From an uncultured Gammaproteobacteria bacterium (GTDB lineage: Bacteria > Patescibacteriota > Patescibacteriia > Magasanikbacterales > GWA2-37-8): a stretch of 64,000 nucleotides of DNA. A program made the position numbers and the translations under genes. The notes under the pieces were generated by a model that saw only the letters and a program-made list of their open reading frames with translations, was not told the origin of the DNA and did not search any database. The first letter of the stretch is position 1. Every line of letters starts with the position of its first letter. Where the stretch lies: contig CAZQUL010000001.1 of assembly GCA_964596525.1 (NCBI GenBank), forward strand, positions 524,830-588,829. Direction: 5' to 3'. This document shows positions 1-64,000 of this stretch, one piece after another.

Positions 1-395
1 TTTTCGGATTTCTCAATTTGGCCAAGTCCGGCACGACAGCCAACTTCGTTGTAGCGCTCTTGGCCGGTATCGCGCAGTTCATCCAGGCCAAAATCATGAC
101 GACGCCCAAAGCGCCGACTGAAGCGGGTAAAGCGGGAGAAGACGAAAACATGGCTGCCACCATGAATAAGCAAATGATGTACGTGATGCCCCTTATGACG
201 GTCTTCATCGGTACCAAGCTCCCGGCCGGTTTGGCGATCTACTGGTTACTCAGCACGGCCCTCATGATTCTCGAACGCTTCATTATCAACCGCTGGTTTA
301 CGCCGCCTGCCCTGGAGGCAGCTGTTGATGTAGTGCCGACACCCGTGGGTACGACAGCGCAAAAAATCGATTCTGTCGTCAATGAAAAAAAATAA
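1..395 (+). CDS. yidC: Membrane protein insertase YidC, C-terminal part (5' end lies outside the window)
   Basis: The frame is open from nt 3. The translation ...MNKQMMYVMPLMTVFIGTKLPAGLAIYWLLSTALMILERFIINRW matches the conserved C-terminal TM5/TM6 region of YidC/Oxa1 (consensus ...PxGLxLYWxxSNLxxIxQQ...). Confidence 0.75.
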   Translation, partial: FGFLNLAKSGTTANFVVALLAGIAQFIQAKIMTTPKAPTEAGKAGEDENMAATMNKQMMYVMPLMTVFIGTKLPAGLAIYWLLSTALMILERFIINRWFTPPALEAAVDVVPTPVGTTAQKIDSVVNEKK

Positions 396-446
396 TCATC
401 CGATCGAAATTAAAAAACCGTTCTCCGCAGAGGGGACGGTTTTTGG

Positions 447-989
447 TTAGCGCTTGAAAGTGACTGACTTGCAGTCCACGATGCGGTACCGCATCTGGCA
501 GGGACGGGGTCGAGCCGCTGCTTCGGAAATGAACATGATCTGCAAGTCGGTCTTCTCTGGTGAAACGGTTCCTCTTAGCCATACGTTGTAGCGATGCTCG
601 CCGAGCAGATGGACCGTGGCGCGGTCGGTCCACCAATCCTTGATGTACGTCCCGCCTAGAGGTTTGGAAAGTTTGATGTCGGCTTTCCTAATACCCGGAG
701 GATTAATCTGCAGGTCAACATTGACCTGTGAAGCATCAAGCGTGCCGGATGAGGCCTCGCTAAAGGTAAATTCGGTATAGTAAGCGCTTAGTCCTACTCC
801 CAAGCTCTGGAGCTTGCCGAAAAGTCCTTTCGAACAGGTGCCTTCTTCGAATCCGGCGAAAAGAGCGTGCACGCACACCGTGGTTGAACGAGCGGTGTTG
901 GTGTTGGCCTGGTCGGCCCATGTCGGACGTCCTGAGTAACCAAGAAGCCCTACAAGAGTAAGTGCCTCAATCGTGCGTCTTGCGTTCAT
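447..989 (-). CDS. Secreted hypothetical protein (N-terminal signal peptide); shares an HA-x-FAGFE-x-G-x-C motif with the product of 1916..3283
   Basis: 180-aa ORF with a hydrophobic N-terminus (ALTLVGLLGYSGRPTWA). The motif VCVHALFAGFEEGTCSKGLFGKL parallels VKALHAGFEGGFCKL in the 1916..3283 product. Confidence 0.5.
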   Translation of the reverse strand: MNARRTIEALTLVGLLGYSGRPTWADQANTNTARSTTVCVHALFAGFEEGTCSKGLFGKLQSLGVGLSAYYTEFTFSEASSGTLDASQVNVDLQINPPGIRKADIKLSKPLGGTYIKDWWTDRATVHLLGEHRYNVWLRGTVSPEKTDLQIMFISEAAARPRPCQMRYRIVDCKSVTFKR

Positions 990-1111
990 TTCATAACCTC
1001 CTTAGGCCGTTGTCTACCATGGTAAAAGAGTAATAACAAGAATAATAGGGGATAGTCTTTAAAATTAAAAAACCACCGGGCGAAAAGCGCGGCGGTTGGG
1101 GGGGCGAATCG

Positions 1112-1627
1112 TCACTTTTTCTCGTCGCGGCTTTTTACGTTGTAGGTCACGGTGCAGTACGGCTGCTTGCCATCGTCGTGAAGCCGGCGGAAGGTGAACG
1201 TCAGGTCGATTTTTTCTGGCAGCAAGGTACCGTTCGCAGTGACGGCATAACGGTGCGGATCCTTGGTTGGAAACTTGATATCCATCTCGGTCGCAATTTT
1301 GAGCGGCTTGCCGTAGATGGGGTTGGGGATGGTAAGGACCGATGGATGCCAGATCTTCCCGGGGATCGTGAGCGAGAAGTCGCTCTGTTCTTTCAAAACC
1401 TGCACTTCTAGTGCAGCATTGTCGGAATTGTACTTGAAAAAGTTGCCGCGGCGGCAATTTTCCGTGATGTTCTGAAAGAACGTGTCCACCCGAAAACGGT
1501 AAATGCCGGGTTGGAGCGTAACGTGCGTCTCCCGGGGTTTCTCGTGGGCCGTAGTTCCAGTCTCTGTTGCGTTCGCCAACCCAAGACCGAAAAGGAGCGT
1601 GGTAATCAGGATCGTTGATGTGCGCAT
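1112..1627 (-). CDS. Secreted hypothetical protein (signal peptide)
   Basis: 171-aa ORF. The N-terminus MRTSTILITTLLFGLGLANA is signal-peptide-like. The region upstream is AT-rich. Confidence 0.5.
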   Translation of the reverse strand: MRTSTILITTLLFGLGLANATETGTTAHEKPRETHVTLQPGIYRFRVDTFFQNITENCRRGNFFKYNSDNAALEVQVLKEQSDFSLTIPGKIWHPSVLTIPNPIYGKPLKIATEMDIKFPTKDPHRYAVTANGTLLPEKIDLTFTFRRLHDDGKQPYCTVTYNVKSRDEKK

Positions 1628-1743
1628 GAGCCCCCCTTATGGGATGTGATGAGAATTAAGTAGCATGTAGTGCCCTAAAATGTCAATAATAAGCTTAATT
1701 TTTCTATATTTTTATCGAAATTTTAGGATGTTCCACACTATCC

Positions 1744-1772
1744 TTGACATAATCGATATAGTGCGATAAGGT
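1744..1772 (+). promoter_or_regulatory. Sigma70-like promoter (TTGACA - 17 nt - TAAGGT) upstream of the 1916 gene
   Basis: tccTTGACAtaatcgatatagtgcgaTAAGGTcac sits in an AT-rich intergenic region about 140 nt upstream of the start. Confidence 0.4.
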
Positions 1773-1915
1773 CACAGGAAATTGTCCTATTCTGTTATAT
1801 TCGACGGACAAATTCACGTTCATTTCATGCTAGAGTGAACAGGAGCTGGAAGTATTCCAGGCGACTGTTTCCACTAGGATTCCGACCAAACGTCTGTAGC
1901 TCAAGGAGGCGCACG

Positions 1916-3283
1916 ATGCGCACAACGACCGCAACGATGGTGGGACTGGGTTTTTCCGCTCTGCTTCTGGCCGTGCCGGCGACTGCGCAGGCCGAGCAGG
2001 TCCACATGGGCGCCGTGAAGGCGCTGCATGCGGGCTTCGAGGGCGGGTTCTGCAAGCTTTCGCCCAAGAAGTACGGTGATTTCCCCCGTCTCCCTTTGCA
2101 GGAGATGTACAACCGCTTCAACGCCCGTTCCGACGGTGCCGCCGTGTTCAGCACAATGGTCCGCGGCTGCCAGAGCGATTACCAGGCCAGCGTCATGCAG
2201 TGCTTCAATAACCCGCGCACCTGCACCGACGAAGAGGTCGCCCCGGCCCAGACGCCGGCTGTTCCGATGGCACCGGCGGCAATTCCGCCGGCGGCTCTCG
2301 AGTACGACCCGGCGAATCTGTCGTCGGTCGCCTTCTGCACCCGTCAGAGCGAGTCGCAGCTTCTGAGCTTGCTCACAGGTGCTGTCAAGGCCGCATATAC
2401 CAAGGTGCCGCAGCCGAATGATCCGCCGCGCCCGACCGTAGCCGGTATCCTGGGAGACATGTCCATCAAATGCTTGTCCAACTCTACCCGTCAGATTGGT
2501 CTGCCGGATTCGCCACCCCCCGCTCCGCCCGTCGTGGTGAACAACACCGCCGGCGGTGCCAATGTGCGCGTCGGTCAGCAGACCGGGGTCACCGGTGGCA
2601 ACGCTGCCGCGTATGCTGCGGCCCGTCAGCGGCAAGCTCAGCAGCAGGACCAGGGGCAGTACCAGGGTCAGAATCAGAGCCAGGATCAAGGTCAGAGCCA
2701 GCAGCAGTTCGCTACGGCCGGGGAGCAGGCTCTCCATTACCTGCGCCGAGGTGCGTTCCACACCAGCCTTATCCACCTGGGCCAGAAGTTCGGAATGGTC
2801 ATCAACCCCCGGATGTATGGCTTTACCCGTCAGCCGCGCTACGCCGTGGATGCCGGGCTAAGCCTCGGCTTCCGCCTCCCATACACGGCCTTGTTCCTCA
2901 TCGGTGAGGTGGAGTGGTACCACAACTTCATCACCGACGATGTGCCCGAAGAGGAGAAGCCGCTGGTCAACAACAACCACGGCTTCCGCGGCGGCTTCGT
3001 CATCGGCTGGGATTTCTTCGCCGACAGCGCGTACCCTGTGATGCCCTTCATCGGGTACAAGCACATCGATTTCTATCCCAGCTTCGCACCGCAGCCGCAC
3101 GCCTTCGTCGCCGGCTTCCGGTTCGGCCCGTTCAGCAACTACGAGGTCCTCAAGCGCGTCTCTCTGTTCTATGAGGCGCGCATCGTGCCTCGGGCCAATG
3201 CCTGGACTGATAGCGATACCACCCACGTGTGGGGAATCGAGCTGCGCCCGTGGCGGAACAGGTTCCGCACCGGCAACCTCTAG
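1916..3283 (+). CDS. Secreted high-GC protein with a Q/G-rich low-complexity segment and an aromatic-rich C-terminal domain
   Basis: ATG at 1916 is preceded by AAGGAGG. The signal peptide is MRTTTATMVGLGFSALLLAVPATAQA. The QRQAQQQDQGQYQGQNQSQDQGQSQQQ tract lies at 2629-2712. Local GC is up to about 75%. The track ORF begins at 1835, but 1916 fits the RBS and signal peptide better. Confidence 0.6.
   Translation: MRTTTATMVGLGFSALLLAVPATAQAEQVHMGAVKALHAGFEGGFCKLSPKKYGDFPRLPLQEMYNRFNARSDGAAVFSTMVRGCQSDYQASVMQCFNNPRTCTDEEVAPAQTPAVPMAPAAIPPAALEYDPANLSSVAFCTRQSESQLLSLLTGAVKAAYTKVPQPNDPPRPTVAGILGDMSIKCLSNSTRQIGLPDSPPPAPPVVVNNTAGGANVRVGQQTGVTGGNAAAYAAARQRQAQQQDQGQYQGQNQSQDQGQSQQQFATAGEQALHYLRRGAFHTSLIHLGQKFGMVINPRMYGFTRQPRYAVDAGLSLGFRLPYTALFLIGEVEWYHNFITDDVPEEEKPLVNNNHGFRGGFVIGWDFFADSAYPVMPFIGYKHIDFYPSFAPQPHAFVAGFRFGPFSNYEVLKRVSLFYEARIVPRANAWTDSDTTHVWGIELRPWRNRFRTGNL
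2629..2712 (+). repeat. Low-complexity CAG/CAR (Gln/Gly) repeat inside the CDS
   Basis: cagcagcaggaccaggggcagtaccagggtcagaatcagagccaggatcaaggtcagagccagcagcag encodes QQQDQGQYQGQNQSQDQGQSQQQ. Confidence 0.7.
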
Positions 3284-3319
3284 TTCACTCTTCGCTTAGC
3301 CTTCAAAGAGCTTAGCTTA

Positions 3320-3364
3320 GCCCTCCACCCCTTTACTGTTAATCCGGGGTGGAGGGCTTTTAAC
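3320..3364 (+). terminator. Intrinsic terminator-like hairpin after the 1916..3283 gene
   Basis: gccctccacccc ... ggggtggagggc forms an inverted repeat followed by ttttaacttt. Confidence 0.5.
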
Positions 3365-3381
3365 TTTCCCGCACGTTGGCC

Positions 3382-3409
3382 TTGACTTCGCGCGGTTTTT
3401 TGTTACTAT
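3382..3409 (+). promoter_or_regulatory. Sigma70-like promoter for the rpsF-ssb-rpsR block
   Basis: ccTTGACTtcgcgcggttttttgtTACTATagcc with about 16-17 nt spacing. A roughly 70-nt leader follows and may be the S6:S18 autoregulatory leader. Confidence 0.4.
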
Positions 3410-3486
3410 AGCCGTATCTTCGCAAGTTTTGGTGGAAACGCTCGATTGCTCCTCGAGGCCGCCACCCCTTATTCCACGTGTTATTT

Positions 3487-3972
3487 ATGCAGAAATACGA
3501 ATTGCTGCTTATTCTTCCAGGCACCCTCGAAGAGCAAGAAGCAGAACAAAAGTTAGTTAGCCTCACCACGCTCATCACCGAACACGGCACTGCGCCCGAG
3601 GTAATGAAGCTTGGCAAGAACCGTTTGGCCTACCCGGTCAAACATATCCGTTACGGTTACGTCTATACGCTCGTCTTCGAAGCTGAATCGGCGAACGTCG
3701 CGAGCTTACAGCAAAAGCTCTCGCTTATGCGTGATCTCTTGCGCGCCACCGTTTCGCACTACCGCGTTTCGCTTTCGGATGTGCAGAAAGTCGCTTACGC
3801 CGAAGACAAGAATGTCGTCGGTACCGACAAGCAGCCGCAAGTCGAACCGAAAAAGACCGCTCCGGTCGGTCAGACTCCGGTCCGTAAAACCGAGTCAGCT
3901 GCCGAACTCCAGGAAATTGAGAAAAAGCTCGATAAAATCATCGATCAAACCGATATTATCCCTGGCGTCTAA
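3487..3972 (+). CDS. rpsF: 30S ribosomal protein S6 with a long K/E-rich C-terminal extension
   Basis: MQKYELLLILPGTLEEQ...LAYPVKHIRYGYVYTLVFEA matches the S6 fold consensus (MRHYEIVFMV...LAYPI...G.Y). It is followed by ssb and rpsR in the canonical order. The ATG at 3487 is preferred over the GTG at 3478. Confidence 0.85.
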   Translation: MQKYELLLILPGTLEEQEAEQKLVSLTTLITEHGTAPEVMKLGKNRLAYPVKHIRYGYVYTLVFEAESANVASLQQKLSLMRDLLRATVSHYRVSLSDVQKVAYAEDKNVVGTDKQPQVEPKKTAPVGQTPVRKTESAAELQEIEKKLDKIIDQTDIIPGV

Positions 3973-4001
3973 CGCCTCTTCGCTTACTTAATCTTCTTCG
4001 T

Positions 4002-4445
4002 ATGATCGACCTCAACCGCGCCACTCTCCTCGGTCGCCTTACGCGCGATCCGGAACTCAAAAGCCTTTCAACGGGCAAATCCGTTGCTTCGGTTTCCATC
4101 GCCACCGGCCGCACATGGCTCGATCAGAACGGTCAGAAGCAGCAGCAGAGCGAGTTTCACAACGTCGTCATCTGGGGCAAAATGGCCGAAGTCGCGCACC
4201 AGTACTTGCGCAAAGCAAGTCGGGTGTACTTTGAAGGCCGCCTCCAGACCCGCGAATGGACCGGTCAGGACGGTGTGAAACGCTACCGCACCGAGATCGT
4301 TGCCGACAACATGATCATGCTCGACGCCAAAGGCATGGGTGCCGCTCCGGCCACTGCCCCTGGCGGATTCTCGAATGCTTCTGCTAACACCGCTCCTCCC
4401 GATGTCATGGAAGAAGAAATCAAAGTTGAAGACATTCCCTTCTAA
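4002..4445 (+). CDS. ssb: Single-stranded DNA-binding protein
   Basis: OB-fold SSB pattern (LLGRLTRDPELK...HNVVIWGKMAE...YFEGRLQTREW). The disordered G/A/P tail ends in the acidic tip ...EDIPF, which is the hallmark DIPF motif. Confidence 0.9.
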   Translation: MIDLNRATLLGRLTRDPELKSLSTGKSVASVSIATGRTWLDQNGQKQQQSEFHNVVIWGKMAEVAHQYLRKASRVYFEGRLQTREWTGQDGVKRYRTEIVADNMIMLDAKGMGAAPATAPGGFSNASANTAPPDVMEEEIKVEDIPF

Positions 4446-4470
4446 GTAGAACCATCCAATCATCTTAATT

Positions 4471-4686
4471 ATGCCACTTGAAAAAGCCAAAACCTGCCGC
4501 TACTGCATCAACAAAAAGCTGGTAGTGGACTACAAAGACATCGGCATGCTCGGTCGCTTCATTTCTTCGTACAAGAAGATCGCGCCGCGCCGTCGTACCG
4601 GGCTCTGCGCCAAACACCAGCGCCGCATTGCCCGCGCCATCAAACGCGCCCGCCAGAACGCGCTTTTGCCGTTCATGGCTTACTAA
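4471..4686 (+). CDS. rpsR: 30S ribosomal protein S18
   Basis: CRYC...[42 protein letters not shown] is the classic S18 signature. Confidence 0.9.
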
Positions 4687-4751
4687 CGTTTAGTATTTTA
4701 TTCATGTGGGACTCTGCTTTAGCAGGGGTTTGTACCACGTAGATTACATGT

Positions 4752-5429
4752 ATGTCCAAACGTCTTACGGCTTTGCGCGACAAAGTCGATAGCAATAAAA
4801 CCTATACGCTCGCCGAAGCGGTAGCGCTTATCAAAGAATTGAGCGGCGTCAAATTCGACGCTGGCGTCGAAGTCCACGCTCGTCTCGGCATTGACCCGAA
4901 AAAAACCGACCAGCAGGTCCGCTCGACCATCGTCCTTCCGCACGGTATCGGCAAGACCAAAAAAGTCGCTGCCTTCGTTACCGGTGATAAAGAAAAAGAA
5001 GCCAAAGAAGCCGGTGCCGATTTCATTTACGGTGAAGAAGATATCAAAAAAATTAAAGACACCGCCAAGATCGAATTCGATGTCGCCGTCACAACGCCTG
5101 ACATGATGCCGAAACTCGCGATCGTCGCCAAAGTGCTCGGTCCCAAGGGCCTCATGCCTAACCCCAAAACCGACACTGTCGGCGTTAATGTCAAGAAAAT
5201 GATTGACGAGCTCAAGAAAGGTAAAATCACCTTCAAGAACGATGATACGAGCAACATCCACCAACTCATCGGCCGTGTCAGTTTTTCTTCCGAACAGCTC
5301 CTCGAGAACCTCACGGTGTTCCTCGATGCTCTGCGTAAAGCCAAACCGTCCTCGGCCAAAGGTTCCTTCATCAAGAACCTTGTCATCTGCACCACCATGG
5401 GTCCGGCCGTAAAAATTTCCGAGTCCTAA
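4752..5429 (+). CDS. rplA: 50S ribosomal protein L1
   Basis: 225-aa product. [12 protein letters not shown]...[18 protein letters not shown]...[10 protein letters not shown]...[18 protein letters not shown] are typical L1 motifs. It is unusual that rplA directly follows rpsR here with no rplK or rplI nearby. Confidence 0.9.
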
Positions 5430-5450
5430 AAATTCCGTATACAAAAGAAG

Positions 5451-5487
5451 AAGCCCCTGCTCATGATGTGAGCGGGGGCTTTGCGTT
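5451..5487. terminator. Bidirectional intrinsic terminator between rplA (+) and the lipoprotein gene (-)
   Basis: aagcccctgctca tgatg tgagcgggggcttt forms a GC-rich stem with T-tracts on both sides. Confidence 0.6.
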
Positions 5488-5969
5488 TAGTGGTCGATTC
5501 CGACCAGGGGTGTAGTAGGGGTGGGAGTGAACGGTTCTGGGCAGATGGTCCAGCCCACGACATGCTCGACAAGGGGCCAGTCCGGGCGTGGCGTGTGCGG
5601 GTCGGCTTCGGGTGGTAGAATCGGTATCTTCTTTTTCATGGCCGACACGCGCAGAACGAACCAGGTGGACGATCCCTCCTCGGAAGGGCGAGCGCGGAAG
5701 ATGTGGTCAGGAATTTCTTCCGAACCGGCCTTTATGACGACTTCGGTCTCATCTTTGATGTGGAGACTTACGTATTCCAAGCCCATTTCTATCTTGGTGC
5801 ATTCCCAGAGCACGCGAGTGACCCTGCGTGGCTTGGTGGTGTACACCTCATCCGCGGTGATTATCTCGGCCTGGTCTGCATTCGGTCGACCCGCGGCCGC
5901 GCTCTCTTTGGGGCCGCGGCAGGCAGACAAGAACAGCAATGCAATGAGCGTGAACAATCCAAAATTCAT
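5487..5969 (-). CDS. Lipoprotein, hypothetical
   Basis: MNFGLFTLIALLFLSACRG contains an LSAC lipobox. 160-aa product. Confidence 0.55.
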   Translation of the reverse strand: MNFGLFTLIALLFLSACRGPKESAAAGRPNADQAEIITADEVYTTKPRRVTRVLWECTKIEMGLEYVSLHIKDETEVVIKAGSEEIPDHIFRARPSEEGSSTWFVLRVSAMKKKIPILPPEADPHTPRPDWPLVEHVVGWTICPEPFTPTPTTPLVGIDH

Positions 5970-6265
5970 CGGTACTTCTCCCTCGGGTTCAAAGCATTCA
6001 CAAAGCCCATGGCAGAGACTTAATAGTTAACCATAAAAAGGCGTTCATGTCAATTCTGAACCCCTTTTTGGCTATTTTGAGCGCACAAACTACGAACTTT
6101 TTCTTGGTTTGATGCTACTTCCAGATTGATTAGCTTGTCATATATGGTGGCAGAGTTGTCTGGAAAACCGCCTGGTTACGCCGTCGACGGTCACCCTCTT
6201 GAACTTTTTTGCGGATGTGATATAGTGACAAACAACGTTTTTGGTTCGTTGGGAAACGAAGTATA

Positions 6266-7093
6266 GTGTGGCTGGGTTGCCAGCCGCGTTCTGAGCTTAT
6301 GCCGTCCATCGTCACTCCGGAGCGCCCGTGGTACCAGCGGGGTACGCGCGTCATTTTGGTGGCCATTGTAGGCTTTATTTTTGTGGTTATAACGGCGGTG
6401 GCGGTAATGACCGCCCGGTTTTACCTGCAAATCAAGCGCGGTGGTGGGGCCGATTTGGCCACGCGATTTGCGGCCGATTTAAGCCAATACAGCGGCAAAG
6501 TTTCCTCGGTTGCGGGAGGTGGAAAATCAGGATCGGCTGTAGACCGCGCCATCATCGAAAGCGATAGCGCGCCGCGTATCGGTACGCGCAATCCGCAGGT
6601 GACCATCGTTGCCTTCATTGATTTCAAATGCCCATTTTGTAAAGAATCGGTTGCGGTGGTGCGCCAGCTGGTCGGTACCTATGGCGATCGCGTGGCTTTT
6701 CAATACCGTAATATGCCGCTTGAAACCATCCATCCGGGTGCCAATCAGTTTGCCGAAGTGGCGGAATGCGCGCACCGTCAGGGACGGTTCTGGCCCGTGC
6801 ATGATTATTTCTTCAACAACCAGGAAACGCTGCCCGAGAAACTGACTAACGCTGATCTTGATGCGTTGGCCGAACGCTTTGCGCTCGATAAAACCGTTTT
6901 TGGCACCTGCCTTTCCAGCCGCCAAGGTGCGGTTGTCGTAGGGCGGGATTATGACGTGGGTTTGAATGCTGGTGTTGACTCCACACCGACATTCTTCGTT
7001 AACGGGAACAAGGTCGTAGGATCGCTTCCTAAAGCAACCTGGGAAGAGATATTGCGACGTTTTCTTGTCAACACCACACCTTCCGGCCCTTAA
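6266..7093 (+). CDS. DsbA-like thiol:disulfide oxidoreductase (thioredoxin fold), membrane-anchored
   Basis: N-terminal TM (VILVAIVGFIFVVITAVAV). A CPFC active site appears in VTIVAFIDFKCPFCKE, and STPTFFVNG is the typical DsbA C-terminal cis-Pro region. The start may instead be the ATG at about 6299. Confidence 0.75.
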   Translation: MWLGCQPRSELMPSIVTPERPWYQRGTRVILVAIVGFIFVVITAVAVMTARFYLQIKRGGGADLATRFAADLSQYSGKVSSVAGGGKSGSAVDRAIIESDSAPRIGTRNPQVTIVAFIDFKCPFCKESVAVVRQLVGTYGDRVAFQYRNMPLETIHPGANQFAEVAECAHRQGRFWPVHDYFFNNQETLPEKLTNADLDALAERFALDKTVFGTCLSSRQGAVVVGRDYDVGLNAGVDSTPTFFVNGNKVVGSLPKATWEEILRRFLVNTTPSGP

Positions 7094-7117
7094 GGAGGGA
7101 ATGGTTAAGGCTTTACT

Positions 7118-9910
7118 ATGCAACACCATGATTCCATAAAAATCCGCGGTGCGCGCGTGCATAACCTTAAGAATATCTCCATCGATATTCCCAAGGATAA
7201 GCTCGTCGTTATCACGGGGCTTTCCGGTTCCGGAAAGTCGAGTTTGGCGTTCGACACCATTTATGCCGAAGGCCAGCGCCGCTACGCTGAGTCTATGTCG
7301 TCGTATGCGCGCCAATTCATTGAAACGCGCGATAAACCGGATGTCGATTCCATCGAAGGACTTTCGCCGACCATCGCCATCGATCAGAAGATCTCCACCC
7401 AAAATCCGCGCTCGACGGTCGGCACCGTAACCGAGATTTACGATTTTCTCCGCTTGCTTTTCGCCCGCTCGGGTGAGCAGTACTGCCCGAATTGTGATAT
7501 TCCAGTAGACGCCAAAACCGCCGGTGAAATCATCGAAGAAGTGCGTAAGATTGCACGTAAAGAAGCCGAAATTGCCTTGTACGCCCCGCTTATCCGTTCG
7601 GCGATCGTGGAGAAAAAAGATTTGGTGGAGCGGGTTGAAAAATCCGGCTATGAATGGCTGCGTATCGACGGTGAAAAAGTGAAAATCAACAGTCTAGCGC
7701 ACTACATGTTTGAGAAGGATAAGCGCTACGATGTTGATTTACTTGTCGGCACAATCACGGATATTAAAAAGCAGGATCCGACGCATCTCGTAGAGACTGC
7801 GCTCGATTTGAGCGGTGGTTTGGTGGCCATCATCATCGGCGGCAAACCCCGCCAGGTACTCTCTACTACAGGGCTCTGCACCAAATGCGGCATGACCATG
7901 CCGATTCTCGACATGCGCAGTTTTAGTTTCAATAGCCCGTACGGCGCTTGCCAGCGTTGTACCGGTTTGGGCGTTACGCTCGAGGTTGACCCGACACTAG
8001 TCATTCCCAACCCCCGTCTCACTCTTGCCGAAGGTGCTATCCAGCCATGGACGCGCATCACCGGCAACCAGGGCTTTTATCAGAAACTCCTCGTTGCGGT
8101 TGCTGAGCGCCACAAGTTTTCGCTTACTACTCCAATCGGCGAAATGCCGGCCAAGGCACTTGATCTTATTTTGTATGGCACGGGCCAGGAAGAATACATC
8201 GTGGATAGCCGGAAAACTCAGTACAGCGGCGTCATTCCGGATCTCATGAACAAGCATCTTGATACCAACTCCGAATATGTGCGCAAAGAGATTGAACAGT
8301 ACATGCGCGAAAAAACCTGTTCGACCTGTCATGGCAAACGTTTGCGCAAGGAATCGCTTGCGGTGAAGATCGGCGATTACACTATTGCCGATATTGCCAT
8401 GATGAGCATGGAAGACATTAAAAAACTGCTCAAAACCAAGCTTAAGAATACTAAAGTTACCGATCTCATCATCCGCGAAATCGTGCCGCGCATCGAAAAT
8501 TTGGAGCGCGTCGGTTTGGGTTATCTCAACATTGATCGTTCGATGAATACCCTCTCGGGTGGCGAGGTGACGCGCGTACGCCTTGCGACCCAGCTTTCTT
8601 CGGGTTTGAGCGGTATCATCTACGTACTCGATGAACCGTCCGTAGGTTTGCACCCGCGTGACAACAAGAAACTTATTGAAACTCTCAAATATCTGCGCGA
8701 TCTCGGCAACACGGTTGTCGTTGTAGAACACGACGGTGCCATGATGCATGCTGCCGATTACCTCATTGATATCGGTCCAGGTGCCGGTGTCTACGGCGGT
8801 AAGGTGGTGGCCGAAGGCACGCTCGCTGACATCAAGAAAGCTAAGGGTTCGCTTACGGGTGACTATCTCTTTGGCCGTTCCAACCTTGGTTTGCTTAAGA
8901 AAGGCGATGGTAAAAAACCACCGGCAGATAAAGCTATCACGATCGTCGGTGCCAAAGCCCATAACCTCAAGAACATCGACGTTACTATCCCACTCGCCAA
9001 ACTGGTCTGCGTTACCGGTGTCTCTGGTTCGGGCAAATCATCGCTTATCATCGACATCTTGAGCAAGGCGCTTAGCAAGCATTTCTACCGCGCCAAAGAA
9101 GAACCGGGTGAGCACACGTCCATCAAAGGTATCTCGAATATCGATAAAGTTATCTCTATCGACCAGTCGCCGATTGGCCGCACGCCGCGCTCGAATCCGG
9201 CTACGTATACCGGCATCTTTAATCTTATCCGCGACTTGTTTGCTTCGCTTCCCGAGGCGCGCATGCGCGGTTACGATGCGGGCAAGTTCAGCTTCAACGT
9301 CAAAGGCGGTGGTCGCTGCGAAGCGTGTTCTGGTGATGGCCATATCCGCATCCCCATGCAGTTTTTGGCGGATGTATACGTAGAGTGCAACGAGTGTGCC
9401 GGTATGCGCTATAACCGCGAAGCGCTCGAGGTGCACTACCGCAATAAAAACATTGCCGATGTCCTTAAGATGACCGTCGAAGAAGCGCATCGTTTCTTCG
9501 GTGATATTCCGTCCATTTCCGAAAAACTTAATGTGCTGCGCGAAGTCGGCTTGGGCTACATCACCCTCGGACAACCGGCCACTACGCTTTCAGGTGGTGA
9601 GGCGCAACGCATCAAGCTTGCCCAAGAACTTTCGCGTCACTCTACGGGCAAAACTCTCTACATCCTCGACGAACCGACGACCGGTCTGCATTTCGAAGAT
9701 ATCAAGCGCTTGCTCCAGGTGCTCACCCAACTCGTCGACAAAGGTAATAGCGTCATCCTTATCGAACATAATACGGAAGTCATCCGCTCGTCGGATTGGA
9801 TCATTGATCTTGGTCCGGAAGGCGGTGAAGGCGGTGGTCAGGTGGTGGCCGAAGGAATGCCGGTCGAACTTCTTAAGACTAAGAAGGGTGCGACGGCGAA
9901 GTACTTGTAA
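7118..9910 (+). CDS. uvrA: Excinuclease ABC subunit A
   Basis: 930-aa product with two ABC ATPase modules ([14 protein letters not shown] and [10 protein letters not shown] Walker A; LSGGE signatures; YVLDEPS and YILDEPT Walker B) plus Zn-finger Cys clusters (CPNC, CTKCG...CQRC, CEAC...CNEC). Confidence 0.95.
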
Positions 9911-9928
9911 AATTTCTTCATCAAAAAT

Positions 9929-9963
9929 ACAACCGGAGTATCATGCTCCGGTTGTGTGTTTTA
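9929..9963 (+). terminator. Intrinsic terminator after uvrA
   Basis: acaaccggag tatcatg ctccggttgt followed by gtgtttt. Confidence 0.6.
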
Positions 9964-10046
9964 AATAGAATTTCAAATTATTTTAAAATCCCTTGACGTC
10001 AATCTTTTTTTCTGCGAATCTACCTCCCGTTGTTGAGGAGGTTCCC

Positions 10047-10613
10047 ATGTCGTGCCCCAAGTTTCTGTTCGTTCCGGCGTTTGAAATCAGGCCTGTTGAT
10101 GAGCTTGAGAATACCCGCACCCTCGCCCGACTACGTACCGCGCTTTTCTTGTGGCGCCAGGGCGACCATGAGCGCATTATCGTCTGCGGTGGTCGCTATC
10201 TCCCTCCCGCGGTGCAGCAAACACCGGCAGCCGAGCTCATGAGGGAATGGCTCATTCTGCAGGGAGTGCCCGAAGACAAGATTCTTGTTGAAGCGCATTC
10301 TACGACCACCCGCGAATCCGTCAGTTTCGCACTCGGGCTCGTGCAGCGCGTCGAGTATTCGTTGCCGGTCTCTTTTACCATCGTGAGCGACCATCCTAAT
10401 GCCGTGTGCGTATGGTTGTCGTTGCGTTTAGGGTATGGCCAGCATGCGAATATCCATGTGGTGGAATACCCGGCGGCTTACGCGATCAGTAGCGAGGAGA
10501 ACGCCGCGGCCTGGCGCAACGCGCTCCGTCATATCATGGATCCCCGTGGTGTTGGTAAGGCAGCCGTTGAGCTCGCCAGGCTCCGCCGGGAGATCGCTGC
10601 CCAATATCCGTAG
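10047..10613 (+). CDS. DUF218 (YdcF/ElyC/SanA-like) domain protein
   Basis: RIIVCGGRYLPP...TPAAELMREWLILQGVPEDKILVEAHSTTTRESVSFA matches the DUF218 consensus (GG...E...M...L...GVP...I..E..S.NTxENA). GAGGAGG lies 5-6 nt upstream of the ATG at 10047. Confidence 0.6.
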   Translation: MSCPKFLFVPAFEIRPVDELENTRTLARLRTALFLWRQGDHERIIVCGGRYLPPAVQQTPAAELMREWLILQGVPEDKILVEAHSTTTRESVSFALGLVQRVEYSLPVSFTIVSDHPNAVCVWLSLRLGYGQHANIHVVEYPAAYAISSEENAAAWRNALRHIMDPRGVGKAAVELARLRREIAAQYP

Positions 10614-10658
10614 ATCGTAGAGTTTAAAGACTTGCCCGCGGGCAAGTCTTTTGTAGCT

Positions 10659-11846
10659 CTATTTTTTTTCAGCTACAGACTGGATGACGGACGTTAGCTC
10701 GGTTGCGGCGGTAATCCAGGAGAATCGTTTTACACGTTCTTGTCCAGCACGAATAAGATGTTCCCGTGTGGAAGGTGAGTACAGAATCGTGTACAGTGCG
10801 TCCGCGAGCGTGCTGGGACGATGCGGGTCGATGTAATACGCTGCCATGCCCGCAACCTCGGGCGCTGATGAGCGGCTGCTGGTTATGATTGGGGTATCGA
10901 CAGCCATGGCTTCGAGGAGTGGAAATCCGAAGCCTTCGTACCAACTGGGGTATAGAAGCGCCTTGGCACACGCGTAGAGAGCTGGACGATCGGTGGATTC
11001 TGCGTAGCCGATGACATGTACGCGTTCGTGGAGTGCCGAGCGTAGTGTTGTTGACAGCCGTTGCATCAATTTTTCGCGTGGTGGAAATCCCGGACCGCTT
11101 AATACCAAGTGTGTTGCCATGCCGTCGTTTGGAACGGCCGCGGCAAACTCGGCAAAACCAGTTACGATTGCGGTGATATTTTTCCGTTCGTCGTAAGCGC
11201 CGACGTAGAGTACGTAATTATCGGGAAGAGCGTAACGAGTTCGAACAGCTGCTTCGTGCGTGCGGCGTTGTTCGGGCAAGAGTTTTTGGAATGCGGCAAA
11301 ATCGTGCGGCAAGCCAGGGTGAATCACGCTTACAGCCTCTGGCCTAATGCCAAACCATTCAATCACGTCATTTCTCGTGTGGTGTGAAGGGGTAATGATA
11401 TGCGTTACTTGTTGGCAGAGCCGTTTAGGATTGATGGCTCTGTGCCAGAGCCGCTGTTTAGGGGTAAGCAGCCAGGGGAAAAGCGCGAAGGAAATATCGT
11501 GGATGGTAAGAATATGTCGTTCGCCTGGCGTGATGGCTGTAAAATTGATGTTGGGTGAAAAAAAGACATCAGCCTTGCCGGTGAGCCTCGTGAGAGACGG
11601 GCGGCCGAACAAGGTGATGGCGGCGTGCAGAAGTTTGTTCGGGTAGCGGGTGGTTATGTCGCGCACGTGCGGCAGCGAGCGGAATTGTTCGAGTGCAGTG
11701 TTTTTTTTAAACGAGTTGTGGAAGAGGATATACTCGTTGGCTTCGTTGTGTGCAAAAAGAGCCCGGAGAAGTTCAGTCGTTAAGGTGCCGATACCGGTTG
11801 GAAAGGGTGTAGCCAGACAGCGCGTGTCAACGACGACGGTGGCCAT
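10659..11846 (-). CDS. Glycosyltransferase family 1 (GT4-type)
   Basis: 395-aa product. The C-terminal GT-B motif LLYPSWYEGFGFPLLEAMAVDTPIITS has the E-x7-E signature. Confidence 0.8.
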   Translation of the reverse strand: MATVVVDTRCLATPFPTGIGTLTTELLRALFAHNEANEYILFHNSFKKNTALEQFRSLPHVRDITTRYPNKLLHAAITLFGRPSLTRLTGKADVFFSPNINFTAITPGERHILTIHDISFALFPWLLTPKQRLWHRAINPKRLCQQVTHIITPSHHTRNDVIEWFGIRPEAVSVIHPGLPHDFAAFQKLLPEQRRTHEAAVRTRYALPDNYVLYVGAYDERKNITAIVTGFAEFAAAVPNDGMATHLVLSGPGFPPREKLMQRLSTTLRSALHERVHVIGYAESTDRPALYACAKALLYPSWYEGFGFPLLEAMAVDTPIITSSRSSAPEVAGMAAYYIDPHRPSTLADALYTILYSPSTREHLIRAGQERVKRFSWITAATELTSVIQSVAEKK

Positions 11847-11850
11847 ATGA

Positions 11851-12975
11851 TTACGCCAACAGTGGCTCGTGCTCCAGATTTTTTCGAAATTCCTGGTAGC
11901 GATCTTCGACGAGCTGCTTTATTGATGTTTTGAAACGGTCGGTGTCGAACTTGACCGCATGTTCGCGGATTTTGGCACTATCCCAGCTCTTGGCATCAAA
12001 ATGCAGTACCGTGTCGAGGAGTGTTTCCCAGGTTTGATCTTTGAATAACACCCCTGTTTCATTGGGGATGACGGTTTCGGCGGCACCGCCTGCTCCGTAA
12101 GCAATAACCGGGCGTCCGCTCGCCATGGCTTCGAGCGGGGTTACGCCGGCATCTTCGAGTTGTGGATGAATGAATGCTTGGGCTTTGCTCAGAAGTTCGG
12201 CCTTTTCTTTGTCGCTTATACGACCCAAAAATTCGATGTTTGGCCGCGCGAGTTTGCGCAGGCGTTCAAATTCTGGTCCGACGCCAAAGATTTTGAGCGG
12301 ATATTTAAGGCGGTTGAAGACATGGATCACTAAATCGAGCCGCTTGTAGGGCACCAGACGACCGCCAGCCACAAAATACGGTTCCACATGATCGCTTACA
12401 AAAAACGTATTGCTTGCGACGGGCGGATAAAGTACAGTGCTGTCGCGGCGGTAGTACTTGGCGATACGACGCTCCACGGTACGCGAATTGGCGATGAAGT
12501 GATCAACGCGCCCGGCGCTCGCGTGATCCCACAAGCGCAACCGGTGCAAGATAGGTTTGAGGAGAAGGGCTTTGGCAATACGGTTGTGAGGGAGCTCGGC
12601 CACGTAATCGTGAGTGTTCGACCACAGGAAACGTGTGGGTGTGTGACAGTAGGAGAGGTGGAGTGTGTGCGGCTGGGTGATAATGCCTTTGGCAAAAGCG
12701 CTCGTTGATGAAATAACCACATCAAAACCGCTCAAATCATAATGTTCGGTCGCGCTCGGCATGAGCGGGAGATACCAGGGGAAATGCGATTTGATGAACG
12801 GGAGTTTGGCCAGCCAGGATTCGTGGATGGTCGCTTGCTTGAAGTAAGGGACCTTTTCGGGGTCGTGGAAGAGCACAAAAATCGGAGCCTGCGGATACAG
12901 CTCGTGCAGGGCCACTAAGACGCGTTCGGCGCCGCCGTCTTGGGCCAGGTAGTCGTGTACGAGGGCGATGTTCAT
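11851..12975 (-). CDS. Glycosyltransferase family 1
   Basis: 374-aa product. FIHPQLEDAGVTPLEAMASGRPVIAYGAGG is a typical GT1 motif. Only a 4-nt gap separates it from the downstream GT1 gene. Confidence 0.8.
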   Translation of the reverse strand: MNIALVHDYLAQDGGAERVLVALHELYPQAPIFVLFHDPEKVPYFKQATIHESWLAKLPFIKSHFPWYLPLMPSATEHYDLSGFDVVISSTSAFAKGIITQPHTLHLSYCHTPTRFLWSNTHDYVAELPHNRIAKALLLKPILHRLRLWDHASAGRVDHFIANSRTVERRIAKYYRRDSTVLYPPVASNTFFVSDHVEPYFVAGGRLVPYKRLDLVIHVFNRLKYPLKIFGVGPEFERLRKLARPNIEFLGRISDKEKAELLSKAQAFIHPQLEDAGVTPLEAMASGRPVIAYGAGGAAETVIPNETGVLFKDQTWETLLDTVLHFDAKSWDSAKIREHAVKFDTDRFKTSIKQLVEDRYQEFRKNLEHEPLLA

Positions 12976-13061
12976 GAGGATCAGCGTGGTAGCTAGTTAG
13001 CTTGTAGCTAGTTAGGAATAATTTTACCTAAAAAGCTACCAGCTAAATAGCTCTTTGCCCG

Positions 13062-14579
13062 TCAAAGTACCCCATCCTTTTTAATTACGGCAAACGGCGT
13101 CTTAAGTATGATAATGAAATCCATGCTCAAACTCCATTGCTCCAAATAGAGCGAGTCGAGCTTGATCTCTTCTTCGAAAGAAAGGCTGCTCCGGCCGGAG
13201 ATCTGCGCCATACCGGTGAGACCGGGTTTTACAACGAGTACGATCTTATGATGGTTGTCGTAGCGGTCTACTTCGCGTGGCTGATGGGGACGGGGGCCGA
13301 CCAGGCTCATGGTCCCTTGGATGACATTGAGAAGCTGTGGTAGCTCGTCGATGCTTGTTGTGCGCAACAAGCGGCCAAGTGGCGTGACGCGGGGATCATC
13401 TTTGATTTTGTAAATCGGACCGCTTTTGATGCTTTGTTTTTTGATAAGCTCCTCTTCTTTTTTAAGGGCAGCGAGGCCGCTCGTGCCAAACTGTTCACCA
13501 GTACAGTCTTTTTGGTACATGGAGCGGAATTTGTACAGCTTGAAGAGTTTGCCTTCTTGTCCGACGCGCGTGTTGTGGTAGAGGATGGGGCGGCCAGTTT
13601 CGATAAGAATGGCGAGCGCGGTAATGAGGTAAATGGGCGAGGAAAGGATGAAAAGTACTGAACCGAGAATGATATCAATGAGTCGTTTGATGATGCCGCC
13701 CCACCCAAAGAGACGGGTGCGTTTTATTTCGACGAGCGGAATGCCGCTTACGGTAGTGATGGAAAAGTTGCTGCTGAGCGTTGAAAACAGATCGGCCGAG
13801 TATTTGAACACTAGATGCTGGTTGTGGGCTGCCTCTACGGCCCGCAAGGCTTCTTCGCTGCCGGTGCCGAAATCAGTGAAAATCACTTCGTCGACCGCGG
13901 TAGGGTCAAATAGCGTGGCCGTTTCCGCGTTGAAGCGGGGAGTGTGGGCCACCACGCGGTAGCCACGACTCGGTTCGTTCTTGAACGTTTGTTTGAGGAC
14001 TTCGGCTGCTCCGGAGTTGCCGATGATGATAACGCGCCGCACGTTTATACCAAGGCGGTAAAGTAGTGTGCGGACAAGGCGTGTAAGGATGTGCCCTGCT
14101 GTAACGAAGATGATGCCGAGTGCCCAACCGACAAGCACGAGGAAACGCGAATCAAAGCGCTGCAGGCTGAAAAAAAGATACATGGTGATGCCTGCAAACC
14201 CTACCGAAGAAGCCAGTACGATGGTAGTGATGTCGCGGGCCAGTTTGCGGTTCGCATCAATACGGTAGAGCCCGCCCAAAGCAAAAAGTATGACCCAGAT
14301 AAGAGCGATCACGAGGACGATGCCCAGGTATTCGTTCCAAGGAAGACGGAAGATGACAGGTCGCACTTCGGTGATGAAAGAAGCGAAGCGCAGATAATAA
14401 GCCGCAATACCGGCTACAACCAGCAATACGTAATCAAGCGGAACATGCCAAGCGGTAAAGGTGGTTTCAAATTTTTTCATAGGGGTAATGGCCTTATTGT
14501 ACGCTCGCTGCCATATGCCGTCAATTGCAGATATTATCTTGACAATAAGCCAAAAATACGCTAAAATCCGGACGATCAT
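13062..14579 (-). CDS. Polyprenyl-phosphate sugar transferase (bacterial sugar transferase family, WbaP/EpsB-like) with an N-terminal multi-TM domain
   Basis: The C-terminal catalytic domain [27 protein letters not shown]...[28 protein letters not shown] is diagnostic of the Bac_transf family. It heads the three-gene glycosylation cluster. The start could be the internal MKKFETTF Met (about 14479). Confidence 0.85.
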
Positions 14580-14991
14580 ACGGGGTAGCCGCTCCTGCCC
14601 AAAGCAGGGGAGGAAAGTCCGAACATTCTGGGTGACGAACGAGGTCTTGCAGTTCGCCGCTCAGTCCGCGCTTTCATGCCTCGTGAAAGCGTGGAGGTGC
14701 TGTGGGTAACACCCACCTCGCCGGTCGCAATACCGGCGACGGGACAGTGGCACAGAGACAATACTATCCCGAGCAATCGGGAGAAAGGTGAAACGTGTCG
14801 GGTCCACCCGACTCGCCGGAGCGGTAACGCTTCGGACGGCAAAACCCACCCAATGCAAGAGCAGCGCGCCGGTTCATCCGGCAGCGAAAAGTTCGCTCGC
14901 TTGAGGAGTGCGGTAACGCACTTCCTAGATAAATGGTTACCTCTTCCGCTTCGGCGGAAAAGACAGAATTCGGCTTATACGTATGATCACC
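14573..14991 (+). ncRNA. rnpB: RNase P RNA (bacterial type A-like)
   Basis: Conserved elements read directly: GGAAAGTCCGAACA (the P4 5' strand consensus is GGAAAGTCCGGGCT), gGGTAACACCC, ACAGAGACAATACTATCCCGAGCAA, GGTGAAACG, GGTAACGC, and ACAGAATTCGGCTTATAcgtatg closing a P1 helix with 5' catacg. A strong terminator follows at 14992-15028. Confidence 0.8.
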
Positions 14992-15028
14992 CTACCACCC
15001 TCTTCTAAAAGAGGGTGGTAGTTTTTTA
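14992..15028 (+). terminator. Intrinsic terminator after rnpB
   Basis: ctaccaccctctt ctaa aagagggtggtag has a perfect 13-bp stem followed by ttttttat. Confidence 0.7.
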
Positions 15029-15087
15029 TCCGCTCTCGCCCGGAATCGAAAAATGAAGTATACTACTACCACTTCATTGCACTTCGT

Positions 15088-16023
15088 ATGCCGCCGCAAT
15101 TTCCCGAGCCGCCGAGCCATAGCAAACGACCGGCTGAGTTGAATCGCCGCTATCAGTCGTACGTCGATCCGACCGGTGATTTTGGTGCCAAAGAATTCAC
15201 GTACGGTTTATGGTTCGTAGAGCATAAAGTCGAGTTGTATAAGGCGGCTATTTTTCTTATCGGCCTTTTGGTGGCGCTCACCTGGGTATTTGCACTCGTG
15301 CGGGGCATCGGGCTTATGGTCTACGCGCTTGGCCCTGAGCGCACTCTTTTTCGTGAGATAACTACGTTTGCCGATTATACTGGTGTGGCAACGCGGTTTT
15401 CTGCTGCGCCTCTTCAAGTACTTTCAAGCCAAGTGCTACCGGGCGGCGCGAGCAAGTATGATTTTACCGCCGAAGTGGCCAATCCTAACGATCGTTTTTT
15501 GGCGGCAGTGCGCTACTCCTTTGTCTATGGCGATACCCGCACGCCAGTCCAGACCGCCATTATCCCGCCCGGTGAAACCCGCTTTCTCACACAACTCGGT
15601 GTTGAAGACGATATCGGCGCCGTGCCCTCGACGCTTTCGATTGATGACGTGATGTGGCAGCGTATTGATCCTTACATAGTTCCGAGTACAACGCCGTTTC
15701 GCGCCGAGCGCATGAATTTTTCTTTGTCCGATGTTGAGTTTACGCGGGCCGAAACAACGCCGGGTTTGGCAGCGCATGTCATTCATTTTACTGTTACCAA
15801 TAACTCTCCATTCGGGTTTAAAGACGCGCCGTTCTATGTGGGCCTCTATGCCAATAGTTCGCTCGTTGCCGTCCTGCCCATCGAAATCAAAGATTTCCGT
15901 TCCCTTGAAACCCGCACGCTCGACATTCGGAGTTTCATCCCTAATCTTATCGTTACCGACGCTGTACTCTATCCGCGGATCAATATTTATGATCCGGCAG
16001 TGTATATGGCGCCCGCACAGTAG
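15088..16023 (+). CDS. Hypothetical membrane protein (one TM after a charged N-terminus)
   Basis: 311-aa ORF with the TM segment LYKAAIFLIGLLVALTWVFALV. No recognisable catalytic motif. Confidence 0.45.
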   Translation: MPPQFPEPPSHSKRPAELNRRYQSYVDPTGDFGAKEFTYGLWFVEHKVELYKAAIFLIGLLVALTWVFALVRGIGLMVYALGPERTLFREITTFADYTGVATRFSAAPLQVLSSQVLPGGASKYDFTAEVANPNDRFLAAVRYSFVYGDTRTPVQTAIIPPGETRFLTQLGVEDDIGAVPSTLSIDDVMWQRIDPYIVPSTTPFRAERMNFSLSDVEFTRAETTPGLAAHVIHFTVTNNSPFGFKDAPFYVGLYANSSLVAVLPIEIKDFRSLETRTLDIRSFIPNLIVTDAVLYPRINIYDPAVYMAPAQ

Positions 16024-16110
16024 GATTTTTAGCCACCTTACTGCTTAACCGTTGGAAAAAGACGGTTTTTTTGTTATAACCAGAAAGCGGACTCTAGCTT
16101 TGATTCATCT

Positions 16111-17211
16111 ATGTGGCGTGAACGTTTAAGCAAATTTTCCCCGCGCAGTTTTGACTGGGTCTTGGTTGGCGCAGTGCTTCTTCTTATGGCGCTTGGCCTA
16201 GCGGCAATATACAGCGTTGATTTGTCGCGCGATGTGACGCTTAATTTATTCCGCAAGCAGTTTATCGCCGCGGTGGTCGGCCTGACCGGGCTCGCGGTTG
16301 TAAGCACCTTCCAACCTTCGTGGTTTCGCAGTTCGGCCAAGATGGTGTATGCCGGTGCGGTGCTTGCTCTTGTTGCGGTACTTATTTTTGGCAGCGAGAT
16401 TCGTGGTACCAAAGGCTGGTTTGCGCTACCAGGTTTTTCTTTTCAGCCGGTCGAGTTCGCCAAGGCCGGCGTTATTTTGATACTGGCGGCAATTGCCGGT
16501 AAGTGGGGGCGACGATTCGACCGCATCGTTTTTATTTTTGGCACGGGTTTTTTTATCGCTTTGCCGGCGGGGCTCGTGCTCCTTCAGCCGGATTTGGGCT
16601 CTGCGCTCCTCTTGGTGGCGATATGGTTTGGGATGTTGTGGTTGGCTGGGGTCCGGCTGCGCTATATTGGCGCGATTGTTGCGGTGGGGGCATTGGCGGG
16701 TGTGGCAGCCTGGTTTGTCTATCTTAATCCGTTGCAAAAAGCGCGCCTCACCACGTTTATTGATCCCTATGCCGATCCGACGCGCAACGGTTATAACGTT
16801 ATCCAGTCCATGATCGCGGTTGGTTCGGGCAGTTGGTTTGGTAAAGGCATTGGCCAGGGATCGCAGAGTCAGCTCAGATTTTTGCCCGAAGCGCAAACCG
16901 ACTTTATTTTTTCGGTTATCGCTGAGGAGCTTGGTTTCGTGGGAGCGGTAGCTACATTGGTATTGTTTGGTGTGGTGCTGTGGCGTCTTACGGTCATTAT
17001 GGCGCGGGCGGCGGATGATTTTTCGGCTCTCACGGTCGGAGGCGTAGCGCTTCTGTTTTTCATCCAAGGGTTCGTTAATATCGGTGCGGAAATCGGGATT
17101 TTACCGCTCACAGGTGTAACCGTGCCGTTCGTCAGTTACGGTGGTTCATCGCTTGTCATTAATTTGCTACTTATCGGTGTGGTAGAGTGCATGGTGCCGA
17201 AAAAATATTAA
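16111..17211 (+). CDS. SEDS-family peptidoglycan glycosyltransferase (RodA/FtsW/SpoVE)
   Basis: 366-aa polytopic protein. The ALPGFSFQPVEFAK, QLRFLPEAQTDFIFSVIAEELGF and PFVSYGGSSL blocks are conserved SEDS signatures. Confidence 0.85.
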   Translation: MWRERLSKFSPRSFDWVLVGAVLLLMALGLAAIYSVDLSRDVTLNLFRKQFIAAVVGLTGLAVVSTFQPSWFRSSAKMVYAGAVLALVAVLIFGSEIRGTKGWFALPGFSFQPVEFAKAGVILILAAIAGKWGRRFDRIVFIFGTGFFIALPAGLVLLQPDLGSALLLVAIWFGMLWLAGVRLRYIGAIVAVGALAGVAAWFVYLNPLQKARLTTFIDPYADPTRNGYNVIQSMIAVGSGSWFGKGIGQGSQSQLRFLPEAQTDFIFSVIAEELGFVGAVATLVLFGVVLWRLTVIMARAADDFSALTVGGVALLFFIQGFVNIGAEIGILPLTGVTVPFVSYGGSSLVINLLLIGVVECMVPKKY

Positions 17212-17217
17212 CTAGAA

Positions 17218-17245
17218 AAGCCGAGGCAGATCCTCGGCTTATTGA
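17218..17245. terminator. Bidirectional intrinsic terminator
   Basis: aaaGCCGAGGcagatCCTCGGCttatt sits between convergent genes. Confidence 0.65.
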
Positions 17246-17248
17246 AGG

Positions 17249-17899
17249 TTACCAGAGATAGTGAGCAAAAAAACGGCGAGAACGCTGCCTGAGGGACGGT
17301 GTGACCATGAATCGTTTCACGCGGTAGCGCCGGGCATCGGTCACGCGTCGGTCAACGAGCATGGTCACGTCAGTGGGCGCCTGACCGGCATTGTCGGTGA
17401 GGGTAATCACGAAGTAATGGTTGTGTTCGTCGCTTTTCACGTAGCGCCAGCAGGGTGGGATCCGCTCGAGCATGTTCTGGTGGTGCAAGGAGAGTTGCCC
17501 GACTTCTCCCGGGGTGCTCGAGAGATTGTTGAAGGCGAGGGTATAGCTCGCATTATCGAGATGGGTGAGAATATCACGCACTCTTTGGTTAAGACGTATG
17601 GCCGCGGGCGGCATCACATCATTCGCAATGGTGACGATGTGGCCTTGGGCAATGGTCTCGGTGTCCAGGTCAAACGTCCGGCGTGTGAGGGCGGTCACGA
17701 TCGTGCCGCCAATGAGCGTGACATATCGGTAGAATGTATTGCCGTCGCGAATTTTTTCTGAGCGCCATAGGGCGTTTTTTATTTCTTGCGCACTGAGCGG
17801 GATGGATACGAAACCGCGCTCGCGACTGCGCGCGAGGGCCTGCTCAACATGTTCCTGAAAAGCCCGGTCGAAGTGTTCGCTTATGGTGCCGTTGATCAT
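17249..17899 (-). CDS. Hypothetical protein
   Basis: The ORF is open to 18010, but GGAGGACACAACCC precedes the Met of MINGTISEHF at about 17899, giving a 217-aa product. No recognised domain. Confidence 0.45.
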   Translation of the reverse strand: MINGTISEHFDRAFQEHVEQALARSRERGFVSIPLSAQEIKNALWRSEKIRDGNTFYRYVTLIGGTIVTALTRRTFDLDTETIAQGHIVTIANDVMPPAAIRLNQRVRDILTHLDNASYTLAFNNLSSTPGEVGQLSLHHQNMLERIPPCWRYVKSDEHNHYFVITLTDNAGQAPTDVTMLVDRRVTDARRYRVKRFMVTPSLRQRSRRFFAHYLW

Positions 17900-18041
17900 G
17901 GGTTGTGTCCTCCAAAAGGAAGTACGAAACGTAATGATTATCGACGTGCAGCTCGTTGTCAAGATAGGTGTGCGTATAAAAACAAAGCAGCGCCGGGAAC
18001 CTTGGGCCACAGAGTGGTTAGGTTTCCGGCGCAGGGGCTGG

Positions 18042-18359
18042 CTAGTGCCGCCGCACCTCGAGGACGTCGTAAGCCACGATGTCCTCGTCGCGGAAGCTCA
18101 TGGTGCCCTCGTCGAAGTGGCTGACCTGCACGGTCAGGCTGAGCGCCAGGGTGCGGTGCGGGATGCGGGTGTCGGCGGCTACGCCGGTCACCATCACTCC
18201 GTCGCTCGAGCGGTGCGTCTCGTGCCAGTCGAGTTCGGCAAGGGCCTCGATGACGCCGAGCTGGTGGGGCCAGGTTCCGACCGGGATCGAGGTGAGGCTC
18301 TCACGACGGGCCAGGTTCTGGAGGGCGGTGTTGATGTCGTTTCCGAAGATCTGGGACAT
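18042..18359 (-). CDS. Small hypothetical protein (105 aa), paralog of 18625..18930; high-GC island
   Basis: AAGGAG RBS 6 nt upstream. The ...LTSIPVGTWPHQLGVIEALAELDW... segment aligns with ...LQSMLPNGLDLQLHFFEGLWETPEKTW... of the neighbour. Local GC is about 62-68%. Confidence 0.55.
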   Translation of the reverse strand: MSQIFGNDINTALQNLARRESLTSIPVGTWPHQLGVIEALAELDWHETHRSSDGVMVTGVAADTRIPHRTLALSLTVQVSHFDEGTMSFRDEDIVAYDVLEVRRH

Positions 18360-18485
18360 GTCTGGCTCCTTGCGATCGGTGGCGCTCGTATGAGCAGGAA
18401 AGAACGGCTCAGGTCAGCGAGCCGCGGCGGACGCAACGGACTATATATAGTCCGGTACATTCACCGCATCTCGACGTGACTAAAA

Positions 18486-18514
18486 ACAATATCAAATCTT
18501 TTGATGTTTGTCAA
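18486..18514 (-). promoter_or_regulatory. Sigma70-like promoter (TTGACA - 17 nt - TATTGT) for the 18042..18359 gene; shares a catatcTTGACAAA core with two other sites
   Basis: The minus-strand sequence reads gagcatatcTTGACAaacatcaaaagatttgaTATTGTttttag. Confidence 0.45.
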
Positions 18515-18552
18515 GATATGCTCATTACGTGTGAGGCGGCAGTATTTTTTGG

Positions 18553-18595
18553 CTAAAATAAAAACCACCAGCCCCGCGTATGCGGTAGCTGGTGT
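18553..18595 (-). terminator. Intrinsic terminator after the 18625..18930 gene
   Basis: On the minus strand a CACCAGC/GCTGGTG stem is followed by TTTTTATTTT. Confidence 0.5.
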
Positions 18596-18624
18596 GGTGG
18601 TGGGGCTTGTGGCCCCGACGGCGT

Positions 18625-18930
18625 TTACGAGACGAGCTGCTTGAGCTCCGACTCGCGGCCGATCCAGGCCACGACCGGCTGCGTCCCCGGCGTCTCGGCG
18701 ATGACGAGGAAGTACAAGCCCAGGTCACCGTCCTCAGCCTGGGCCACGGTCAGCTTGGTGCCCTTGAGCACGCCGACCTTCTCAGGCGCGATGCTCCAGG
18801 TCTTCTCCGGGGTCTCCCAGAGACCCTCGAAGAAGTGCAGCTGGAGGTCGAGGCCGTTGGGCAGCATCGACTGCAGGCGGGCCTTGTTGGTGTTGCGGAG
18901 AGCGGCGATGACGAACTCTTCGATTTTCAT
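18625..18930 (-). CDS. Small hypothetical protein (101 aa), paralog of 18042..18359; high-GC island
   Basis: GGGAGGAATC-ATG gives an RBS. GC is about 65-68%. Both genes are flanked by AT-rich promoter/terminator DNA. Confidence 0.55.
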   Translation of the reverse strand: MKIEEFVIAALRNTNKARLQSMLPNGLDLQLHFFEGLWETPEKTWSIAPEKVGVLKGTKLTVAQAEDGDLGLYFLVIAETPGTQPVVAWIGRESELKQLVS

Positions 18931-18979
18931 GATTCCTCCCTGGTTGACGTCCGTGCAGAGTGCACGGTGGGTAGCTCTA

Positions 18980-19008
18980 CACGTACCTTATTTTAGCAAT
19001 TTTGTCAA
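18980..19008 (-). promoter_or_regulatory. Sigma70-like promoter (TTGACA - 17 nt - TACGTG), near-identical to the promoter at 28018..28046
   Basis: The minus strand reads gatccTTGACAaaattgctaaaataaggTACgtg. The copy at 28018-28046 reads atatcTTGACAaaacagctaaaataaggTACatt. Confidence 0.45.
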
Positions 19009-19119
19009 GGATCTAGCTCTATTTTAGGCTTATTTTAACATCAATTCTCAAATCAAAAAGGATTGTGCTCTTAGCTTGCGCGTGATAGCCTTAAGAAACA
19101 CCTATTTCTAAGTCCGTGT

Positions 19120-21450
19120 ATGCCATTTCATCTTTCCTCGGCCTATAAACCCTCTGGTGACCAACCTAAAGCCATCGACGATCTTGCTGCCGGGCTTACC
19201 AAAGGTTTTAAAAAACAAACTCTGCTTGGCGTTACCGGTTCGGGTAAGACCTTCACCATGGCGAACGTCATTGCGCGCGTCCAGAAGCCGACGCTCGTCA
19301 TTGCCCACAACAAAACCCTCGCCGCGCAGCTCTGCAACGAATTCCGCGAATTTTTTCCCAAAAACGCGGTGGAATATTTCGTGTCGTACTACGATTACTA
19401 CCAGCCTGAAGCGTACATGCCAGGCTCGGACACGTATATCGAAAAAGAAGCGCAGGTTAACGAAGAGATCGACCGCTTGCGGCATGCCTGCACGCAGGCG
19501 CTTTTGACGCGTGACGACGTGATTATCGTCGCGTCCGTCTCCGCGATCTATGGTTTGGGTTCACCCAAAGAATACGAAAAAATTGTTCTCCACCTCAACG
19601 TCGGCGACGAGCTGGATCGCCGCGGCATGATGGAGCGGCTCATTGAGATGCAGTTTGAACGCACCAACTCTGACTTGCGCCGTGGCACCTTCCGCATGCA
19701 CGGCCAGATTTTCGAGATCATGCCGGTGAACGAGGAGTTCATCTATCGTTTTGAGATCGGCAATCGCATTGAGCGGATCGATCGCATCAATCCCGTGACG
19801 CGAAAATCCACACTTCAGGTGCAATCGCTCGAAGACGCGTGGTTCTTTCCGGCCAAGCATTACGTGGCGTCGCCTGAAGCGCGAGAGCGGGCGTTTTCGT
19901 CCATCAAACAAGAGCTAGCCGAGCAGCTCGCTGTTTTTGAAAAACAAGGCAAGGTTTTGGAGTATGAACGCCTCAAACGGCGCGTCAGTTACGATCTCGA
20001 GATGATCAAGAATCTCGGTTATTGCAACGGCATCGAAAATTATTCGCGTCATTTTGAAGGCCGGGCTGCGGGCGAACCTTCGTTCACGCTTTTGGATTAT
20101 TTCTTGCATTCTTCAGGCCGTGCCCTGGGAGATCGTGATTCTAAAAACGGAGGGATTGCTTCGCTACCGCTCGCAATGACAGAGAATGGCGGAGGCTATC
20201 TCACGATCATCGATGAATCGCACGTTACTATTCCGCAGCTCCAGGGCATGTACAACGGCGATCGGGCGCGCAAAGATACGCTTGTTGAACACGGCTTTCG
20301 GCTTCCGAGTGCGCGCGACAACCGACCGCTCCGCTATGAAGAATTCGAAGCACGCACCGAACAGGTGGTGTACGTTTCTGCAACACCGAGTAAGTACGAG
20401 ATCGGGGAAAGCGCGCAGGTCGTGGAGCAGGTCGTGCGCCCGACCGGTCTTGTCGATCCCGAAGTCATTGTTAAACCAATTACTCCTGGCCATACGGTCA
20501 TTGCGAGGAGGGACGAAGGAATGACAAAGCAATCCCCCAAACCCACTTCGGACTCTGATGGTAAAGTTAGCTCCGATAACGAAGGGATTGCTTCGTCCTC
20601 CGCTGCGCTTCGTCCTCGCAATGACGGTGAAAGTAGCCTTTCCCAGATTGATGATCTTTTGATTCGTATTCAGGAACGTATCAAGATCAACGAGCGCATC
20701 CTCGTGACGACGCTCACCAAAAAAATGGCCGAAGATCTCACCGAATTTTTGCAGGAGAAAAAAATCAAGGTCAAATACCTGCACAGCGATATCGATACCA
20801 TCGAGCGCATCGAGGTGATTACGGATTTGCGTCTCGGTAAGATCGACGTGATCGTCGGCGTAAACCTTTTGCGTGAAGGTTTGGACATGCCCGAAGTTTC
20901 GCTCGTCGCGATTCTCGATGCCGACAAAGAAGGGTTTCTCCGCAGTGAAACCTCACTCATTCAGACTATCGGCCGCGCAGCGCGCAACGTGAACGGTCAG
21001 GTCGTCTTGTACGCCGATGAGATTACCGGCTCGATGGAACGCGCTATTAAAGAAACCGAACGACGTCGTGCGATCCAGCTTGCGTATAACAAAGAACACG
21101 GCATTACGCCCAAAACGATTCAGAAAGCCATCCGCAACATGCTGGAAGAGTTTGGTTTGTCCACTAAAGAAGATCGTGAGATTAAAACCAAAAAAGCCCG
21201 CTCTGGCAGTCGGGGTAGTGTGACGGATTTAGATATCTTAGGCGACAACCGGCCGCTCAAAGAAATCATCAAAGATAAAGAAAACCAGATGAAAGAAGCG
21301 GCTCAGAAACTCGAGTTTGAACTCGCGGCGATTTTACGCGATGAGTTGCGTGAGCTGCGGGCGCGTGAGAAAAGCATGGAAAAAAGCGGCAGCCGTTCGA
21401 AGCAGAAAGGGGCAAAAATCACTCTTACAAAACCGGAAGACTTATCGTAA
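19120..21450 (+). CDS. uvrB: Excinuclease ABC subunit B with two in-frame insertions
   Basis: 776-aa product. GVTGSGKTFTMANVI is the Walker A. The beta-hairpin region, DESHVTIPQ, helicase motifs and the C-terminal UvrC-interaction coiled coil (ELRELRAREK) are present. It is about 100 aa longer than typical UvrB because of insertions at about 20110-20200 and 20470-20640. Confidence 0.95.
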   Translation: MPFHLSSAYKPSGDQPKAIDDLAAGLTKGFKKQTLLGVTGSGKTFTMANVIARVQKPTLVIAHNKTLAAQLCNEFREFFPKNAVEYFVSYYDYYQPEAYMPGSDTYIEKEAQVNEEIDRLRHACTQALLTRDDVIIVASVSAIYGLGSPKEYEKIVLHLNVGDELDRRGMMERLIEMQFERTNSDLRRGTFRMHGQIFEIMPVNEEFIYRFEIGNRIERIDRINPVTRKSTLQVQSLEDAWFFPAKHYVASPEARERAFSSIKQELAEQLAVFEKQGKVLEYERLKRRVSYDLEMIKNLGYCNGIENYSRHFEGRAAGEPSFTLLDYFLHSSGRALGDRDSKNGGIASLPLAMTENGGGYLTIIDESHVTIPQLQGMYNGDRARKDTLVEHGFRLPSARDNRPLRYEEFEARTEQVVYVSATPSKYEIGESAQVVEQVVRPTGLVDPEVIVKPITPGHTVIARRDEGMTKQSPKPTSDSDGKVSSDNEGIASSSAALRPRNDGESSLSQIDDLLIRIQERIKINERILVTTLTKKMAEDLTEFLQEKKIKVKYLHSDIDTIERIEVITDLRLGKIDVIVGVNLLREGLDMPEVSLVAILDADKEGFLRSETSLIQTIGRAARNVNGQVVLYADEITGSMERAIKETERRRAIQLAYNKEHGITPKTIQKAIRNMLEEFGLSTKEDREIKTKKARSGSRGSVTDLDILGDNRPLKEIIKDKENQMKEAAQKLEFELAAILRDELRELRAREKSMEKSGSRSKQKGAKITLTKPEDLS
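20146..20200 (+). repeat. Short inverted-repeat motif (gggattgcttcg ... ctcgcaatgac) inserted in-frame in uvrB, copy 1
   Basis: ggagGGATTGCTTCGctaccgCTCGCAATGACagagaatgg encodes the extra peptide ...SKNGGIASLPLAMTENGGG..., which is absent from canonical UvrB. Confidence 0.5.
20524..20640 (+). repeat. Second in-frame uvrB insertion carrying the same motif (gaaGGGATTGCTTCG ... CTCGCAATGAC) plus an inverted partial copy (aaGCAATCCC)
   Basis: acaaaGCAATCCCcc lies at about 20527 and gaaGGGATTGCTTCGtcctccgctgcgcttcgtcCTCGCAATGACggtgaaag at 20581-20637. It encodes ...SDNEGIASSSAALRPRNDGES..., inserted between the helicase domain and the conserved QIDDLL block. Confidence 0.5.
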
Positions 21451-21519
21451 GTGGGGATAAAATTTTTCTAAATTTTTGTGCTATAGTAATCCCGCTCCGT
21501 AGTGGAGTAGGAGAGTGTT

Positions 21520-21822
21520 ATGAAGCGGATCTTGGCTTATGCCTTAGGGGTAGTCGTTTCTTGCCAGCTTCTTTCTCTGTGTTTTGTTTTTCCCGTGCGG
21601 GCCGAGGCAGATGCCGAGATTACGTCCGGCGGATTACCGTGGAACCCGAGAAACAGCAGAGAGTACAAAGATATGGTCTTGCCAAAGTCATCCGGGTGCG
21701 GAAATTCTTCTTTTTCGTCTTCATCATCCTCTTCAGATGGCGGTGGGGTCACCATGATAACCTGTCCGGGCGGGGGAGTTGCTGAGCGCTACCAAGATTG
21801 CCCGGTTATCATCGAACCCTAG
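21520..21822 (+). CDS. Small secreted protein (signal peptide, PWNP motif, poly-Ser)
   Basis: MKRILAYALGVVVSCQLLSLCFVFPVRA is signal-peptide-like. The GGLPWNPRNSREY motif is shared with the next ORF. Confidence 0.5.
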   Translation: MKRILAYALGVVVSCQLLSLCFVFPVRAEADAEITSGGLPWNPRNSREYKDMVLPKSSGCGNSSFSSSSSSSDGGGVTMITCPGGGVAERYQDCPVIIEP

Positions 21823-21899
21823 TTTTCCGACGGACTGCTGACAAATACGCATCTGCGTGTTACAATCGCGTATGCCGACACAAAGGCAGGAGTTGTACC

Positions 21900-22214
21900 A
21901 TGAGCTTAGCTAGACTAGGAATGAGCTTGGTGATGGCTTTTCAACTGGGTTCGCTGTGTTTAGGTATTGCCTTGCCGGGGTGTGCCGAAACGTCTTCCAC
22001 TACGTCCGGCGAGGCAACCCCGTGGAATCCGGCGAGTGCTGAGGAATTAATACGGACGCGCAGAACGTATTCGCGTGGGTGCCATAGCGATAACGATGCA
22101 GCGTCGAGCACCCCATCAACGGACGGAGCTTCTTTAGGTGGCAATCCACCACAGCTAGAGCCCCGTATCGAACCGCAGGCTCCGAGCTTTCCCAATCCAG
22201 CGGAAAAGCTGTAG
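21900..22214 (+). CDS. Small secreted protein, paralog of 21520..21822 (PWNP motif)
   Basis: AAAGGCAGGAG RBS. MSLARLGMSLVMAFQLGSLCLGIALPGCA is signal-peptide-like. GEATPWNPASAEE carries the shared motif. Confidence 0.5.
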   Translation: MSLARLGMSLVMAFQLGSLCLGIALPGCAETSSTTSGEATPWNPASAEELIRTRRTYSRGCHSDNDAASSTPSTDGASLGGNPPQLEPRIEPQAPSFPNPAEKL

Positions 22215-22402
22215 TACGTCCTAATTAAAAATCCGGGAGGAAAGAACCGCATCACAGCGGTTTTTTTAATTGACCCTCGCTTATATGATAATCCCGAAAT
22301 ACTATTGACAATATCATTGAAATGCTCTAGCGTAAAGACGCTCTTTTCTCTGGTTGTGCCTGCATGCAGGCATCTATGGTCTTTTACCAACGATGGAGGT
22401 TG

Positions 22403-22813
22403 ATGATGCGAGGCATCGTATCTGCTCTGTTGACCGTCTTGGGTGTTTTTGGGACCACTGTGCCCACGGCACAGGCCGATAACGAGACCGTTCCTACGAT
22501 CGTTCTGGCGGATTATTCGCTCGACAATATCGCCGGGACGACGCACGTGCAGGATTGCACAGCTGATTTCAAGATCGTGGCCACGACCGAGGATGGGCAA
22601 AGAATTCGGATCAGCTACACGACCGCTGCTCCCAAAATCGTGATCATGTTTTGCGATGGTTGGGAAATCGGGAGGTTTTTTAGGCTAGTCGACAAGCTCG
22701 AGGTAATTTCTTGCCTTAACCCGAAATCAAGCCTCTGGCGAGTGTATACCGGCACCGAATCGTATACCAGCCGTACCTACGCCTGCGCCACGCGACCACC
22801 CACGCCGCGGTAA
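22403..22813 (+). CDS. Secreted hypothetical protein
   Basis: GGAGGT RBS. MMRGIVSALLTVLGVFGTTVPTAQA is signal-peptide-like. About 135-aa product. Confidence 0.5.
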   Translation: MMRGIVSALLTVLGVFGTTVPTAQADNETVPTIVLADYSLDNIAGTTHVQDCTADFKIVATTEDGQRIRISYTTAAPKIVIMFCDGWEIGRFFRLVDKLEVISCLNPKSSLWRVYTGTESYTSRTYACATRPPTPR

Positions 22814-22999
22814 GCCTTTTTTATGACGAGCCCCCGACGGGGCTCTTTAGTTTTCGCCAGTGCAACCGTTCTTGACTCAAGCCTTGGCATCTTTTATAAT
22901 CCTTCGTTAGCCGTTTTTCGGTGTGATCGTGCGCGTCTCACGAAATGCGGTTTAACCTACTGCCGAGACCGTCAACAGCCCAAGCCAAAGAGGTGGATT

Positions 23000-24157
23000 A
23001 TGACCTTTGACCTCGAGTCGTTCGAAGAGTGGTGCGCGGCCGGGCGCATCTCGTTTCCCGATCTGTATACTAGTCTAACAGTCGATGCAAACGGCTGCTC
23101 CTTGGTTGGACCACTGCGGGTTGCTGACTCAGTAGGAGCTGATCTTTTCAGTCGTTATCCGCGAGCGGTCGAAAAACTTTTAGGCGTTCCGTTGGTAGAT
23201 TTCATCGAGCGGGAAGATTATGGTCGTGAGCGATCGCTTTTGGTGCAGCTCGCGATTGCAAATGCTGCGCTCTTTACCTACTTCGTCCGGCCGACGCAGT
23301 ATGGACGGCTGGTCACGCTCATGCTCGCGTGTGGATTCCTCTTGCATGCTGCAGCGGATTTTGTGCGGCGCCAGCTGCCGCGGTCGTTTGTGGCTGCTTT
23401 CATTGAGCGTGCCATCGCCGGAGGAAGAACCCTTCCGAGCGATTATCTCTTCAGCGACCGGTACTGGAAGCGTTCAGGTTCCTTCCTTAATGTCCTGTCG
23501 GCAAAGGAGCTCAAGCCGATCCTGTTGGCGGCAGTGAAACGAACGCCCCAGGCTGCGCTTGAGCATTGCTCCAGTATTATGAAACGGTTGGGCAAAGAAC
23601 TGGCCAGCGAAGTGCTCGCTGCGGCGATCGACGCTGCCTCGGGTGAAGAAATGGCCAGAACTCATGACCTGATGGCTTTGTCGCTAGATCTGCAGTTTCG
23701 GTACCTGGCTGTTCTTGACAGGTCGGAACAAATCAATAATCTGGAGTGGCTGCTCCGGCTCTGGAGTGCTGCTGAGGAGCGTCGCGAGCGTGAGCTTCTC
23801 GAGCGCGTTCTCGGGCGGTACCAGAACGTGGTTGTCCTCTGTCAGATGTGCGCCGAGCTTGAGGAGAAGAAGTGGGCACCCGCCGCGGCCACCGCCTACT
23901 GCGCCCGTGTGGCCGAGACGCGAGGTTATCTCATCGGCGAAGCCCGTCGGATGGACGAAGGATCCTCAGTGCGATTCGAAGTCCGCACGTCCGACGGAAC
24001 GGTGTACGTTCACGACCCGCTGGCGCACGTTCCGGATGGCTTCCGCGATCGTGATATCGTCATGTTCAACCGCCGCGCCCGCGTCCTGCAAGCGCCTCGC
24101 AACGGCGCTCCGTACTTTCACGTCAAGTTCAATCTCGTCATGCGCCGATTGAACTAG
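23000..24157 (+). CDS. Hypothetical cytoplasmic protein (385 aa), paralog of 24369..25502
   Basis: The C-terminal block YLIGEARRMDEGSSVRFEVRTSDGTVYVHDP...DIVMF aligns with YLFGQVSTSLFRGRLQYQVQLGGNVYIHNP...DTVVF in the next gene. The track ORF starts at 22823, but the ATG at 23000 is more plausible. Confidence 0.5.
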   Translation: MTFDLESFEEWCAAGRISFPDLYTSLTVDANGCSLVGPLRVADSVGADLFSRYPRAVEKLLGVPLVDFIEREDYGRERSLLVQLAIANAALFTYFVRPTQYGRLVTLMLACGFLLHAAADFVRRQLPRSFVAAFIERAIAGGRTLPSDYLFSDRYWKRSGSFLNVLSAKELKPILLAAVKRTPQAALEHCSSIMKRLGKELASEVLAAAIDAASGEEMARTHDLMALSLDLQFRYLAVLDRSEQINNLEWLLRLWSAAEERRERELLERVLGRYQNVVVLCQMCAELEEKKWAPAAATAYCARVAETRGYLIGEARRMDEGSSVRFEVRTSDGTVYVHDPLAHVPDGFRDRDIVMFNRRARVLQAPRNGAPYFHVKFNLVMRRLN

Positions 24158-24368
24158 TCGACTCGAAACTTGCCATCGATCGGAAAACCTCCGGTCGATT
24201 TTCATTTCGGTTTAGACCTTGACATCTGCCAAATTTTTAGCTAGTATCAAACGTTATCACGCTTCGTCACCCCTCTGTATTTTTTAGCTCAAGAAATATG
24301 CGGAAGGGTGATGAAATTCACCTGGTACGTTTACCGCCAACGCTCGTTGCGAGCAGAAAGGACCTGCC

Positions 24369-25502
24369 ATGTCGCTTGATGCCGGTATGTTGCGTGAGAA
24401 GCTTTGCAATGGATCGCTTACCCTCCTCGAGCTGGCTGAAGCCCTGCATACCTCTAAGCAGGGGGAGCGGATCTGGGAAATCGACATGGACAACGGATCG
24501 GTCATGTACGAACTGTGCGAGGAGTATCCCGAGAAGCTCGCCGCGCTCGTCGGCGCGGATCCGGTTGCGTACGTACTCGGGCATCCGGACAAGCGGGATC
24601 GGAAGGATTTAATGGGGATCTTTCTTACCGAGAAGATCTTTCCACACGTCGTACCGGAAGCGACCTGGGAAAAGGTCGTTGCCTTTCTCTACGACTACGA
24701 CGGTATCGTCGATGCGGCCACAGCCTACATCGCCCGCGGCCTCGACCGGCGCTTCGCCGTGCAGTGCCTGCTTACCGGGATTGAGCGTAATACGGATGGC
24801 ATCCTCTTAACCCTGCTCGATGAGGGGATCGGACTGCAGTACTGGACGAATAGAGAGTTTTGTCTCGGCATCCTCGATCCTCAGCATCGCGCTCGGGTGG
24901 TTCAGACCGTGGTCGAGCATTTTCCCAAAGCTGCACTTCTCAACCGGAATGTGTTGCTTACGGTAACCAAAGAAGATCGCCTGCGTGACATGATTGGTGC
25001 TGCCTTCAATAAAGTAGAAGACTACGACGGTCTGGCGCGCGAGGATTTGGCTTGGTTGCCGATCAGGACACAGTACGAGATCCTTCACAAGATCGAACCC
25101 CAGCCGTCGCTCAGAGTGGATTGTGCCTGGCTCATCGCGCTCTACGACAAGGTCTCTCCGACTCGCCAGACGATCATTCGGAGCGTACTTGGCCGCACGT
25201 CAATCAAGAAGCTCCTCCCGGTGCTCAAGACGTTTGCCTCGCCACATCCCCACCTTAAGACTTACTGTATCGATCGGTGTGTCAAAGAAGGTTATCTTTT
25301 CGGCCAGGTCAGCACTAGTTTGTTTCGTGGTCGCTTGCAGTACCAAGTGCAGCTTGGTGGCAACGTGTATATCCATAATCCGGAGGCCACAATGAGTCAC
25401 ATCCTCATGGCGGGGGACACGGTTGTCTTTAAGACACCTGCCAAACCCCTCGGCTATGGAGCGGCCAGCCGTAAATTCCTTGTCACCTTTATTCCCGCCT
25501 AG
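24369..25502 (+). CDS. Hypothetical cytoplasmic protein (377 aa), paralog of 23000..24157
   Basis: Shares the C-terminal module described for its neighbour. No signal peptide. Confidence 0.5.
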   Translation: MSLDAGMLREKLCNGSLTLLELAEALHTSKQGERIWEIDMDNGSVMYELCEEYPEKLAALVGADPVAYVLGHPDKRDRKDLMGIFLTEKIFPHVVPEATWEKVVAFLYDYDGIVDAATAYIARGLDRRFAVQCLLTGIERNTDGILLTLLDEGIGLQYWTNREFCLGILDPQHRARVVQTVVEHFPKAALLNRNVLLTVTKEDRLRDMIGAAFNKVEDYDGLAREDLAWLPIRTQYEILHKIEPQPSLRVDCAWLIALYDKVSPTRQTIIRSVLGRTSIKKLLPVLKTFASPHPHLKTYCIDRCVKEGYLFGQVSTSLFRGRLQYQVQLGGNVYIHNPEATMSHILMAGDTVVFKTPAKPLGYGAASRKFLVTFIPA

Positions 25503-25592
25503 CCCTACTGCACCCTTCGACCGGCCGCCCCGGTCGTTTCCTTTTTTAAAGAATTTTGCTAGGATTGAACCATCATTCCCCATCTTTTTCCC

Positions 25593-26672
25593 ATGCTCCT
25601 CGACCGCCTTGCCGATCTTGATAAAAAGATCGACGCTACCAAAACACTCCTCAAACTACCGGACCTTGCCCGTAAAGCCGAAGAGCTCGCCGCCGACATG
25701 AACCGCCCGGATTTTTGGTCTGACCAAAAACGCGCGCAAGCTACAGCGCAGGATTATCAAGATATTAAAAAAGAACTCGAACAATGGGCGCTGATCACCA
25801 AAGATGTTCAGGATCTTCTCGAACTCGCAACCGCCAAAGATCCGACGCTCGAAGCGGACCTCGAACGGCAGACCACGGAACTCGAAAAGCGTTTTCAGAC
25901 GTATGAACTTGCGGTCTTTTTAAACGGCCCGTACGACCGCCGCAATGCCATCGTCGCCGTGCATGCCGGGTCAGGCGGTACCGAGGCCCAAGATTGGTCG
26001 GCGATGCTGTATCGCATGCTCTACCGCTTTGCTGAACGCCAAGGGTGGAGCGTGCGCATCCTCGACGAATCGCGCGGTGCCGAGGCTGGTTACAAATCGC
26101 TTTTGTTTGAAGTAACAGGTCCCTTCGCATACGGTTACCTCAAATCCGAACACGGCGTGCACCGCCTGGTGCGCATTTCGCCCTTTGATGCCGAAAAAAT
26201 GCGTCACACGTCGTTTGCGCTCATTGAAGTCTTGCCCGAACTGGAAAACGAACTCGAGAATTTTAAGATCGATCCCAAAGATCTGCGCATCGACACCTTC
26301 ATGTCCGGTGGCAAAGGTGGGCAGAGCGTCAACACGACGTACTCAGCCGTACGCATCGTGCACATTCCTACGGGCATCAGCGTCTCGTGTCAAAACGAAC
26401 GTTCGCAGCAACAAAACAAAGACACCGCGATGAAAATTTTGCAAGCCAAACTCATGCGGCTCGAACAAGAAAAGCGCGCGGCCGAGCGCCAGGAACTGCG
26501 CGGTGAATACAAGTCCGCGGAGTGGGGGAATCAGATCCGTTCCTATGTATTGCATCCGTATCATCTCGTCAAAGATCATCGTACCGAGTTTGAATCAACT
26601 GACCCGGAAAGCGTTTTAGAAGGGGAGTTACTGCCGTTATCGGAAGCGTATCTGCGGTGGATAAAGATGTAG
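25593..26672 (+). CDS. prfB: Peptide chain release factor 2 (apparently no programmed +1 frameshift)
   Basis: GGQ motif (SGGKGGQSVNTTYSAVRIVHIPTGI). The SPF motif (RISPFDAEKMRHTSFA) is specific for RF2. The N-terminus aligns with E. coli RF2 from about residue 6 in a single ORF, and no CUU UGA C site is seen upstream. Confidence 0.9.
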   Translation: MLLDRLADLDKKIDATKTLLKLPDLARKAEELAADMNRPDFWSDQKRAQATAQDYQDIKKELEQWALITKDVQDLLELATAKDPTLEADLERQTTELEKRFQTYELAVFLNGPYDRRNAIVAVHAGSGGTEAQDWSAMLYRMLYRFAERQGWSVRILDESRGAEAGYKSLLFEVTGPFAYGYLKSEHGVHRLVRISPFDAEKMRHTSFALIEVLPELENELENFKIDPKDLRIDTFMSGGKGGQSVNTTYSAVRIVHIPTGISVSCQNERSQQQNKDTAMKILQAKLMRLEQEKRAAERQELRGEYKSAEWGNQIRSYVLHPYHLVKDHRTEFESTDPESVLEGELLPLSEAYLRWIKM

Positions 26673-26704
26673 CTAAACATTGAAGATTGATTAATAAAAA
26701 GTAA

Positions 26705-26735
26705 AACCCCTCCGAATCTTCGGAGGGGTTGTCTC
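26705..26735. terminator. Bidirectional intrinsic terminator
   Basis: aaCCCCTCCGaatcttCGGAGGGGtt. Confidence 0.6.
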
Positions 26736-26764
26736 ATTGCGAGACGAGAGCGGCCTGTTGACCG

Positions 26765-28006
26765 CTAGTTCGAGATGACCACATTGCCCCGGATCGGGGT
26801 GGTAAAGAGCGCGGGGTCGCAGCCCCGGGGCACCGTCTGGCCGTTGATGCCGTCGGTGAAGGTGCAGTCGATGAGATCGGCCGACAGCGTGCTCGGCACG
26901 TTCGGGATGCGGTCAAAGGTACTCCCGGTGCCGAAGGCGATCAAGAACGTCCGCCCCTTCGTGGTAAGCGGTACTCCCGCGGTCAGCGCATCACCCGGCA
27001 GCGCGACCTGCTGCATCCTAGCCCCCTCGAAGGTGTTCTGGCCGGCCTGGAAATCCCGGATCTTGATTTCGCCTTCGCCCACCTTGACGGTGGCGCACGG
27101 GTTGAACTCGTCGGTGACGTAGATGCCGTAGGGCAGGTAGTCGTTCGCCGGGTCGACGCCGGTTACGCGCCAGATGAACTGGAGCGCCTTGATCGTGCTC
27201 GATGACCCGTCCGACGACGGAAGGCCGACGAAGTCGAAGCCGCTCGCCCGTGCAATCGGCGCAACCGTCTGCGTGGAATAGCCGCCCGGAACGTTCTGCG
27301 CGGCGGCGATCGCGAACGTGTTCTTGAAGAGCTCCACGCTCCGGATCCCCGACGGGTAGGTGATGACCGCCGGGTACGTCCGCTTGCTCGTGAGTCCGTA
27401 CAGCATCGCGCCGACCACGCGCGCCTCGCCGATGATGCTGCGGGTGTCGGTGTGCCAGCTGCTTTGGGACAGATTGTCCCAGGTGTTGGCGCTGGCTACG
27501 GACTCAAGCGGCATCTCGTTGCCCGCAGGGATCTGGAGCGTCGACAGAAGCTGGTTCCATTCCATCGTCGTGTCGGAAGCGGCGTTTGCGGGCAGATCCT
27601 GACCGTTGGCAATCGCAGTCTCCCCAGCCTTGATACGGTAGTTCACGAAGCCGTTGTAGGCGGGGACGGTCGGTTCCTGCTTCACGCGCGAGCTCACTGC
27701 GAGCTTGAGCGAAATGATCTGCGTGGCCTCGTCCGTCGCCCCCTTGATCGAGCTCTGCCCGAACCTCACGTTCTGCGTGCCCATCGGGACGTAGTTCACA
27801 TCGGAGTTCTGCGCGACGACTGCAGGCTGGTAGACGCACCGGTTCGGCAGGGTGTCCGGCATCTGCGGTGCGTTCGTCGTCGCGGTTCCTTCGCCGCAGG
27901 CCATGAGGGACAGTGCAAAGGAGAAGCTGAGGCCCCGAAAAAGCTCTTGTTCTGGGGCATGGTCACTCCTTGGAAATCCTGAGTTTTCAAAAACGCCATG
28001 AAACAC
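26765..28006 (-). CDS. Large secreted lipoprotein-like hypothetical protein, high GC; the 5' end is ambiguous
   Basis: 413-aa ORF beginning at a GTG, with a lipobox-like ...FRGLSFSFALSLMACGEG. A canonical AAGGAG-N6-ATG exists but is one frame off, which suggests a possible frameshift at a T5 run (see findings). GC is about 62-66%. Confidence 0.55.
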   Translation of the reverse strand: MFHGVFENSGFPRSDHAPEQELFRGLSFSFALSLMACGEGTATTNAPQMPDTLPNRCVYQPAVVAQNSDVNYVPMGTQNVRFGQSSIKGATDEATQIISLKLAVSSRVKQEPTVPAYNGFVNYRIKAGETAIANGQDLPANAASDTTMEWNQLLSTLQIPAGNEMPLESVASANTWDNLSQSSWHTDTRSIIGEARVVGAMLYGLTSKRTYPAVITYPSGIRSVELFKNTFAIAAAQNVPGGYSTQTVAPIARASGFDFVGLPSSDGSSSTIKALQFIWRVTGVDPANDYLPYGIYVTDEFNPCATVKVGEGEIKIRDFQAGQNTFEGARMQQVALPGDALTAGVPLTTKGRTFLIAFGTGSTFDRIPNVPSTLSADLIDCTFTDGINGQTVPRGCDPALFTTPIRGNVVISN

Positions 28007-28017
28007 GGCGCGGGTAC

Positions 28018-28046
28018 AATGTACCTTATTTTAGCTGTTTTGTCAA
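28018..28046 (-). promoter_or_regulatory. Sigma70-like promoter (TTGACA - 17 nt - TACATT), near-identical copy of 18980..19008
   Basis: The minus strand reads ggtgatatcTTGACAaaacagctaaaataaggTACATTgtacc. Confidence 0.45.
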
Positions 28047-28134
28047 GATATCACCGGGCATATGCTTGAGTAATCTACGAAGTTGTTTAGCTACGTTACC
28101 TGTGGAATAATGATGATACATTTCTTCCTTTGTT

Positions 28135-28974
28135 ATGCTCGACCTCTATAATCCCGACACGCTCACCAATCTCTGTCACACGTACAATCTCCGACCGTCC
28201 AAAAAGTACGGTCAAAATTATTTGCTGGATGAAGATGTAATTAAACGAGCCGTAGAAACGGCCGATATCAAGCCAACCGATACCGTCGTCGAAGTCGGCC
28301 CGGGATTTGGTGTCCTCACTCAAGCTTTGGCTGCCAAAGCAAAGCGCGTTGTCGCCTTTGAAATCGAACAACTTCTGCGACCTTACTGGGAGAAGAAAAC
28401 AAAAAGCTTGTCGAACGTTGAAATTATCTGGGGGAATGTTTTGCACCAGCACGCGGCTATGAATAGCCTCGCGCCCTACAAAGTTGTTGCTAATATTCCG
28501 TACCAAATCACCGCACCTCTTTTAACCCTCTTTCTTGAAGAGGTTACCGTGCCAGAAAAAATGGTCCTTATGGTGCAAAAAGAAGTAGCTGAGCGGCTTA
28601 CCGCGCCGGTTGGGGAATTATCAATCATCGCGGTAGCGGTGCAGCTCTTGGCTCGTGTCAGGCTTATTTCCGTTGTATCCAAAAGTTCGTTTTGGCCGAG
28701 CCCGGCTGTAGATTCCGCACTTATCGAACTTGTTCCGCGCCCCTACCCGCACTCGGTACCACTCCCGCAGGTTATGCGCACGGTCAAAGCAGGTTTTGCT
28801 GCGCGTCGTAAAGTGTTGCGCCATAATCTCTTGCAACTCTATAAAGATGCCGATGTTGGGCGTATCGAAGACTTTCTTATTACGCGCGGTCTAACACCGC
28901 TCGCACGCGCCCAGGAACTCGCTCCACCTGATTGGGTTGAACTCACTTCCATCTTGACAGATCCGTCTAAGTAG
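28135..28974 (+). CDS. rsmA: 16S rRNA (adenine1518-N6/adenine1519-N6)-dimethyltransferase
   Basis: KKYGQNYLLDEDVIKRAV is the KsgA signature. VVEVGPGFGVLTQAL is SAM-binding motif I. IPYQITAP is the substrate-binding NIPY motif. Confidence 0.9.
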   Translation: MLDLYNPDTLTNLCHTYNLRPSKKYGQNYLLDEDVIKRAVETADIKPTDTVVEVGPGFGVLTQALAAKAKRVVAFEIEQLLRPYWEKKTKSLSNVEIIWGNVLHQHAAMNSLAPYKVVANIPYQITAPLLTLFLEEVTVPEKMVLMVQKEVAERLTAPVGELSIIAVAVQLLARVRLISVVSKSSFWPSPAVDSALIELVPRPYPHSVPLPQVMRTVKAGFAARRKVLRHNLLQLYKDADVGRIEDFLITRGLTPLARAQELAPPDWVELTSILTDPSK

Positions 28975-29076
28975 CCTAGTCTAAAAAGCTTTCACAGATT
29001 CGGTTCGTACACAGCAGGCAGCGTCATGACGATTCAGGTGCGATGTGCTATACTACGGGTACCTTTATGAGAATCT

Positions 29077-29736
29077 ATGATTGACGATAATGGGTACGTT
29101 CTCACCGATCCGCCGCGCTGGGGAGGCGAGCGGAAAACCTTCGCTATCATCGTAGGAATTTTTGCGGTTTTGGGTATTTTGGTATGGGTGGTGCAATTGC
29201 GTAACACCATTACCGCTCCCTACGCGCTTAAAAGCGTCCCTCCCGCTTTCCTTAAAGAAGAACTGGTCGACAACAACATCGAATTTTTAAAAAATATCGA
29301 CACGACGGGCAACGGCCTCTCTGATTACGAAAAAGTGTATGTCTATGGAACGAGTCGGTATCTATACGATACGTACGGCTATGGCATCAGCGACCGCGAA
29401 GTAGTTGCCAAAGGGTTGCCGCTCTGCCCCGGAGCCGGCAAAAACTGCGGTGGTATCTTTTCCGCTGACGGCAGTTACACCGGTACGGTTGCCACTACCA
29501 CCCTCTATACTGAAGAAGATGCTGGCATGACGCAGAATCCGATCCTTAATTTCACCTCTCCCGACGCCTTGGAAGCGATTTTCTCCGACCCGACCCAGCT
29601 GCGCCAGCTCTTGGTGCAGTCTGGCCAGGTTACCGAGGCGGAGTTGAGGAGGATTTCGGATGCTGATTTAGTAAAAACCGCGCGCGATCTTTTGGCTACC
29701 TCCACCCCCGGAGCGGTAGTGCCAGGAGCTCGCTAA
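29077..29736 (+). CDS. Hypothetical membrane protein (single TM)
   Basis: TM FAIIVGIFAVLGILVWVVQL. 219-aa product immediately upstream of the giant gene (4-nt gap). Confidence 0.45.
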   Translation: MIDDNGYVLTDPPRWGGERKTFAIIVGIFAVLGILVWVVQLRNTITAPYALKSVPPAFLKEELVDNNIEFLKNIDTTGNGLSDYEKVYVYGTSRYLYDTYGYGISDREVVAKGLPLCPGAGKNCGGIFSADGSYTGTVATTTLYTEEDAGMTQNPILNFTSPDALEAIFSDPTQLRQLLVQSGQVTEAELRRISDADLVKTARDLLATSTPGAVVPGAR

Positions 29737-29739
29737 CGC

Positions 29740-32700
29740 TTGTCTCTCTTTAGAGTTTTGACTATGCCCACCCCCCATGTGCGCACCATAAAGGCGGCGA
29801 TACTCGTCGCGATTTTCGGTTTTTCCACCTTGTTCGGTACGTTGGCCCTCACGTCGGCGGCGAACGCACAGCTTGCGGTCGGCGTTTTGGCCGATGCGCC
29901 TCGAACCGTCGATACGGTTCTCTCGAAAGTCTTGCAAGGTCTTAAGGTGGGGGTACTCAATGTCGTGAGTGGCGCGGTCAGCTATGCGCTCCAAAAAATC
30001 GCCTACGACTCCGCTGTCTGGATCGCTTCGGGTGGCAAGGGCCAGGCGCCTTTGGTCTATACTAAAGGTTTTAGCGGCTATTTATCCGATGTGGCAAACG
30101 ATGCCGTTGGGCACGGTATCGACCAGCTTACAGCCGCGACGGGTTATAACTTATGTAAAATTTCCGATCCCAACATCGATCTCAAGTTTCGGCAGGCATT
30201 GCGTTTGGGTATCGGTATCACAGCGCCTCGGGCTCCGGGTAAACCGAGCTGTACTCTTACTGAATTCGCCCAGAACAACTTGAGCGGCGATGCGTGGCGC
30301 AGCCGTTACGATCGTGTTTCCAAATCCATCCAAAACCAATTCAACGAAGCGCTTACTTTTGATGTGAGCCAGAGCGACTTGGGTATTCAGCTCACGGCTC
30401 TTGATGCGCTCAGTGCTGCCATGGCCAGTGCTAAGGAAAATGCCACTAAAGATCGTCAGGAAGGGGATGGCATCAAGTCGCTCGACACGCCTATTTCTGG
30501 TGACAAGAAAGTCCCGGCCAAGTCGATCGGCGCCGAACTCGAAGGTCTTACTAGCAAAGAACGCACTCAGCAGAGTGTTGCTCAGATCAACACCGCTATC
30601 GGTACTGGTGAATTCCAGCTCCTCCCGGGCGCTCTCTCTACTTTCTTCCTCAATACTCTCGCGGGCACGATGCTCAAAAACTTCCGCGAAAAAGGTATTT
30701 TGCCCTTTGGCGCCTGTGTTGGTGGTTTGGGAGGTGAAGTATGTCAGTCTGGCAGCGGTACGGCAACGAGTTTTGAGGCACTTACCCAGGTAGGCGGTCG
30801 CCGTGCGGCCGAGGCACTCTTTAGCGATTTCATTACCGCTCGTCCCGCCGCGGTCGATCAGTTTAATATTTTAGGCGAATTAAGCAACTGTCCGGATACT
30901 CCTGGCACCTATAACTGTCGTTTGGATACCGGTTTCGCCCAGGCGCTGCAAGAAGCTTCCAACGGCACCCCGCTCACCATCCAGGATGCCATTACCCGTG
31001 GCTTTTTGCGGGGCGATTGGAAACTTTTGCCGCCATCGCGTATTGCCGAAAACGCCAATAAAACCTGTGCTCAAAACGCTTTCTGCAACAGCAACGTTAA
31101 AGCACTCCGCCAATTACGGGTCGTGCCGCTTGGTTTTGAGGTGGCAACTGAACTTAGCGACCCAGACAAACCCTGGACGCTTAACGAAGTCGTTGCTGGC
31201 TTTAATGACTGTAACTACAATCGTGACGCTTCCGGGAACGTCGTCGGTGTAACGTACGATCCAGTCAACAAACCGTTCTGCCATCTCATCGATCCTACCT
31301 GGGTGCTTAAGGCGCCTATTACCCGCTGTAATGCTTTGGGGTACGGTTCTACCCTTCTTAACCCTGATGTTCCGGACCGCAAAGAAGAATGTGCAGACCT
31401 CGCTACCTGCGTGGCGTATAACAAAGATGGCGCCTGCGTGAACTACGGCTACTGCACCCGTGAGCGCAACACTTGGAAATTTGACGCCGACAAATGTGAT
31501 GCGCAGTTCCGCACCTGTCAGACCTTTACCGATTCCGCTGGTGCCCAGAAATCCTACGTTTACCGCAGTCTTAATACGGCATTTTGTGCTCAGAATACCG
31601 TTGGTTGCCGGGCCTACTCTCTTACCCAGGATGCCAATGGAAACTGGCTTAACCCGAATGGCCCCACGTCATACGGCACGCAAACCGGTATCTTCTTTAA
31701 TGGCACTGTTTCCAATTCCTGCAGTGCGGGATCGGCTGGTTGTTCCGCTTTCCGCGTAGCCGCTAACGCCGATGTGAGCCTCTATTTGCGCAAAGCTCCG
31801 AGCTATCTCGGCTGTTACGATGCCAATCCGGCCACACCGCAGACCGAATGGCCATCCACCGCCGCCGATTTGACGCGCGTGCGTCCGCAGGCTGCTTGCG
31901 CTCAGTATGCCCAAGCCTGTATTGCCGACGAAGTCGGTTGTACCTACTACTCGCCCGCAACCGGTGATACTTCTAAGAAAATTCCTGCCCGCTTCTCGTC
32001 GCGCGATGTCTGTAACGCCGCCTGTGTGGGTTATGACGCCTATCGTGAAATGCCTTCGAGCTACACGACGGGTCAGGATGTGGCTTACATCGTTCCGTCT
32101 TCCGGTCAGATGTGTCAGCCGGAAGCGCAAGGTTGCACCGGCTTTACCAATCTTGGCACCACGGCTGCCGGTCTCGAAAAAGTCGACTACTTCTCGTATC
32201 TGCGTCCGTGCAGCCTGCCAGATGCTCAAAAACAAAAGAACTTTTCTACCTACGAAAGCACGGTTAGCGGTTTCCAACTCAAGACCTTTACTCTTATCAG
32301 TGATCAAACCGGTGCTCCGGCGTATTTCTACCGCACCATCGATGAACGTGCCCAGTTTGAAGCGACCTGTAATCAGGCTACGTACAAAGCCGGCATTGCC
32401 AGCTTGGATTGCCGCGAGTTCAATGATGAAGCAGGTAATGTCTACTACCGCCTGCTCTCCAAAACCATTCCGGTCTCCGAATCATGTACTCCGTACCGCT
32501 TGAGCGAAACCGCCTTGTACCCCACCGCGTTATCGGAAACCGAGTGTACTGCCCGGAAAGGTTCGTTTGCCAACGGCCAGTGCAATCTCTGTCTCATGGG
32601 CGGTGAATTCCGCAACGGTTCATGTTTCTACTTCGGTTTGCCTGGCGGCGTACCGAGCACTGCTGGTGAAAGCATCACCTGTTCGCAGGCCGATAATTCA

Positions 32701-35700
32701 TGCCGCGCATATAAAGGCAATGCTGGCAACAACATCCGCAACATTTTCGTCGACACCTTCGAGAATCAGGGTACGGCTACCCAGTGGCTCGGCACCGGTA
32801 TCAGCACATCGCCCGAATCCGTCCGCACCGGTGGAAAATCGCTTACTTCGCTTGGCACAGAAATTGTCCGTCCGTTCACTATGACGCCGGGTCAGAGTTA
32901 TGAAATCGAATTCTGGGCCAAAGGCGCTCCGCAGAGCGTAGAAGTGTCCCTGCAGTCCTTCGACGGTTCGGTGGTTCGCTCGTTCGGTTCAGTGAGCGTT
33001 GGCGATACCTGGCGCTCGTTCCGCCTCGGTTCCATCGAAGCTCCGGGTTCGGCTACCAACTCCGCACGTATCGTCTTCAAACTCGCTTCCACTGCAGCCT
33101 TCTTCGTCGACAATATCACGCTGCGTGAAACGACCGAGATGGTATACGTCCTCAAAGATACGCTGCGTGTCGATCCAGTATGTGACAGCAACCAAACCGA
33201 TAACTTGCCCGGTGAAGGTTTGGGGTGCCGCGCTTACCGCGATACCGCGGGCAACACCCTTAACCTTACCGGATTCAGCTATCTCTGCCGCGAAGGCGCT
33301 ATTGGCTGTACGGCGCTTCTCGATACCCAGAATTCATCCCCGCAATCTCCCGGTCCGCACATCTATAACCTCTTTGTCACGGGCCAAGGCGGAACCGAGG
33401 CCACAGTGACGGTGGCAGGTCAGAGCGCGCGTTGCCAGATCCCGGTTGGTGAAAATGGTTGTTACGTTACTATTTCTGGTCCCACTCTCGATGAGGTGCG
33501 CCAAGCTGCCCCAGCTACCATCGTTTCTTCTACGGTGTACGTTCCAGCTACTACCATCGCGGCTCAGCCGGTATATTTGGTGGCGAATCAGGCGGCCACC
33601 TGTAACGCCGTCGATCTTGGTTGTACGTATGCTGGTCTCCAGACCCCGTCTCCTGCTGGTGCTACCTATTCCACGGTGCTTATCAAGAATGACCCGTCCG
33701 CCTATGCTCAGAATCTCTGCCAAGCTCAGGCCGTAGGTTGCCAGGCCTACAACAGCGCTACGGGCCCAACCTACTTCAAAGACCCGGCCCTTACCGGCAA
33801 CAAAGTTTGTTCCTATCGTACGGGTGTCTTAGTTAATGGCATCAAGACCAGCGGTTGGTTCTGGAAAGATGTCGGTGTCTGCAGCAATGACCGCACTAAA
33901 GCCTGTACCCAGAGCACCGATTGTTCGAGTGGTGCCACCTGTACGGATATCGGCAACCGCCCCTGTTACCCGAGTTACCAGGTTGATGGAACGACCTATG
34001 GATTGTGGTCCTTCGGCGATCGCGCTAATTATCAAGATTTCGTCGGTGAATGTCCGGTGCAGCAGAATGGCTGCAGCGAATTCATTGACCGTGCCGACAA
34101 CAATCGTGCCTATTATCTCATCAAAAATGAACGCCTTGGTCCGGGCACCTGTGACGGCAAAGTCAGTCAAAAAGAAGGCTGTGCCCTCTTCGATGATACT
34201 TCTAACCCCAACAAATTCTACGTGTCCCGCGATACATATGCACAGAGTAATAGCCAGCAGTCGCGGTTAGTAGAGCCGGTACTCAGTTCCAACTCCCTCC
34301 CCGGCGACACCAACGTCATCTTTAAGGTAACCCGTGATCGCGAATGCGGCGAATGGCTCCAGTGCCGCTCTTCGCACCGTGTTTGGGATGAAAAGAACGC
34401 TCGCTGGAAGACGGTTTGTGATGCTGTTGGACGGTGTAACCGCGCCCCCGAAACCCCCGAAGAAGACAATATTTCCAACTGCGCGAGCTGGGTAGAAGAA
34501 GATCTGGCCGCCCCGGCTGCCCCGCTCACGCCGTCGCAGTACGTCGCTCGTGATACGAGCTGGACTGGTCAGGAATTCTCTGGTTACTCCCTCCTTAACC
34601 AGTATCCGGTCGAGTATCTTTCCCAGGTTAATATTTCGCGTTCCGAATCCGCACCGGACTGGCGTTTGGTCCGTCAGATTCCTTGTGGCGATACCAACTG
34701 TGCGGCCGGCGTTTCGCCGAATGATACGCTCTGCGCCTCTTCGGGTACGGCCTGTGGTTTGCGCGGCGTCGGTATCTGTCTCAATGGTTTCTGCGTACAG
34801 AATTTGGACGGCACGGCTAAGGACATAGCCAAAAACGCGCCTACCCAGATCTGCCGCGCCTACCCAGAAAAAGATTCACCGTTCCCGCGTACGCCGTTCA
34901 TCGATCGGGCTCGCCGTCAGTTTGCGGCGGCAACGCTGTGTGATGAAATTGGTTCGCCATCAAGCGATCCTAAGAAAGTCCAAGCCTGCGAATGTGATTA
35001 CACCAAGATCAAATACGGCGACATCTATACCAAGTACTTCAGTTACGCTAAGCCGCATACTACCGAAGAAGTTATCAAAGGCTCGCCAGGCGTTGAACCG
35101 CAAGGCATCTGTTTGGGTGGTACTCAAGATGGCAAAGCCTGCCGCACCGACAATGAGTGTTTCAAGACCAAAGCCAACTCGAGCGAGCCGGCTACGGATC
35201 CGTACGGCAATGTAATTACGGATGGCACCTGCCAGAAATCAAAGTTTACTTACAAGCTCCTTGGCTGGCGCGGTTTCTGCTTGGAACCAGATCTCTCGCG
35301 TACTATCAACGGCGATCCGAATTCGCATCCGTGTCTTACGTGGTACCCGGTTGATTACCTCACCGGCACCCAAGACATTAATAATCAGTACGTCGAAGCC
35401 GGCTACCAGCCGCCCGGTAAAACCGGTGGTTTAGGCGGTATCTTCTACTGCGCGGTTGGTAATGCGGGTGGCGGCGCCGAATACGCGGCTTCGTTCCAGT
35501 ACCCCCAGAGCCATAAATTAGTGGTCCGTCCGCGTGACACTAATCCACTTGTCAGCGACACCGCTGATCGTTCCCAAGGAGGTAACGATCAATTCGTGCG
35601 TAACCGTAGATCGGCCACTCCCGAAGAAGCTGCTTTTAGCCGCCAAGATATTGAACGTATCGACTTCGAGCTTGTTAGTGGTGATAAAGAAGATCCGCGT

Positions 35701-37788
35701 GGTGGGGCCAAATTTAGCATCTGGCCGAATGATGATAAGACCCCGGCCGGTCAGCCGCAGTCATTTTACAAGACGAAAAATGAAAAACGCGGTCCTGGTG
35801 TTGCGGTTACCGGTAGATATCTTGGTAAAGAAAGAGAATGGGTCATGATGTACGGCAGTGCGGTAACCGATAACGCTCAGGATGGAACCTATGTCGATAA
35901 ATTAGGTAATGTCTGCTATCCTCATGCTGACTATGGTGACGTGGTAGGAAGCTGGAATTCAAATAGCGGTCAATGCCAAGATCTTAATGGCAATATCTTC
36001 CAAGGCCTTAATTCTCGTAAAGGTGGACTCGAAGTCGAAGATCGATTTACCTGTTCTAGTAACTGCCGATTGAAAGATGGCCAAGGTTTCAGCGCTCAAG
36101 ATGGGTCTGCCTTAACGATGAGTTCTGAAGGTATCTGGGATTATAATTTCACTGCCGATCAGATCTGCCGTTCGTACGGCCCTCGTTATAGTAGTACTGA
36201 TTGGCAAGGTAACTGGCATGCACTACGTGTTCGCTTCAATGCCCAAGACAAGTTTGCCGGTTACGATATGGCCTACTGCGACCAATCGCCGGATGGAGGT
36301 TCTGTAAAATACGAAGTCACCTTCATCCTTAAGCAGTGGTGTTCGGTCATTGCGGACGTCGGCTCTACCCCAACTCTCCCTGAAACCGATCCGGCTGCCT
36401 GGACCAACCGTTTGTGGGCCAACAATCCGCGCGGTTACTCGGTGGCGGTTGCTGCAAGTGTTGGTATGGTTGCGGGTGTTGATGCTGCTACTGTGACCAT
36501 GGTTAACCTGGGTTATACCTATGGCACCGATGTTAAACCTTTTGGCAGCTTGGGCATGAATAACTTCGGTAATGTCAAAAATACAGTCAACCTTTCGGCA
36601 TTCAATCCAATCATGACGAGCTGTAGCAATAGCGGTATCGAAAGCTGTGAACGCTCCAAAGGTCTTGTGCCGGATGGTGGCAAAACACCTGAATTCCAAG
36701 AAAGCGTAGCCGGTGCTCCATATTCCTGTCCGGATGGCACGTGTATCAGGAGCCTTGATGATGCCAATAAAACCGAAGAGCGCAGCAACGCTTCGCTCCT
36801 CACGCGCGAAATGGGCGCCCAACTGTTCTCCATGCTCTTCGCCCGTCCGCGCGCGATCTACCAGTTCGGTAATGGTTCGTACTTGCGCGTCGAAAACGCC
36901 CCGTCCAATATCTTCACCCGCGATTACACCGAAAACATTAACGTTAGTGCAACAGGTGTTCCCAAACCGCCGATAGTGCTCCCGGTTGGCGCCTGTGATA
37001 GCAGCGGTCATTGTGTGGAAGGCTTGGGTGGAACTGGTATCAGCGTGAATGATCGCGACGGGGGAGATGTGCGCATCTTCACCCCGACGGCCCGCGTGTT
37101 CGTCCGCTTCTTCGCCTTCGCGGATGCGAACCAAATGCCGCTACGCCAGCTCTCGGTAAACTGGGGCGATGGACGCGTCTATCCGCTTAAAGGTCTCTTC
37201 CGCAACTTCCGCGGTTACCGCCCGGCTACGTGTAATACCCAGCTTCGCCAATGCGAAATGGAAGTGATGGATGATCTCAGTTCATGCAGTACGGATGGGG
37301 AATGCGGCGGTCGCGGTCGCTGCGTCGTGCAGGCTCCTGGTTCTTCGGTCGGTAAATGCGTGGTTAAACGCACTGCAGGCGCTTGCGCCTCGGATGAAGA
37401 ATGTGACCAGACGTCCATGTGTACCGATGTCGCGAATAGTCCGCAGACGTTCGGTACCATCGCTGGCCAGACCTGTGACAGCAACTACGCACAGTTCGAA
37501 CATGTCTATCAGTGTACGCGCACTCCTGTTAGCCAAGGTGGCAACTTTGAACCGGATCCGGCCAAATGCGGCGATCCGCGCTCCTTCCCGACCGGCTGCT
37601 GTATCTTCGTGCCGAAAGTTCAGGTGAAAGATAACTGGGGCTGGTGCAATGGCCGCTGCGCGGGAGGCGTCGGTGGTGACGGATGTTACACTAAGGTTGG
37701 CGGTTTAGATGAATGTACTTCGAACCCGTCTGCCTGGACATCGTATGGAGGGCGCATCATCGTCGCTCCTCCCACGGTGCGCCGTTAA
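29740..37788 (+). CDS. Giant (2,682 aa) cysteine-rich secreted/cell-surface protein
   Basis: Single uninterrupted 8,049-nt ORF. The N-terminal hydrophobic segment is IKAAILVAIFGFSTLFGTLALTSAANAQ. Cys residues are very numerous and often paired (C-x2-4-C) along the whole length, with Gly/Thr/Asn-rich segments. A strong terminator follows. GC is about 50-55%. Confidence 0.8.
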   Translation: MSLFRVLTMPTPHVRTIKAAILVAIFGFSTLFGTLALTSAANAQLAVGVLADAPRTVDTVLSKVLQGLKVGVLNVVSGAVSYALQKIAYDSAVWIASGGKGQAPLVYTKGFSGYLSDVANDAVGHGIDQLTAATGYNLCKISDPNIDLKFRQALRLGIGITAPRAPGKPSCTLTEFAQNNLSGDAWRSRYDRVSKSIQNQFNEALTFDVSQSDLGIQLTALDALSAAMASAKENATKDRQEGDGIKSLDTPISGDKKVPAKSIGAELEGLTSKERTQQSVAQINTAIGTGEFQLLPGALSTFFLNTLAGTMLKNFREKGILPFGACVGGLGGEVCQSGSGTATSFEALTQVGGRRAAEALFSDFITARPAAVDQFNILGELSNCPDTPGTYNCRLDTGFAQALQEASNGTPLTIQDAITRGFLRGDWKLLPPSRIAENANKTCAQNAFCNSNVKALRQLRVVPLGFEVATELSDPDKPWTLNEVVAGFNDCNYNRDASGNVVGVTYDPVNKPFCHLIDPTWVLKAPITRCNALGYGSTLLNPDVPDRKEECADLATCVAYNKDGACVNYGYCTRERNTWKFDADKCDAQFRTCQTFTDSAGAQKSYVYRSLNTAFCAQNTVGCRAYSLTQDANGNWLNPNGPTSYGTQTGIFFNGTVSNSCSAGSAGCSAFRVAANADVSLYLRKAPSYLGCYDANPATPQTEWPSTAADLTRVRPQAACAQYAQACIADEVGCTYYSPATGDTSKKIPARFSSRDVCNAACVGYDAYREMPSSYTTGQDVAYIVPSSGQMCQPEAQGCTGFTNLGTTAAGLEKVDYFSYLRPCSLPDAQKQKNFSTYESTVSGFQLKTFTLISDQTGAPAYFYRTIDERAQFEATCNQATYKAGIASLDCREFNDEAGNVYYRLLSKTIPVSESCTPYRLSETALYPTALSETECTARKGSFANGQCNLCLMGGEFRNGSCFYFGLPGGVPSTAGESITCSQADNSCRAYKGNAGNNIRNIFVDTFENQGTATQWLGTGISTSPESVRTGGKSLTSLGTEIVRPFTMTPGQSYEIEFWAKGAPQSVEVSLQSFDGSVVRSFGSVSVGDTWRSFRLGSIEAPGSATNSARIVFKLASTAAFFVDNITLRETTEMVYVLKDTLRVDPVCDSNQTDNLPGEGLGCRAYRDTAGNTLNLTGFSYLCREGAIGCTALLDTQNSSPQSPGPHIYNLFVTGQGGTEATVTVAGQSARCQIPVGENGCYVTISGPTLDEVRQAAPATIVSSTVYVPATTIAAQPVYLVANQAATCNAVDLGCTYAGLQTPSPAGATYSTVLIKNDPSAYAQNLCQAQAVGCQAYNSATGPTYFKDPALTGNKVCSYRTGVLVNGIKTSGWFWKDVGVCSNDRTKACTQSTDCSSGATCTDIGNRPCYPSYQVDGTTYGLWSFGDRANYQDFVGECPVQQNGCSEFIDRADNNRAYYLIKNERLGPGTCDGKVSQKEGCALFDDTSNPNKFYVSRDTYAQSNSQQSRLVEPVLSSNSLPGDTNVIFKVTRDRECGEWLQCRSSHRVWDEKNARWKTVCDAVGRCNRAPETPEEDNISNCASWVEEDLAAPAAPLTPSQYVARDTSWTGQEFSGYSLLNQYPVEYLSQVNISRSESAPDWRLVRQIPCGDTNCAAGVSPNDTLCASSGTACGLRGVGICLNGFCVQNLDGTAKDIAKNAPTQICRAYPEKDSPFPRTPFIDRARRQFAAATLCDEIGSPSSDPKKVQACECDYTKIKYGDIYTKYFSYAKPHTTEEVIKGSPGVEPQGICLGGTQDGKACRTDNECFKTKANSSEPATDPYGNVITDGTCQKSKFTYKLLGWRGFCLEPDLSRTINGDPNSHPCLTWYPVDYLTGTQDINNQYVEAGYQPPGKTGGLGGIFYCAVGNAGGGAEYAASFQYPQSHKLVVRPRDTNPLVSDTADRSQGGNDQFVRNRRSATPEEAAFSRQDIERIDFELVSGDKEDPRGGAKFSIWPNDDKTPAGQPQSFYKTKNEKRGPGVAVTGRYLGKEREWVMMYGSAVTDNAQDGTYVDKLGNVCYPHADYGDVVGSWNSNSGQCQDLNGNIFQGLNSRKGGLEVEDRFTCSSNCRLKDGQGFSAQDGSALTMSSEGIWDYNFTADQICRSYGPRYSSTDWQGNWHALRVRFNAQDKFAGYDMAYCDQSPDGGSVKYEVTFILKQWCSVIADVGSTPTLPETDPAAWTNRLWANNPRGYSVAVAASVGMVAGVDAATVTMVNLGYTYGTDVKPFGSLGMNNFGNVKNTVNLSAFNPIMTSCSNSGIESCERSKGLVPDGGKTPEFQESVAGAPYSCPDGTCIRSLDDANKTEERSNASLLTREMGAQLFSMLFARPRAIYQFGNGSYLRVENAPSNIFTRDYTENINVSATGVPKPPIVLPVGACDSSGHCVEGLGGTGISVNDRDGGDVRIFTPTARVFVRFFAFADANQMPLRQLSVNWGDGRVYPLKGLFRNFRGYRPATCNTQLRQCEMEVMDDLSSCSTDGECGGRGRCVVQAPGSSVGKCVVKRTAGACASDEECDQTSMCTDVANSPQTFGTIAGQTCDSNYAQFEHVYQCTRTPVSQGGNFEPDPAKCGDPRSFPTGCCIFVPKVQVKDNWGWCNGRCAGGVGGDGCYTKVGGLDECTSNPSAWTSYGGRIIVAPPTVRR

Positions 37789-37802
37789 TCAGCAAAAAAC
37801 TA

Positions 37803-37838
37803 AAAACCACTCCAATAATCGGAGTGGTTTTTAGTTGG
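37803..37838. terminator. Intrinsic terminator after the giant gene (bidirectional with the convergent lipoprotein gene)
   Basis: aaaaaccactcc aataatc ggagtggttttt. Confidence 0.65.
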
Positions 37839-37937
37839 CTTAGTCGGTGTGGTTGTCAGTAAAAATTTTTTTAAAACGTAAAACCGCCGTCACAGGGTGA
37901 GCCATGACGGCGGATTTGTTAGGGGGCATGCCGTTGC

Positions 37938-38479
37938 TTACGGAACGATCGAGCATGTCCAGTCCGTGTAGTACTGGGGGTCCGGCCCAGGGCAGGTGAA
38001 CGACTTGATCCGCTTGAGCGGCAGAATCGGGCACTTGCCGAAAATGAACGCCCGCGATACGGTCGGGTCGTTCTTGGGCCGGCTGAAGTACTGCATCACA
38101 CACGGGTCAGCCGGATCACTCCGGAACTCGCCGTCGCTGAACGAAACGGTCGTGCCGGTGAGCTCCTTGTAGGAGCAGGTGTAGACCAGCTTCGAATCAA
38201 CCTGGCTCGCATCGCACTTCGGCGGTGGCGGAACCGCCTGGCACGAAGCCAGATCGGACTCGCACTGGAGAACCTTCTCCTGCATCTCGTCGAGCATCTT
38301 CTGCACGACGCTGCCACCGGACGGCTTCCCCGAGTTCGTGGACTGACCCGAGCAGATCGCCGAAACTTCAGCGAACTTGGCCTCGTACCAGCCAGAGTGG
38401 GGCGGGGGAGACCCGCAACCGGCCACAAGAGCAATCGCTCCCAGGCCAACCTTGAACAAGGCGTTGGACAGGCGCTTCA
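37938..38479 (-). CDS. Cys-rich lipoprotein, high GC
   Basis: AAAGGAGG RBS. MKRLSNALFKVGLGAIALVAGCGSPP gives a lipobox. About 8 Cys in the mature 160 aa. GC is about 65%. The track ORF extends to 38744, but the RBS and signal peptide support the shorter gene. Confidence 0.55.
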
Positions 38480-38868
38480 TGGTGCGCCTCCTTTCTTGTC
38501 GAGCCTGCGCTCGGCTAAGACTATACTCCAAGGCTAGACGATACCCTCGTCCTGGGGGCGGGTTATCACGTATTCTTCCCGCGCTTAGGAAACAACACTC
38601 GACACTTCGAGGGTTGGCGCCCAGCACCGGATTACAATTAAACAAAAACAATCTAGGGTTGCCAGATTGTCCGTTGGTTGTAACGAGCAGCCGTTGCAGC
38701 GCTTCGTTTACCAGTTCAGTTGTTAAGGCACTCTTCCATACCACGTTAGAAAGTGCAAGAAAATCTGTGTATAAGTTATTTTATAGTGTTCTTGTGAGGA
38801 TGTGCTTCTGCAGGGATAAAGCACTTAATGGGTAATTTAAGAAAGGATGTAACCATGGTTGTTTATTA

Positions 38869-38897
38869 TTGACAAATTCTCTGTTTTGTGATATAGT
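38869..38897 (+). promoter_or_regulatory. Sigma70 consensus-like promoter for the T4SS-like operon
   Basis: TTGACAaattctctgttttgtgaTATAGT with a 17-nt spacer, about 40 nt upstream of the first gene. Confidence 0.5.
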
Positions 38898-38936
38898 TTA
38901 TTGTTAACTAAACGCTCATTTTAGAGGAGAAAACAC

Positions 38937-39242
38937 ATGGGAAACGTCGATTGGTTCCGCGTGCTGGCGGTTGCCGGCATCTTCGCTGTCGCCTATTTCC
39001 TTGCCCTGCACCCCCACGTCCGCCAGTGGCGCGAGGGTGTGCTGGCAGCAAAAGCGGCGCGCAAGAGAGAGTTGAGGGAGTACTACGGCGCCCCGCCGCC
39101 CAAGCCGCCGGGTAATGATGATATCAGCGGTTCACTCATGCTGCTTCTGAGCAGCGCGCTCCTGTCGCTGATTCTTTTCCCTCTTGCTTGCTGCCTACTG
39201 GTGGCGATCTTTCTTCTCCAAGTGCTCCTGCCGCTCTTCTAG
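38937..39242 (+). CDS. Small 2-TM membrane protein, first gene of the T4SS-like locus
   Basis: GGAGAAAACAC-ATG gives an RBS. Two hydrophobic helices are present (VLAVAGIFAVAYFLAL and LMLLLSSALLSLILFPLACCLLVAIFLLQVLLPLF). A terminator-like hairpin follows at 39277-39310. Confidence 0.5.
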   Translation: MGNVDWFRVLAVAGIFAVAYFLALHPHVRQWREGVLAAKAARKRELREYYGAPPPKPPGNDDISGSLMLLLSSALLSLILFPLACCLLVAIFLLQVLLPLF

Positions 39243-39276
39243 ATCGGCCGAAGCCTTGGCGCCCCTACGCCTTGAA

Positions 39277-39310
39277 CGGCGGTGCTCTTGCACCGCCGGC
39301 CTTTTTTATT
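39277..39310 (+). terminator. Terminator-like hairpin (possible attenuator inside the operon)
   Basis: cggcggtgc tctt gcaccgccg followed by gccttttttatt. Confidence 0.5.
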
Positions 39311-39438
39311 TACAAACGTAGCGTCTTGAATGAAGGTAATATGTGGATAAGGAAAGATCTGGTTTGAAAATTGTTGCTCGGGGATAACTATGCTATACTA
39401 ACCTCACCAAATTATCTCTCGGTTCAAACCTATTCCGT

Positions 39439-42400
39439 ATGCTACAAACCCTGCGTGCGTGGGCCCAAAACCTTGTTACCAAAGCCTGGAATCATCGAAC
39501 GTGGTTAGCGATTGTGGGGGTAGCAAGTTTTTTTATCTTAGTTCTTATTTCATCGGCCGACCCCACGTGGGCGCAAACGACAGGTTCGGGGAGTACGGCG
39601 TCGGGCGGAGGCGGTTTTTACAGCGTTATAAATAGCACCGAAGAGCAGATAAAAGCTGGTGCATCAACAGCTAGCGGTATAGGTGCTGATATTGCCAATA
39701 GCTTGGGGAATGTGTTCGGACGTGCTATTGCCGCCATTCTTCTCATGATTGCGCGCTTATTTTTGGCGCTTACCACGTTCTTTATCAATGTCATCTTGGT
39801 GATCGCCGGGTATAATGGGTATCTCGAATCCACCGCCGTTAACCTGGGTTGGACCGTTATCCGCGACATCACCAACATGTTTTATATCGTCATTCTTTTG
39901 GTGATCGCGTTTGCCACTATTCTTGGTGTGGAAGGATATGAGTGGCGTCAATTACTGCCTAAGCTCGTCGGCTCGGCCATTCTCGTCAACTTTAGTCGCA
40001 CGATTTGTGGCTTTCTCATTGACGGTTCGCAAGTCATCATGATCACGTTCCTCAACGCCATGTCGGCAACCATCGGTGGAAACGTGATTAATGCGTTTAA
40101 GCTTCCCTCGTTTGAAAAATTCCATTCGGCCGTAGATCCCAACTCATTTGCGTCGCCCGGCATCCTTGTTTCCTCTATCGTCGCCCTTATTTTTTCCGCA
40201 CTGGTCATGGCGGTCGTCGGCGCGTATGTTTTTATTTTACTTGCCCGTCTTATCCGTCTGTGGGTACTCATCGTATTATCTCCGCTCGTCTTCGTGCTCC
40301 GTGTTCTTCCTTCTACGGCCGGGTTTGTTTCTGAATGGTGGACCCAGTTAACCGACGATTTGGTAACCGGTCCGGTGCTTGTCTTTTTCTTGTGGCTATC
40401 GCTTATCGTTGTTGGTAGTGGACAAATAAACCAGGAGGTCATTAAAGGTTCCCGTTTGGCCGATAAAAGTCCGATCGAACAGGCATTTGGCGCGCAAGAG
40501 CAGAAGTATGGTCCGACCGATATTTTGGGTGCCAATAATCTGGCCAACTTCTTTATTGCCATCGGCATGTTGTTGGCTGGCGCTAAAGCAGCGAGTAAAA
40601 TCGGTGGCTCGAGCGGCAACCTGATCAATTCCGCCATGAATACTGGCTGGCAAATCGCCAAGATCGCAACCGGTGCGTACATCGGTTCACGTATCGCGCA
40701 GTCTGGTAAGAGCGCAGCAGGGAGCGTGTTCAGTACCGTCATGAGCCCGGTAACCAAGCTCGGCAAAAAAGCTGGTTTGCGCTTGGGTGCCTGGAAAGAG
40801 GATAAAATTGATACCTGGCGTGATAAAAAGGCTAAAGAATGGAGTCAGAAGGGGCAGGCATGGGGCGATCGATTTGGTATTGCCGGAAGGGTGGCTGGCG
40901 CCCTGTTGCCGGGTTTAGCTTCAAGCGTTATCCAGTCCAAAGATCGCGGCGAAGCAATTATGGGTAAGTATGAAGAATACCGCAAACAGGCTTCCGAACG
41001 TCATAAAACGCTCCTCGGTACGAGTGTTGAGGGAATTTCCAAAAAGGTTATTCATGGCGCCCAACAATTAAAGAAAATTCAAGAAGAAGATGCGGCGAGC
41101 GGTGCGTTGAAGAGGGCAGAAATCGAGCGTACCTACGAAGAAGCTTCCGGTAAGATCGGTGGCTTCCTTAAGCCGCATGAAGATCGGGTTGCAGAAGCTA
41201 AAAAAGAACTGGACAAAGCCGAAAAGACTGGCAATTCACTGCTTATTGAACCGGCCCGTGCGCAGCTCAAGTCCGCCGAAGCTGCTCTTAAGAAAGAGAT
41301 GGCTAATCTGAAAGAGGCTGGTTATGATTCCAAATACATTCGCTACTACGAACTGGACAAAGCAGCCACTAAGGCAGATGTAAAGAGCCAGGAAGCGCTT
41401 GAGATTATTCAGGCGGCTTCGGCCCAGCAGAAGGCTGAAGAGCGTGATGCTTTGCGTGTCGCACGCGGTGAGCGTCCGGTGTATGTTCAGGAATTCTTTA
41501 GTTCGCAAGAAAAGAAGCGTACGGAGCTCCTCGGGAATTATTCCGACGATGAACTGGTCGCCGAAATCGGCAAATTGTCCGACAGCTTGCGCGATGTCAA
41601 CACTCGCCTGGCGAACGTTAAAGATCAAGACGAGCGCGATTCGCTGCAAGATAAAATTAAGGGGCAAACCATTGAAATGGCCCGTTTGCAGTCCGAAGCC
41701 GCGCGTCGCGGTGGTGCCCAGGCTCAGAGTGCGCGCAAGGCTGCCGCTGCCACTTTTACCGATGATATCAGCCTTGATGATGCGGTGGGGCAACAGGCTA
41801 TGTACTTGAGCGGTGTCTTGGGTAAAAGCATCCAGGCCACTGAAGCAAGCGTTAAAGCTGCTTTTGACGAACTTAAAGAGCGCTTTGGTACGGCATATGA
41901 GTTTAACGCCTACATGAAGAATTTAGTAGACCGCGAGCGCAATGCCATGTCGAGCGGTGCGCTTGGCTTGGGTGCGACTATTCGTCCGGTATACGACGAC
42001 GCTGCTAAGCAGATGACCTACAAGCCGGTTAGTATGCGCGACAGGACTGTTCGTTCAGGTTCAACCGATGCGCAGTGGATGCGTGATAATCGTACGTTTG
42101 CCGCTGGTAACTGGAAATTGGCCAAAACAGTCGATTTTGAAGGTTCACTTGACCGTCGCGGTGGCAAGTACGTGATTTCTTCGCCGACTGCTGTTCGGGC
42201 GATCGCTGATAAGTTCGGCAGCCTTAAAGGCGAACAGATCAATAAGATTCAGCGCCACCATGTTGAGCGTTTGAAAGAAGCGATTAAAAACATGAACGAC
42301 GCCGAAGTGCGGAACTTCGTTCAGGCTATGGCCGCGCGTTTCCCGCAAGACCCCAAGAAATTCGCGCAGAATTTCGGTACGTTGCTCAGTAGAATTGATA

Positions 42401-42612
42401 ATGGCAGGATTAGAGATCTGTTTAAAGATCCTGCGCTGGGCGCTGCTGGTACCGGGTACCGGACGATTGCCACTAAGGCGCGAACCGGCAAGTCGTTTGA
42501 TGAAGTTATGGCTGATGTTGAATCAACCTATGCGGCTACTCGTGCAACAACCACTACGCGCCGCACCCGCACTACGGGTGGTCCGAGCTCCCGCCCTGCG
42601 TCGTCACCTTAG
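39439..42612 (+). CDS. VirB6/TrbL-like polytopic membrane protein with a long charged coiled-coil C-terminal extension
   Basis: 1,057-aa product. A signal-peptide-like N-terminus and Gly/Ser linker are followed by at least 6 TM helices with a TrbL/VirB6-like pattern (ILLMIARLFLALTTFFINVILVIAGY..., ...FYIVILLVIAFATILGVEGYEW..., ...GSAILVNFSRTICGFLIDGSQVIMITFLNAMS..., ...LIFSALVMAVVGAYVFILLARLIRLWVLIVLSPLVFVL...). The remaining ~650 aa are K/E/A-rich and predicted coiled coil. Confidence 0.6.
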   Translation: MLQTLRAWAQNLVTKAWNHRTWLAIVGVASFFILVLISSADPTWAQTTGSGSTASGGGGFYSVINSTEEQIKAGASTASGIGADIANSLGNVFGRAIAAILLMIARLFLALTTFFINVILVIAGYNGYLESTAVNLGWTVIRDITNMFYIVILLVIAFATILGVEGYEWRQLLPKLVGSAILVNFSRTICGFLIDGSQVIMITFLNAMSATIGGNVINAFKLPSFEKFHSAVDPNSFASPGILVSSIVALIFSALVMAVVGAYVFILLARLIRLWVLIVLSPLVFVLRVLPSTAGFVSEWWTQLTDDLVTGPVLVFFLWLSLIVVGSGQINQEVIKGSRLADKSPIEQAFGAQEQKYGPTDILGANNLANFFIAIGMLLAGAKAASKIGGSSGNLINSAMNTGWQIAKIATGAYIGSRIAQSGKSAAGSVFSTVMSPVTKLGKKAGLRLGAWKEDKIDTWRDKKAKEWSQKGQAWGDRFGIAGRVAGALLPGLASSVIQSKDRGEAIMGKYEEYRKQASERHKTLLGTSVEGISKKVIHGAQQLKKIQEEDAASGALKRAEIERTYEEASGKIGGFLKPHEDRVAEAKKELDKAEKTGNSLLIEPARAQLKSAEAALKKEMANLKEAGYDSKYIRYYELDKAATKADVKSQEALEIIQAASAQQKAEERDALRVARGERPVYVQEFFSSQEKKRTELLGNYSDDELVAEIGKLSDSLRDVNTRLANVKDQDERDSLQDKIKGQTIEMARLQSEAARRGGAQAQSARKAAAATFTDDISLDDAVGQQAMYLSGVLGKSIQATEASVKAAFDELKERFGTAYEFNAYMKNLVDRERNAMSSGALGLGATIRPVYDDAAKQMTYKPVSMRDRTVRSGSTDAQWMRDNRTFAAGNWKLAKTVDFEGSLDRRGGKYVISSPTAVRAIADKFGSLKGEQINKIQRHHVERLKEAIKNMNDAEVRNFVQAMAARFPQDPKKFAQNFGTLLSRIDNGRIRDLFKDPALGAAGTGYRTIATKARTGKSFDEVMADVESTYAATRATTTTRRTRTTGGPSSRPASSP

Positions 42613-42629
42613 TCCCTGTCTCTTAGCGT

Positions 42630-43676
42630 ATGATTCTTGAATCTTTACAACAGCAAAAAAAGCTCACGCCCGAGGAGCTCTCTAAGGCCGAAGAAGAGTA
42701 CCGAGATCTTGATCCCAAAGGTGAAGCTGAACTTTGGGACGGGCTCCACTACTATTTCTTGCGCGCCTCAGTTACTGCTGACCGGGTCTGGTGGCTATCG
42801 TATTTTCGGTGGTACACCGAACTGACGTGGCGTTTTTTGCCACAGCGCTCCGACGAAGTGGTTTCGGCTGTTGCCTATGCGCGCCAGCTTGTTATGGCAG
42901 TGCTTCTTGATTTCGACCCGGTGACAGAGCTTATCATGTATATCAATGAAAAACCGTGGGACGAAGAGGGGGTGGCGCGTTTTTACACCCGGGTTCGCGA
43001 CGGTGTGATGAAAAGTTCGGCGATTGTTGGTGTGAGTAAGGGGCGTGAGATAACCTTGGCTGATCTTTTCCGCGAACTTTCCCTTATCAAGCAAGCAAAT
43101 GACACGCTGCGTATGGCGGAGTTCATCACTCGTTTACGCGATGTGCTCTTTCCCAAAACCGATACGCTTCTTGATGAATACGTGCCGATGGAAGCGGAGC
43201 GCGGCGCTAACGTGCTGACTGACGTAATGCTCTTCTTTTTAGAGGTCGTGCCGGAGTCGTTCTACGCTGTTATGCAGACATCTTTGCATCCCGAATACTA
43301 CGAAACAGGAGCTGCCGAAGGAGAGTCTGCTTCTCCTGCTGAAGAGGCAGAGGCCGACCTTTCTTCTGAACCGGCTGAAGAATCGATTGAAGGTGCGGAA
43401 TCGGTAGCGCCTGCGCAGAGTGAGGAGGCCGGAATTGATGAGTCGGCTGCTACACCAAACGTGTCCGAAGAAACCCCGCGCGCACCGAGCCGACCTACTA
43501 ACACTGAGTTGCGGGCCATGGTAGAGGCGCTTATTCCTGCCGATCTCCCGCCCGAAGAACAAGCTCCACGGATCGTGGAAATGCTCTCCGACTTGGCTGA
43601 CCGTTACCATGATGAAACGATCCGCGACGTATATTACTTTGATGAAACGACCGGGCGCTTTGAATGGCTCCCATAA
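42630..43676 (+). CDS. Hypothetical acidic protein of the T4SS-like operon
   Basis: 348-aa product, E/A/S-rich acidic centre, no TM. Gap of 18 nt from the upstream gene. Confidence 0.45.
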   Translation: MILESLQQQKKLTPEELSKAEEEYRDLDPKGEAELWDGLHYYFLRASVTADRVWWLSYFRWYTELTWRFLPQRSDEVVSAVAYARQLVMAVLLDFDPVTELIMYINEKPWDEEGVARFYTRVRDGVMKSSAIVGVSKGREITLADLFRELSLIKQANDTLRMAEFITRLRDVLFPKTDTLLDEYVPMEAERGANVLTDVMLFFLEVVPESFYAVMQTSLHPEYYETGAAEGESASPAEEAEADLSSEPAEESIEGAESVAPAQSEEAGIDESAATPNVSEETPRAPSRPTNTELRAMVEALIPADLPPEEQAPRIVEMLSDLADRYHDETIRDVYYFDETTGRFEWLP

Positions 43677-43687
43677 CCTGTTTGCGT

Positions 43688-44554
43688 ATGCCTGCCTTCA
43701 TTACCGTAAAAAAACCCGACGGTACCACCGAGAAAATTTCGATGGAGGAGTTTTTGGCACGACAGAAAAAAAGCGCCCCTCCGGTGCAGTCTGTTGCTTC
43801 GGCACCTGCCCCAACACCGTCTGCTCCACGCGGTGATAGAACTATACTGGCTCAGCCATCGCAACCACTATCTGTTTCCCTCGAAGATGAGATGGTACAG
43901 CCGGAAACCGCACCACCTTTTCCGCCTATGCCGGCACCAGTCCTTTCTTCTCAACCAGAGGAGATGCATACCAGTGAGATTGAAAAGGCGCGTGAGGCAA
44001 TAATGCGCATGTCGGATACGAGTGTGGCTACCGCTACCCCGTTTAATGCATTTAAACACGATGCCGATGTCTCGATGGGGCCACCGGCTACTCCTCCGGC
44101 GCCGCCCGCCGCGGTCCCGCCACTCAAACCATCGCTCTTGGCTGAAGAACCGTCTGAAGAAGAAGCTCTTTCCCCGCCGCCACCGCTTACAAATTTTTCA
44201 TCGCGCCGCCCGATTATGAACGATGTGGTGGCGGCGCCGCGTTCCATCGGTCCGATTGAGGAAATCCAGGCCATAACACTCGTCGATTTCCGACGCTTGT
44301 CGCCTGTTGAGCGTGATGCGGCGATGCGGCTTGAGCAGAAATTCAATAATCTCAAAGCCGAATCGATTCTTTTGTTCTGGCAAGCCCGTGCTGCCTGGAA
44401 AGAAAGCGAGTTGTATCACGTCCTCACGACACCGTTTCTTTCGGCGCTTTTGCGGCGTGAACCGTTGAATCGCTTTTTAGGTAAAGAGAAGGGGATAACC
44501 ATGGCTGAGGTCATAGCGCTCCTTGATATGGAACGCCGTCTTATCCACGATTAA
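43688..44554 (+). CDS. Hypothetical Pro/Ala-rich protein of the T4SS-like operon
   Basis: The likely start is MPAFITVKKPDG. The PAPTPSAP, PPFPPMPAP and PPATPPAPPAAVPP tracts suggest an extended linker or periplasm-spanning protein. Confidence 0.4.
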   Translation: MPAFITVKKPDGTTEKISMEEFLARQKKSAPPVQSVASAPAPTPSAPRGDRTILAQPSQPLSVSLEDEMVQPETAPPFPPMPAPVLSSQPEEMHTSEIEKAREAIMRMSDTSVATATPFNAFKHDADVSMGPPATPPAPPAAVPPLKPSLLAEEPSEEEALSPPPPLTNFSSRRPIMNDVVAAPRSIGPIEEIQAITLVDFRRLSPVERDAAMRLEQKFNNLKAESILLFWQARAAWKESELYHVLTTPFLSALLRREPLNRFLGKEKGITMAEVIALLDMERRLIHD

Positions 44555-44557
44555 TCT

Positions 44558-45028
44558 ATGCGACAGTTCGTCGTCCCGCAATTTATCGACGTAGAAGATA
44601 AGATTCTGGGTCCGATTACGGTGCGGCAGTTCCTTATCCTGCTCGTCACCGGCCTGATCTTATTCATCATGTTCAAGCTTTTTGATTTTGCCTTGTTCGT
44701 GGTGAGCGGATTTTTCATAGGCGGTTTTGCACTGGTCGTGGCGTTTGTGAAAATTAACGGCCAGGCGTTTCACTACGTACTCCTTAATGTGGGGCAGACG
44801 ATGCGCCAACCGGCACTGCGCATCTGGGACAAGCGGTATACCAAGCAAGAATTAGCCGATTTCCGCAAACCCTTCAAACCCGAAGAAGTGGAAGTGGTGC
44901 CGGTGAAAGCGGCATCTCCCCGCCATATCCGCGACCTGTCGCTTCTCGTAAACACTGGCGGCTACTATAACCCGAAAAGTTCCATGAAAGACGAAGTGCC
45001 CGACCGTCCGCGAGTGAAAATCACCTAA
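44558..45028 (+). CDS. VirB3-like small 2-TM protein (PrgI/TcpE-type), immediately upstream of VirB4
   Basis: 156-aa product. ITVRQFLILLVTGLILFIMFKLFDFALFVVSGFFIGGFALVVAF forms a hairpin TM pair. It sits just before the VirB4 gene, as VirB3 homologs do in Gram-positive-type T4SS. Confidence 0.45.
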   Translation: MRQFVVPQFIDVEDKILGPITVRQFLILLVTGLILFIMFKLFDFALFVVSGFFIGGFALVVAFVKINGQAFHYVLLNVGQTMRQPALRIWDKRYTKQELADFRKPFKPEEVEVVPVKAASPRHIRDLSLLVNTGGYYNPKSSMKDEVPDRPRVKIT

Positions 45029-45042
45029 CTTCCCCGATCATT

Positions 45043-45732
45043 ATGAAAAACAAAAAGGCCGATCAAAAACGCAAACGCATTCCCGCGGCCCAACACTATT
45101 TACCGATCGCGGAAATCAAGAACGATACGGTTATCATGAAAGACGGCACTCTCCGCGCGGTGCTTCTGGTTTCGAGTATCAATTTTGCCCTCAAAAACGA
45201 AGACGAACAGAACGCCATCGTTTCTTCGTATGTCGGTTTCCTCAATTCGCTCGAACACCCGCTTAACATCGTTATTCAATCGCGCAAACTCAACATTAAG
45301 CCATACCTAGAAAAACTCGCCGAGCAAGAACGCCAGCAGACCAACGAACTTCTGCGCACGCAAATCGCTGACTACCGTTCGTACATCTTGGAACTCATCA
45401 GTTTGGGCGAGATTATGAGTAAGCAGTTTTACGTCATCGTGCCGTATGATCCGGCATCCAACAAATCGAAGAGTTTCTGGACGCGTTTGGGTGAAGTGGT
45501 AAATCCGGTGCAGGGCGTGCGCCTTAAGGGTGAGCGATTCCTTAAGCGCAAATACGAGCTTGACATGCGGGTGCGCCAGGTGGAAGCCGGTCTTTCGAGC
45601 ATGGGTCTTACCATCGCACAACTTGATACGCAAGCACTCATCGAACTTTATTATTCCACATATAATCCGGATATTGCCTTGGTGCAGAAGCTGCCCAATA
45701 TCGAAGAACTCCGGGTTGAGAAGGAAGGCTAA
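45043..45732 (+). CDS. VirB4/TrbE/CagE-family ATPase, N-terminal domain (split from the ATPase domain by a frameshift)
   Basis: IPAAQHYLPIAEIKNDTVIMKDGTLRAVLLVSSINFALKNEDEQNAIVSSYVGFLNSLEHPLNIVIQSRKLNI matches the CagE_TrbE_VirB N-terminal domain pattern. It ends at a TAA at 45730, and the next ORF continues the same protein family in another frame. Confidence 0.6.
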   Translation: MKNKKADQKRKRIPAAQHYLPIAEIKNDTVIMKDGTLRAVLLVSSINFALKNEDEQNAIVSSYVGFLNSLEHPLNIVIQSRKLNIKPYLEKLAEQERQQTNELLRTQIADYRSYILELISLGEIMSKQFYVIVPYDPASNKSKSFWTRLGEVVNPVQGVRLKGERFLKRKYELDMRVRQVEAGLSSMGLTIAQLDTQALIELYYSTYNPDIALVQKLPNIEELRVEKEG

Positions 45733-45743
45733 TCCCGCTTTGT

Positions 45744-47609
45744 ATGGCTTTCAAACCCACATCATCACAACGCATCACCCCCAAGAACGTACTCATGCAG
45801 GAGCAGAAACGGGTGGAGGAAAAGACTTCTGAGGAGCTTCTGACGCTCGAGGAAGAAAAAGTTTACCGCGAAGGTGTCGTGAGCATCCGTGATCTCATCG
45901 CTCCGGCTGCGTTCAAAGTGGATTCCAATTACATCCAGCTCGGTACGGTGTTTTGCCGCACCATTTTTATTACCTCGTATCCGCGCTACATCACGATCGG
46001 CTGGAGTTCGCCGATCATCAATCTGTCGGTGACGATGGATATCTCGATGTTTTTCTATCCGGTCAAATCCGCGATTATTCTGAAGCAGCTCAAAAATAAA
46101 GTGGGTGCTTTACAGGCTCAACTCTCTGCAGACCGTGAAAAAGGTGCGCCGCGTGACCCGCTGCGCGAAACCGCGCTGCGCGATATCGAAGGTTTGCGTG
46201 ACGATCTGACGCAGGGTACCGAGCATTTTTTCCAGTTCGCGTTTTACGTCACGTTTTATGCCGAGAGCAAAGAGCGCCTCGATCAGTTGAGCGAAGATAT
46301 CGAAGGTATCTTTGGCGCCAAACTCATCACGAGCCGCAAAGTACTTTACCAAAGCGAGCAAGGCTTCGATTCTACATTGCCTTTAGCCAATGACGAGCTG
46401 ATGATTTCTTTCAATATGAACTCGTCGCCAATTGCGGCTTCATTCCCGTTCATTTCGGCTGAGCTCACCTCCGATGATGGCATTTTATACGGTATCAACC
46501 GTCATAATAACAGCCTTATCCTCTTCGACCGTTTTTCGCTCCAAAACGCCAACATGGTGGTGTTCGCAACGTCCGGTGCGGGTAAAAGTTATGCTATCAA
46601 GCTCGAGATTTTGCGTAGTCTCATGATGGGCGTTGATGTCATCATTATCGACCCGGAAATGGAATATAAGCATCTGTCGGATGCGGTGGGCGGTACGTAC
46701 ATTAATATCTCTCTGTCGTCTGAGAGCAAGATCAATCCCTTCGACTTGCCGCGCCCGTATGGTCAGGATATGACGGTTGAAGATATTATTCGAAGCGCTG
46801 TCATTACCACCAAAGGCCTTATCCGTATCATGTGCAACGGCCTTACGACCGAGCAGGACTCGGTGATGGATCGCGCGCTCATCGAAACGTACGCTAAAAA
46901 AGATATTACGCCGGGAACGGATTTGGCCACCGCCAAACCGCCGATCATGCAGGATCTGCAAGAGGTTTTGGAAGGCATGGAAGGGTCCGAAGAGCTTGTC
47001 CTTAAACTCAAGAAATATACCGAAGGTACGTTTGCCGGACTCTTCAATTCGCCGACCAATGTGGATATGCGCAACCAACTCGTGATCTTCAGTGTGCGCG
47101 ATTTGGAAGACGAACTGCGCCCGCTCGCCATTTACGCCATCATCAACTACATCTGGAACGTGGTGAGGAGTGAACGCAAGAAACGCATTCTGGTTATCGA
47201 TGAAGCCTGGTGGATGATGCAGCATGAAGACAGTGCGCGGTTTATTCACGCGCTCATCAAACGCTGCCGCAAGTACTATCTCGGCGTGACGACCATCACC
47301 CAAGACGTTAATGACTTTTTGCGCTCGGCATACGGACAATCTATCGTTACCAACTCGGCACTCCAGCTCCTCTTGCGCCAATCGCCCTCGGCCATTGATC
47401 TTATCCAGAAGGTCTTCCTTCTTACCGATAGCGAAAAGTACCTGCTTCTCCAGAGCGGCGTGGGTGAGGGGATTTTCTTCGCCGGTTCCAAGCATGCGGC
47501 TATTCGCGTAGTCGCTTCGCCGACCGAAGACCAAATCGTCACTACCAACCCGCAGCAGCTTATCGAAATTGAGAAAAATAAGAAGAAGTTTGAACAAGCT
47601 TTTAGCTAA
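45744..47609 (+). CDS. VirB4/TrbE/CagE-family ATPase, central and C-terminal ATPase domains
   Basis: FATSGAGKSYAIKLEI is the Walker A. RILVIDEAWWMM is the Walker B (DEAW). YYLGVTTITQD is a motif-C-like block. The N-terminal segment ...YIQLGTVFCRTIFITSYPRYITIGW... corresponds to the VirB4 linker region. Confidence 0.8.
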   Translation: MAFKPTSSQRITPKNVLMQEQKRVEEKTSEELLTLEEEKVYREGVVSIRDLIAPAAFKVDSNYIQLGTVFCRTIFITSYPRYITIGWSSPIINLSVTMDISMFFYPVKSAIILKQLKNKVGALQAQLSADREKGAPRDPLRETALRDIEGLRDDLTQGTEHFFQFAFYVTFYAESKERLDQLSEDIEGIFGAKLITSRKVLYQSEQGFDSTLPLANDELMISFNMNSSPIAASFPFISAELTSDDGILYGINRHNNSLILFDRFSLQNANMVVFATSGAGKSYAIKLEILRSLMMGVDVIIIDPEMEYKHLSDAVGGTYINISLSSESKINPFDLPRPYGQDMTVEDIIRSAVITTKGLIRIMCNGLTTEQDSVMDRALIETYAKKDITPGTDLATAKPPIMQDLQEVLEGMEGSEELVLKLKKYTEGTFAGLFNSPTNVDMRNQLVIFSVRDLEDELRPLAIYAIINYIWNVVRSERKKRILVIDEAWWMMQHEDSARFIHALIKRCRKYYLGVTTITQDVNDFLRSAYGQSIVTNSALQLLLRQSPSAIDLIQKVFLLTDSEKYLLLQSGVGEGIFFAGSKHAAIRVVASPTEDQIVTTNPQQLIEIEKNKKKFEQAFS

Positions 47610-47635
47610 AGAATCTACTTTTTTACGCTACCTGT

Positions 47636-48253
47636 ATGTCCATACGCTTACGACTGGCCATTATCCTCATCGGTATCGTTTTGGTAATCGCGGGGATTGT
47701 GTACGTAGTAATCATCAACACTAAAAAACGCGGATTGCCGACCGACACTCCGAATACCCCGCAAACCGGGCAGGTGATCGACTCGAGCACCTTTACCACC
47801 AACTCGCTTGCGGCGATCACCGGTTCGGGTGCAAACCCGGTACCCACCACCACGCAACCCATCACCAACCCGATTGAGCTAGAAAAACTGGGCGTGGAAC
47901 GGCTCGCTTCGGTGTTTGCCGCACGCTACGGCTCATTTTCGTCAGATAACAGCTATCAGAATGTCCGTGAGGTGGAACAGCTCGCCACCCGCGCGCTATG
48001 GGCTAAAATCCGCCCCCCGAGCTCTCCGCGACCGGCCGCTACGTTCAGCGGCGTTACGACCGAGGTGCTCATGACCAAACTCACTACGTGGGCCGATGCT
48101 GCCGCAACGGTGGAAGTAACCGCCTCGCGCACCGAAACAACGCTCGCGACCGGCGTACCGTCCACTACCGTCTATCAGCAAAAAGCCACGATCAACTTAG
48201 TGAAGCAGGGCACGAATTGGCTCGTCGATAGCTTCACCTGGCTCAAGCCGTAA
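47636..48253 (+). CDS. Bitopic membrane protein (N-terminal TM plus ~170-aa extracytoplasmic domain); possible VirB8-like component
   Basis: TM LAIILIGIVLVIAGIVYVVII. The topology and size fit VirB8-like proteins, but no motif confirms this. Confidence 0.35.
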   Translation: MSIRLRLAIILIGIVLVIAGIVYVVIINTKKRGLPTDTPNTPQTGQVIDSSTFTTNSLAAITGSGANPVPTTTQPITNPIELEKLGVERLASVFAARYGSFSSDNSYQNVREVEQLATRALWAKIRPPSSPRPAATFSGVTTEVLMTKLTTWADAAATVEVTASRTETTLATGVPSTTVYQQKATINLVKQGTNWLVDSFTWLKP

Positions 48254-48260
48254 GAACTCT

Positions 48261-48986
48261 ATGGAGGGGGTCTTACAGCGAACCTGGGAGGGCATCAAAA
48301 ATGCCTTTTTCCCTATCACGTGCGTAGCTTGTGGCTCATATGGAGCCTGGTGTTGTGCTACGTGCCAAGGCACAGCCGAGCGTATGCGCCACCAGGGTTG
48401 CCCGGTGTGCACGCTTCCTACGCCGCGCGGCGCGCTGTGCAATGATTGTTTGCCGGTATCGCACCTCGATGGTGTAACTGCGTTTTATCAGTACGAAGAA
48501 CGTAAGGTTGTTGCCGAACTCATTAAAGCTCTCAAGTACAGCCGTGCCACCGAAACCATTGCTGCCCTGCGTGGTCTTCTCAACACGGCGGAAAAAGATT
48601 TTGTGCCGCACGTCGCGGTACATGAATTCATTGTCATCCCCGTACCTCTTCACCCGCGCCGTTTTAATGAGCGCGGTTTTAACCAGGCCGAACTCCTTAG
48701 CCGACTTCTCCTTGAAACGCATGCCGATACCTTGCCTGCGGCAACCGTCGTTGTCGGCGATTTGGCGCGCGTGCGCTACACCAATCCGCAGGCCGAGCAG
48801 AGCGGCACAGTGCGCCGTACCAACGTAAAAGATGCCTTTGCATGGCTGGGAGCCGGCAAAGCACCCTCCCACGTACTGCTTGTTGACGACGTATTTACGA
48901 CCGGCAGTACCATGCAGGAGTGTGCCCGGGTGCTTAAGCATCACGGGGCAGAGTGGGTGTGGGGTGTGGCTGTAGCGCGCGGTTAG
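48261..48986 (+). CDS. comFC: ComF-family protein (ComFC; phosphoribosyltransferase-type competence protein)
   Basis: N-terminal double Cys pairs (CVACGSYGAWCCATC...CPVCTL...CNDC) and the C-terminal PRTase motif VLLVDDVFTTGSTMQE are the ComFC/GntX hallmarks. Confidence 0.8.
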   Translation: MEGVLQRTWEGIKNAFFPITCVACGSYGAWCCATCQGTAERMRHQGCPVCTLPTPRGALCNDCLPVSHLDGVTAFYQYEERKVVAELIKALKYSRATETIAALRGLLNTAEKDFVPHVAVHEFIVIPVPLHPRRFNERGFNQAELLSRLLLETHADTLPAATVVVGDLARVRYTNPQAEQSGTVRRTNVKDAFAWLGAGKAPSHVLLVDDVFTTGSTMQECARVLKHHGAEWVWGVAVARG

Positions 48987-49093
48987 CACCGGATTTTCCT
49001 TATAACCGCTTAGTTGGGCGTATTGACTGCCCGATCGGCCTTTTGCTATAATCGAGCAGAAGTTTGTTTTTTGTTAGATAAAACGTACTCACT

Positions 49094-49182
49094 GGAGACG
49101 TGGCCGAGTTGGTCTAAGGCGCCTCACTGCTAACGAGGTAGGGCCTCAAAAACCCTCGCGAGTTCGAATCTCGCCGTCTCCG
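49094..49182 (+). tRNA. tRNA-Ser (anticodon GCU), type II with a long variable arm
   Basis: GGAGACGtgGCCGAGTTGGTCTAAGGCgcctcaCTGCTAAcgaggtAGGGCCTCAAAAACCCTcGCGAGTTCGAATCTCGCCGTCTCCg. The acceptor stem is GGAGACG/CGTCTCC. The D-loop GAGTTGG-TCTAA is typical for Ser. The anticodon loop is CU-GCU-AA. There is a long extra arm, and the CCA is not encoded. Confidence 0.85.
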
Positions 49183-49296
49183 CAAAAAAATTCCTTTACT
49201 AAGGAATTTTTTTAATTTATTCGTAAGCCAAACTCCTTGCCTTTTTCTTCCCCCTACGCTAGCTTACCAACAGCTACCCAACCAACGAGGTGCCCG

Positions 49297-49974
49297 ATGC
49301 CTGAAACAAACATTTCTCCTGCCATACCTCCCTTCATCAATTTGATCCTTTCGGTTAATGACTGGGGGCAAAAAGCCACGTCTTCGCCTACCGAGATCAG
49401 AATTTTTTACGACCTAGTGCGAGCGGCCGGGTTTGAGGGGGTCTTGGTCATAGGCAAACTCCGCGGCAATTATCACGAAGGAGAGGATGGGAGTGTAACC
49501 GACACTTGTGCTGTCAACGTACTTTCTCCCTTCAAGCTGGTAGATCAAGATGGGCATAACGATATTTTCGCTACCGGCTGGCTCGACTGCGCGCTGCGTT
49601 ACGTGCTGATGTGCGCTCAGGATAGAAAAACCCAGAGCGAAACGGCGGCGCTCTTACAAGTGCAGGTTGAACGCAGCCGACCGCTCCTGCCGATCAGACT
49701 TAATTCTGCCGGCGACACTCTGATTGAGCGTCCGCCGGAGCGACTTCTATCAAATCTCGGGTACTTCGTGGACCATGTGCGAGATGCCCATTCAGCTGCT
49801 TCGCATGTTGGGTACCACCAGTACTGCAACGGTGAAATGCATCGTCGCCGCGCAACCACGACCGATGACGTGCTGGTCTGCCGTGGATGTTATTTGCGCG
49901 TTATGCTGCCCAAGCACGTGCAAACCTACGGCGAGTTGCGCGAGGCGCTCTGTATTCGCTGTGCGCATTCGTAG
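49297..49974 (+). CDS. Hypothetical protein with a C-terminal Cys/His zinc-ribbon-like cluster
   Basis: GAGGTG RBS before MPETNIS. The C-terminus is HQYCNGEMH...CRGCYLRV...CIRCAHS. Confidence 0.45.
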   Translation: MPETNISPAIPPFINLILSVNDWGQKATSSPTEIRIFYDLVRAAGFEGVLVIGKLRGNYHEGEDGSVTDTCAVNVLSPFKLVDQDGHNDIFATGWLDCALRYVLMCAQDRKTQSETAALLQVQVERSRPLLPIRLNSAGDTLIERPPERLLSNLGYFVDHVRDAHSAASHVGYHQYCNGEMHRRRATTTDDVLVCRGCYLRVMLPKHVQTYGELREALCIRCAHS

Positions 49975-50093
49975 CGTGCGCCTCTTCGCTTCATAAACAC
50001 AAGGTGGTTTCGGCCACTTTTTTGATTGCCATCCTTCGTTTCGGTGTGCCTGTGTAGATTTTACGTATCAAAAAACCACGAACCGTAATGCGG

Positions 50094-50684
50094 CTAGGTG
50101 GTTCGTGGTTGCCAGATGAAATAGCTGCTTTTATCGCTCTGGTGCTCGACGTACCCTTCAGCGCGATAGTGGCGTTCGGGTAACCAGACGCTGAAAAGAT
50201 GAGTGAAGGTAACGATGAGAAGGCCGGGGTAGGCGCGTGAGGGAGACGGACCTCTTTTGTACGAACGGCCCGGAATGAGTTCGAGATGCTCGTCGATGCC
50301 GAGCTCTTCTTTGTGAGCGCGATAGGCGGCCTGCGGCGGTTTTTCGTTGGGGCGCAATTTTTCACCGATACTCGCCGAGAATTCGCGTCGCACCACTCGA
50401 CCGTCGGCAAAGACTTGACGGTCTTCTTTAAGGACAAGGTCACCCTTTTCCGGGTGGTGGTAGTACACGTGAATTCCGGCGCCGCGACAGTGGTACACGA
50501 GCTCGCCGCATTCCTCTTCGAGACGGCCCTCGCCAAGACTGATTTCGCGTACTAAATGGTCAAATGTTTTGGCGTTTCCAGTTCCCCAAAGATGAAGAGG
50601 GATGTCGTGTTCTATTAAAAGAGCCCGCAATCGCTCTGCTTCCATGACTTGCTCCGTGCTGTAGGTGGATACGCACCTTAGCAC
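50094..50684 (-). CDS. Probable NUDIX-family hydrolase (degenerate Nudix box)
   Basis: GEKLRPNEKPPQAAYRAHKEELGI approximates the Nudix box G-x5-E-x7-REUxEExGU (the EELGI tail is kept, but spacing and the RE pair are imperfect). Confidence 0.4.
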   Translation of the reverse strand: MLRCVSTYSTEQVMEAERLRALLIEHDIPLHLWGTGNAKTFDHLVREISLGEGRLEEECGELVYHCRGAGIHVYYHHPEKGDLVLKEDRQVFADGRVVRREFSASIGEKLRPNEKPPQAAYRAHKEELGIDEHLELIPGRSYKRGPSPSRAYPGLLIVTFTHLFSVWLPERHYRAEGYVEHQSDKSSYFIWQPRTT

Positions 50685-50773
50685 GCGACTCCAAGGTCGT
50701 CAAGAAAACCAAGACACGGTTTGGTTGCGTTATCAAAAACGTTGGCCTATACTACAGGCGTGCAAACTTTTGT

Positions 50774-51439
50774 ATGCGAATTTTGCTTATTGAAGACGCT
50801 CCGGATATTGCCCGTTTGATTGTAACCTGCCTTGAGGCAGAGTGTTTTGTGATTGACGTTGCGACCGATGGGGAGAAGGGTTCGTTTTTGGCTCGTACTA
50901 ACTATTATGATTTGGTTATTCTCGACAACATGCTGCCGCAGAAAAATGGCCGACAGGTATGCGATGAAATACGGATGGCCGGAAAAACCATGCCCATCTT
51001 GATGCTCTCCGTTATCGCTGAAACGAAGAAAAAAGTGGAGATGCTCAATGCTGGTGCCGACGATTATCTCACTAAGCCGTTCTCGGTACAAGAACTTGTG
51101 GCCCGGGTGAAAGCGCTCCTTAGGCGGCCGCGGGAGGCGCGTAAAGAGCAGTACGCGCTCGGTGATATTGTGCTCGACGGCGCGCGCCATGTAGTTGTCA
51201 AAGCCGGCAAAGAAGTATATCTGACGCGTAAGGAGTTTTCACTGCTCGAATACTTGCTTCAGAACGTTGATATCGCCCTTTCAAGATCGATGATTATGGA
51301 ACATGTATGGGATATCAACGCCGATCCTTTTTCTAACACCATTGAATCGCACATCATGAGCGTGCGCAAAAAAATTGATCCGGACGGGCGCTATATCATG
51401 ACAGTACCTGGCATCGGTTATAAAATAGTGAGCCCGTAA
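50774..51439 (+). CDS. OmpR/PhoB-family response regulator
   Basis: Receiver domain (MRILLIEDAPDIARLI...DLVILDNMLP...MLSV...ADDYLTKPF). C-terminal winged-helix (LTRKEFSLLEYLLQN...SRSMIMEHVW). Confidence 0.9.
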   Translation: MRILLIEDAPDIARLIVTCLEAECFVIDVATDGEKGSFLARTNYYDLVILDNMLPQKNGRQVCDEIRMAGKTMPILMLSVIAETKKKVEMLNAGADDYLTKPFSVQELVARVKALLRRPREARKEQYALGDIVLDGARHVVVKAGKEVYLTRKEFSLLEYLLQNVDIALSRSMIMEHVWDINADPFSNTIESHIMSVRKKIDPDGRYIMTVPGIGYKIVSP

Positions 51440-51600
51440 AAATGCGTACTGCAGTAAGCCTTGAAATCTATCGACCGCGATAGGTTTTTTGGTTATCTAA
51501 TTTTTTATCATTTTTCTATTTTATTTCCATAAACAGATCATGTCTTATTGATTATTCCTTGAGGTGCATTCGGTTACGATAGACGCACTTTTCTTCGTAC

Positions 51601-52290
51601 ATGACTACGCGCCATACAAATCTTTGGAAGGATGTGCGAGCGGTTACGCAGCGTGAGCGCCTCGCTATCGGTTACCACGGCGTGCGCGACCGATGGCAAG
51701 AAGCGCCGGCGGAGTTTACCGACGATACACTCGTTATCTGCGGTCACCCGGTTATGGAGCGATGGGAAGATGAGTATATGCGGACCTTGGCGCGCATTGC
51801 GACTAAGCCAGGCGCTACGGTACTTGAAGTAGGTTTCGGGCTCGGCATTTCTGCGGCCTATGTACAAAAGGGGTTGCCTGGCAAGCATATCGTTATTGAA
51901 GCCAACGCTGACGTGTTCAGGCGTTTGGAAGAGTTTAAAAACCAGGCGCGCTTTCCGGTTGAACCATTGTTTGGTTTTTGGGAAGAACGCGTGCGCGAAA
52001 TTCCCGATCTAAGTATTGACGGCATTCTCTTTGACACGTATCCGCTTGCCGAAAATGAAATCCACACCAATCATTTTCGTTTTTTCGCGGAAGCGTTTCG
52101 GATGCTCAAACCTGGCGGTGTGCTCACATACTACTCGGATGAAATACACGATTTTTCGCCGCGCCACCGCGAGGGTCTCAACCGAGCCGGTTTTACCGCT
52201 ATCGACAAAGAGATTTGCGCAGTCGAACCGCCGCCCGCGTGCCGCTACTGGAAAAGTCCGACTATCGTCGCGCCGATCATCACCAAATAA
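51601..52290 (+). CDS. Guanidinoacetate N-methyltransferase (GAMT)-like SAM-dependent methyltransferase
   Basis: Block-by-block agreement with the animal GAMT sequence as recalled from memory (not searched): VMERWE, VLEVGFGLGISAAYVQ (motif I), IVIEANADVFRRLEEF, IDGILFDTYPLAENEIHTNHFRFF, LKPGGVLTYYS, and the C-terminal CRYWKSPTIVAPIITK (GAMT: CRYYAFPQMITPLVTK). Confidence 0.7.
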   Translation: MTTRHTNLWKDVRAVTQRERLAIGYHGVRDRWQEAPAEFTDDTLVICGHPVMERWEDEYMRTLARIATKPGATVLEVGFGLGISAAYVQKGLPGKHIVIEANADVFRRLEEFKNQARFPVEPLFGFWEERVREIPDLSIDGILFDTYPLAENEIHTNHFRFFAEAFRMLKPGGVLTYYSDEIHDFSPRHREGLNRAGFTAIDKEICAVEPPPACRYWKSPTIVAPIITK

Positions 52291-52299
52291 ATTCATATC

Positions 52300-52686
52300 A
52301 TGAAGACTGTTACGTACGGACAACATCTGATGGTGGATTGCTACGACGCAGACCCGGGGCGGCTTCATGATATTAATCGCATTTATCGGTTTCTCGATAC
52401 GCTGCCCGTGCTCATCGGTATGGAAAAAATCGGGCCGCCACAGCTCGCGGTGTTTGATGATCCGGCGCTTGCGGGCATTACGGGTATCGTCATGATCGTC
52501 ACGTCGCATATCAGTATCCATACTTACAGTAATAAGGACTGCTTTTTCTTGGATGTGTTTTCGTGCAAACCGTTTCCCGTTGATGTGGTGCTCAGGCATG
52601 CGGAGGAGTATTTTCGCATGCAGCGTTTCGAGAAGTACGAAGTGGAACGAGGGCGGGAGTTTCCGGCCGAGAATCTGCATGCATGA
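52300..52686 (+). CDS. S-adenosylmethionine decarboxylase proenzyme-like (class 1a pyruvoyl-dependent decarboxylase; possibly an arginine/ornithine decarboxylase)
   Basis: 128-aa product. GQHLMVDCYDAD...GITGIVMIVTSHISIHTYSNKDCFFLDVFSCKPF matches the SpeH/AdoMetDC consensus (G.HL..D...CD...G.SG...IAESHISIHTWPE.GY.A.DVFTCG). The self-cleavage site is T-S rather than the usual E-S. Confidence 0.65.
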   Translation: MKTVTYGQHLMVDCYDADPGRLHDINRIYRFLDTLPVLIGMEKIGPPQLAVFDDPALAGITGIVMIVTSHISIHTYSNKDCFFLDVFSCKPFPVDVVLRHAEEYFRMQRFEKYEVERGREFPAENLHA

Positions 52687-52701
52687 TGCGAGGAGGATTC
52701 C

Positions 52702-53424
52702 ATGTTGAAAATCGGCGTTTCGGTACGTTGCGCAGAAGAGAAAGATTTTGGCGGCCTGGAAGAGCTTGAGCGTGCCGTATGGGGAGAAGAAGGGACCGAT
52801 GTATATACCGCCGAGCATTTTGCGGCTTGGCGCGAAGTGCACCCCGAGGCCTTCCTTGTGGCCGAAGAAGAGGGGAAACTGGTCGGGCTCGCTTTTTCCC
52901 AAACGATGCAGCTTGATGAGTTTAGTTTGCCCCCTGGAGCGACTTTTAACTCCATTACTGATTACGGTCGAGCGCGTGCGACGCACTCCCGCAGTGGGAA
53001 TGTGCATTTCGGGGTAACCATTTGCTCGGTGTCGCGTGGAGCAGGGGGTGCGCTCATCCGCTCGGCACTGGCAATTGCCCGGCGGAACAAGCGGTTGCAA
53101 TTCGGCGTGGCGCGACTACCCGGGTTTGCGGCCTACGCTCTTGAACGAGAGCGGCGGGTCGGCTACCCGCTTACGCCGGACCAAGAAGCCGATCTCGCAT
53201 TGCACTACGTGCTCGAGAGCGTTAGAATGGTGGGTGGTGAGCGGCATCCTCTTGAGCGCTTTACGCCGCGCGAATCGTATCCGAAGCTCTCTGCACCCGA
53301 CGCGGTGTTGCGTACTTACCTGCGCCATGCGGAATTCCGGTTCTACCAACTTTTGCCAGCGTTCTGGGTTGATCCGAAGTGTCGCGGATTTAGCGTGCTG
53401 TTTGGTGAAGTTCATGCGCTATAA
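52702..53424 (+). CDS. GNAT-family N-acetyltransferase-like protein
   Basis: 240-aa product. FLVAEEEGKLVGLAFSQ resembles GNAT motif A/B-region architecture. It lies in the same tight operon as the two preceding genes. Assigned at low confidence. Confidence 0.4.
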   Translation: MLKIGVSVRCAEEKDFGGLEELERAVWGEEGTDVYTAEHFAAWREVHPEAFLVAEEEGKLVGLAFSQTMQLDEFSLPPGATFNSITDYGRARATHSRSGNVHFGVTICSVSRGAGGALIRSALAIARRNKRLQFGVARLPGFAAYALERERRVGYPLTPDQEADLALHYVLESVRMVGGERHPLERFTPRESYPKLSAPDAVLRTYLRHAEFRFYQLLPAFWVDPKCRGFSVLFGEVHAL

Positions 53425-53438
53425 GTAGTTAAGAAGGT

Positions 53439-55490
53439 GTGTTTTACATTACGTACATCGCCATTGCCTGTGGCATCTTATCGGTAGCTGCCGGCTCCTT
53501 CGTTCTCTATAAACGCCCCGATCGCTTGGGGCGTTATTTCGGTTTATATATTGTATTCATCGCGATCTGGATGATCGGTAATGCAGGTGCGGATCGGGCA
53601 GCTACCGATTTCGCGCTGCGTTGGTGGAGTGGTTGGTGCGTGGTGGGGGGAGTAGGGCTCGTGAGTTGGTACCTGTGTTTTGTGGAATTTTTCGTTACCG
53701 AAAGACCGCTTGGCCATCTGCGGCGCGCCATTATTTTCGTGCCGGCGATTATTTTTTCGATGCTAGGTTTTACGCCGCTCTATGTGGTGGAAACCATTTT
53801 TATTCCGGGTGCGCCGGCGCAGATCGTGCCCAGTCCGCTTAATTATCTCATTTTGAGTTATTCGACGATTGGTAATGTGTATGGTCTTGTTCGCCTTATC
53901 CGTCATTACGGCGCTGCACCGTACCGCAAGCGCAAGCAGATCGTGTACTTAGCGGTTGGATTTTTCGTGTTGACGGTTGGGGGCAGCATTCTAACCATTA
54001 TATTGCCTTTCCGCGGTGAATACCGCTTCTTTACGCTCGGGTCGCTTTCCTCCCTGGCCGCAATCGGTTGCGGGGCGTACGCTATTTTCCGGCACCAGCT
54101 CCTCGATATCCGCATCGTCATTCAGCGCGGTTTTATCTATACGGTCATGCTGGTGAGCGGTGTTGGTTTATATGCTGGTTTGTTGTTTTTATCCATCGCC
54201 TTTTTTCAATCGGCTAGCCGTTCGACGTATTTTGTGAGCGCTCTTGTTACGGCCGTCATCGGCATGTTTACCGGTCCTTTGATTGATAAAAAATTACGCG
54301 CCTGGACTGATCCAATTTTCTTTAAGGACACTTACCGCTTTTCAAGCGCGATCAAAGAACTCAGCGAGATCGTTAGCCGTTACAACCGCCTGAGCGATAT
54401 CATCACGTTTTCAGCGGAGGCGCTGCGAAGGATTCTGCGTATCCGCGAAGTATGTTTTTGTCTCAAGCCCGAATATGGCCGTAGCTTCCTCTACGAAGCT
54501 GCTTCGGGTCGACCCGTGCCGATCGCGACGCTCGTTGCGCCCCTTAATTCGACCGATGGAAAGCTTTTTTCGAACGGATTTTCAGCTGTAGTTATGCCGC
54601 TCATACTCGAAGGGCAGATTATTGGCGTGGTCGTCCTTGGACCCAAGCTCTCGGGTGGAGATTTCACTGATGAAGACCGCGAACTCCTCAAGGCTTTTTG
54701 TCCACAGGTGGCTGTGGCGCTCAAAAAGGCTCTTTTGTATCAAGAGGTATTCGATTATTCGAAGAATTTGCAAAACAAGGTGGCGGAGCGTACCCGCGAG
54801 ATTCAAGAATTGCAAGAACAGCAGGCACGACTTATGCTGGATATTTCGCATGAACTTCAAACGCCCCTAACCATCATCAAAGGCGAGCTGGAATTATTGC
54901 GGCAAGGAACACACGACGAGCGCAAGATGCTCCCACTCGAAAAATCGGTTGATCGCGTTTCCATGTTTATTCGTTCTCTTCTTAAACTCGCGAAGCTTGA
55001 AACCGAACATGCGCTCTCGCCTAAGACGGTGGTTGATTTTTCAGCACTCGTTGAGGAGGTGATAGAGTATGTAACTGTCCTTGCTAACGCTCAAAATGTC
55101 GCCATTAAAACGTGGGTCGAGCCCGATTTGCGCATTATGGGTAACCGTGAGCAGCTTGAGCAGCTTATCACCAACCTTTTGAGCAATGCTATTAAATATA
55201 TCGCGCGCGAACGGCTCGTAACCGTGAACGTAGTGCGTTCCGAAGAGCGTGTGCGTTTCGTAGTGCAAGATACCGGTGTCGGTATTGATAAAGATAAGCT
55301 GGCCTCGCTTGGGCAGCGGTTTTTCCGCGCTGCCACTTCAGCCGAGGGGACGGGGCTCGGGCTCGCCATCTGTCAGAGTATCGTAAAAAACCACCAGGGT
55401 ACGTTTCATATCGAAAGTGAGGTTGGGAAGGGAACAACCATAACCGCAGAACTTCCGTTGTGCCCCGCAAACGACGCAACCACCCGCTGA
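53439..55490 (+). CDS. Sensor histidine kinase with a large N-terminal polytopic membrane sensor domain and a GAF-like middle region
   Basis: About 7 TM helices in the first 270 aa. The HisKA H-box is DISHELQTPLTIIKG. The HATPase_c boxes are N (LLSNAIKY), G1 (DTGVGI) and G2 (GTGLGLAICQSIV). Confidence 0.9.
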   Translation: MFYITYIAIACGILSVAAGSFVLYKRPDRLGRYFGLYIVFIAIWMIGNAGADRAATDFALRWWSGWCVVGGVGLVSWYLCFVEFFVTERPLGHLRRAIIFVPAIIFSMLGFTPLYVVETIFIPGAPAQIVPSPLNYLILSYSTIGNVYGLVRLIRHYGAAPYRKRKQIVYLAVGFFVLTVGGSILTIILPFRGEYRFFTLGSLSSLAAIGCGAYAIFRHQLLDIRIVIQRGFIYTVMLVSGVGLYAGLLFLSIAFFQSASRSTYFVSALVTAVIGMFTGPLIDKKLRAWTDPIFFKDTYRFSSAIKELSEIVSRYNRLSDIITFSAEALRRILRIREVCFCLKPEYGRSFLYEAASGRPVPIATLVAPLNSTDGKLFSNGFSAVVMPLILEGQIIGVVVLGPKLSGGDFTDEDRELLKAFCPQVAVALKKALLYQEVFDYSKNLQNKVAERTREIQELQEQQARLMLDISHELQTPLTIIKGELELLRQGTHDERKMLPLEKSVDRVSMFIRSLLKLAKLETEHALSPKTVVDFSALVEEVIEYVTVLANAQNVAIKTWVEPDLRIMGNREQLEQLITNLLSNAIKYIARERLVTVNVVRSEERVRFVVQDTGVGIDKDKLASLGQRFFRAATSAEGTGLGLAICQSIVKNHQGTFHIESEVGKGTTITAELPLCPANDATTR

Positions 55491-55505
55491 GGGTGGTCGT
55501 CGGTT

Positions 55506-56261
55506 TTACTTTTGTTCGCGCGCGTCGCAGTAGGCGATCATTCCATCGTGCATCACCTTCGCCAAGCCCTCGGCATATTTTTCGTAATACGCCGTGAAGC
55601 GCGGATCCTGGATGTACATCTCCGCAAGTCCGCGGTAGAGCTCGAGGTTTGGTTCGTACCAGGTACGCAAGCTGTTGTAGTGTTCGTCGATCAGCTTCTG
55701 GAATTCGGGGCTTGTTGCGCCTTTCGGCATCGTTTCGGCTACGACTTTCATAAAAACATCAGCGTCTTTTTTGAGTTTGGCCATGTCCGCTTTGGTCATT
55801 TTTTTGAGACGCTCCTGCGATTGTCGGTAGGCCTCGGTGCGGCCCCAGCGTTCTTTCACTTCGGCGGCGTACTGTTTTTGCTCTTCGTCCTTGAAGGCAT
55901 CATAGAGTTCGTCGTCATGCATAGATGTTTCGTGGTTAAGTTTCTTAAGGGTCTTGTCGATGGTGGTGATAAGACCGTTCAGTCTTTTTTTCTTGAGCTC
56001 GATGAGTTTCCGGTGGTCGAGAAGCGCGCTTCGCATATCGAAGTATTGGGATGAGAGGGTGCGCTTGATATCGTCGAGGGAAAAATCGAGTTCGCGAAAA
56101 AAGAGGATCTGCTGAAGTTTAAGAAGTTCAGCTTCTCCATATTCGCGGTAACCGTTGTGCCGGATACGCGAGGGTTTAAGAAGCCCGATCTCGTCGTAGT
56201 AGTGCAGCGTGCGCACGCTGACACCCGCGAGAGTGGCGAGCTTGTGGATGGTGTAGGCCAT
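55506..56261 (-). CDS. MerR-family transcriptional regulator, TipAL-like (with a C-terminal TipAS-type ligand domain)
   Basis: MAYTIHKLATLAGVSVRTLHYYDEIGLLKPSRIRHNGYREYGEAELLKLQQILFFRELDFSLDDIK is the MerR HTH-dimerisation signature. The ~140-aa C-terminal helical domain is typical of TipAS/Mta. Confidence 0.8.
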   Translation of the reverse strand: MAYTIHKLATLAGVSVRTLHYYDEIGLLKPSRIRHNGYREYGEAELLKLQQILFFRELDFSLDDIKRTLSSQYFDMRSALLDHRKLIELKKKRLNGLITTIDKTLKKLNHETSMHDDELYDAFKDEEQKQYAAEVKERWGRTEAYRQSQERLKKMTKADMAKLKKDADVFMKVVAETMPKGATSPEFQKLIDEHYNSLRTWYEPNLELYRGLAEMYIQDPRFTAYYEKYAEGLAKVMHDGMIAYCDAREQK

Positions 56262-56383
56262 ATAACGTTAGGTACCTGTAAACAGCATAAACTATCACGT
56301 AACGTTATAGTCAAATAGGGAGGTGGGGATAAGTTTTCAATAAAGAGTATAATAAAGGAATACTCTAAACTTTAGACTTTTTT

Positions 56384-56914
56384 ATGAATCGCCAACGTTT
56401 TATCATGTTCGCGCTGGGGTGTCTGTTGCCGGTTGTCGTTGTTGGATGGTTGTTGGTTAATCAAAAACAGACGCCGATGGCGCAGTCCGTGCATTATTCC
56501 TTGATGCCGGAAAGAGCGGAAGTGGGTGTTGTGACTGGAGGTGATATTATCGGTCAAACCATCCCCTGGAACGATGATGTGAAAGCGGCGCGGGCCGAGG
56601 GTTTGGTGCCAGATGAGAGTATTATGATCGCTGATAAGGACGTGAACTTCGATGGCTTTCTCGATGTTGCCATTCTTACGGGTGTTGGTTATGGCGGAGT
56701 GAATATGTTTTACGATTACTATATTTTTAATCCGGTGACCGGACAAGCGGAACGAGATGAGGTGCTAACCGAGCTCGGTAATCCGGAATTCGACCAGGTG
56801 GCAAAAACGATTACGACGCCAGAGAAAAACGGGCCGGATTATGAGATTACGACGTACGAATTTAAAAACGGGAAGTACGTGAAAGGGGAAACGAAGAGTG
56901 GGTTGGAGGAGTGA
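56384..56914 (+). CDS. Membrane-anchored hypothetical protein
   Basis: Signal anchor FIMFALGCLLPVVVVGWLLV. 176-aa product. Confidence 0.45.
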   Translation: MNRQRFIMFALGCLLPVVVVGWLLVNQKQTPMAQSVHYSLMPERAEVGVVTGGDIIGQTIPWNDDVKAARAEGLVPDESIMIADKDVNFDGFLDVAILTGVGYGGVNMFYDYYIFNPVTGQAERDEVLTELGNPEFDQVAKTITTPEKNGPDYEITTYEFKNGKYVKGETKSGLEE

Positions 56915-56949
56915 TGAGTAATTAGGGCTTAGCAATTGGTGCTAATCAT

Positions 56950-57702
56950 ATGCTTCCTATTGAATTTCAGAAAGCGATCGAGAAACTAAAAAAACTCGCG
57001 GAATATGATGAATACCGCGGCGCGTTCGTATTTGGGTCAGCGGCGCGCGACGAAGTGACGGAAGATAGTGATCTTGATGTCAAAGTGCTCGTTGCCGGGG
57101 AAAACGCGTGCGAGCAGATCAATCATCCGTTTATCGGGAGTATCAAGCTCGATTTGACGTTTCAAACCGAAAAAACCATGGCCGATCAGATTGATGCGAA
57201 CGTAAAAAGCAATCGCGTGCCGATGATTGCTGAATCGCTGATTTTGTTTGATAAAGACGGTACGGTGACACGTTTAAAAAAAGAATCTTTGGCAGCGCGA
57301 GCGCGGAAATTTACTCCGGAGGAGTATCAACTGCAGCAGTTTTTGATCTATCATCTCAACGATAAAGTGGAGAGAAACCTGCTCAAAGAACCATCAGCGT
57401 CTCTTCTTTCGATGAATATCGGATTGAATGATCTTTTTAAAATCCATTACGGTCTTGCCGGGCGGTGGTGGGTGAGTAGTAAACGATTGTTGCGCGATTT
57501 GAAGACCTGGGATGTTGCAGCTGCAGAATTACTTGAGCGTTTGCTGGTGGCTCCTGATGTTAAGTCTAAGTTTCCCATCTGGAGTAAGCTCATTGACCAT
57601 ATTACAACCCCGATGGGCGGACGAATGCCTATTGAAGATAATATCTGCGCCTGTCCGATATGTTCAGCGCATCTTGCGTCACTCGCTGAGATCGGACGAT
57701 GA
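56950..57702 (+). CDS. Nucleotidyltransferase-fold protein (Pol-beta superfamily; ANT/Lnu-like, possibly an antibiotic nucleotidyltransferase)
   Basis: GAFVFGSAARDEVTEDSDLDVKVLV is the G-S-x9-13-D-x-D minimal NTase motif. It sits next to a TipAL-type regulator. Confidence 0.55.
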   Translation: MLPIEFQKAIEKLKKLAEYDEYRGAFVFGSAARDEVTEDSDLDVKVLVAGENACEQINHPFIGSIKLDLTFQTEKTMADQIDANVKSNRVPMIAESLILFDKDGTVTRLKKESLAARARKFTPEEYQLQQFLIYHLNDKVERNLLKEPSASLLSMNIGLNDLFKIHYGLAGRWWVSSKRLLRDLKTWDVAAAELLERLLVAPDVKSKFPIWSKLIDHITTPMGGRMPIEDNICACPICSAHLASLAEIGR

Positions 57703-58233
57703 AGACTGTAGGTCTGCAGTTCGAACTTTCTTTTTCGTCTGCCGCCAGAGAAAAAGCCATGTGATGATAAGTGCCGTGTAGTTGGTAATCAAAAACCAGC
57801 GCACGCCCCAGGAGAAGCCGTAGGGAAAGTGGTACGACGAGAGCGGGAAAAAGAGCGGGGTAGGGAAGAATTCGGTAGTGTGGGTGGGGATATCGATGAG
57901 GATGTGGCCGAGCCAGGCGAGAAGCTCGTAGCGCGGGCGGCGGAAAAACATCCAGACGATGATAAATACCATGGCCCAGATGATGAGGCTGTGGCTGTAG
58001 TTGTACAGATCGAGGGCAAGGGCGAACTGCGGGGCATCGTGGTTGCGGACGAACTCAGTTTGGGGGTGCCCGGAGAGAAGGTTGTAGAAGCGTGTGGCAA
58101 AGGGAATGGTGAATGCGAACATGTCGGGGAACACGCCCCAGAACGTAGTCCAGCCGATTGAGATGGGCTGGTTTTTATTTTTGGCGAAACGGGCTCCGGC
58201 GGCCGACCAGAACCCGTGGGCAAAGACGTCCAT
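57679..58233 (-). CDS. Membrane-bound metal-dependent hydrolase-like protein (YdjM/DUF457 type)
   Basis: 184-aa polytopic protein with the His-rich motifs HGFWS, HSLIIW and HILIDIPTH that are typical of this family. Confidence 0.5.
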   Translation of the reverse strand: MDVFAHGFWSAAGARFAKNKNQPISIGWTTFWGVFPDMFAFTIPFATRFYNLLSGHPQTEFVRNHDAPQFALALDLYNYSHSLIIWAMVFIIVWMFFRRPRYELLAWLGHILIDIPTHTTEFFPTPLFFPLSSYHFPYGFSWGVRWFLITNYTALIITWLFLWRQTKKKVRTADLQSSSSDLSE

Positions 58234-58344
58234 AAAATGTAGATTATGTGGTAAGTATAGTATACCTGTTTCAGGTGTGGCAGAAAATCGGGCGAAAATA
58301 AAAACCCTTCGCGGGGCGAGAGGGTGGTTTCATCATTGGCATAT

Positions 58345-58656
58345 CTAGCGAACTGGAGCGGTGTTGCGGAAGAGGGTTTCGATGCTGGCGTTGACCCGCG
58401 GCGTCTTCGACATGACGAACGTGCCGGCGAAGTGCGTATCGAGGAAATCTTCAAAGGCGGTTTCGAGAGCCAAGCGCTTCACTTCGTCGTCGCGGTTGGT
58501 GACCGAGAGTTGCGAGTGTCCCTGGGCGTACTCATCGAGAATGACCGTCTCCATGGTGCCCTTGGTCCTCAGCTCTTCCTTCCACCAGGCCTGTTTGGCG
58601 TTAATAGCGGCTTCCAGGTTCTGAAAAATGAAGTACTTGGCTTTGATAGCAGGCAT
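58345..58656 (-). CDS. Small hypothetical protein (103 aa)
   Basis: ORF with a plausible codon composition and no recognised motif. It might be a stress-responsive alpha+beta barrel-like protein. Confidence 0.35.
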   Translation of the reverse strand: MPAIKAKYFIFQNLEAAINAKQAWWKEELRTKGTMETVILDEYAQGHSQLSVTNRDDEVKRLALETAFEDFLDTHFAGTFVMSKTPRVNASIETLFRNTAPVR

Positions 58657-58852
58657 CGTGTTCTCCCTTCTTTTTTGGTTTTTGTTCGGAGTACAAAATA
58701 TGAACTAATGTTGGCAAGGCAGGGACGACAGGTGATCTTGGCTTTTCTTCTCGATTCTGTCTAGACATGGTTTCTGGTTTTAAACTGATAAGTGCAGTAA
58801 GCTATTAAATACTTATAGATTAAAAACAACTTATTTTTTATACATTTTATGT

Positions 58853-59275
58853 ATGTCCTTCTCATCAACCGCTACTGCTTTTATTAACGCCTCGCCGGCC
58901 AAAGTCTGGGATGCGCTTACGAATCCGGTCCTTATCAAGCAGTATCTTTATGGCACTGAAGCGACGTCTGACTGGCGCGTCGGCAGTTCGATTAGCTATA
59001 AAGGAATGTGGGAAGGAAAACCGTACGAAGATAAAGGAACGATACGCGAGCTTATCCCGGAGCACTTGCTTGTTTGCACGTATTACAGCGGTTTTTCTGG
59101 CATGCCGGATGTTCCGGAGAACTATTGGACGATCACGTATCGTTTAGTGTCCAAAGACGGCGGCACTGAACTTAGCATTACGTCGGCGAACGTGCCAACG
59201 CAAGAGCGGGCCGATCATTCCGCGAAAAATTGGGAGTCGGTCATGGGGATGATGAAAAAAATACTTGAAGGATAA
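58853..59275 (+). CDS. SRPBCC-superfamily protein (Aha1/Bet v1-like fold)
   Basis: INASPAKVWDALTNPVLIKQYLYG is the characteristic N-terminal beta-strand/helix signature of AHSA1/SRPBCC proteins. Confidence 0.65.
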   Translation: MSFSSTATAFINASPAKVWDALTNPVLIKQYLYGTEATSDWRVGSSISYKGMWEGKPYEDKGTIRELIPEHLLVCTYYSGFSGMPDVPENYWTITYRLVSKDGGTELSITSANVPTQERADHSAKNWESVMGMMKKILEG

Positions 59276-59282
59276 ATTACGC

Positions 59283-59903
59283 ATGTCGACCGCTCATATT
59301 CTTTCTCATTTCGAACGCGTTGATCCGCTTTTGGCGGCTGCGTTCAAAACTATGCAGCGCGGAGTTCTAGTGCCCAATCTCGATCACACGACGTATTTTT
59401 CTCGTCTCACCCACGAAATCATCGGTCAGCAACTTTCGGGTAAGGCGGCCGATACTATTATTGGGCGATTTCTCAGTCTGTTTCCGAATCGGCTCGTAAC
59501 GCCGGAAGGCGTTCTGGCGCGGACCGAAGACGAACTCCGGGCGGTTGGCATGTCGTGGGCGAAAGTCCGGTACGTGCGTGATCTGGCGAGCAAAGTAGTA
59601 CAGAAAGAATTAATTTTTGATGATTTTTCAACCTTGTCGGATGTGCTCGTTATCGAACGGTTGCGGACTGTGAAAGGCATCGGCATGTGGACCGCGGAGA
59701 TGTTTTTACTTTTTACACTCGGGCGAGAAGATGTGTTTTCGTTCGGCGATTTGACGCTCAAGAAAGGTTTAGAGCGCATCTACGGCAAACATCGTACGGC
59801 GACCAAACGGCGGGTGGAGAATATAACGGAACGCTGGGCGCCCTACCGCAGTTATGGTAGTCTGGCGTTATGGCATGTTTTGGATTCAGAAAAATCTTCG
59901 TAA
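59283..59903 (+). CDS. HhH-GPD family DNA glycosylase (AlkA/3-methyladenine DNA glycosylase II-like)
   Basis: The helix-hairpin-helix LRTVKGIGMWTAEMFLLFTLGREDVFSFGD ends with the catalytic Asp, matching the AlkA/Mag pattern. Confidence 0.7.
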   Translation: MSTAHILSHFERVDPLLAAAFKTMQRGVLVPNLDHTTYFSRLTHEIIGQQLSGKAADTIIGRFLSLFPNRLVTPEGVLARTEDELRAVGMSWAKVRYVRDLASKVVQKELIFDDFSTLSDVLVIERLRTVKGIGMWTAEMFLLFTLGREDVFSFGDLTLKKGLERIYGKHRTATKRRVENITERWAPYRSYGSLALWHVLDSEKSS

Positions 59904-59920
59904 CATGTAGTTTAAGTACT

Positions 59921-60544
59921 ATGGTAAAATTTTTTTTGGCATCAATCGCTGTAATATGTAGTGTGGGTGCCGGTTGCGCTCGTTCCCCGTCGGGAACGCT
60001 AGTTGTACCCTCAACACCCGCAAACGCTTTTACGTTTTCGTGGGCCGATGCGCGCGCCGAGGTTTCTTTTTCCAACGGCGTAACGGTGCGCCGCTGCGGC
60101 GAAGGTGATGCGCCGATTGTATGCGCGTTTACGGGCACCGATCCGCGCGGCCAGATGGAATTGAACACCTATGATACGTCCCATGATGAAACCGTGTTAA
60201 CGCTCGAGGAACGTATCGCCGATTATTATGCTAATATCGGCGCTGATCGGCGAACGTGCGGGGCCGGTTTTGCGGTAAATACTTCGACGCCGCGCAAAAT
60301 GACCGTCGCCGGTCGTGAAGGGCTTAAGGCTGAACTTACGGTGCGTGACAAAGCCGGGCGGATGGTGGAATACTACGCGCTTTATTTTGCTGAACGTGGC
60401 AAGCAGTTGAGTGTCTTTACTATTTCGGCCTACGAGACCGGTGGGTGCTTGAGTTCTGAGGTGCCTTATACCACCATTAAAAATTTTGAAACCTACGCCC
60501 GCGAACCATTTGAGCAGGTGGTAGGAAGAAGTAGTGTACCGTAA
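59921..60544 (+). CDS. Lipoprotein, hypothetical
   Basis: MVKFFLASIAVICSVGAGCA has an AGC lipobox. Confidence 0.5.
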   Translation: MVKFFLASIAVICSVGAGCARSPSGTLVVPSTPANAFTFSWADARAEVSFSNGVTVRRCGEGDAPIVCAFTGTDPRGQMELNTYDTSHDETVLTLEERIADYYANIGADRRTCGAGFAVNTSTPRKMTVAGREGLKAELTVRDKAGRMVEYYALYFAERGKQLSVFTISAYETGGCLSSEVPYTTIKNFETYAREPFEQVVGRSSVP

Positions 60545-60547
60545 CTT

Positions 60548-61258
60548 ATGTCCACGGCTATCAGTATTATTGAAGAACTTGAAAAAATAAAAGATCCAGT
60601 GCGAGCTCGTATCCTTGCGCGATTTTTTAAAACCGGTAAGGGTGAGTACGGCGAAGGCGATGAGTTTATAGGTTTAACCGTTCCTCAGGTTCGTGCTGTT
60701 GCGAAAAAGAATCGCAAGCTGCCGTTTAAAGAACTAATCAAACTCTTAAAATCATCTGAACATGAGGCTCGGTTGACCGCGCTCGTCATTATGGTAGAGC
60801 GTTTCAAAAAAGCGCCAGAGAATGAACGTAAAGAGCTCTGCGAAGCGTATCTCGCCCATACGCGATGGGTTAATAATTGGGATTTGGTCGATACGAGCGC
60901 CGAGCATATCGTGGGCGGGTTTTTGATGGATAAACCTAAGAAGATTTTAACTGAGCTTGCGCGATCGAAGAATGTATGGGAGCGCCGTATCGCGATCATG
61001 GCGACGTTTCATTTTATTAAACGCGGTGAATCGGAAGAAACCCTGCGTATCGCAAAGCTGCTGTTGAACGATCGGCACGACCTCATCCATAAAGCCGTTG
61101 GTTGGATGCTGCGTGAAGTGGGAAAGCGCTGTGCCCGTTCCGTCGAGGAAGAATTTTTGCGCACGTATTACAAAACCATGCCGCGCACCATGCTTCGCTA
61201 CGCGATTGAGCATTTTCCTGCAGCGCATCGCAAAGCTTATTTGCATGGGGTACTTTAA
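60548..61258 (+). CDS. DNA alkylation repair enzyme (AlkD/AlkC-like HEAT-repeat glycosylase)
   Basis: FFKTGKGEYGEGDEFIGLTVPQVRAVAKK...WVNNWDLVDTSAEHIVG...NVWERRIAIMATFHFIKRG...WMLREVGKR matches the DNA_alkylation family (PF08713) hallmarks, including the catalytic W-x-D region. Confidence 0.75.
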   Translation: MSTAISIIEELEKIKDPVRARILARFFKTGKGEYGEGDEFIGLTVPQVRAVAKKNRKLPFKELIKLLKSSEHEARLTALVIMVERFKKAPENERKELCEAYLAHTRWVNNWDLVDTSAEHIVGGFLMDKPKKILTELARSKNVWERRIAIMATFHFIKRGESEETLRIAKLLLNDRHDLIHKAVGWMLREVGKRCARSVEEEFLRTYYKTMPRTMLRYAIEHFPAAHRKAYLHGVL

Positions 61259-61271
61259 TTTTTATTTCTTT

Positions 61272-61964
61272 ATGAAAAAAGCGTTTTTGGTTCTTGTCTC
61301 CCTTTTTGTTTTAGGTGCTGGTTGTAGATCGTCAATGCATGAGAAGAAGGAAGTTACACCGACATCCACCGTACCGGTGGTTGAGCTTCCAACCGCGCCG
61401 GAGCGGATTATTGGGAATCTTGTAATGGGTACGACAACGCAGCGCTGGAAAGAATACCGCGACCCGAAATACGGTTTTACCATCAAGATTCCTACAACAA
61501 ACACTATAAAAGTCGCACCGCGCGTGAATGGCCAAGGTCTGCCGCTTGAGCTGCCCGAAGGGAACGTTGTTGAAGCGGAAGCGACGGTATCTGCTGGTAC
61601 GACGCAGCTTTTGTGGTTCGCTATTTTCCAGAAACCGCATGCGGATTTGGAAAATTACGTGAAAAGCGCGGTCGATGACAGTCGCAAACAGGAAGCGACG
61701 GCAACGCCCGGTACGTTATACCGCCGCATGTTTTTCAGCACCACAAGCATCAACGGTGCGCCGGCGTACCTGGTACAGTATCGCTATATCAACGGCCAGT
61801 CCTCGGCGCAACAGATCTATCTGCAAGACAAGAATCATGTCTATTTATTCGTATACCTTGACCGTGCCTGCACCGATAAAACCCAGCCGGCAGCGACATG
61901 CCCCACGTTTAACCAGGGAGACATGGCGGAGCGCATCCTCTCTACGTTCCGCATCAAGAAATGA
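61272..61964 (+). CDS. Lipoprotein, hypothetical
   Basis: MKKAFLVLVSLFVLGAGCRS has a lipobox. About 230-aa product. Confidence 0.5.
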   Translation: MKKAFLVLVSLFVLGAGCRSSMHEKKEVTPTSTVPVVELPTAPERIIGNLVMGTTTQRWKEYRDPKYGFTIKIPTTNTIKVAPRVNGQGLPLELPEGNVVEAEATVSAGTTQLLWFAIFQKPHADLENYVKSAVDDSRKQEATATPGTLYRRMFFSTTSINGAPAYLVQYRYINGQSSAQQIYLQDKNHVYLFVYLDRACTDKTQPAATCPTFNQGDMAERILSTFRIKK

Positions 61965-62828
61965 TTAATCGAATTTAAAGGCGAGATAGACGAAACTGTT
62001 GAGGCTGATGAGGGTGGCAATGATAATGAGGGCGGCGCAGATCTTGGGCGACGCTCCGAGATAATCCCGCACCTTTTTGGGTAACAGAGAAAAAATAAGG
62101 GTAAAGAATGCAATAAAGATAAGAAAGTTCAGACAGTGCCAGAGTGTCATCAGCACCCAGTCGCCAAATGCAGGTGTGGCGTAGCTGTAATAAAACGCGG
62201 TAAAAGGAAATCCGCCCTGGCCGTATGCTTGTCCGGGTAGAGCAATGGTTTGTCCGCTTTTAAATGAGCTTGCCAGGGTGAGCCAGGTGACGATAATCGC
62301 CGGGCAGATAATCAGCGCACTCAGACGTGTTGCAGGAATCTGCGGACTAAGGCGTGGCTGCACAATGCGCGTGATGAAGAAATGGGGGAAGAGCGCAGTC
62401 GCTGTCATGAGGTAGAAATAAGGGGAAACGATGGTCATTATAATTCCAACAATGGCTAGGAAGAATGGAAAAAGTACGATCTGCAGGATTTCGTCGAGAG
62501 TTTCGTTTTTCGATTTGTAGAAGTACAGCAAGAGAAATTGCACAATGCTGATGAGAACGCTTGCAATGATGATTTTAAGCAAGAACCGTTGGCGGCGTTC
62601 TTGTTTTGAACACTCAAAAAGTTCTTGGCCGATAAACCTTTCATCGCCAAAACAGTCTTTAACTTTAGCTAAAGCTTCTTGACTGTTTAATCCGTCGAGC
62701 GCGGCTTCGTGGGCAAGGGTTTCGATATGGGAACGCAGTTCCTGCTCGAGTTCGGTTTTTTTGCGGCCGCGATAACCGGAGCGCTCGACAATGGTTGCAA
62801 GGTATTTCTCGAGTTCGGGGGCGAGCAT
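61965..62828 (-). CDS. PadR-associated membrane protein (DUF1700/HAAS-like N-terminal helical domain plus C-terminal polytopic domain)
   Basis: The start ATG almost overlaps the PadR stop. MLAPELEKYLATIVERSGYRGRKKTELEQELRSHIETLAHEAALDGLNSQEALAKV matches the DUF1700 opening. Multiple TM helices follow. Confidence 0.6.
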   Translation of the reverse strand: MLAPELEKYLATIVERSGYRGRKKTELEQELRSHIETLAHEAALDGLNSQEALAKVKDCFGDERFIGQELFECSKQERRQRFLLKIIIASVLISIVQFLLLYFYKSKNETLDEILQIVLFPFFLAIVGIIMTIVSPYFYLMTATALFPHFFITRIVQPRLSPQIPATRLSALIICPAIIVTWLTLASSFKSGQTIALPGQAYGQGGFPFTAFYYSYATPAFGDWVLMTLWHCLNFLIFIAFFTLIFSLLPKKVRDYLGASPKICAALIIIATLISLNSFVYLAFKFD

Positions 62829-62829
62829 A

Positions 62830-63159
62830 TTAGACGGTGCCAAGGATAGCGTTGACCGCGGTCGTGAACCGCTGCCATTCGACTTTGGCTTTTTCCAAAT
62901 GCCCGGCGCCTTTGGCGGTGAGACGGTAATATTTGCGGTCCGGACCTTTGTCTTGCGCCACCCAACGACTTTTAAGAAATCCTTTAGCTTCGAGTTCGTG
63001 GAGCGCGGGGTACACCGTGCCTTCGCCGAGCGTGATGAGTTCTTTGCTTTTGAAGCGCAGCGCTTTGACGATTTCGTAGCCGTAGAGTTCTTGTTCGGAG
63101 AGGATGGCGAGAAGCAGTTGGCGCGTGGTGCCTTTGAGGAGTTCGGAGGAGAAATGCAT
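62830..63159 (-). CDS. PadR-family transcriptional regulator
   Basis: LLLAILSEQELYGYEIVKALRFKS...GTVYPALHELEAKGFLKSRW...KYYRLTAKG is the classic PadR winged-helix signature. Confidence 0.9.
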   Translation of the reverse strand: MHFSSELLKGTTRQLLLAILSEQELYGYEIVKALRFKSKELITLGEGTVYPALHELEAKGFLKSRWVAQDKGPDRKYYRLTAKGAGHLEKAKVEWQRFTTAVNAILGTV

Positions 63160-63323
63160 AAAAAATGGTTTTTAAGAGTAGAGTGGGGGTATAATACATC
63201 GGATTGAGAGGTATGTAAAGGAAAGTGAAAAAATTCTGTACAACGAATCTTGACCTTGTGGAGTTTATCTGGTAGTATCAGCTGTTCTTTATGTAAACAC
63301 GTGAGATGAGAAAGGAGTGCGAG

Positions 63324-64000
63324 ATGCCTGCACCCATCGCGACCGACAAGACTCTGATCGACGTTTGCCGTGTACTTTGCAAGGGAGGCTGGCGCCTCAT
63401 AGGCGGTAAAGAGGCAAGGAGTTTTTTTGCCGGCAGGAACCGGATGGGCCGTGAAAGCCTCTGCCTTCTGGTTACGAACGCCGAAGTCTTTAAGGATGAC
63501 GGTGTAATGAACATCTTTCTGGCATACGGTCATCGGACCGAGGAGGGCGGGCGTATCAGGCATGACGAAGGCGCTCCGCCGCTGCACATCGGTGTTCCGC
63601 AAGATTGGGAAGTCGAGGTGTTCACGCCGGAGCGGATCGTCGTTTCTTTCTGCTACCACATCCGCCAAGAGAAGAAGCGTTCGGAGCGCAGCGGCCCCAA
63701 CGACCGCTATCGGACCATCTCAAAGTTCGAAACCGCTCTTGAGTTTGAGTACGTTGGTGAAGATGTGGCTGCTGATCTGCGCCGTATGGAAGAGCTTAAG
63801 GCGCTCGTGCGCTCGGAGCATGCCGCGAACGTCGACCGTTGGCGCGCTGAAGCCGAGCTTGAACTGCGCCGTTCAGCCGGACTTGTCGTTGCGGAGATCC
63901 GTAAGCCCCACGCCAACATCATCGAGATCGTCGGGACAGATGGGCGGGTCATCACCATTTCCAGCACTCCCGGGGTGGGCAGCCTTCTCATCGGGCCGCC
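63324..64000 (+). CDS. Hypothetical protein, 3'-truncated by the window end
   Basis: AAAGGAG RBS 7 nt upstream of the ATG at 63324. The frame is open to the end of the window (225 codons). It is absent from the ORF track only because no stop is reached. Confidence 0.5.
   Translation, partial: MPAPIATDKTLIDVCRVLCKGGWRLIGGKEARSFFAGRNRMGRESLCLLVTNAEVFKDDGVMNIFLAYGHRTEEGGRIRHDEGAPPLHIGVPQDWEVEVFTPERIVVSFCYHIRQEKKRSERSGPNDRYRTISKFETALEFEYVGEDVAADLRRMEELKALVRSEHAANVDRWRAEAELELRRSAGLVVAEIRKPHANIIEIVGTDGRVITISSTPGVGSLLIGP

Follow-up and report, generated by a model that had tools for sequence, protein, structure and literature searches.

What are the small GC-rich genes that separate two core genes in an uncultured bacterium of the CPR, and where did they come from? 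The chromosome that bears them belongs to a Ca. Magasanikbacteria-like organism known through a metagenome-derived genome, and the analysis covered a window of 64 kb, which is the whole stretch of DNA referred to below. In this window, the 1.9 kb separating a SEDS gene from uvrB form an islet with three small orphan genes, here called P1, P2 and P3. The genes of the locus are as follows:

16111..17211, plus strand: SEDS (FtsW/RodA) gene, the left core flank (Pfam FTSW_RODA_SPOVE, E 6.7e-94)
17249..17899, minus strand: P3, third orphan gene, 216 aa, GC3 0.68 (open reading frame; gene call on a Logan contig)
18042..18359, minus strand: P2, orphan gene, 105 aa, acidic, GC3 0.92 (open reading frame; gene call on the Logan contig; codon periodicity)
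18625..18930, minus strand: P1, orphan gene, 101 aa, acidic (open reading frame; gene call on the Logan contig; codon periodicity)
19120..21450, plus strand: uvrB, the right core flank, divergent from P1 (Pfam UvrB, UvrB_inter, Helicase_C and UVR domains)

The Pfam assignments of both flanks agree with the original prediction, made from the sequence, which had placed the islet between a SEDS gene and uvrB. The two minus-strand genes with Shine-Dalgarno (SD) sites described there were also recovered, in the list of open reading frames and by an independent gene caller on the Logan contig, with GGGAGG as the site of P1 and AAGGAG as that of P2. P3 is a monocistronic third gene of the islet that the limits of that prediction (17900-19010) had cut off. 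All three genes run in the opposite direction to SEDS and uvrB, which insulates them from these neighbours.

The pairing of the SEDS gene with uvrB is kept in 15 related loci, and P1, P2 and P3 were missing from every related locus inspected (160/160). The gap between the paired genes is only 2-180 bp in 7 of the 15 loci and is filled in the remaining 8 with unrelated content of 0.4-3.1 kb. The three genes are an insertion between partners that stand side by side in relatives, and because eight other loci hold unrelated inserts at this junction, it can be regarded as a hot spot for insertions; inserts from different lineages have no mutual homology. Around the islet itself, the flanking repeats are short (13 nt or less) and at chance level, with no convincing target-site duplication, and neither a mobility gene beside it nor a recombinase-sized gene between the SEDS gene and uvrB was seen. 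The best matches of the SEDS protein come from Ca. Magasanikbacteria, at an identity of at most 62%, and no relative with a SEDS identity above about 60%, sought for dating the insertion, was present in GTDB genomes or JGI metagenomes. A search of the literature on GC islands in Magasanikbacteria retrieved nothing.

Base composition sets P1 and P2 apart from this background. In windows of 200 nt, the GC content is 0.64-0.69 over 18000-18400 and 18600-18900, 0.48 between P1 and P2, and 0.42-0.43 at 18900-19200, against a mean of 0.527 for the 64-kb window (standard deviation of 300-nt windows, 0.047), and the jump in GC with AT-rich gene boundaries that had been described earlier is thereby borne out. 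The elevated GC extends from the coding sequences into the terminators and the P2 leader, and the promoter segments have 35-43% GC. At third codon positions, the GC content (GC3) is 0.92-0.93 in P1 and 0.92 in P2, compared with 0.60 +/- 0.06 (range 0.48-0.74) in 44 background genes, which corresponds to z = 5.1 for each gene. When both proteins were re-encoded with host codon usage, derived from 64 kb of a 1.34 Mb genome, GC3 was 0.59 +/- 0.046, so that the real genes stand about 7 standard deviations above this resampling (z = 7.5 and 6.9) and are clearly distinguishable from the background. The flanking genes have GC3 values of 0.57 (SEDS) and 0.60 (uvrB), and P3, with 0.68, is only marginally different.

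The codon positions point in the same direction, with GC1/GC2/GC3 of 0.63/0.37/0.92 in P1 and 0.66/0.42/0.92 in P2; the pattern in which GC1 exceeds GC2 and GC3 far exceeds GC2 is found solely in the annotated minus-strand frame, and the other frames of the region are also without stops. Taken together, P1 and P2 use GAG in 15 of 17 cases and AAG in 6 of 7, and never use GAT (0/11) or TTT (0/7). The bias is visible even at the protein level, as P2 contains 8 arginines and no lysine. Several further orphan genes in the 64-kb window also have high GC3 (0.79, 0.84).

Each of the three genes is predicted to be a separate transcription unit, with a promoter-like site, an SD and an intrinsic terminator, and the modular promoter-gene-terminator layout of the original prediction is indeed present. 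The signals read from the minus strand are the following:

17218..17240, minus strand: terminator hairpin 3' of P3, 7 nt past the SEDS stop codon, AAGCCGAGGATCTGCCTCGGCTT then TTCT, with a 9-bp stem
17934..17962, minus strand: P3 promoter-like site, TTGACA-17-AATCAT (10/12 consensus matches)
17976..18032, minus strand: intrinsic terminator 3' of P2 (minimum free energy -29.7 kcal/mol, z -2.7)
18360..18479, minus strand: P2 5' leader of about 120 nt (fold -51 kcal/mol, z -3.0; inverted repeat I1)
18486..18514, minus strand: P2 predicted promoter, sigma70-type, TTGACA-17-TATTGT with an upstream TG as extended -10 (10/12 matches)
18555..18616, minus strand: intrinsic terminator 3' of P1, two hairpins, then UUUUUAUUUU (fold centroid -31.7 kcal/mol, z -2.35)
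18935..18967, minus strand: P1 5' UTR, with the hairpin CCGTGCA-ctc-TGCACGG (18951-18967) and the SD GGGAGG (18935-18940), by direct reading
18983..19008, minus strand: P1 predicted promoter element, TTGACAAAATTGCTAAAATAAGGTAC, with a perfect TTGACA -35 and a weak -10

The three best promoter sites in the first 20 kb are those of rnpB (11/12), P2 (10/12) and P3 (10/12), and the rnpB promoter has the same ATCTTGACAA context as the islet promoters. A TTGACA-type promoter had been proposed for each of P1 and P2, and this holds for P2 with its extended -10 and only in part for P1, where the -35 is perfect and the -10 at 17 nt spacing is TACGTG, for which reason the consensus scan did not call this site as a promoter. 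The P1 element matches positions 28021-28046 at 24 of 26 nt, and that copy stands upstream of another gene with high GC3, of 413 aa and unrelated to P1; such a pair appeared in 0 of 100 shuffles. The segment common to both genes is TTGACAAAAnnGCTAAAATAAGGTAC, and no copy of the shared element was found in IMG/VR or in JGI metagenome contigs. The islet promoters are host-like in look, with the P1 element duplicated elsewhere in the genome.

Downstream of these sites, the SD of P1 sits 4 nt upstream of its ATG, that of P2 (18366-18371) 6 nt upstream, and that of P3 (GGAGGA) 8 nt upstream. The P2 leader contains a long hairpin tipped by the perfect palindrome CGGACTATATATAGTCCG, which occurs only once in the 64-kb window, and then a second, terminator-like hairpin (18404-18425) before the SD; no Rfam family matched the leaders. 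After the genes, hairpins are followed by U-runs in the style of terminators, and each open reading frame stops a few to about 10 nt short of its terminator. The P2 terminator has a GC-rich stem, GCGCCGG.AACC...GGUUC.CCGGCGC, and then UGCUUUGUUUUUAU. Of the terminator assigned earlier to the upstream gene alone, the P1 structure with its hairpin and U-run stands, and P2 has its own as well. Because the 265-bp spacer contains a terminator and a separate promoter, P1 and P2 do not form an operon.

Searches for relatives of the three proteins returned the proteins themselves. A word-index search of 5.8 billion clustered proteins with P1, P2 and P3 gave self matches only, and an exhaustive phmmer search with P2 against 1.84 billion representatives revealed no real homologue, its sole other match (P0006) being rejected as spurious, a translated 54-aa tandem repeat. 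Nothing credible resembled P2 in GTDB genomes, and no credible homologue of the islet proteins was found in phages (by tblastn), plasmids or IMG/VR; one IMG/VR match was discarded, having been seeded by the chance 8-mer EDGDLGLY within a 772-aa protein. The Pfam, NCBIfam, PADLOC and PHROGs libraries gave no match above threshold, and a sequence search of the PDB gave none either. The only match to a toxin-antitoxin family was that of P3 to the RelB antitoxin profile, with E 0.13 and 12 bits against a cut-off of 50; the C-terminus of P3 is basic and rich in arginine. An actinobacterial donor had been suggested, and this finds no support, as a homologue was detected in no taxon by any of these searches (word index, phmmer, phages, plasmids, IMG/VR); for the donor lineage, too, self matches were all that was obtained. 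As for the view that P1 and P2 carry neither a signal peptide nor a recognisable domain, direct reading shows no hydrophobic N-terminus in either, and the family libraries gave no match above threshold.

Single-sequence AlphaFold2 models of P1 and P2 were poor (pLDDT 51 and 46). These low-confidence models place N-terminal helices before beta strands, and Foldseek found no match for them in the PDB at E<=0.001. That P1 and P2, as small acidic cytoplasmic alpha+beta proteins, might bind a partner, in the manner of an inhibitor- or immunity-type accessory, rather than catalyse a reaction is a doubtful guess.

The reading preferred here, to which a probability of roughly 0.6 is given, is that P1 and P2 are foreign coding sequences that entered the genome recently and are maintained, in the manner of morons, as autonomous expression cassettes. 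They look recently imported because of their foreign, very GC-rich codon dialect. Horizontally acquired cassettes had also been suggested in the original prediction, and the foreign composition, the modular layout and the insertion evident from synteny all speak for this. Under such a scenario, P1 and P2 would have evolved as coding sequence in a setting of strong mutational pressure towards GC, and therefore most likely would have arrived by recent horizontal transfer from an unsampled high-GC source, which may have been cellular or a mobile element; drift towards the host composition would be yet to come. Each islet gene would then operate as a self-contained unit comprising a sigma70-type promoter, a structured 5' UTR, an SD, a coding sequence and an intrinsic terminator. 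The genes are presumably expressed, and the transfer was probably recent. The neat joining of foreign coding sequences to native-looking signals is a feature that import leaves unexplained.

Among the alternatives, the one that survives best, unlikely as it is, holds that the reading frames are not working genes but the decaying remains of imported DNA, kept open only by the scarcity of stop codons in GC-rich sequence; P1 in particular would be what is left of a foreign NagA-like amidohydrolase gene, its N-terminal ~90 residues. The total absence of homologues is compatible with fragments or with fast decay, and the lack of stops extends to the other frames of the region. A tblastn search of plasmids with P1 gave one match of 94 aa with 34% identity (E 0.05), which falls in the reading frame of a Microvirga ossetica amidohydrolase (Pfam Amidohydro_1), at its residues 20-113; a 60%-identical Nitratireductor homologue aligns weakly with P1 in the same register (E 0.27), and the reciprocal search of the 64-kb window gives P1 alone, with E 1.7e-5. 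However, the E value of 0.05 fails correction for the roughly 8 tblastn searches, P1 scores -2.4 bits against a profile of 13 NagA sequences, where 182 of 1000 shuffles did at least as well, and no second NagA-like fragment lies downstream of P1. An ATG with a well-spaced SD, and a stop close to a terminator, would also be unexpected for random fragments. Membership of P1 in the NagA/amidohydrolase family was itself rejected, as P1 has 101 aa against the ~380 aa of the family's TIM barrel with its metal ligands and its resemblance is a pairwise one, to one member only.

Less probable still is that P1 and P2 are native, lineage-specific genes whose extreme GC3 stems from selection or from a local mutational bias tied to very high expression. 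The consensus-like promoters and strong SD sites would suit such genes, as would the other window orphans with high GC3 and the raised preference for C-ending codons in S6, SSB and S18 (TAC 13/14, AAC 9/11, CGC 19/26). Nevertheless, S6, SSB and S18 reach a GC3 of just 0.61-0.74, and the choice among purine-ending codons runs the opposite way, with GAA and AAA favoured by host genes, these three included, and GAG and AAG by P1 and P2. The extension of the bias to the protein level, with a P2 devoid of lysine, and the absence of the genes at the syntenic site in all relatives also argue against a native origin.

The model put forward originally, of two tandem paralogues acting as a functional pair (toxin-antitoxin, immunity or regulatory), is now very improbable. 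P1 and P2 are neighbours of similar size on one strand and encode acidic proteins, and their low-confidence models share the order of helices and then strands. The two proteins had been called clearly homologous, yet BLASTP produced no alignment at E<=100, and the best Smith-Waterman alignment, in a register that differs from the proposed motif, scored 34 where shuffles gave 24 +/- 4 (p about 0.03); the motif itself requires a gap, LQSMLP in P1 facing LTSIP in P2. Tandem paralogy by gene duplication finds no support in the sequences, and BLASTP and Smith-Waterman comparison with shuffles likewise revealed no similarity of P1 or P2 to P3. The proposal of a toxin-antitoxin-like module is contradicted by the spacer, in which a terminator and a separate promoter intervene, and by the absence of toxin-antitoxin, immunity or defence matches in Pfam, NCBIfam, PADLOC and PHROGs. 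For the immunity families (SUKH/Imm), P1 and P2 had no Pfam match above threshold, and P3 and the neighbours checked are without a toxin domain. Finally, a chimeric assembly, or DNA of a high-GC contaminant from the same community, which a metagenome-derived genome and a composition unlike the surroundings might suggest, is scarcely credible, as the GC shifts match the coding-sequence borders of both high-GC genes, in alternation with AT-rich promoters, and the independent Logan contig, a separate assembly from one run, is 100% identical over 4041 bp across both islet junctions.

With P1 and P2 taken as imported cassettes, several known systems offer a comparison. The islet resembles phage morons by its units of one coding sequence each, equipped with a promoter-like site and an intrinsic terminator (both predicted, and for P1 a perfect -35 only), by the insertion between genes that are adjacent in the seven related loci with short gaps, and by a composition that differs from the SEDS and uvrB neighbours in P1 and P2 and marginally in P3. 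Unlike morons, the islet lies in a cellular chromosome, with SEDS, uvrB and rnpB around it and no match to PHROGs or, by tblastn, to phages; its three units are stacked in a row, and their promoter regions are host-like, not foreign. Bacterial chromosomes also contain small genomic islets made of ORFan genes that were gained by horizontal transfer. The present islet has in common with them an unusual GC3 and codon usage, genes that relatives lack at the syntenic site, absence of homologues and a lineage-variable junction. It differs from them in having no integrase, tRNA or direct-repeat hallmarks, in that every gene is monocistronic, and in its CPR host and very GC-rich, unameliorated donor signal. 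As in type II toxin-antitoxin systems, P1 and P2 are neighbours on one strand with about 100 codons each, but they are predicted not to be co-transcribed and have no toxin or antitoxin domain, with 265 bp and a terminator between them. Integron cassettes are promoterless and share a common Pc, whereas in the islet every gene comes with a promoter-like site and a terminator of its own. Propagated or 'mobile' promoters of prokaryotes are near-identical promoter segments upstream of unrelated genes, and the 24 of 26 nt common to P1 and the 413-aa gene resemble them, although there are just two copies in 64 kb and the element is a candidate promoter, operator or both.

The products of P1, P2 and P3 are uncharacterised. 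The islet is a lead for follow-up on the whole genome and has as yet no bearing on a long-standing question. If the import reading is right, the islet would illustrate cleanly a very recent uptake of genes by a reduced CPR genome, and the foreign codon signature could, together with the full genome and co-occurring bins, help to name the donor, maybe the host. A broader idea, and an improbable one, is that this CPR bacterium may contain a class of unameliorated, very GC-rich orphan coding sequences on consensus host-type promoters, obtained by recurrent capture from a high-GC partner or from its mobile elements and fitted out for expression; if true, such genes could serve to identify the host of Magasanikbacteria. 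Candidates for this class number at least four in 64 kb (P1, P2, a 482-aa gene and the 413-aa gene), and two of them, P1 and the 413-aa gene, have promoter elements that are duplicates.

The 1,908-bp interval between the SEDS gene and uvrB holds three minus-strand ORFs, designated P1, P2 and P3, the last lying beyond the coordinates of the original prediction, which had cut it off. The best-supported account of P1 and P2 is that they are foreign, very GC-rich coding sequences, recently acquired by horizontal transfer, which would have been kept as independently transcribed cassettes at an insertion-prone junction. The features concerned are as follows:

14573-14993, plus strand: RNase P RNA gene (rnpB), class A, 162 bits; promoter TTGACA-17-TAAAAT at 14539-14567
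16111-17211, plus strand: SEDS gene (Pfam FTSW_RODA_SPOVE)
17249-17899, minus strand: P3, ORF of 216 aa
18042-18359, minus strand: P2, ORF of 105 aa
18625-18930, minus strand: P1, ORF of 101 aa
19120-21450, plus strand: uvrB (Pfam UvrB)

Judged by the similarity of its flanking genes, the window belongs to a Ca. Magasanikbacteria-like (CPR/Patescibacteria) genome; of 160 relatives fetched, almost all carrying a Magasanikbacteria or Patescibacteria label, none exceeds 62% identity to the SEDS protein. The islet junctions are not an assembly artefact, since a separately assembled Logan contig (4,041 bp) is 100% identical to positions 16891-20931, and P1, P2 and P3 were also called on it by the public collection's gene caller.

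The predicted GC jump was borne out, and is stronger than had been stated. Against 0.527 for the window, GC in 200-nt windows peaks at 0.68-0.69 in P2 and 0.68 in P1, with only 0.48 in the spacer that separates the two genes and 0.42 on the uvrB side; the high GC spans coding sequences, terminators and the P2 leader, whereas the promoter segments have 35-43%. The signal resides at third codon positions (GC1/GC2/GC3 of 0.63/0.37/0.92 in P1 and 0.66/0.42/0.92 in P2), and the pattern GC1 > GC2 << GC3 is confined to the annotated frame, which shows that strong GC pressure acted on both sequences while they were coding DNA. In GC3 and codon usage P1 and P2 are clearly distinct from the host: the 44 other ORFs of the window have a GC3 of 0.60 ± 0.06 (maximum 0.74; SEDS 0.57, uvrB 0.60), leaving both genes 5 sd out, and re-encoding their proteins with host codon frequencies gave 0.59 ± 0.046, a value exceeded by 7.5 and 6.9 sd, respectively. 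Nor is this a host bias exaggerated, because host genes, including those for S6, SSB and S18, favour GAA (68-77%) and AAA (63%), whereas P1 and P2 together use GAG in 15 of 17 and AAG in 6 of 7 cases, and never GAT or TTT. P2 contains eight arginines and no lysine. The elevation is merely mild in P3 (GC3 0.68).

The SEDS-uvrB pairing is retained in 15 related loci, with a gap of 2-180 bp in seven and unrelated material of 0.4-3.1 kb in the other eight (ORFs of 200 aa, RibB-like by eye, 264 aa, VanX-like by eye, and 152 aa; six genes in one locus; or DNA without ORFs). These inserts resemble neither each other nor the present islet, and relatives of P1, P2 or P3 are encoded in none of 160 related loci. 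The islet, which lacks both a recombinase gene and any convincing repeat at its flanks, is an insertion at a variable junction prone to such events. Among the relatives, L008 has a 3.1-kb insert (9084-12223) of six low-GC minus-strand genes, some like GNAT, Nudix and MazG proteins by eye, edged by 43-bp direct repeats and inverted repeats of about 100 bp, which hint at how such inserts arrive. Four others (L082 7084-7691, L003 9087-9678, L004 3337-3848 and L026 9084-9492) carry ORF-poor stretches of 400-600 bp with GC-rich segments, mutually unalignable and recognized by neither Rfam nor ARAGORN; in that of L082, the minus strand reads as the tRNA-like motif GGTTCAAGTCC at one point.

By the searches carried out, all three proteins are orphans. 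A word index over 5.8 billion clusters yielded nothing but the queries, and full HMMER with P2 against 1.84 billion representatives added only a translated tandem repeat. No credible match was found in phages, plasmids, GTDB genomes or IMG/VR, and nothing above threshold in Pfam, NCBIfam, PADLOC, PHROGs or PDB sequences. The one lead concerns P1, which aligned with the N-terminus of an amidohydrolase of NagA type from a Microvirga ossetica plasmid (34% identity, 94 residues, database E 0.05), and weakly, in the same register, with its Nitratireductor homologue; if real, this resemblance would make P1 a gene fragment. Against a profile of 13 NagA sequences, however, P1 did not outscore its shuffles, and no other NagA-like pieces were found nearby; the relationship is unproven and considered rather improbable.

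P1 and P2 had also been taken for tandem paralogues, a view that did not hold. BLASTP gave no alignment at E<=100, and the best Smith-Waterman score (34, shuffles 24 ± 4, p about 0.03) lies in a register other than the proposed motif; P3 resembles neither. The single-sequence AlphaFold2 models are poor (pLDDT 51 and 46); the N-terminal helices and C-terminal strands seen in both are too weak a basis for a shared fold, and Foldseek found nothing significant with the models.

Predicted signals suggest three autonomous units, which extends to P3 the promoter and terminator proposed for each of P1 and P2. With the rnpB promoter as native reference (11/12 consensus matches), the best three sigma70-like matches of the first 20 kb are completed by those of P2 (TTGACA-17-TATTGT with an upstream TG, 10/12) and P3 (TTGACA-17-AATCAT, 10/12). 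The P1 promoter is less certain, because its perfect TTGACA is accompanied only by TACGTG at 17-nt spacing. The islet promoters look native, which sits oddly with coding sequences of foreign origin: they have the context ATCTTGACAA in common with rnpB, and 24 of 26 nt of the P1 element recur before an unrelated gene of 413 aa, described below. Shine-Dalgarno sites precede each ATG by 4-8 nt (GGGAGG, AAGGAG and GGAGGA for P1, P2 and P3), and GC-rich hairpins followed by a U-run are predicted as terminators after P1 (18555-18616) and P2 (17976-18032), that of P3 being a 9-bp hairpin 3' of the gene. The P2 leader of about 120 nt, without a match among Rfam families, forms a long 5' hairpin tipped by the perfect palindrome CGGACTATATATAGTCCG (fold z -3.0). 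On the minus strand (18404-18480) the 3' arm of this long hairpin shares sequence with the 5' arm of a second, terminator-like one (18404-18425, then UCUUUCCU), an arrangement that would allow mutually exclusive, attenuator-style folds.

Of the four features defining phage morons (PMC4378225), add-on genes with their own promoter and terminator, the islet shares three, namely these signals, a position between genes that stand side by side in relatives, and an aberrant composition; it lacks the fourth because it sits in a cellular core region, and so would work like a moron without being one. Horizontal acquisition and the cassette layout were supported as originally interpreted; an actinobacterial donor was not, as the searches brought up no donor at all. 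The terminator and promoter that separate P1 from P2, and the lack of any TA domain, contradict a toxin-antitoxin operon. At a guess, the products could be small acidic binder or inhibitor proteins. The islet belongs with horizontally acquired ORFan islets, here with moron-like units, and is of modest interest.

Two larger orphan genes have foreign-looking GC3, one of 482 aa (1835-3283, plus strand, 0.79; apparent signal peptide at the start, Gln-rich linker) and one of 413 aa (26765-28006, minus strand, 0.84; lipobox-like LMAC). Both lack Pfam and plasmid tblastn matches, and each seems to form a monocistronic unit behind a TTGACA promoter. In the 413-aa gene, the ATG that follows an SD (27960) does not share the reading frame of the long ORF; the sole start codon in that frame is a GTG at 28006, which coincides with the predicted transcription start. 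Either a frameshift, an error in the sequence or leaderless initiation may be responsible. The P1 promoter element recurs upstream of this unrelated gene: TTGACAAAAnnGCTAAAATAAGGTAC is common (24/26 nt) to 18983-19008 and 28021-28046, both on the minus strand, where P1 and the 413-aa gene diverge from the housekeeping genes uvrB and ksgA, respectively. It could represent either a promoter that was duplicated or an operator shared by the two genes; IMG/VR and JGI metagenome contigs gave no match. A true tandem paralogous orphan pair lies 4 kb downstream of the islet on the plus strand (22823-24157, 444 aa; 24369-25502, 377 aa; BLASTP E 1e-14, 21% identity over 325 aa), without Pfam matches or relatives in 80 related loci. 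Finally, uvrB (776 aa) exceeds its relatives' matches in length and contains an in-frame nested inverted repeat at 20494-20628 (ACGGTCATTGCGAGGA...TCCTCGCAATGACGGT, inner pair GACAAAGCAATCCC/GGGATTGCTTCGTC), apparently a palindromic repeat element that has entered the coding sequence.

Follow-up and report, generated by a model that had tools for sequence, protein, structure and literature searches.

Nearly all ultrasmall Patescibacteria (CPR) carry a chromosomal type IV secretion system (T4SS) cluster. Quiñonero-Coronel et al. (2025; PMC12102498) describe the system across 2,407 Patescibacteria assemblies, with TrsD split off, PrgI and VirB6. VirB8 homologues occur almost only in ABY1, where comF, recG and radA are co-localised; KsgA lies near the T4SS, relaxases are rare, and T4CP homologues often lie at a distance from virB4. 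Their ABY1 dataset covers Magasanikbacteria, including the source genome of one of our related loci (L008). Wang et al. (2023) found T4SS genes to be essential for epibiotic growth of the Saccharibacterium S. epibionticum (PMC10633639). Monoderm MPF_FATA systems (pCF10 Prg/Pcf, pCW3 Tcp, CTn2 CD1110, pGO1/pSK41 Trs) use a minimal VirB1/3/4/6/8-type set and have no VirB7/9/10.

We analysed a 64-kb stretch of DNA (the window) containing a cluster that is a chromosomal, non-conjugative Patescibacteria T4SS in its Magasanikbacteria/ABY1 form, together with ComFC. The system was already described in 2023–2025 and the cluster is a rediscovery, though a biologically interesting one. With the T4SS of PMC12102498, the locus shares the VirB4 type, a separate TrsD, PrgI/VirB3, VirB6, a VirB8 homologue, comF linkage, a nearby KsgA, chromosomal location and the lack of a relaxase. 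The text of that paper nowhere mentions a 'coiled' region, and its sections used here give no account of a 640-aa helical VirB6 tail, of proteins of the g3/g4 type or of an adjacent giant secreted protein. The essential Southlakia epibionticum cluster SEML1_0006-0019 (PMC10633639) includes a VirB2-like pilin array and a VirB1-type hydrolase, neither of which was found in the window.

The conserved operon comprises eight genes

The earlier note had read the region as nine tightly packed genes following a promoter at 38869. All nine plus-strand reading frames (g1–g9, Table 1) lie where it placed them, as does the promoter-like site (38869-38897, TTGACA-17-TATAGT), which has 11 of 12 matches and a TG extension. 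However, the conserved operon does not start there but at 39439, excluding g1. The tight co-directional packing holds for these eight plus-strand genes (39439-48986), whose successive gaps are 17, -13, 3, 14, 11, 26 and 7 nt, and a strong terminator-like hairpin lies in the 196 nt between g1 and g2. No homologue of g1, nor any equivalent small 2-TM gene at that place, was found in any of 82 related loci, and g1 has no Pfam or NCBIfam match. Because g1 has its own promoter, Shine-Dalgarno sequence and terminator-like hairpin and is absent from relatives, the promoter at 38869 is probably not that of the operon and most likely serves g1 alone. Promoter-like sites in the region (11) are in no excess over shuffled sequences (9.1 ± 3.1).

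Table 1. Features of the T4SS locus and its boundaries in window coordinates.
Feature	Position	Strand	Description
Giant secreted Cys-rich protein	29740-37788	+	2682-aa ORF upstream of operon
Upstream boundary feature	38869-39298	+	Sigma-70-like promoter, g1 and terminator-like hairpin; outside conserved module
g1	38937-39242	+	101 aa, 2 TM, strong SD; outside conserved module
Terminator-like hairpin	39277-39298	+	9 bp, 8 G-C, T-run
g2	39439-42612	+	1057 aa, extended VirB6/TrbL-like polytopic membrane protein
g3	42630-43676	+	348 aa, net charge -38, acidic, no family match
g4	43664-44554	+	296 aa, 13.5% Pro, no TM, no family match
g5	44558-45028	+	156 aa, TM hairpin, PrgI family, VirB3 equivalent of monoderm T4SS
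g6	45043-45732	+	229 aa, TrsD-like, free-standing VirB4 N-terminal domain
g7	45744-47609	+	621 aa, VirB4-type ATPase
g8	47636-48253	+	205 aa, one TM, bitopic VirB8-like
g9	48261-48986	+	241 aa, ComFC/ComF family
Promoter-like site	49023-49052	+	Downstream boundary, ahead of tRNA-Ser(gct)
tRNA-Ser(gct)	49094-49183	+	Downstream boundary

The operon g2–g9 encodes the part of a monoderm, MPF_FATA-derived T4SS that forms its core at the cytoplasmic membrane, in line with the Gram-positive-style minimal gene set noticed earlier. It encodes a VirB6-like protein, PrgI/VirB3, a split VirB4, a VirB8-like protein and two family-specific cytoplasmic proteins, with ComFC last. Unlike MPF_FATA systems, the locus is chromosomal and has no relaxase, T4CP (PcfC/TcpA), hydrolase (PrgK/TcpG), adhesin (PrgB) or plasmid/ICE backbone.

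The module is conserved in varied chromosomal settings

Related loci are encoded in 484 species-level genomes, and 80 of them were fetched at 73–84% ATPase identity. The gene order g2 to g9 is kept in 82 related Patescibacteria loci, far beyond chance, while the chromosomal flanks vary. Among relatives the ATPase is 73–89% identical; in the one genome pair permitting the comparison (locus L074), its identity is 76%, compared with 67% in RF1 and 44% in KsgA. The neighbouring genes in the window (YidC, S6, SSB, L1, UvrA, FtsW, UvrB, RF1, KsgA) are housekeeping genes, and the GC content of the operon is unremarkable against its flanks. As first noted, no VirB7/9/10, coupling protein, relaxase or integrase is encoded in the 64-kb window, nor is an excisionase, in a scan covering ORFs of at least 140 aa, including all above ~290 aa, plus one 125-aa ORF; a T4CP, a relaxase, pilins or VirB1 may be encoded at a distance in the genome. 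The tRNA-Ser has no att-like repeat of 14 nt or longer elsewhere in the window. The cluster is chromosomal and apparently vertically inherited.

The giant protein encoded upstream measures 2674 aa from its first ATG, is rich in Cys and carries a signal peptide. It has no Pfam or PDB-sequence match. In 27 related loci, its C-terminal part is conserved and lies immediately ahead of the operon. Only this adjacency links it, as a possible surface partner, to the T4SS.

VirB3 and a split VirB4

The hairpin protein g5, previously called VirB3-like, passes the Pfam PrgI cut-off (PF12666, E 1.1e-6, 29.5 bits against 27), placing at the locus a family common to MPF_FATA systems. Its TM segments span residues 25-41 and 48-64, and it was found in 76 loci with a median identity of 59%. 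The reading of VirB4 as an N-terminal domain plus ATPase also proved right. The ATPase g7 scores 355.3 bits against the curated CTn2-type model conju_CD1110 of NCBIfam (cut-off 325), matching positions 172-730 of 752, and g6 covers the N-terminal model positions missing from g7. In NCBIfam, g6 matches VirB4_plasma (positions 90-233 of 894, E 4e-11), TrsD NF041427 (E 3.6e-7), VirB4_CagE (positions 6-138) and CD1110 (positions 2-96); its orthologues carry a precomputed Pfam match to PF26593 TraC-like. It is a separate ORF of ~228 aa in 80 loci, a division matching the TrsD and TrsE split of pGO1. The remainder of the VirB4 N-terminal region and the P-loop domain belong to g7, which matches Pfam P-loop_TraG (2.9e-28), AAA_10 and DUF87 and has a Walker A motif ATSGAGKS and a Walker B motif LVIDEAW; the Walker residues are invariant in A1. 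A search with g7 gave at least 8000 candidates with E ≤ 1e-10, and the best 120 of these are 80–100% identical proteins of ~622 aa from Patescibacteria.

VirB8-like g8 and ComFC

The protein g8, a VirB8-like NTF2 protein resembling PrgL of pCF10 and TcpC of pCW3, begins with a TM helix, from which a disordered linker leads to an NTF2-like domain. It falls below the Pfam VirB8 threshold, and its model is of moderate confidence (pLDDT 59). Starting 7 nt downstream, g9 has a double zinc ribbon and a PRTase-like domain. It scores 32 bits against Pfam Pribosyltran (cut-off 26.3), 26.1 bits against DZR_2 (cut-off 27), and matches GntX (E 1e-27) and TIGR00201 comF (E 1e-24) of NCBIfam, both under their curated cut-offs. 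Pfam and NCBIfam together thus bear out the ComFC assignment, g9 being a ComF/GntX-family protein. In 72 of the 74 loci in which g9 was found, its homologue comes directly after that of g8 and has the same orientation.

An extended VirB6 and two conserved proteins without family match

In g2, which has 7-8 hydrophobic segments, a membrane core (~aa 80-400) precedes an all-helical hydrophilic tail of ~640 aa. In the profile searches on the flanking genes, PrgI was passed by g5 and TrbL by g2 homologues; g2 and g8 of the window itself stay below the Pfam TrbL and VirB8 thresholds, and g2 has no Pfam match. Two g2 homologues, P0167 (E 2e-40) and P0172 (E 7e-39), score 30.5 and 30.4 bits against the TrbL gathering score of 25.9, and weak TrbL matches occur in 7 of 46 g2 orthologues. 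The AF2 model of g2 has pLDDT 80-97 across the TM core, and in a Foldseek search of the PDB each of its best four matches is to TrwI/VirB6 of R388 (E 8e-3 to 4e-2, prob 1.0). Homologue profiles and fold matches together uphold the VirB6-like identity. By domain layout, g2 recalls pCW3 TcpH (832 aa), which has a long hydrophilic C-terminal region; in sequence profile it resembles Pfam TrbL and R388 TrwI rather than pCF10 PrgH or TcpH. The suggestion that the long tail has no obvious counterpart was overstated, as VirB6 proteins extended by a large hydrophilic tail already form a recognised category (PMC12857230). That paper, citing Alvarez-Martinez and Christie (2009), defines the category by at least 5 hydrophobic helices and a large C-proximal hydrophilic domain. 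Like its members, g2 has multiple hydrophobic helices followed by a large hydrophilic C-terminal part; compared with the category as described there, its tail is helical throughout and differs greatly in length from one close relative to another. Orthologues range from 910 to 1883 aa, and no similarity of the tail to known domains was detectable.

The two low-complexity proteins did prove to be without counterparts in Pfam, NCBIfam, PDB sequences, pCF10 and pCW3, with no significant match for g3. That protein is folded in its N-terminal region, which is followed by an acidic linker and by a C-terminal motif that is conserved; it has no convincing TM segment. Its gene holds the corresponding place in 35 related loci, with ~26% identity. 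The gene g4 overlaps g3 by 13 nt and is present in 72 related loci. Its C-terminal domain of ~115 aa is conserved: with an E-value limit of 1e-3, phmmer found 858 representatives of 50% clusters, every one aligning to C-terminal residues ~178-293. Both proteins are rich in disorder and lack TM segments. Since they are conserved at the level of structural subunits and translationally coupled inside the operon, they fit subunits better than cargo.

Possible functions of the machine

Judged by what is known of the families, VirB3 would be the membrane tether of the VirB4 hexamer, VirB6 would form the translocation path, VirB8 would scaffold the complex across the wall, and ATP hydrolysis by VirB4 would drive assembly and/or substrate passage. 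We hypothesize a DNA-uptake or host-interaction apparatus, as do PMC12102498 and PMC10633639. Nucleic-acid import and protein export to the host appear about equally likely.

Our preferred form of the uptake hypothesis, offered tentatively, is inward transfer like that of Helicobacter pylori ComB or archaeal Ced: DNA or RNA would be taken from the host cell or medium and handed on the cytoplasmic side to ComFC, which would receive the single strand for recombination or nucleotide salvage. Both systems, ComB acting with ComEC/ComFC, combine a VirB4-type ATPase with a VirB6-type membrane protein and, like this window, lack a relaxase; a T4CP is also absent here. The link to ComFC is functional in ComB and genetic at the locus, where comFC, starting 7 nt behind g8, is the last gene of the operon and the adjacency recurs in the relatives. 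PMC12102498 likewise places comF, recG and radA near ABY1 T4SS and proposes import of DNA or other macromolecules. A cultivated member of the Minisyncoccota/Patescibacteriota lineage is reported to feed on host RNA and to show tubular structures, maybe T4SS pili (2026 preprint 10.64898/2026.06.21.733656). However, ComB is diderm and has VirB7/9/10, the CedB model is matched weakly and partially by g7 (50.8 bits against a cut-off of 700), and ComEC and DprA are not encoded in the window. In S. epibionticum comEC, comF and dprA are dispensable while the T4SS is essential, and competence proceeds via T4P and ComEC (PMC10633639; PMC12857230). This independence of the T4SS from the Com pathway weakens the import-to-ComFC version, and the adjacency of comF could be mere co-transcription.

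Alternatively, the T4SS may export effectors or other proteins, possibly g3, g4 or the giant protein, which would be delivered to the host cell or placed on it and establish the epibiotic interface. Given the lack of coupling and relaxase proteins, Wang et al. suggest for the T4SS of their Saccharibacterium that it 'may instead export proteins' (PMC10633639), and T4CP-less protein exporters such as Ptl and Brucella VirB are described in PMC12102498 and PMC12857230. The disorder and lack of TM segments in g3 and g4, and the giant gene adjoining the operon in 27 loci, would suit such substrates. Yet g3 and g4 are conserved like structural subunits and translationally coupled, no effector signal or chaperone was recognised, and the giant protein, with a Sec-type signal peptide of its own, would not need the T4SS.

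An active or remnant integrated conjugative element inserted by tRNA-Ser is highly improbable and largely ruled out: the CD1110 family of Clostridioides difficile CTn2-type conjugative elements gives the best VirB4 match, the tRNA gene lies immediately downstream and monoderm conjugation machinery is the source of the gene set (PMC12102498), but the scanned ORFs of the window include no relaxase, T4CP, integrase or excisionase, the window has no att-like repeat of the tRNA, GC content is unremarkable, the ATPase is kept above RF1 (one pair), and the module occurs in 484 species-level genomes of the clade in differing contexts. The earlier suggestion that this is not a conjugative element is therefore supported.

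From context and literature, we infer that this machine does not serve plasmid or ICE conjugation. As a whole, the locus is very probably an MPF_FATA-derived, non-conjugative T4SS core that would move macromolecules between this ultrasmall bacterium and its host, serving a host-dependent lifestyle.

A compact eight-gene unit and its limits

All nine plus-strand ORFs (g1 to g9) of the T4SS-like/competence operon that the earlier note had described at 38869-48986 were found where it placed them. A sigma-70-like site stands at the promoter position claimed, in a region where the count of such sites is not above that of shuffled sequence. The proposed nine-gene unit stood for eight of its genes and not for the first. 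From g2 to g9 the intergenic gaps are 17, -13, 3, 14, 11, 26 and 7 nt, and spacings of -13 to 26 nt therefore indicate one tight operon of eight syntenic genes, whereas g1 is set apart by a hairpin, followed by a 140-nt spacer to g2, and is not conserved.

We rejected g1 as an operon member, as it was sought in the 82 related loci and absent from all of them, and has its own promoter, Shine-Dalgarno (SD) motif and terminator. As g1 has its own strong SD motif and hairpin and lacks homologues in the related loci, we place the start of the conserved operon at 39439; the promoter at 38869 probably acts on g1 alone. It was also rejected as a VirB2-like pilin, being absent from all relatives and without a Pfam or NCBIfam match, the pilin families of Pfam included. 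With g1 left out, the finding is well delimited.

Between the giant ORF and the T4SS operon (37884-39298) lie two genes that are not conserved, g1 and a lipoprotein gene; both have strong SD motifs, and each is followed by a terminator-like hairpin. At 34 of the 36 gene starts checked in the window, the SD motif is absent or a partial match of at most 4 nt. This segment could be a recently acquired insert.

Features of the T4SS locus and its surroundings, with homologue counts in 82 related loci
Feature	Coordinates	Strand	Description	Loci with homologue
YidC C-terminal fragment, S6, SSB, L1, KsgA	18-395, 3478-5429, 28135-28974		Housekeeping genes
444-aa ORF	22823-24157		Function unknown
377-aa ORF	24369-25502		Function unknown
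413-aa ORF	26765-28006	-	Lipobox-like LMACG near N-terminus
Giant secreted protein	29740-37788		2682-aa ORF, Cys-rich; first ATG at codon 9; signal peptide ending SAANA, before Q
Lipoprotein gene	38480 down to 37938	-	180 aa; SD AGGAGG; lipobox LVAGC
Sigma-70-like site	38869-38897		TTGACA-17-TATAGT with TG extension
g1	38937-39242	+	101 aa; SD GAGGAG; consensus-like promoter upstream	none
Hairpin	39277-39298		9 bp, 8 G-C, T-run
g2	from 39439	+	Extended VirB6-like	57/82
g3		+	Acidic	35/82
g4		+	Pro-rich	72/82
g5		+	PrgI/VirB3	76/82
g6		+	TrsD-like	80/82
g7		+	VirB4 ATPase	82/82
g8		+	VirB8-like	74/82
g9	48261-48986	+	ComFC	74/82
tRNA-Ser(gct)	49094-49183
245-aa ORF	49237-49974	+	TTG start, Cys-rich

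Core subunits of a monoderm T4SS

The set codes for the cytoplasmic-membrane core of a T4SS of the monoderm type. The VirB4 with N-terminal domain and ATPase named in the earlier note was recovered in two parts. g7 passes the curated NCBIfam CD1110-type VirB4 model (355 vs 325 bits, model positions 172-730 of 752), and g6 supplies the N-terminal positions 2-96 of the same model; g6 also matches the Mycoplasma VirB4 model (positions 90-233) and TrsD NF041427, both from NCBIfam. By this model coverage, g6 and g7 together are a VirB4 divided between two genes. A frameshift or pseudogene was considered and rejected, because g6 is a stand-alone ORF in 80 of the 82 loci with constant ORF sizes (~228 + 622 aa), a layout that fits the known TrsD arrangement. 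The Walker A and Walker B residues of g7 are invariant. CD1110, the best curated model for this VirB4, is of MPF_FATA type, and homologue identity together with this model places the protein with the Patescibacteria group, related to MPF_FATA. g5 is a hairpin with two TM segments that passes Pfam PrgI (29.5 vs 27 bits), in line with its earlier description as VirB3-like.

PDB sequence-profile searches with orthologue alignments of g2, g8, g3 and g4 gave no meaningful match, so structure prediction was needed. The window g2 protein itself has no match to Pfam PF04610 (TrbL) at E<=1; two of its database homologues (P0167 and P0172, E ~1e-40) pass the TrbL gathering score (30.5 and 30.4 vs 25.9 bits), and weak TrbL matches occur in 7 of 46 orthologues. 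The AF2 model of g2 has a membrane core at aa ~80-400 with pLDDT 80-97, and a Foldseek search of the PDB returned chains of R388 TrwI/VirB6 at ranks 1-4, 6, 7 and 14, with modest E-values (8e-3 and weaker) and a target-normalised TM-score of 0.35-0.52 for the top four. These chains are the only convincing PDB matches of the predicted model. By AF2 and Foldseek, g2 is thus predicted to have a helical, polytopic core folded like VirB6; the VirB6/TrbL-like assignment is supported by this fold match and by the homologues that pass TrbL. Its hydropathy profile has 7-8 hydrophobic segments. The tail of ~640 residues consists of predicted helices of up to 59 aa, some stretches reaching pLDDT 86-94, and is net positively charged, a weak argument for the cytoplasmic side. 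Orthologues span 910-1883 aa, so a long tail, of varying length, characterises the family. The VirB6 profile gave no match to the single PrgH and TcpH sequences by hhalign (probability <1%).

For g8, a model of moderate confidence built on an alignment of 6 sequences predicts a single TM helix at the N-terminus, then a disordered linker and a domain in which helices precede a sheet of four strands, i.e. a bitopic protein with a C-terminal NTF2-like domain like that of VirB8, TcpC or PrgL. On the VirB8 checks proposed earlier, the predicted fold is NTF2-like and Foldseek placed TcpC at rank 2, but Pfam PF04335 (VirB8) is not matched by the window protein and only weakly by 3 of 46 orthologues (best E 0.0019). 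Among 24 transfer proteins of pCF10 and pCW3, PrgL alone reached 15% probability against the g8 orthologue profile in hhalign.

g9 starts 7 nt past g8. Its PRTase domain passes Pfam Pribosyltran (32 vs 26.3 bits), whereas the N-terminal double zinc ribbon falls just under the DZR_2 cut-off (26.1 vs 27 bits); the translation carries the PRPP-type motif VLLVDDVFTTGST and paired CxxC motifs. Full-length matches to NCBIfam TIGR00201 (comF, E 1e-24) and NF008616 (GntX, E 1e-27) score 87.5 vs 233.55 and 97 vs 304 bits, below the curated cut-offs. By its sequence, g9 is a divergent member of the ComF family (ComFC/GntX); the ComFC claim is upheld by the Pribosyltran score and the zinc-ribbon Cys motifs.

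Conservation of the module in related genomes

In a scan of species-representative genomes, a relative turned up at 484 loci. The best 80 of these (73-84% ATPase identity), for the most part from Magasanikbacteria MAGs, were fetched with their flanks and compared together with 2 loci from metagenome contigs, giving the 82 loci of the table, where missing genes in many cases reflect flank sequence that ended early. The gene order is identical throughout, so the neighbourhood check in related MAGs that the earlier note had suggested came out in favour of g2-g9. Of the 74 loci in which ComFC was found, 72 have it immediately behind the g8 homologue and in the same orientation. Because the flanking genes vary between loci, it is the module that is conserved and not its chromosomal surroundings. 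The sole locus that also holds RF1 and KsgA (L074) allows a single comparison, with identities to the window of 76% for the ATPase, 67% for RF1 and 44% for KsgA, which fits strong constraint on the core gene.

At least 8000 ATPase matches were listed, all with E<=1e-10; the best 120 of them are 80-100% identical and almost all ~622 aa long, and the named ones among these 120 belong to Patescibacteria or Candidatus Magasanikbacteria. An exact-sequence look-up of the window ATPase gave no match. Two recorded ATPase entries (P0001 and P0002) start later (604 and 598 aa), and a 1.34 Mb NCBI contig encodes identical proteins.

The operon is also carried by records CAY…/CAZ… titled 'uncultured Gammaproteobacteria bacterium' (L003-L006, L009-L013 and many others among the loci), amounting to dozens of MAGs. 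Their VirB4 proteins have 74-84% identity to Magasanikbacteria, and the 'Gammaproteobacteria' titles appear to be wrong.

Chromosomal setting

The earlier note had argued against a conjugative element. In family scans of window ORFs of 140 aa or more, complete above ~290 aa, no match was obtained within the 64 kb for a relaxase, coupling protein (VirD4/TcpA family), integrase, VirB9/10 or VirB1-type hydrolase, so that the relaxase or coupling protein named there as contrary evidence was not encountered among the scanned ORFs. No piece of tRNA-Ser of 14 nt or more is repeated elsewhere in the window, and the window holds housekeeping genes for YidC, S6, SSB, L1, UvrA, FtsW, UvrB, RF1 and KsgA; these neighbours, like the lack of relaxase, coupling protein, integrase and att repeat in the 64 kb, agree with a non-conjugative locus. 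An ICE or ICE remnant at tRNA-Ser is very improbable, as the 64-kb window has no att repeats, integrase or relaxase and the module, being present across 484 species-level genomes in the clade, is not patchy. VirB2-like pilin genes are common near virB4 in the phylum, though not universal. None was found in the window, where the small multi-TM ORFs are the YidC fragment, g1 and PrgI only.

Part of the housekeeping set (YidC fragment, S6, SSB, L1, KsgA) shares these 64 kb with the T4SS, which recalls a published observation that origin-proximal housekeeping genes are often close to the T4SS loci of Patescibacteria. Several further ORFs have no Pfam match and were not found in related loci: the adjoining 444-aa and 377-aa proteins, which may be paralogues as their C-termini resemble each other on visual inspection (…YVHDP…/…YIHNP…), the 413-aa ORF, and the 245-aa ORF right after tRNA-Ser.

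Accessory proteins g3 and g4 and the giant secreted protein

g3 and g4 overlap by 13 nt, are conserved in position among the related loci, and show no convincing TM segment or signal peptide. Searches of Pfam, NCBIfam, PDB sequences, pCF10 and pCW3 gave no counterpart of either protein. The g4 family comprises at least 858 clusters at 50% identity, the common region being the C-terminal ~115 aa. The giant protein is 4.2% Cys and rich in G/A/T/S, and neither a known domain nor a match in Pfam or among PDB sequences was found; in 27 related loci its C-terminal part is conserved immediately upstream of the T4SS operon.

Relation to described systems

The 2025 survey of Quiñonero-Coronel et al. 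(PMC12102498) reports this VirB4 clade from 2,407 Patescibacteria assemblies, nested in the monoderm MPF_FATA class, with TrsD as the commonest companion of virB4, PrgI/VirB3 and VirB6 close to virB4, VirB8 homologues almost confined to class ABY1, relaxases rare, T4CP homologues usually distant from virB4, and KsgA and origin-proximal genes close to the T4SS. The survey has the ABY1 T4SS co-localised with comF, recG and radA, and its dataset places Magasanikbacteria in ABY1, the genome behind one of our loci (L008) among them. The window shares with this ABY1 system the separate TrsD-like gene, PrgI/VirB3 and VirB6 near virB4, the chromosomal position, the lack of a relaxase in 64 kb and the co-localised comF, and differs in having no VirB2-like pilin genes near virB4. 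The Ced system is a poor match, the ATPase scoring 50.8 vs 700 bits against the CedB model. A 2025 review treats Patescibacteria T4SSs as established newcomers and 'extended VirB6' proteins as a known category (PMC12857230).

The system is therefore already published, and the window finding is real, correctly interpreted and a rediscovery; the reading of a Gram-positive-style minimal, non-conjugative T4SS, possibly serving uptake or host interaction, was right because it matches the published Patescibacteria T4SS. Five details not described in the available text of the 2025 survey, where the word 'coiled' is not found, may still be new: the variable helical VirB6 tail; the families of g3 and g4; ComFC as the last operon gene, almost without exception in this clade; the giant Cys-rich secreted protein upstream; and, at window level, the lack of pilin arrays or hydrolases. 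These refine a known system and do not make a new kind.

Possible role and direction of transport

Going by the families of the subunits, PrgI would anchor a VirB4 hexamer, here of TrsD plus ATPase, VirB6 would form the conduit, and VirB8 would bridge to the wall. Context and literature suggest that the machine serves host-dependent growth and not conjugation; T4SS genes were essential for epibiotic growth in Tn-seq of Southlakia epibionticum (Wang et al. 2023, PMC10633639). [quoted passage not shown] The survey authors propose import of DNA or other macromolecules from hosts (PMC12102498). Protein export by the T4SS is likewise conceivable without being probable, and other or mixed roles take up the remaining share. 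We consider improbable a more specific scheme, in which the ABY1 chromosomal T4SS would be hard-wired to ComFC as a nucleic-acid importer of a monoderm bacterium, the long helical g2 tail with g3/g4 would replace the substrate handling of the coupling protein, and the giant protein would give host contact instead of pilins.

Patescibacteria are host-dependent and account for a large part of bacterial diversity. Few of their machines have been shown to be essential for this lifestyle, the T4SS being one, and the window offers a complete and clean case of the ABY1 arrangement in which each core subunit has been assigned. The VirB6 tail, g3/g4, the almost invariant terminal ComFC and the giant protein are concrete targets for testing host nucleic-acid import.

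Follow-up and report, generated by a model that had tools for sequence, protein, structure and literature searches.

Several described systems resemble parts of the locus presented here. In rat guanidinoacetate N-methyltransferase (GAMT), we take Glu45 to be the guanidino-binding residue, and a loop with Leu170/Thr171 presumably holds the carboxylate of guanidinoacetate. Spermidine synthesis is encoded in speE-speD operons and in SpeE-SpeD fusions. The operons agrBDCA, cqsA-cqsS and luxM-luxN each combine the gene for a signal synthase with that for a polytopic receptor kinase, and the kinases AgrC, LuxN and CqsS have purely membrane-embedded sensors. Asp134 serves as proton acceptor of GAMT (PMC12471008). 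A bacterial relative of GAMT, BlsL, with a reported identity to GAMT of only 33%, methylates a guanidine nitrogen in a precursor of blasticidin S, and does so only once an amine of this substrate carries an acyl group (PMC5572114). [quoted passage not shown]

The locus is found in the 64,000-nucleotide stretch of DNA analysed here (the window) and is a self-contained module, in which a response regulator gene (RR) is followed by a four-gene operon encoding a GAMT-family methyltransferase (MT), an AdoMetDC-fold proenzyme (DC), a GNAT-fold protein (GN) and a histidine kinase (HK; Table 1). The five co-directional open reading frames on the + strand at 50774-55490 lie where the sequence-only reading had placed them, and their domains bear out its description of three linked genes between an OmpR-type regulator and a polytopic kinase. 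The gaps between the last four genes are 9, 15 and 14 nt, and a GAGGAGG Shine-Dalgarno sequence is found upstream of GN. Because a terminator-like hairpin follows the regulator gene, RR may have a transcript of its own, apart from that of the four genes 3´ of it.

Table 1. Features of the locus, in positions of the window.
Feature	Position	Strand	Basis
OmpR/PhoB-type response regulator (RR), 221 aa	50774..51439	+	Response_reg and Trans_reg_C
Terminator-like hairpin 3´ of regulator gene, 11-pair stem then T-run	51463..51488	+	Consensus scan, weak evidence
Direct repeat TTATC-N7-TTATC between RR and MT, candidate OmpR-type regulator site	51493..51509	+	Sequence read
GAMT-family SAM-dependent guanidino N-methyltransferase homologue (MT), 229 aa	51601..52290	+	PDB matches, PF27704
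Class 1b AdoMetDC-fold pyruvoyl proenzyme (DC), 128 aa	52300..52686	+	PF02675, Ser/His/Cys triad
GNAT-fold protein (GN), 240 aa, small family	52702..53424	+	AlphaFold2 model and Foldseek
Polytopic sensor histidine kinase (HK), 683 aa: N-terminal 7TM, GAF, HisKA, HATPase_c	53439..55490	+	Pfam and hydropathy scan
Terminator-like hairpin at kinase gene end	55479..55497	+	Consensus scan
MerR/TipAS regulator, next gene after HK	55506-56261	opposite	

The methyltransferase groups specifically with GAMT. Its PDB matches are rat GAMT (E 9e-45) and human GAMT (E 3e-44), as opposed to E 5e-4 for the next match, a class I methyltransferase; BLASTP aligns residues 32-229 with the rat enzyme at 43% identity, and a precomputed Pfam record assigns MT to PF27704 (GuanidinoAc_N-MeTrfase). 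The homology to vertebrate GAMT (PDB 1XCJ, 3ORH) is full-length and comprises EVGFG of motif I (EVGFGLG in MT), WE with Glu45, DTYP with Asp134, and the C-terminal CRY..P....P..TK block that had been pointed out from the sequence. Glu56 and Asp145 of MT, which correspond to rat Glu45 and Asp134, do not vary within the family, such that both the guanidino-binding Glu and the catalytic Asp are kept. From the full-length homology and the shared motifs, methyl transfer to a guanidino nitrogen is the chemistry to be expected of MT. To call the enzyme “eukaryote-like”, as was done initially, is misleading, since the family is large and broadly bacterial (658 proteins at E ≤ 1e-5; 186 species in a genome scan).

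Unlike vertebrate GAMT, MT has a 13-residue deletion at the position of rat GAMT CNLTSWGELMKSK, followed by an invariant Y178-S179-D180-E181 (YSDE). The guanidinoacetate-carboxylate loop is deleted in all bacterial members examined but one. With this loop gone and the acidic Ser-Asp-Glu invariant, the tail pocket would suit an amine rather than a carboxylate. The strong similarity to GAMT, and the automated annotation of relatives as “guanidinoacetate N-methyltransferase”, could be taken to mean that MT is a genuine GAMT that produces creatine. The deletion and the acidic residues that follow it argue against this, and MT has a decarboxylase, an acyltransferase and a kinase as genomic partners instead of the amidinotransferase gene expected for GAMT, which is absent from the cassette. 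A real candidate would resemble the cyanobacterial homologue L080, where the loop is kept and the gene adjoins an amidinotransferase-like gene. We consider creatine production by MT extremely improbable.

DC matches PF02675 (AdoMet_dc) with 75.6 bits (cut-off 25). The AdoMetDC fold proposed from the sequence is thereby supported, but the assignment to class 1a is not, as the 128-aa form is class 1b in AdoMetDC nomenclature (PMC10407285). Gene callers place the start 30 nt later (118 aa); a conserved N-terminal YGxHL strand favours position 52300. The Ser69/His74/Cys89 triad, including the self-processing Ser, is invariant across 29 aligned sequences, and cleavage is predicted between Thr68 and Ser69 (Ser codon at 52504-52506). 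The occurrence of Thr-Ser in place of Glu-Ser, noted earlier, is real and found throughout the closest sub-clade; at the processing site of other members of the same cassette, Glu-Ser is present. Against the curated AdoMetDC equivalog TIGR03330, DC scores 55.4 bits, which is below the cut-off of 75.65 and about one third of the scores of the AdoMetDCs from T. maritima (154.7 bits) and A. aeolicus (143.6 bits). The AdoMetDC motif HTWPE is replaced by HTYSN. The Pro of this motif is present in several decarboxylases of the cassette and of related group-2 loci (HTYPL, HTFPK), and its use for telling AdoMetDC from arginine decarboxylase is empirical. The low TIGR03330 score, the absence of the Pro, and the presence of a PLP-dependent decarboxylase in the same place elsewhere argue that DC is not an AdoMetDC, and we infer that it is an arginine-type amino-acid decarboxylase.

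The opposite view would be a polyamine route, with DC as a true S-adenosylmethionine decarboxylase, the GAMT-like protein as an aminopropyltransferase replacing SpeE, and GN as an acetylase of the polyamine. The gene order and the MT-DC fusions described below indeed mirror speE-speD, in that a pyruvoyl enzyme of the SpeD fold comes after a methyltransferase-fold enzyme or is joined to it in one protein, and some members of the DC family reach or just exceed the AdoMetDC cut-off (76-80 bits) or retain the Pro. However, the first enzyme here retains the catalytic constellation of GAMT at 43% identity and has, in motif I, a Leu in place of the Asp by which spermidine synthases select decarboxylated SAM. 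Moreover, DC of the window has 55 bits vs 144-155 for genuine AdoMetDCs and fails the equivalog cut-off, and in other loci it is substituted by a LysA-like decarboxylase of the Orn/Arg/DAP type. The known substrates of this PLP-dependent family are basic or diamino acids, and we know of no action of this type on SAM. The polyamine route is very unlikely.

By sequence, GN gives only sub-threshold matches to GNAT families. Its AlphaFold2 model (pLDDT 95.4; 83-sequence alignment), searched with Foldseek, allows the predicted GNAT fold to be assigned with confidence, in agreement with the original proposal. The top matches are the SxtA DC domain, CurA GNAT_L and the GNAT-like decarboxylase GphF (E about 1e-9; TM 0.75-0.82 on the target), followed by Ard1/Naa and serotonin N-acetyltransferase, and the GN family profile matches GphF with E 1.1e-9. 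The family is small, with only 175 representatives among 1.84 billion clusters. Its nearest solved relatives are malonyl-thioester decarboxylase domains of polyketide loading modules, not N-acyltransferases, and an acyl-transfer role for GN is thus an assumption. GN shares the (T/L)H-x-P-x-G and DPVL motifs with these domains. The Thr of GVTR and the His of GFH in SxtA and GphF, which we take to be the catalytic pair corresponding to CurA Thr355/His389, align with Ala137 and Tyr206 of GN, two positions that vary within its family. Unlike the CurA, GphF and SxtA domains, GN stands alone, outside any ACP or PKS context, which makes a malonyl-decarboxylase function unlikely. GN would rather be an N-acyltransferase for the amine product, transferring an acyl group that is not necessarily acetyl.

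The order MT-DC-GN-HK recurs in 15 further species. This conservation is far above chance, and the operon is conserved in many ultra-small Patescibacteria/CPR bacteria. MT and DC are joined in four distinct fusion proteins with pairwise identities of only 50-70%, and at least nine metagenome contigs, recognised by their equal lengths, have matches to both. The recurrent order, the fusions and the shared contigs argue for a functional coupling of MT, DC and GN. In related loci, MT retains a neighbouring polytopic kinase and its other partners are swapped for analogues. Eight loci of the Saccharibacteria type have the PLP-dependent LysA-like decarboxylase beside MT, in the place of DC, and Saccharibacteria loci with this enzyme have a FeeM-like N-acyl synthase instead of the GNAT. 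One of four amide-forming enzyme types accompanies MT in 32 of 80 loci: the GN family (15 loci), a PurD-like ATP-grasp ligase (12), a FeeM-like GNAT (four, in group 3) and a DUF2156/LPG_synthase_C transferase (one). EamA-type transporter genes are found in group 2 and are often present where the GNAT is replaced.

The reading we favour, with a probability of about 0.5, is that arginine is decarboxylated, N-methylated at the guanidino group and N-acylated at the amine under two-component control, the kinase possibly sensing the product. The substrate would be a basic amino acid with a guanidino group, L-arginine being the likeliest. The SpeD homologue would self-cleave at Thr68/Ser69 to generate an N-terminal pyruvoyl group and convert arginine (or N-methylarginine) into agmatine (or methylagmatine), the GAMT homologue would methylate a guanidino nitrogen with SAM as donor, using the same Glu/Asp pair as GAMT, and the GNAT-fold enzyme would acylate the primary amine freed by decarboxylation, not necessarily in this order. 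The frequent company of an amide-forming enzyme suggests amine acylation as a core step, and the exchanges for a PLP decarboxylase and a FeeM-like synthase in Saccharibacteria strengthen the reading. A unified pathway of this kind had been suggested from the window, and the grouping of MT with GAMT, the retained Ser of DC, the co-occurrence of the three genes and the partner swaps all agree with it. We found no description of such a pathway in the literature. If correct, it would constitute an apparently undescribed route to a methylated, acylated guanidino-amine, possibly a signalling molecule.

The same activities could instead serve, when induced, to modify or detoxify an external guanidino compound, e.g. 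an arginine analogue from the host or an antibiotic with a guanidino group; the kinase would sense the compound, and the enzymes would decarboxylate, methylate and acylate it into an inactive form. Drug modification is a classic role of GNAT acyltransferases and of methyltransferases, the genes appear to be under two-component control, transporter genes are found in related loci, and the organisms carrying the cassette are episymbionts of low biosynthetic capacity. Yet a translational MT-DC fusion is typical of a committed biosynthetic route, as is the repeated association of a decarboxylase, a methyltransferase and an amide-forming enzyme, and the requirement of a pyruvoyl or PLP decarboxylase for a free alpha-amino acid points to arginine-like primary metabolites. 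Detoxification is unlikely.

No decarboxylase was found within the fetched flanks of 11 of the 14 group-2 loci or of two loci with MT and HK only (L012, L078), and MT can thus work without one. That the MT-HK adjacency survives in the latter two without decarboxylase or acyltransferase is consistent with MT being a GAMT/RMT2-like protein arginine methyltransferase that acts on the kinase, the regulator or another protein in an adaptation-like control, with DC and GNAT functionally separate; the eukaryotic relative Rmt2 methylates protein arginine. Against this speak the fusion of MT to a small-molecule decarboxylase, its co-occurrence with transporter genes and amide ligases, and pocket residues that are those of the small-molecule enzyme GAMT. 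Protein methylation is very unlikely indeed.

RR matches Response_reg (E 1.2e-25) and Trans_reg_C (E 1e-22), its best NCBIfam matches are all under equivalog cut-offs, and an orthologue is found at the same place in most group-1 loci. HK matches HisKA_7TM, GAF, HisKA and HATPase_c in Pfam. An orthologous kinase gene lies directly 3´ of GN in all 15 full cassettes and a kinase gene directly 3´ of MT in group 2, and, across three different enzyme contexts, about 40 of 80 species have a polytopic kinase gene at most 5 kb from MT. This repeated and tight pairing, which the sequence-only reading did not remark on, may be the most interesting aspect of the locus. Between RR and MT, 4 of 16 loci have pairs of T[TA]ATC 11-12 bp apart (mean 0.13 and maximum 2 in 2000 shuffles; 0 loci on the opposite strand), an enrichment that is only suggestive, the pattern having been chosen after inspection of the data. 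The TTATC direct repeat is accordingly no more than a suggested binding site of the OmpR-type regulator. In the favoured pathway, this regulator, possibly via the repeats 5´ of MT, and the 7TM-GAF kinase would control the operon, and the kinase may sense the pathway product too.

One extension, which does not contradict the pathway, is that an N-acyl, N-methyl guanidino-amine is exported as a signal with the adjacent polytopic kinase as its receptor, in an autoinducing, quorum-sensing-like circuit. The bracketing of the enzyme genes by regulator and kinase, the wide recurrence of a polytopic kinase near MT, the EamA-type transporter genes in group 2, the FeeM-like N-acyl amino-acid synthase in group 3, and sensor domains that are wholly membrane-embedded, as in AgrC, LuxN and CqsS, would all fit. 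Still, an exporter gene is absent from the cassette in the window, the kinase might equally sense stress or substrate, and many biosynthetic operons adjoin two-component systems without being quorum-sensing systems. We regard such a circuit as a tentative and rather doubtful proposition.

MT, DC and GN are not homologous to the synthases of agrBDCA, cqsA-cqsS and luxM-luxN, and to our knowledge no quorum-sensing system of the agr/cqs/lux type has been described in Patescibacteria. The likeness is one of layout: biosynthetic genes adjoin a kinase with a membrane-embedded sensor and its regulator, and related loci of MT add transporter genes and, in group 3, a FeeM-type acyl-amide synthase. SpeDA and SpeDC (Li et al., 2023; PMC10407285) share with DC the small class 1b AdoMetDC fold and the Ser/His/Cys triad, and SpeD-derived decarboxylases likewise occur in CPR bacteria. 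In its residues, DC resembles SpeDA in having lost the AdoMetDC-specific Pro and SpeDC in its Thr-Ser cleavage site (as read off Fig. S5, PMC10407285), but is without the other diagnostic residues of SpeDC (Gln, Phe, Tyr), and it clusters with a GAMT homologue, not with speB, speY, hss or speE. From its published description, BlsL belongs to a Streptomyces nucleoside-antibiotic gene cluster, has a large peptidyl-nucleoside substrate and is not linked to a decarboxylase or kinase. What it has in common with the reaction proposed for MT is guanidine methylation of an arginine-derived moiety, and its dependence on prior acylation parallels the pairing of MT with an amide-forming enzyme.

Five co-directional ORFs on the + strand occupy positions 50774-55490 of the window and encode a response regulator (RR), a methyltransferase similar to guanidinoacetate N-methyltransferase (MT; GAMT), a SpeD-fold decarboxylase (DC), a GNAT-fold protein (GN) and a histidine kinase (HK). 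The gaps within MT-DC-GN-HK are only 9, 15 and 14 nt, an AT-rich spacer of 161 nt with a terminator-like hairpin separates RR from MT, a second hairpin ends the HK gene, and the gene that follows, for a MerR/TipAS regulator, lies on the opposite strand. For these reasons, the most fitting reading is a four-gene operon, MT-DC-GN-HK, with RR ahead of it. The cassette is found, identical, on two further assemblies from the same organism. Public gene calls start the DC gene at 52330, 30 nt downstream of the start adopted here, which gives 118 aa; the start at 52300 (128 aa) fits the family alignment better, since the later one would lose the conserved first beta-strand (YGxHLxxD).

Features of the cassette and the main sets of related loci (window positions, or locus and position within the locus)
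Feature	Position	Strand	Remark
RR, 221 aa	50774-51439	+	ORF
Terminator-like hairpin	51463-51488		in RR-MT spacer
TTATC-N7-TTATC direct repeat	51493-51509		in RR-MT spacer
MT, 229 aa	51601-52290	+	ORF
DC proenzyme, 128 aa	52300-52686	+	ORF
GN, 240 aa	52702-53424	+	ORF
HK, 683 aa	53439-55490	+	ORF
Second terminator-like hairpin	55479-55497		closes HK gene
Group 2 loci	L060:4010-10298, L049, L076 and 11 others		
Group 3 full loci	L051:3236-8669, L059, L064, L069		Saccharibacteria MAGs

Near neighbours of the cassette include a NUDIX-like gene, an ORF of 245 aa without assigned function, a tRNA, a ComF-like gene, a nucleotidyltransferase, an AHSA1-like gene, a cluster with a conjugation-type (VirB4/TraG-like) ATPase gene and the MerR/TipAS regulator. 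The immediate neighbours have no relation to polyamine or amine metabolism and do not accompany the cassette in other genomes. The window carries a class A bacterial RNase P RNA (162 bits; 14573-14993) and a tRNA gene (49094-49182), and it is ordinary DNA of the chromosome. It also holds a 2682-aa ORF plus a series of large ORFs without Pfam matches (29740-37788 and 39439-48253), the series ending with the VirB4/TraG-like ATPase (45744-47609) and followed by the ComF-like phosphoribosyltransferase (48261-48986). We take this run to resemble the conjugation-type or competence gene clusters associated with Patescibacteria.

The two regulatory proteins have the domains of a two-component pair of OmpR-family regulator and HisKA-family kinase. 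RR is of the standard OmpR type, with receiver and winged-helix domains, and HK joins a HisKA_7TM membrane region to a GAF domain and a catalytic core (HisKA, HATPase_c). A promoter scan was uninformative (5 sites, 5.6 expected). Of 16 loci, four, the window included, have direct repeats of T[TA]ATC spaced by 11-12 bp 5´ of the MT gene, against an expectation of 0.13 for a pattern that was defined post hoc. The two-component genes belong to the module, as in every full cassette the HK gene comes straight after those for the enzymes.

The sequence-only reading had placed MT close to GAMT, and this is borne out. Among PDB sequences, the best matches are rat GAMT (E 9e-45) and human GAMT (3e-44), with the next match at 5e-4; BLASTP gives 43% identity across residues 32-229, and existing annotation assigns the identical protein to PF27704 (GuanidinoAc_N-MeTrfase), a Pfam copy lacking PF27704 yielding weak generic class I methyltransferase matches only. 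The similarity is full-length and sets MT clearly apart from generic class I methyltransferases. The epithet "eukaryote-like" given in the same reading is misleading, since this is a large bacterial family, with 658 proteins at E<=1e-5 and relatives found across 186 species in the genome collection. Its members are mostly Patescibacteria but extend to Gemmatimonadota, actinomycetes, cyanobacteria and others.

The pocket residues expected of a GAMT are in place: Glu56 and Asp145, equivalent to rat Glu45 and Asp134, do not vary in any of 26 family members or of 22 sequences derived from the loci. Glu45 of rat GAMT is presumably the residue that binds the guanidino group. Asp134 is the proton acceptor of GAMT (PMC12471008). 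However, a 13-residue deletion at rat positions 168-180, where rat GAMT reads CNLTSWGELMKSK, is common to all bacterial members examined except one, and is followed by an invariant Tyr-Ser-Asp-Glu in the family alignment. We take the deleted loop (rat Leu170/Thr171 backbone) to be the holder of the guanidinoacetate carboxylate, based on the ternary-complex structures of GAMT. With this loop gone, MT is a GAMT homologue that is not predicted to be a guanidinoacetate methyltransferase. It probably keeps the chemistry, i.e., methyl transfer to a guanidino nitrogen, and the far end of its substrate would be something other than a carboxylate, more likely a cationic group. Genuine creatine synthesis is highly improbable as the role of the cassette, despite the similarity to GAMT, given the missing carboxylate loop and the lack of an amidinotransferase gene in the cassette. 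The one exception to the deletion is found in the cyanobacterium Dapis sp. BLCC M229 (L080:6515-9858; L numbers denote related loci fetched with the MT profile), the sole bacterial homologue examined that keeps a eukaryote-type loop (TYCNLTSWGNL-KSQY). Its gene lies between an EamA transporter gene and a gene for a 372-aa protein that weakly matches the amidinotransferase/arginine-deiminase superfamily. With this loop and these neighbours, the locus is a cyanobacterial candidate for the genuine making and export of creatine-type compounds from guanidinoacetate.

DC scores 75.6 bits against PF02675 (AdoMet_dc), and its nearest structures are the Aquifex and Thermotoga AdoMetDCs. The self-processing serine, Ser69, is invariant in 29 aligned sequences together with His74 and Cys89; the three align with Ser63, His68 and Cys83 of T. 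maritima, the processing and catalytic triad (Li et al., 2023; PMC10407285). The unusual Thr-Ser processing site noted from the sequence is real (Thr68-Ser69), although it marks only the closest sub-clade, other cassette members, fusion proteins among them, having Glu-Ser. The small form is class 1b in published nomenclature, rather than class 1a as initially labelled (PMC10407285). With the AdoMetDC equivalog model TIGR03330, DC reaches 55.4 bits and its relatives 55-80, against a cut-off of 75.65 and control scores of 154.7 (T. maritima) and 143.6 (A. aeolicus). The HTWPE motif reads HTYSN in the window DC, the Pro being absent, while some other members of the family have the motif Pro or Glu-Ser. 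This Pro (marker gamma) is reported to be fully conserved in bona fide AdoMetDCs and not to be conserved in SpeD-derived arginine decarboxylases; the latter (SpeDA) are polyphyletic and have no positive signature, loss of the AdoMetDC Pro being their sole sequence marker (PMC10407285). No spermidine synthase, which a true AdoMetDC needs as its partner, was found among the scanned genes adjoining the cassette. The low AdoMetDC scores, the missing HTWPE and the lack of an aminopropyltransferase gene in the cassette argue that DC would not act on SAM.

A polyamine route could still be built from a true AdoMetDC and an aminopropyltransferase derived from GAMT, and MT was considered for the latter role. 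This was rejected as unlikely because MT conserves the GAMT active site and has Leu at the position of the spermidine-synthase Asp, the residue that selects decarboxylated SAM. The scores of DC, and its replacement by a PLP enzyme in other loci, likewise make the polyamine route a poor prospect. An identity as SpeDC ornithine decarboxylase was considered on account of the Thr-Ser site, which is the self-processing site there too (OCR of Fig. S5, PMC10407285). However, of the four diagnostic residues (Gln, Thr, Phe, Tyr; positions inferred from that figure), the window DC shares only the Thr before Ser, and the cleavage-site stretch reads VMIVTSHISIHTYSN, compared to LVQLIETSLISGHFAN in characterised SpeDC fusion proteins. 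With the other diagnostic residues absent and many cassette members having Glu-Ser, this assignment was discarded.

By sequence methods, GN gives only sub-threshold GNAT matches, and a word-indexed homologue search with GN returned nothing but GN itself. The family, assembled from the fetched loci and an exhaustive HMMER search, is narrow, with 175 representatives among 1.84 billion clusters. That the third gene is GNAT-like, as first proposed, is upheld by structure: an AlphaFold model from an 83-sequence alignment has a pLDDT of 95.4 (36 from the single sequence). At E<=1e-3, it gives 138 PDB matches, of which the 50 listed are without exception GNAT-fold acyltransferases or GNAT-like domains. 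Heading those listed, at E about 1e-9, are GNAT-like decarboxylase domains from SxtA, CurA and GphF, followed by N-terminal acetyltransferases and serotonin N-acetyltransferase; the GN family profile matches GphF at E 1.1e-9. Residues 111-116 read R-G-A-G-G-A, with Gly113 nearly invariant, and are a candidate for motif A (R/Q-x-x-G-x-G/A), which binds the pyrophosphate of acyl-CoA. The catalytic pair of the GNAT-like decarboxylases (GNAT_L) is, we assume, Thr355/His389 of CurA. In contrast to the PKS-loading decarboxylases (GVTR/GFH in SxtA), GN has Ala137 and Tyr206 at these positions, which are S/T/A/P/V/C and H/Y/S/F in the family, while Arg138, Tyr169, Asp200 and Asp224 are invariant. A CurA-type malonyl decarboxylase was discounted because the catalytic pair is not conserved. 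The variable Thr/His positions and the invariance of other residues point to a GNAT-fold enzyme with an active site of its own, and several of its invariant acidic residues would suit a cationic substrate.

A scan with the MT profile, with one genome per species, yielded 80 loci. These were annotated by tblastn, home-made HMMs, Pfam and NCBIfam; gene calls are our own ORF picks, and for some MAGs the taxonomic label ("uncultured Gammaproteobacteria") may not be trustworthy. The expected co-occurrence of the three enzyme genes is seen in a first group of 15 species, all or nearly all Patescibacteria, that have MT-DC-GN-HK in the order of the window, usually preceded by RR. Two more species have MT-DC-HK with a different protein of 225 aa replacing GN, and one has RR-MT-HK only. 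At L003:7082-7759 and L005:2077-2742, the place of GN is held by an unrelated protein of 221-225 aa with no Pfam or NCBIfam match. MT and DC are also joined in four distinct fusion proteins (P0057, P0081, P0091, the last being that of L017, and L021; 50-70% pairwise identity; P numbers denote homologous proteins from searches), and at least nine metagenomic contigs, paired by their equal lengths, have matches to both. What looks like a fusion at L016 arises from a long overlapping reading frame and is excluded from the four. At L017:9095-9925, an extra amine N-methyltransferase gene of the NNMT/PNMT/TEMT family lies between the fusion gene and GN, which hints at a second N-methylation.

Related loci with other gene contents fall into two further groups. 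In group 2 (14 species), the order is EamA transporter, PurD-like ATP-grasp ligase, MT and a kinase of 550-570 aa, the N-terminal 290 residues of which are polytopic membrane segments. DC is present in three of these species only, between EamA and the ligase, and in L066 a DUF2156/LPG_synthase_C transferase replaces the ligase. In group 3 (eight Saccharibacteria-type species), MT adjoins a PLP-dependent decarboxylase of the Orn/Arg/DAP family that is LysA-like (about 200 bits; lysA cut-off 298), and four of the eight loci add a HisKA_7TM kinase and a FeeM-like synthase of N-acyl amino acids. These four are an analogous version of the window cassette, built from other enzyme families. With an hhalign probability of 11%, GN is not closely related to the FeeM-like protein, so that one has replaced the other by analogy and not as an orthologue. 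Across the whole set, a decarboxylase lies within 5 kb of MT in 31 of 80 loci, an amide-forming enzyme of one of four unrelated or only distantly related kinds accompanies it in 32, and a polytopic kinase in about 40.

Some loci stand apart. In a gammaproteobacterial MAG (L063:7953-12375), the genes after MT encode a 414-aa protein whose C-terminal domain is of the FGE-sulfatase type, a SpeD-like decarboxylase and an MFS transporter. This is another context pairing the methyltransferase with a decarboxylase. At L019:7374-8000 and L026:3419-4060, a segment of about 210 aa with 5-7 TM helices is in frame at the N-terminus of the MT ORF; that of L019 alone has a weak MtN3/SWEET (PQ-loop) match (E 1.2e-4, below the gathering cut-off). 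The segment may represent a transporter fused to MT, or else an upstream gene that was called wrongly. At L035:7950-10088 and L082:687-7701, GAMT homologues occur at least twice, as copies or fragments, within a few kb.

Taken together, we propose a pathway of arginine-type decarboxylation, guanidino N-methylation and amine acylation under two-component control, to which we assign a probability of about 0.5. The replacement of the pyruvoyl DC by a PLP-dependent enzyme of the Orn/Arg/DAP family in the same context suggests that DC decarboxylates a basic alpha-amino acid. Arginine, giving agmatine, would be the most economical substrate, as the partner MT shares with GAMT the site that binds the guanidino group. 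Since some amide-forming enzyme recurs, the amine that decarboxylation releases would be acylated, and the donor may differ between dialects, supplying acetyl, a longer acyl chain or an aminoacyl group. Two other readings of the cassette seem less attractive: inducible detoxification of an external guanidino compound is rather unlikely, and methylation of arginine residues in signalling proteins is very unlikely.

One speculative possibility, compatible with the proposed pathway, is that the kinase is the receptor for the pathway product. It is suggested by the pairing of MT with kinases, their polytopic sensor domains, the transporter genes in related loci and the FeeM-type synthase. N-acyl, N-methyl agmatine-like guanidino-amides might then, and we put this forward tentatively, constitute a new class of signals between cells or between symbiont and host in Patescibacteria. 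The polytopic HK beside MT would detect the guanidino-amide, with feedback on the operon through the OmpR-type RR. Across the radiation, the module would come in three or more enzyme dialects: a pyruvoyl decarboxylase with a GNAT_L-like protein, a PLP-dependent decarboxylase with a FeeM-like protein, and an ATP-grasp ligase with an EamA transporter.

Bacteria of the Candidate Phyla Radiation (CPR) have tiny genomes and very little biosynthesis. A module that keeps five genes in order in at least 15 such genome-reduced species, and that is rebuilt with analogous enzymes elsewhere, is likely to matter for their lifestyle. Its interest lies in this conservation, in the repeated rebuilding and in the prospect that it may be a pair of signal synthase and receptor. 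If the proposed pathway is correct, methylated, acylated agmatine-type compounds would be a new class of arginine-derived metabolites, bacterial GAMT homologues would gain a function beyond creatine synthesis, and the AdoMetDC fold would have a further neofunctionalised branch. If HK senses the product, these episymbionts would have a first signalling system based on a small molecule. As all three enzymes are small and soluble, the hypothesis lends itself to direct testing.

Full-text literature searches returned no description of this gene combination, and a GAMT partner is not mentioned in the paper on neofunctionalised SpeD homologues (PMC10407285). The proposed pathway is thus far undescribed; its enzymes are divergent representatives of known families, and its genes are set within a two-component system. 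Each enzyme departs from its nearest characterised relatives in at least one defining test, i.e., the GAMT loop, the AdoMetDC cut-off and motif, and the GNAT_L pair. A precedent for the pairing of methylation with amine acylation is BlsL, a bacterial GAMT relative, where methylation of the guanidine needs prior acylation of an amine in the substrate (PMC5572114).
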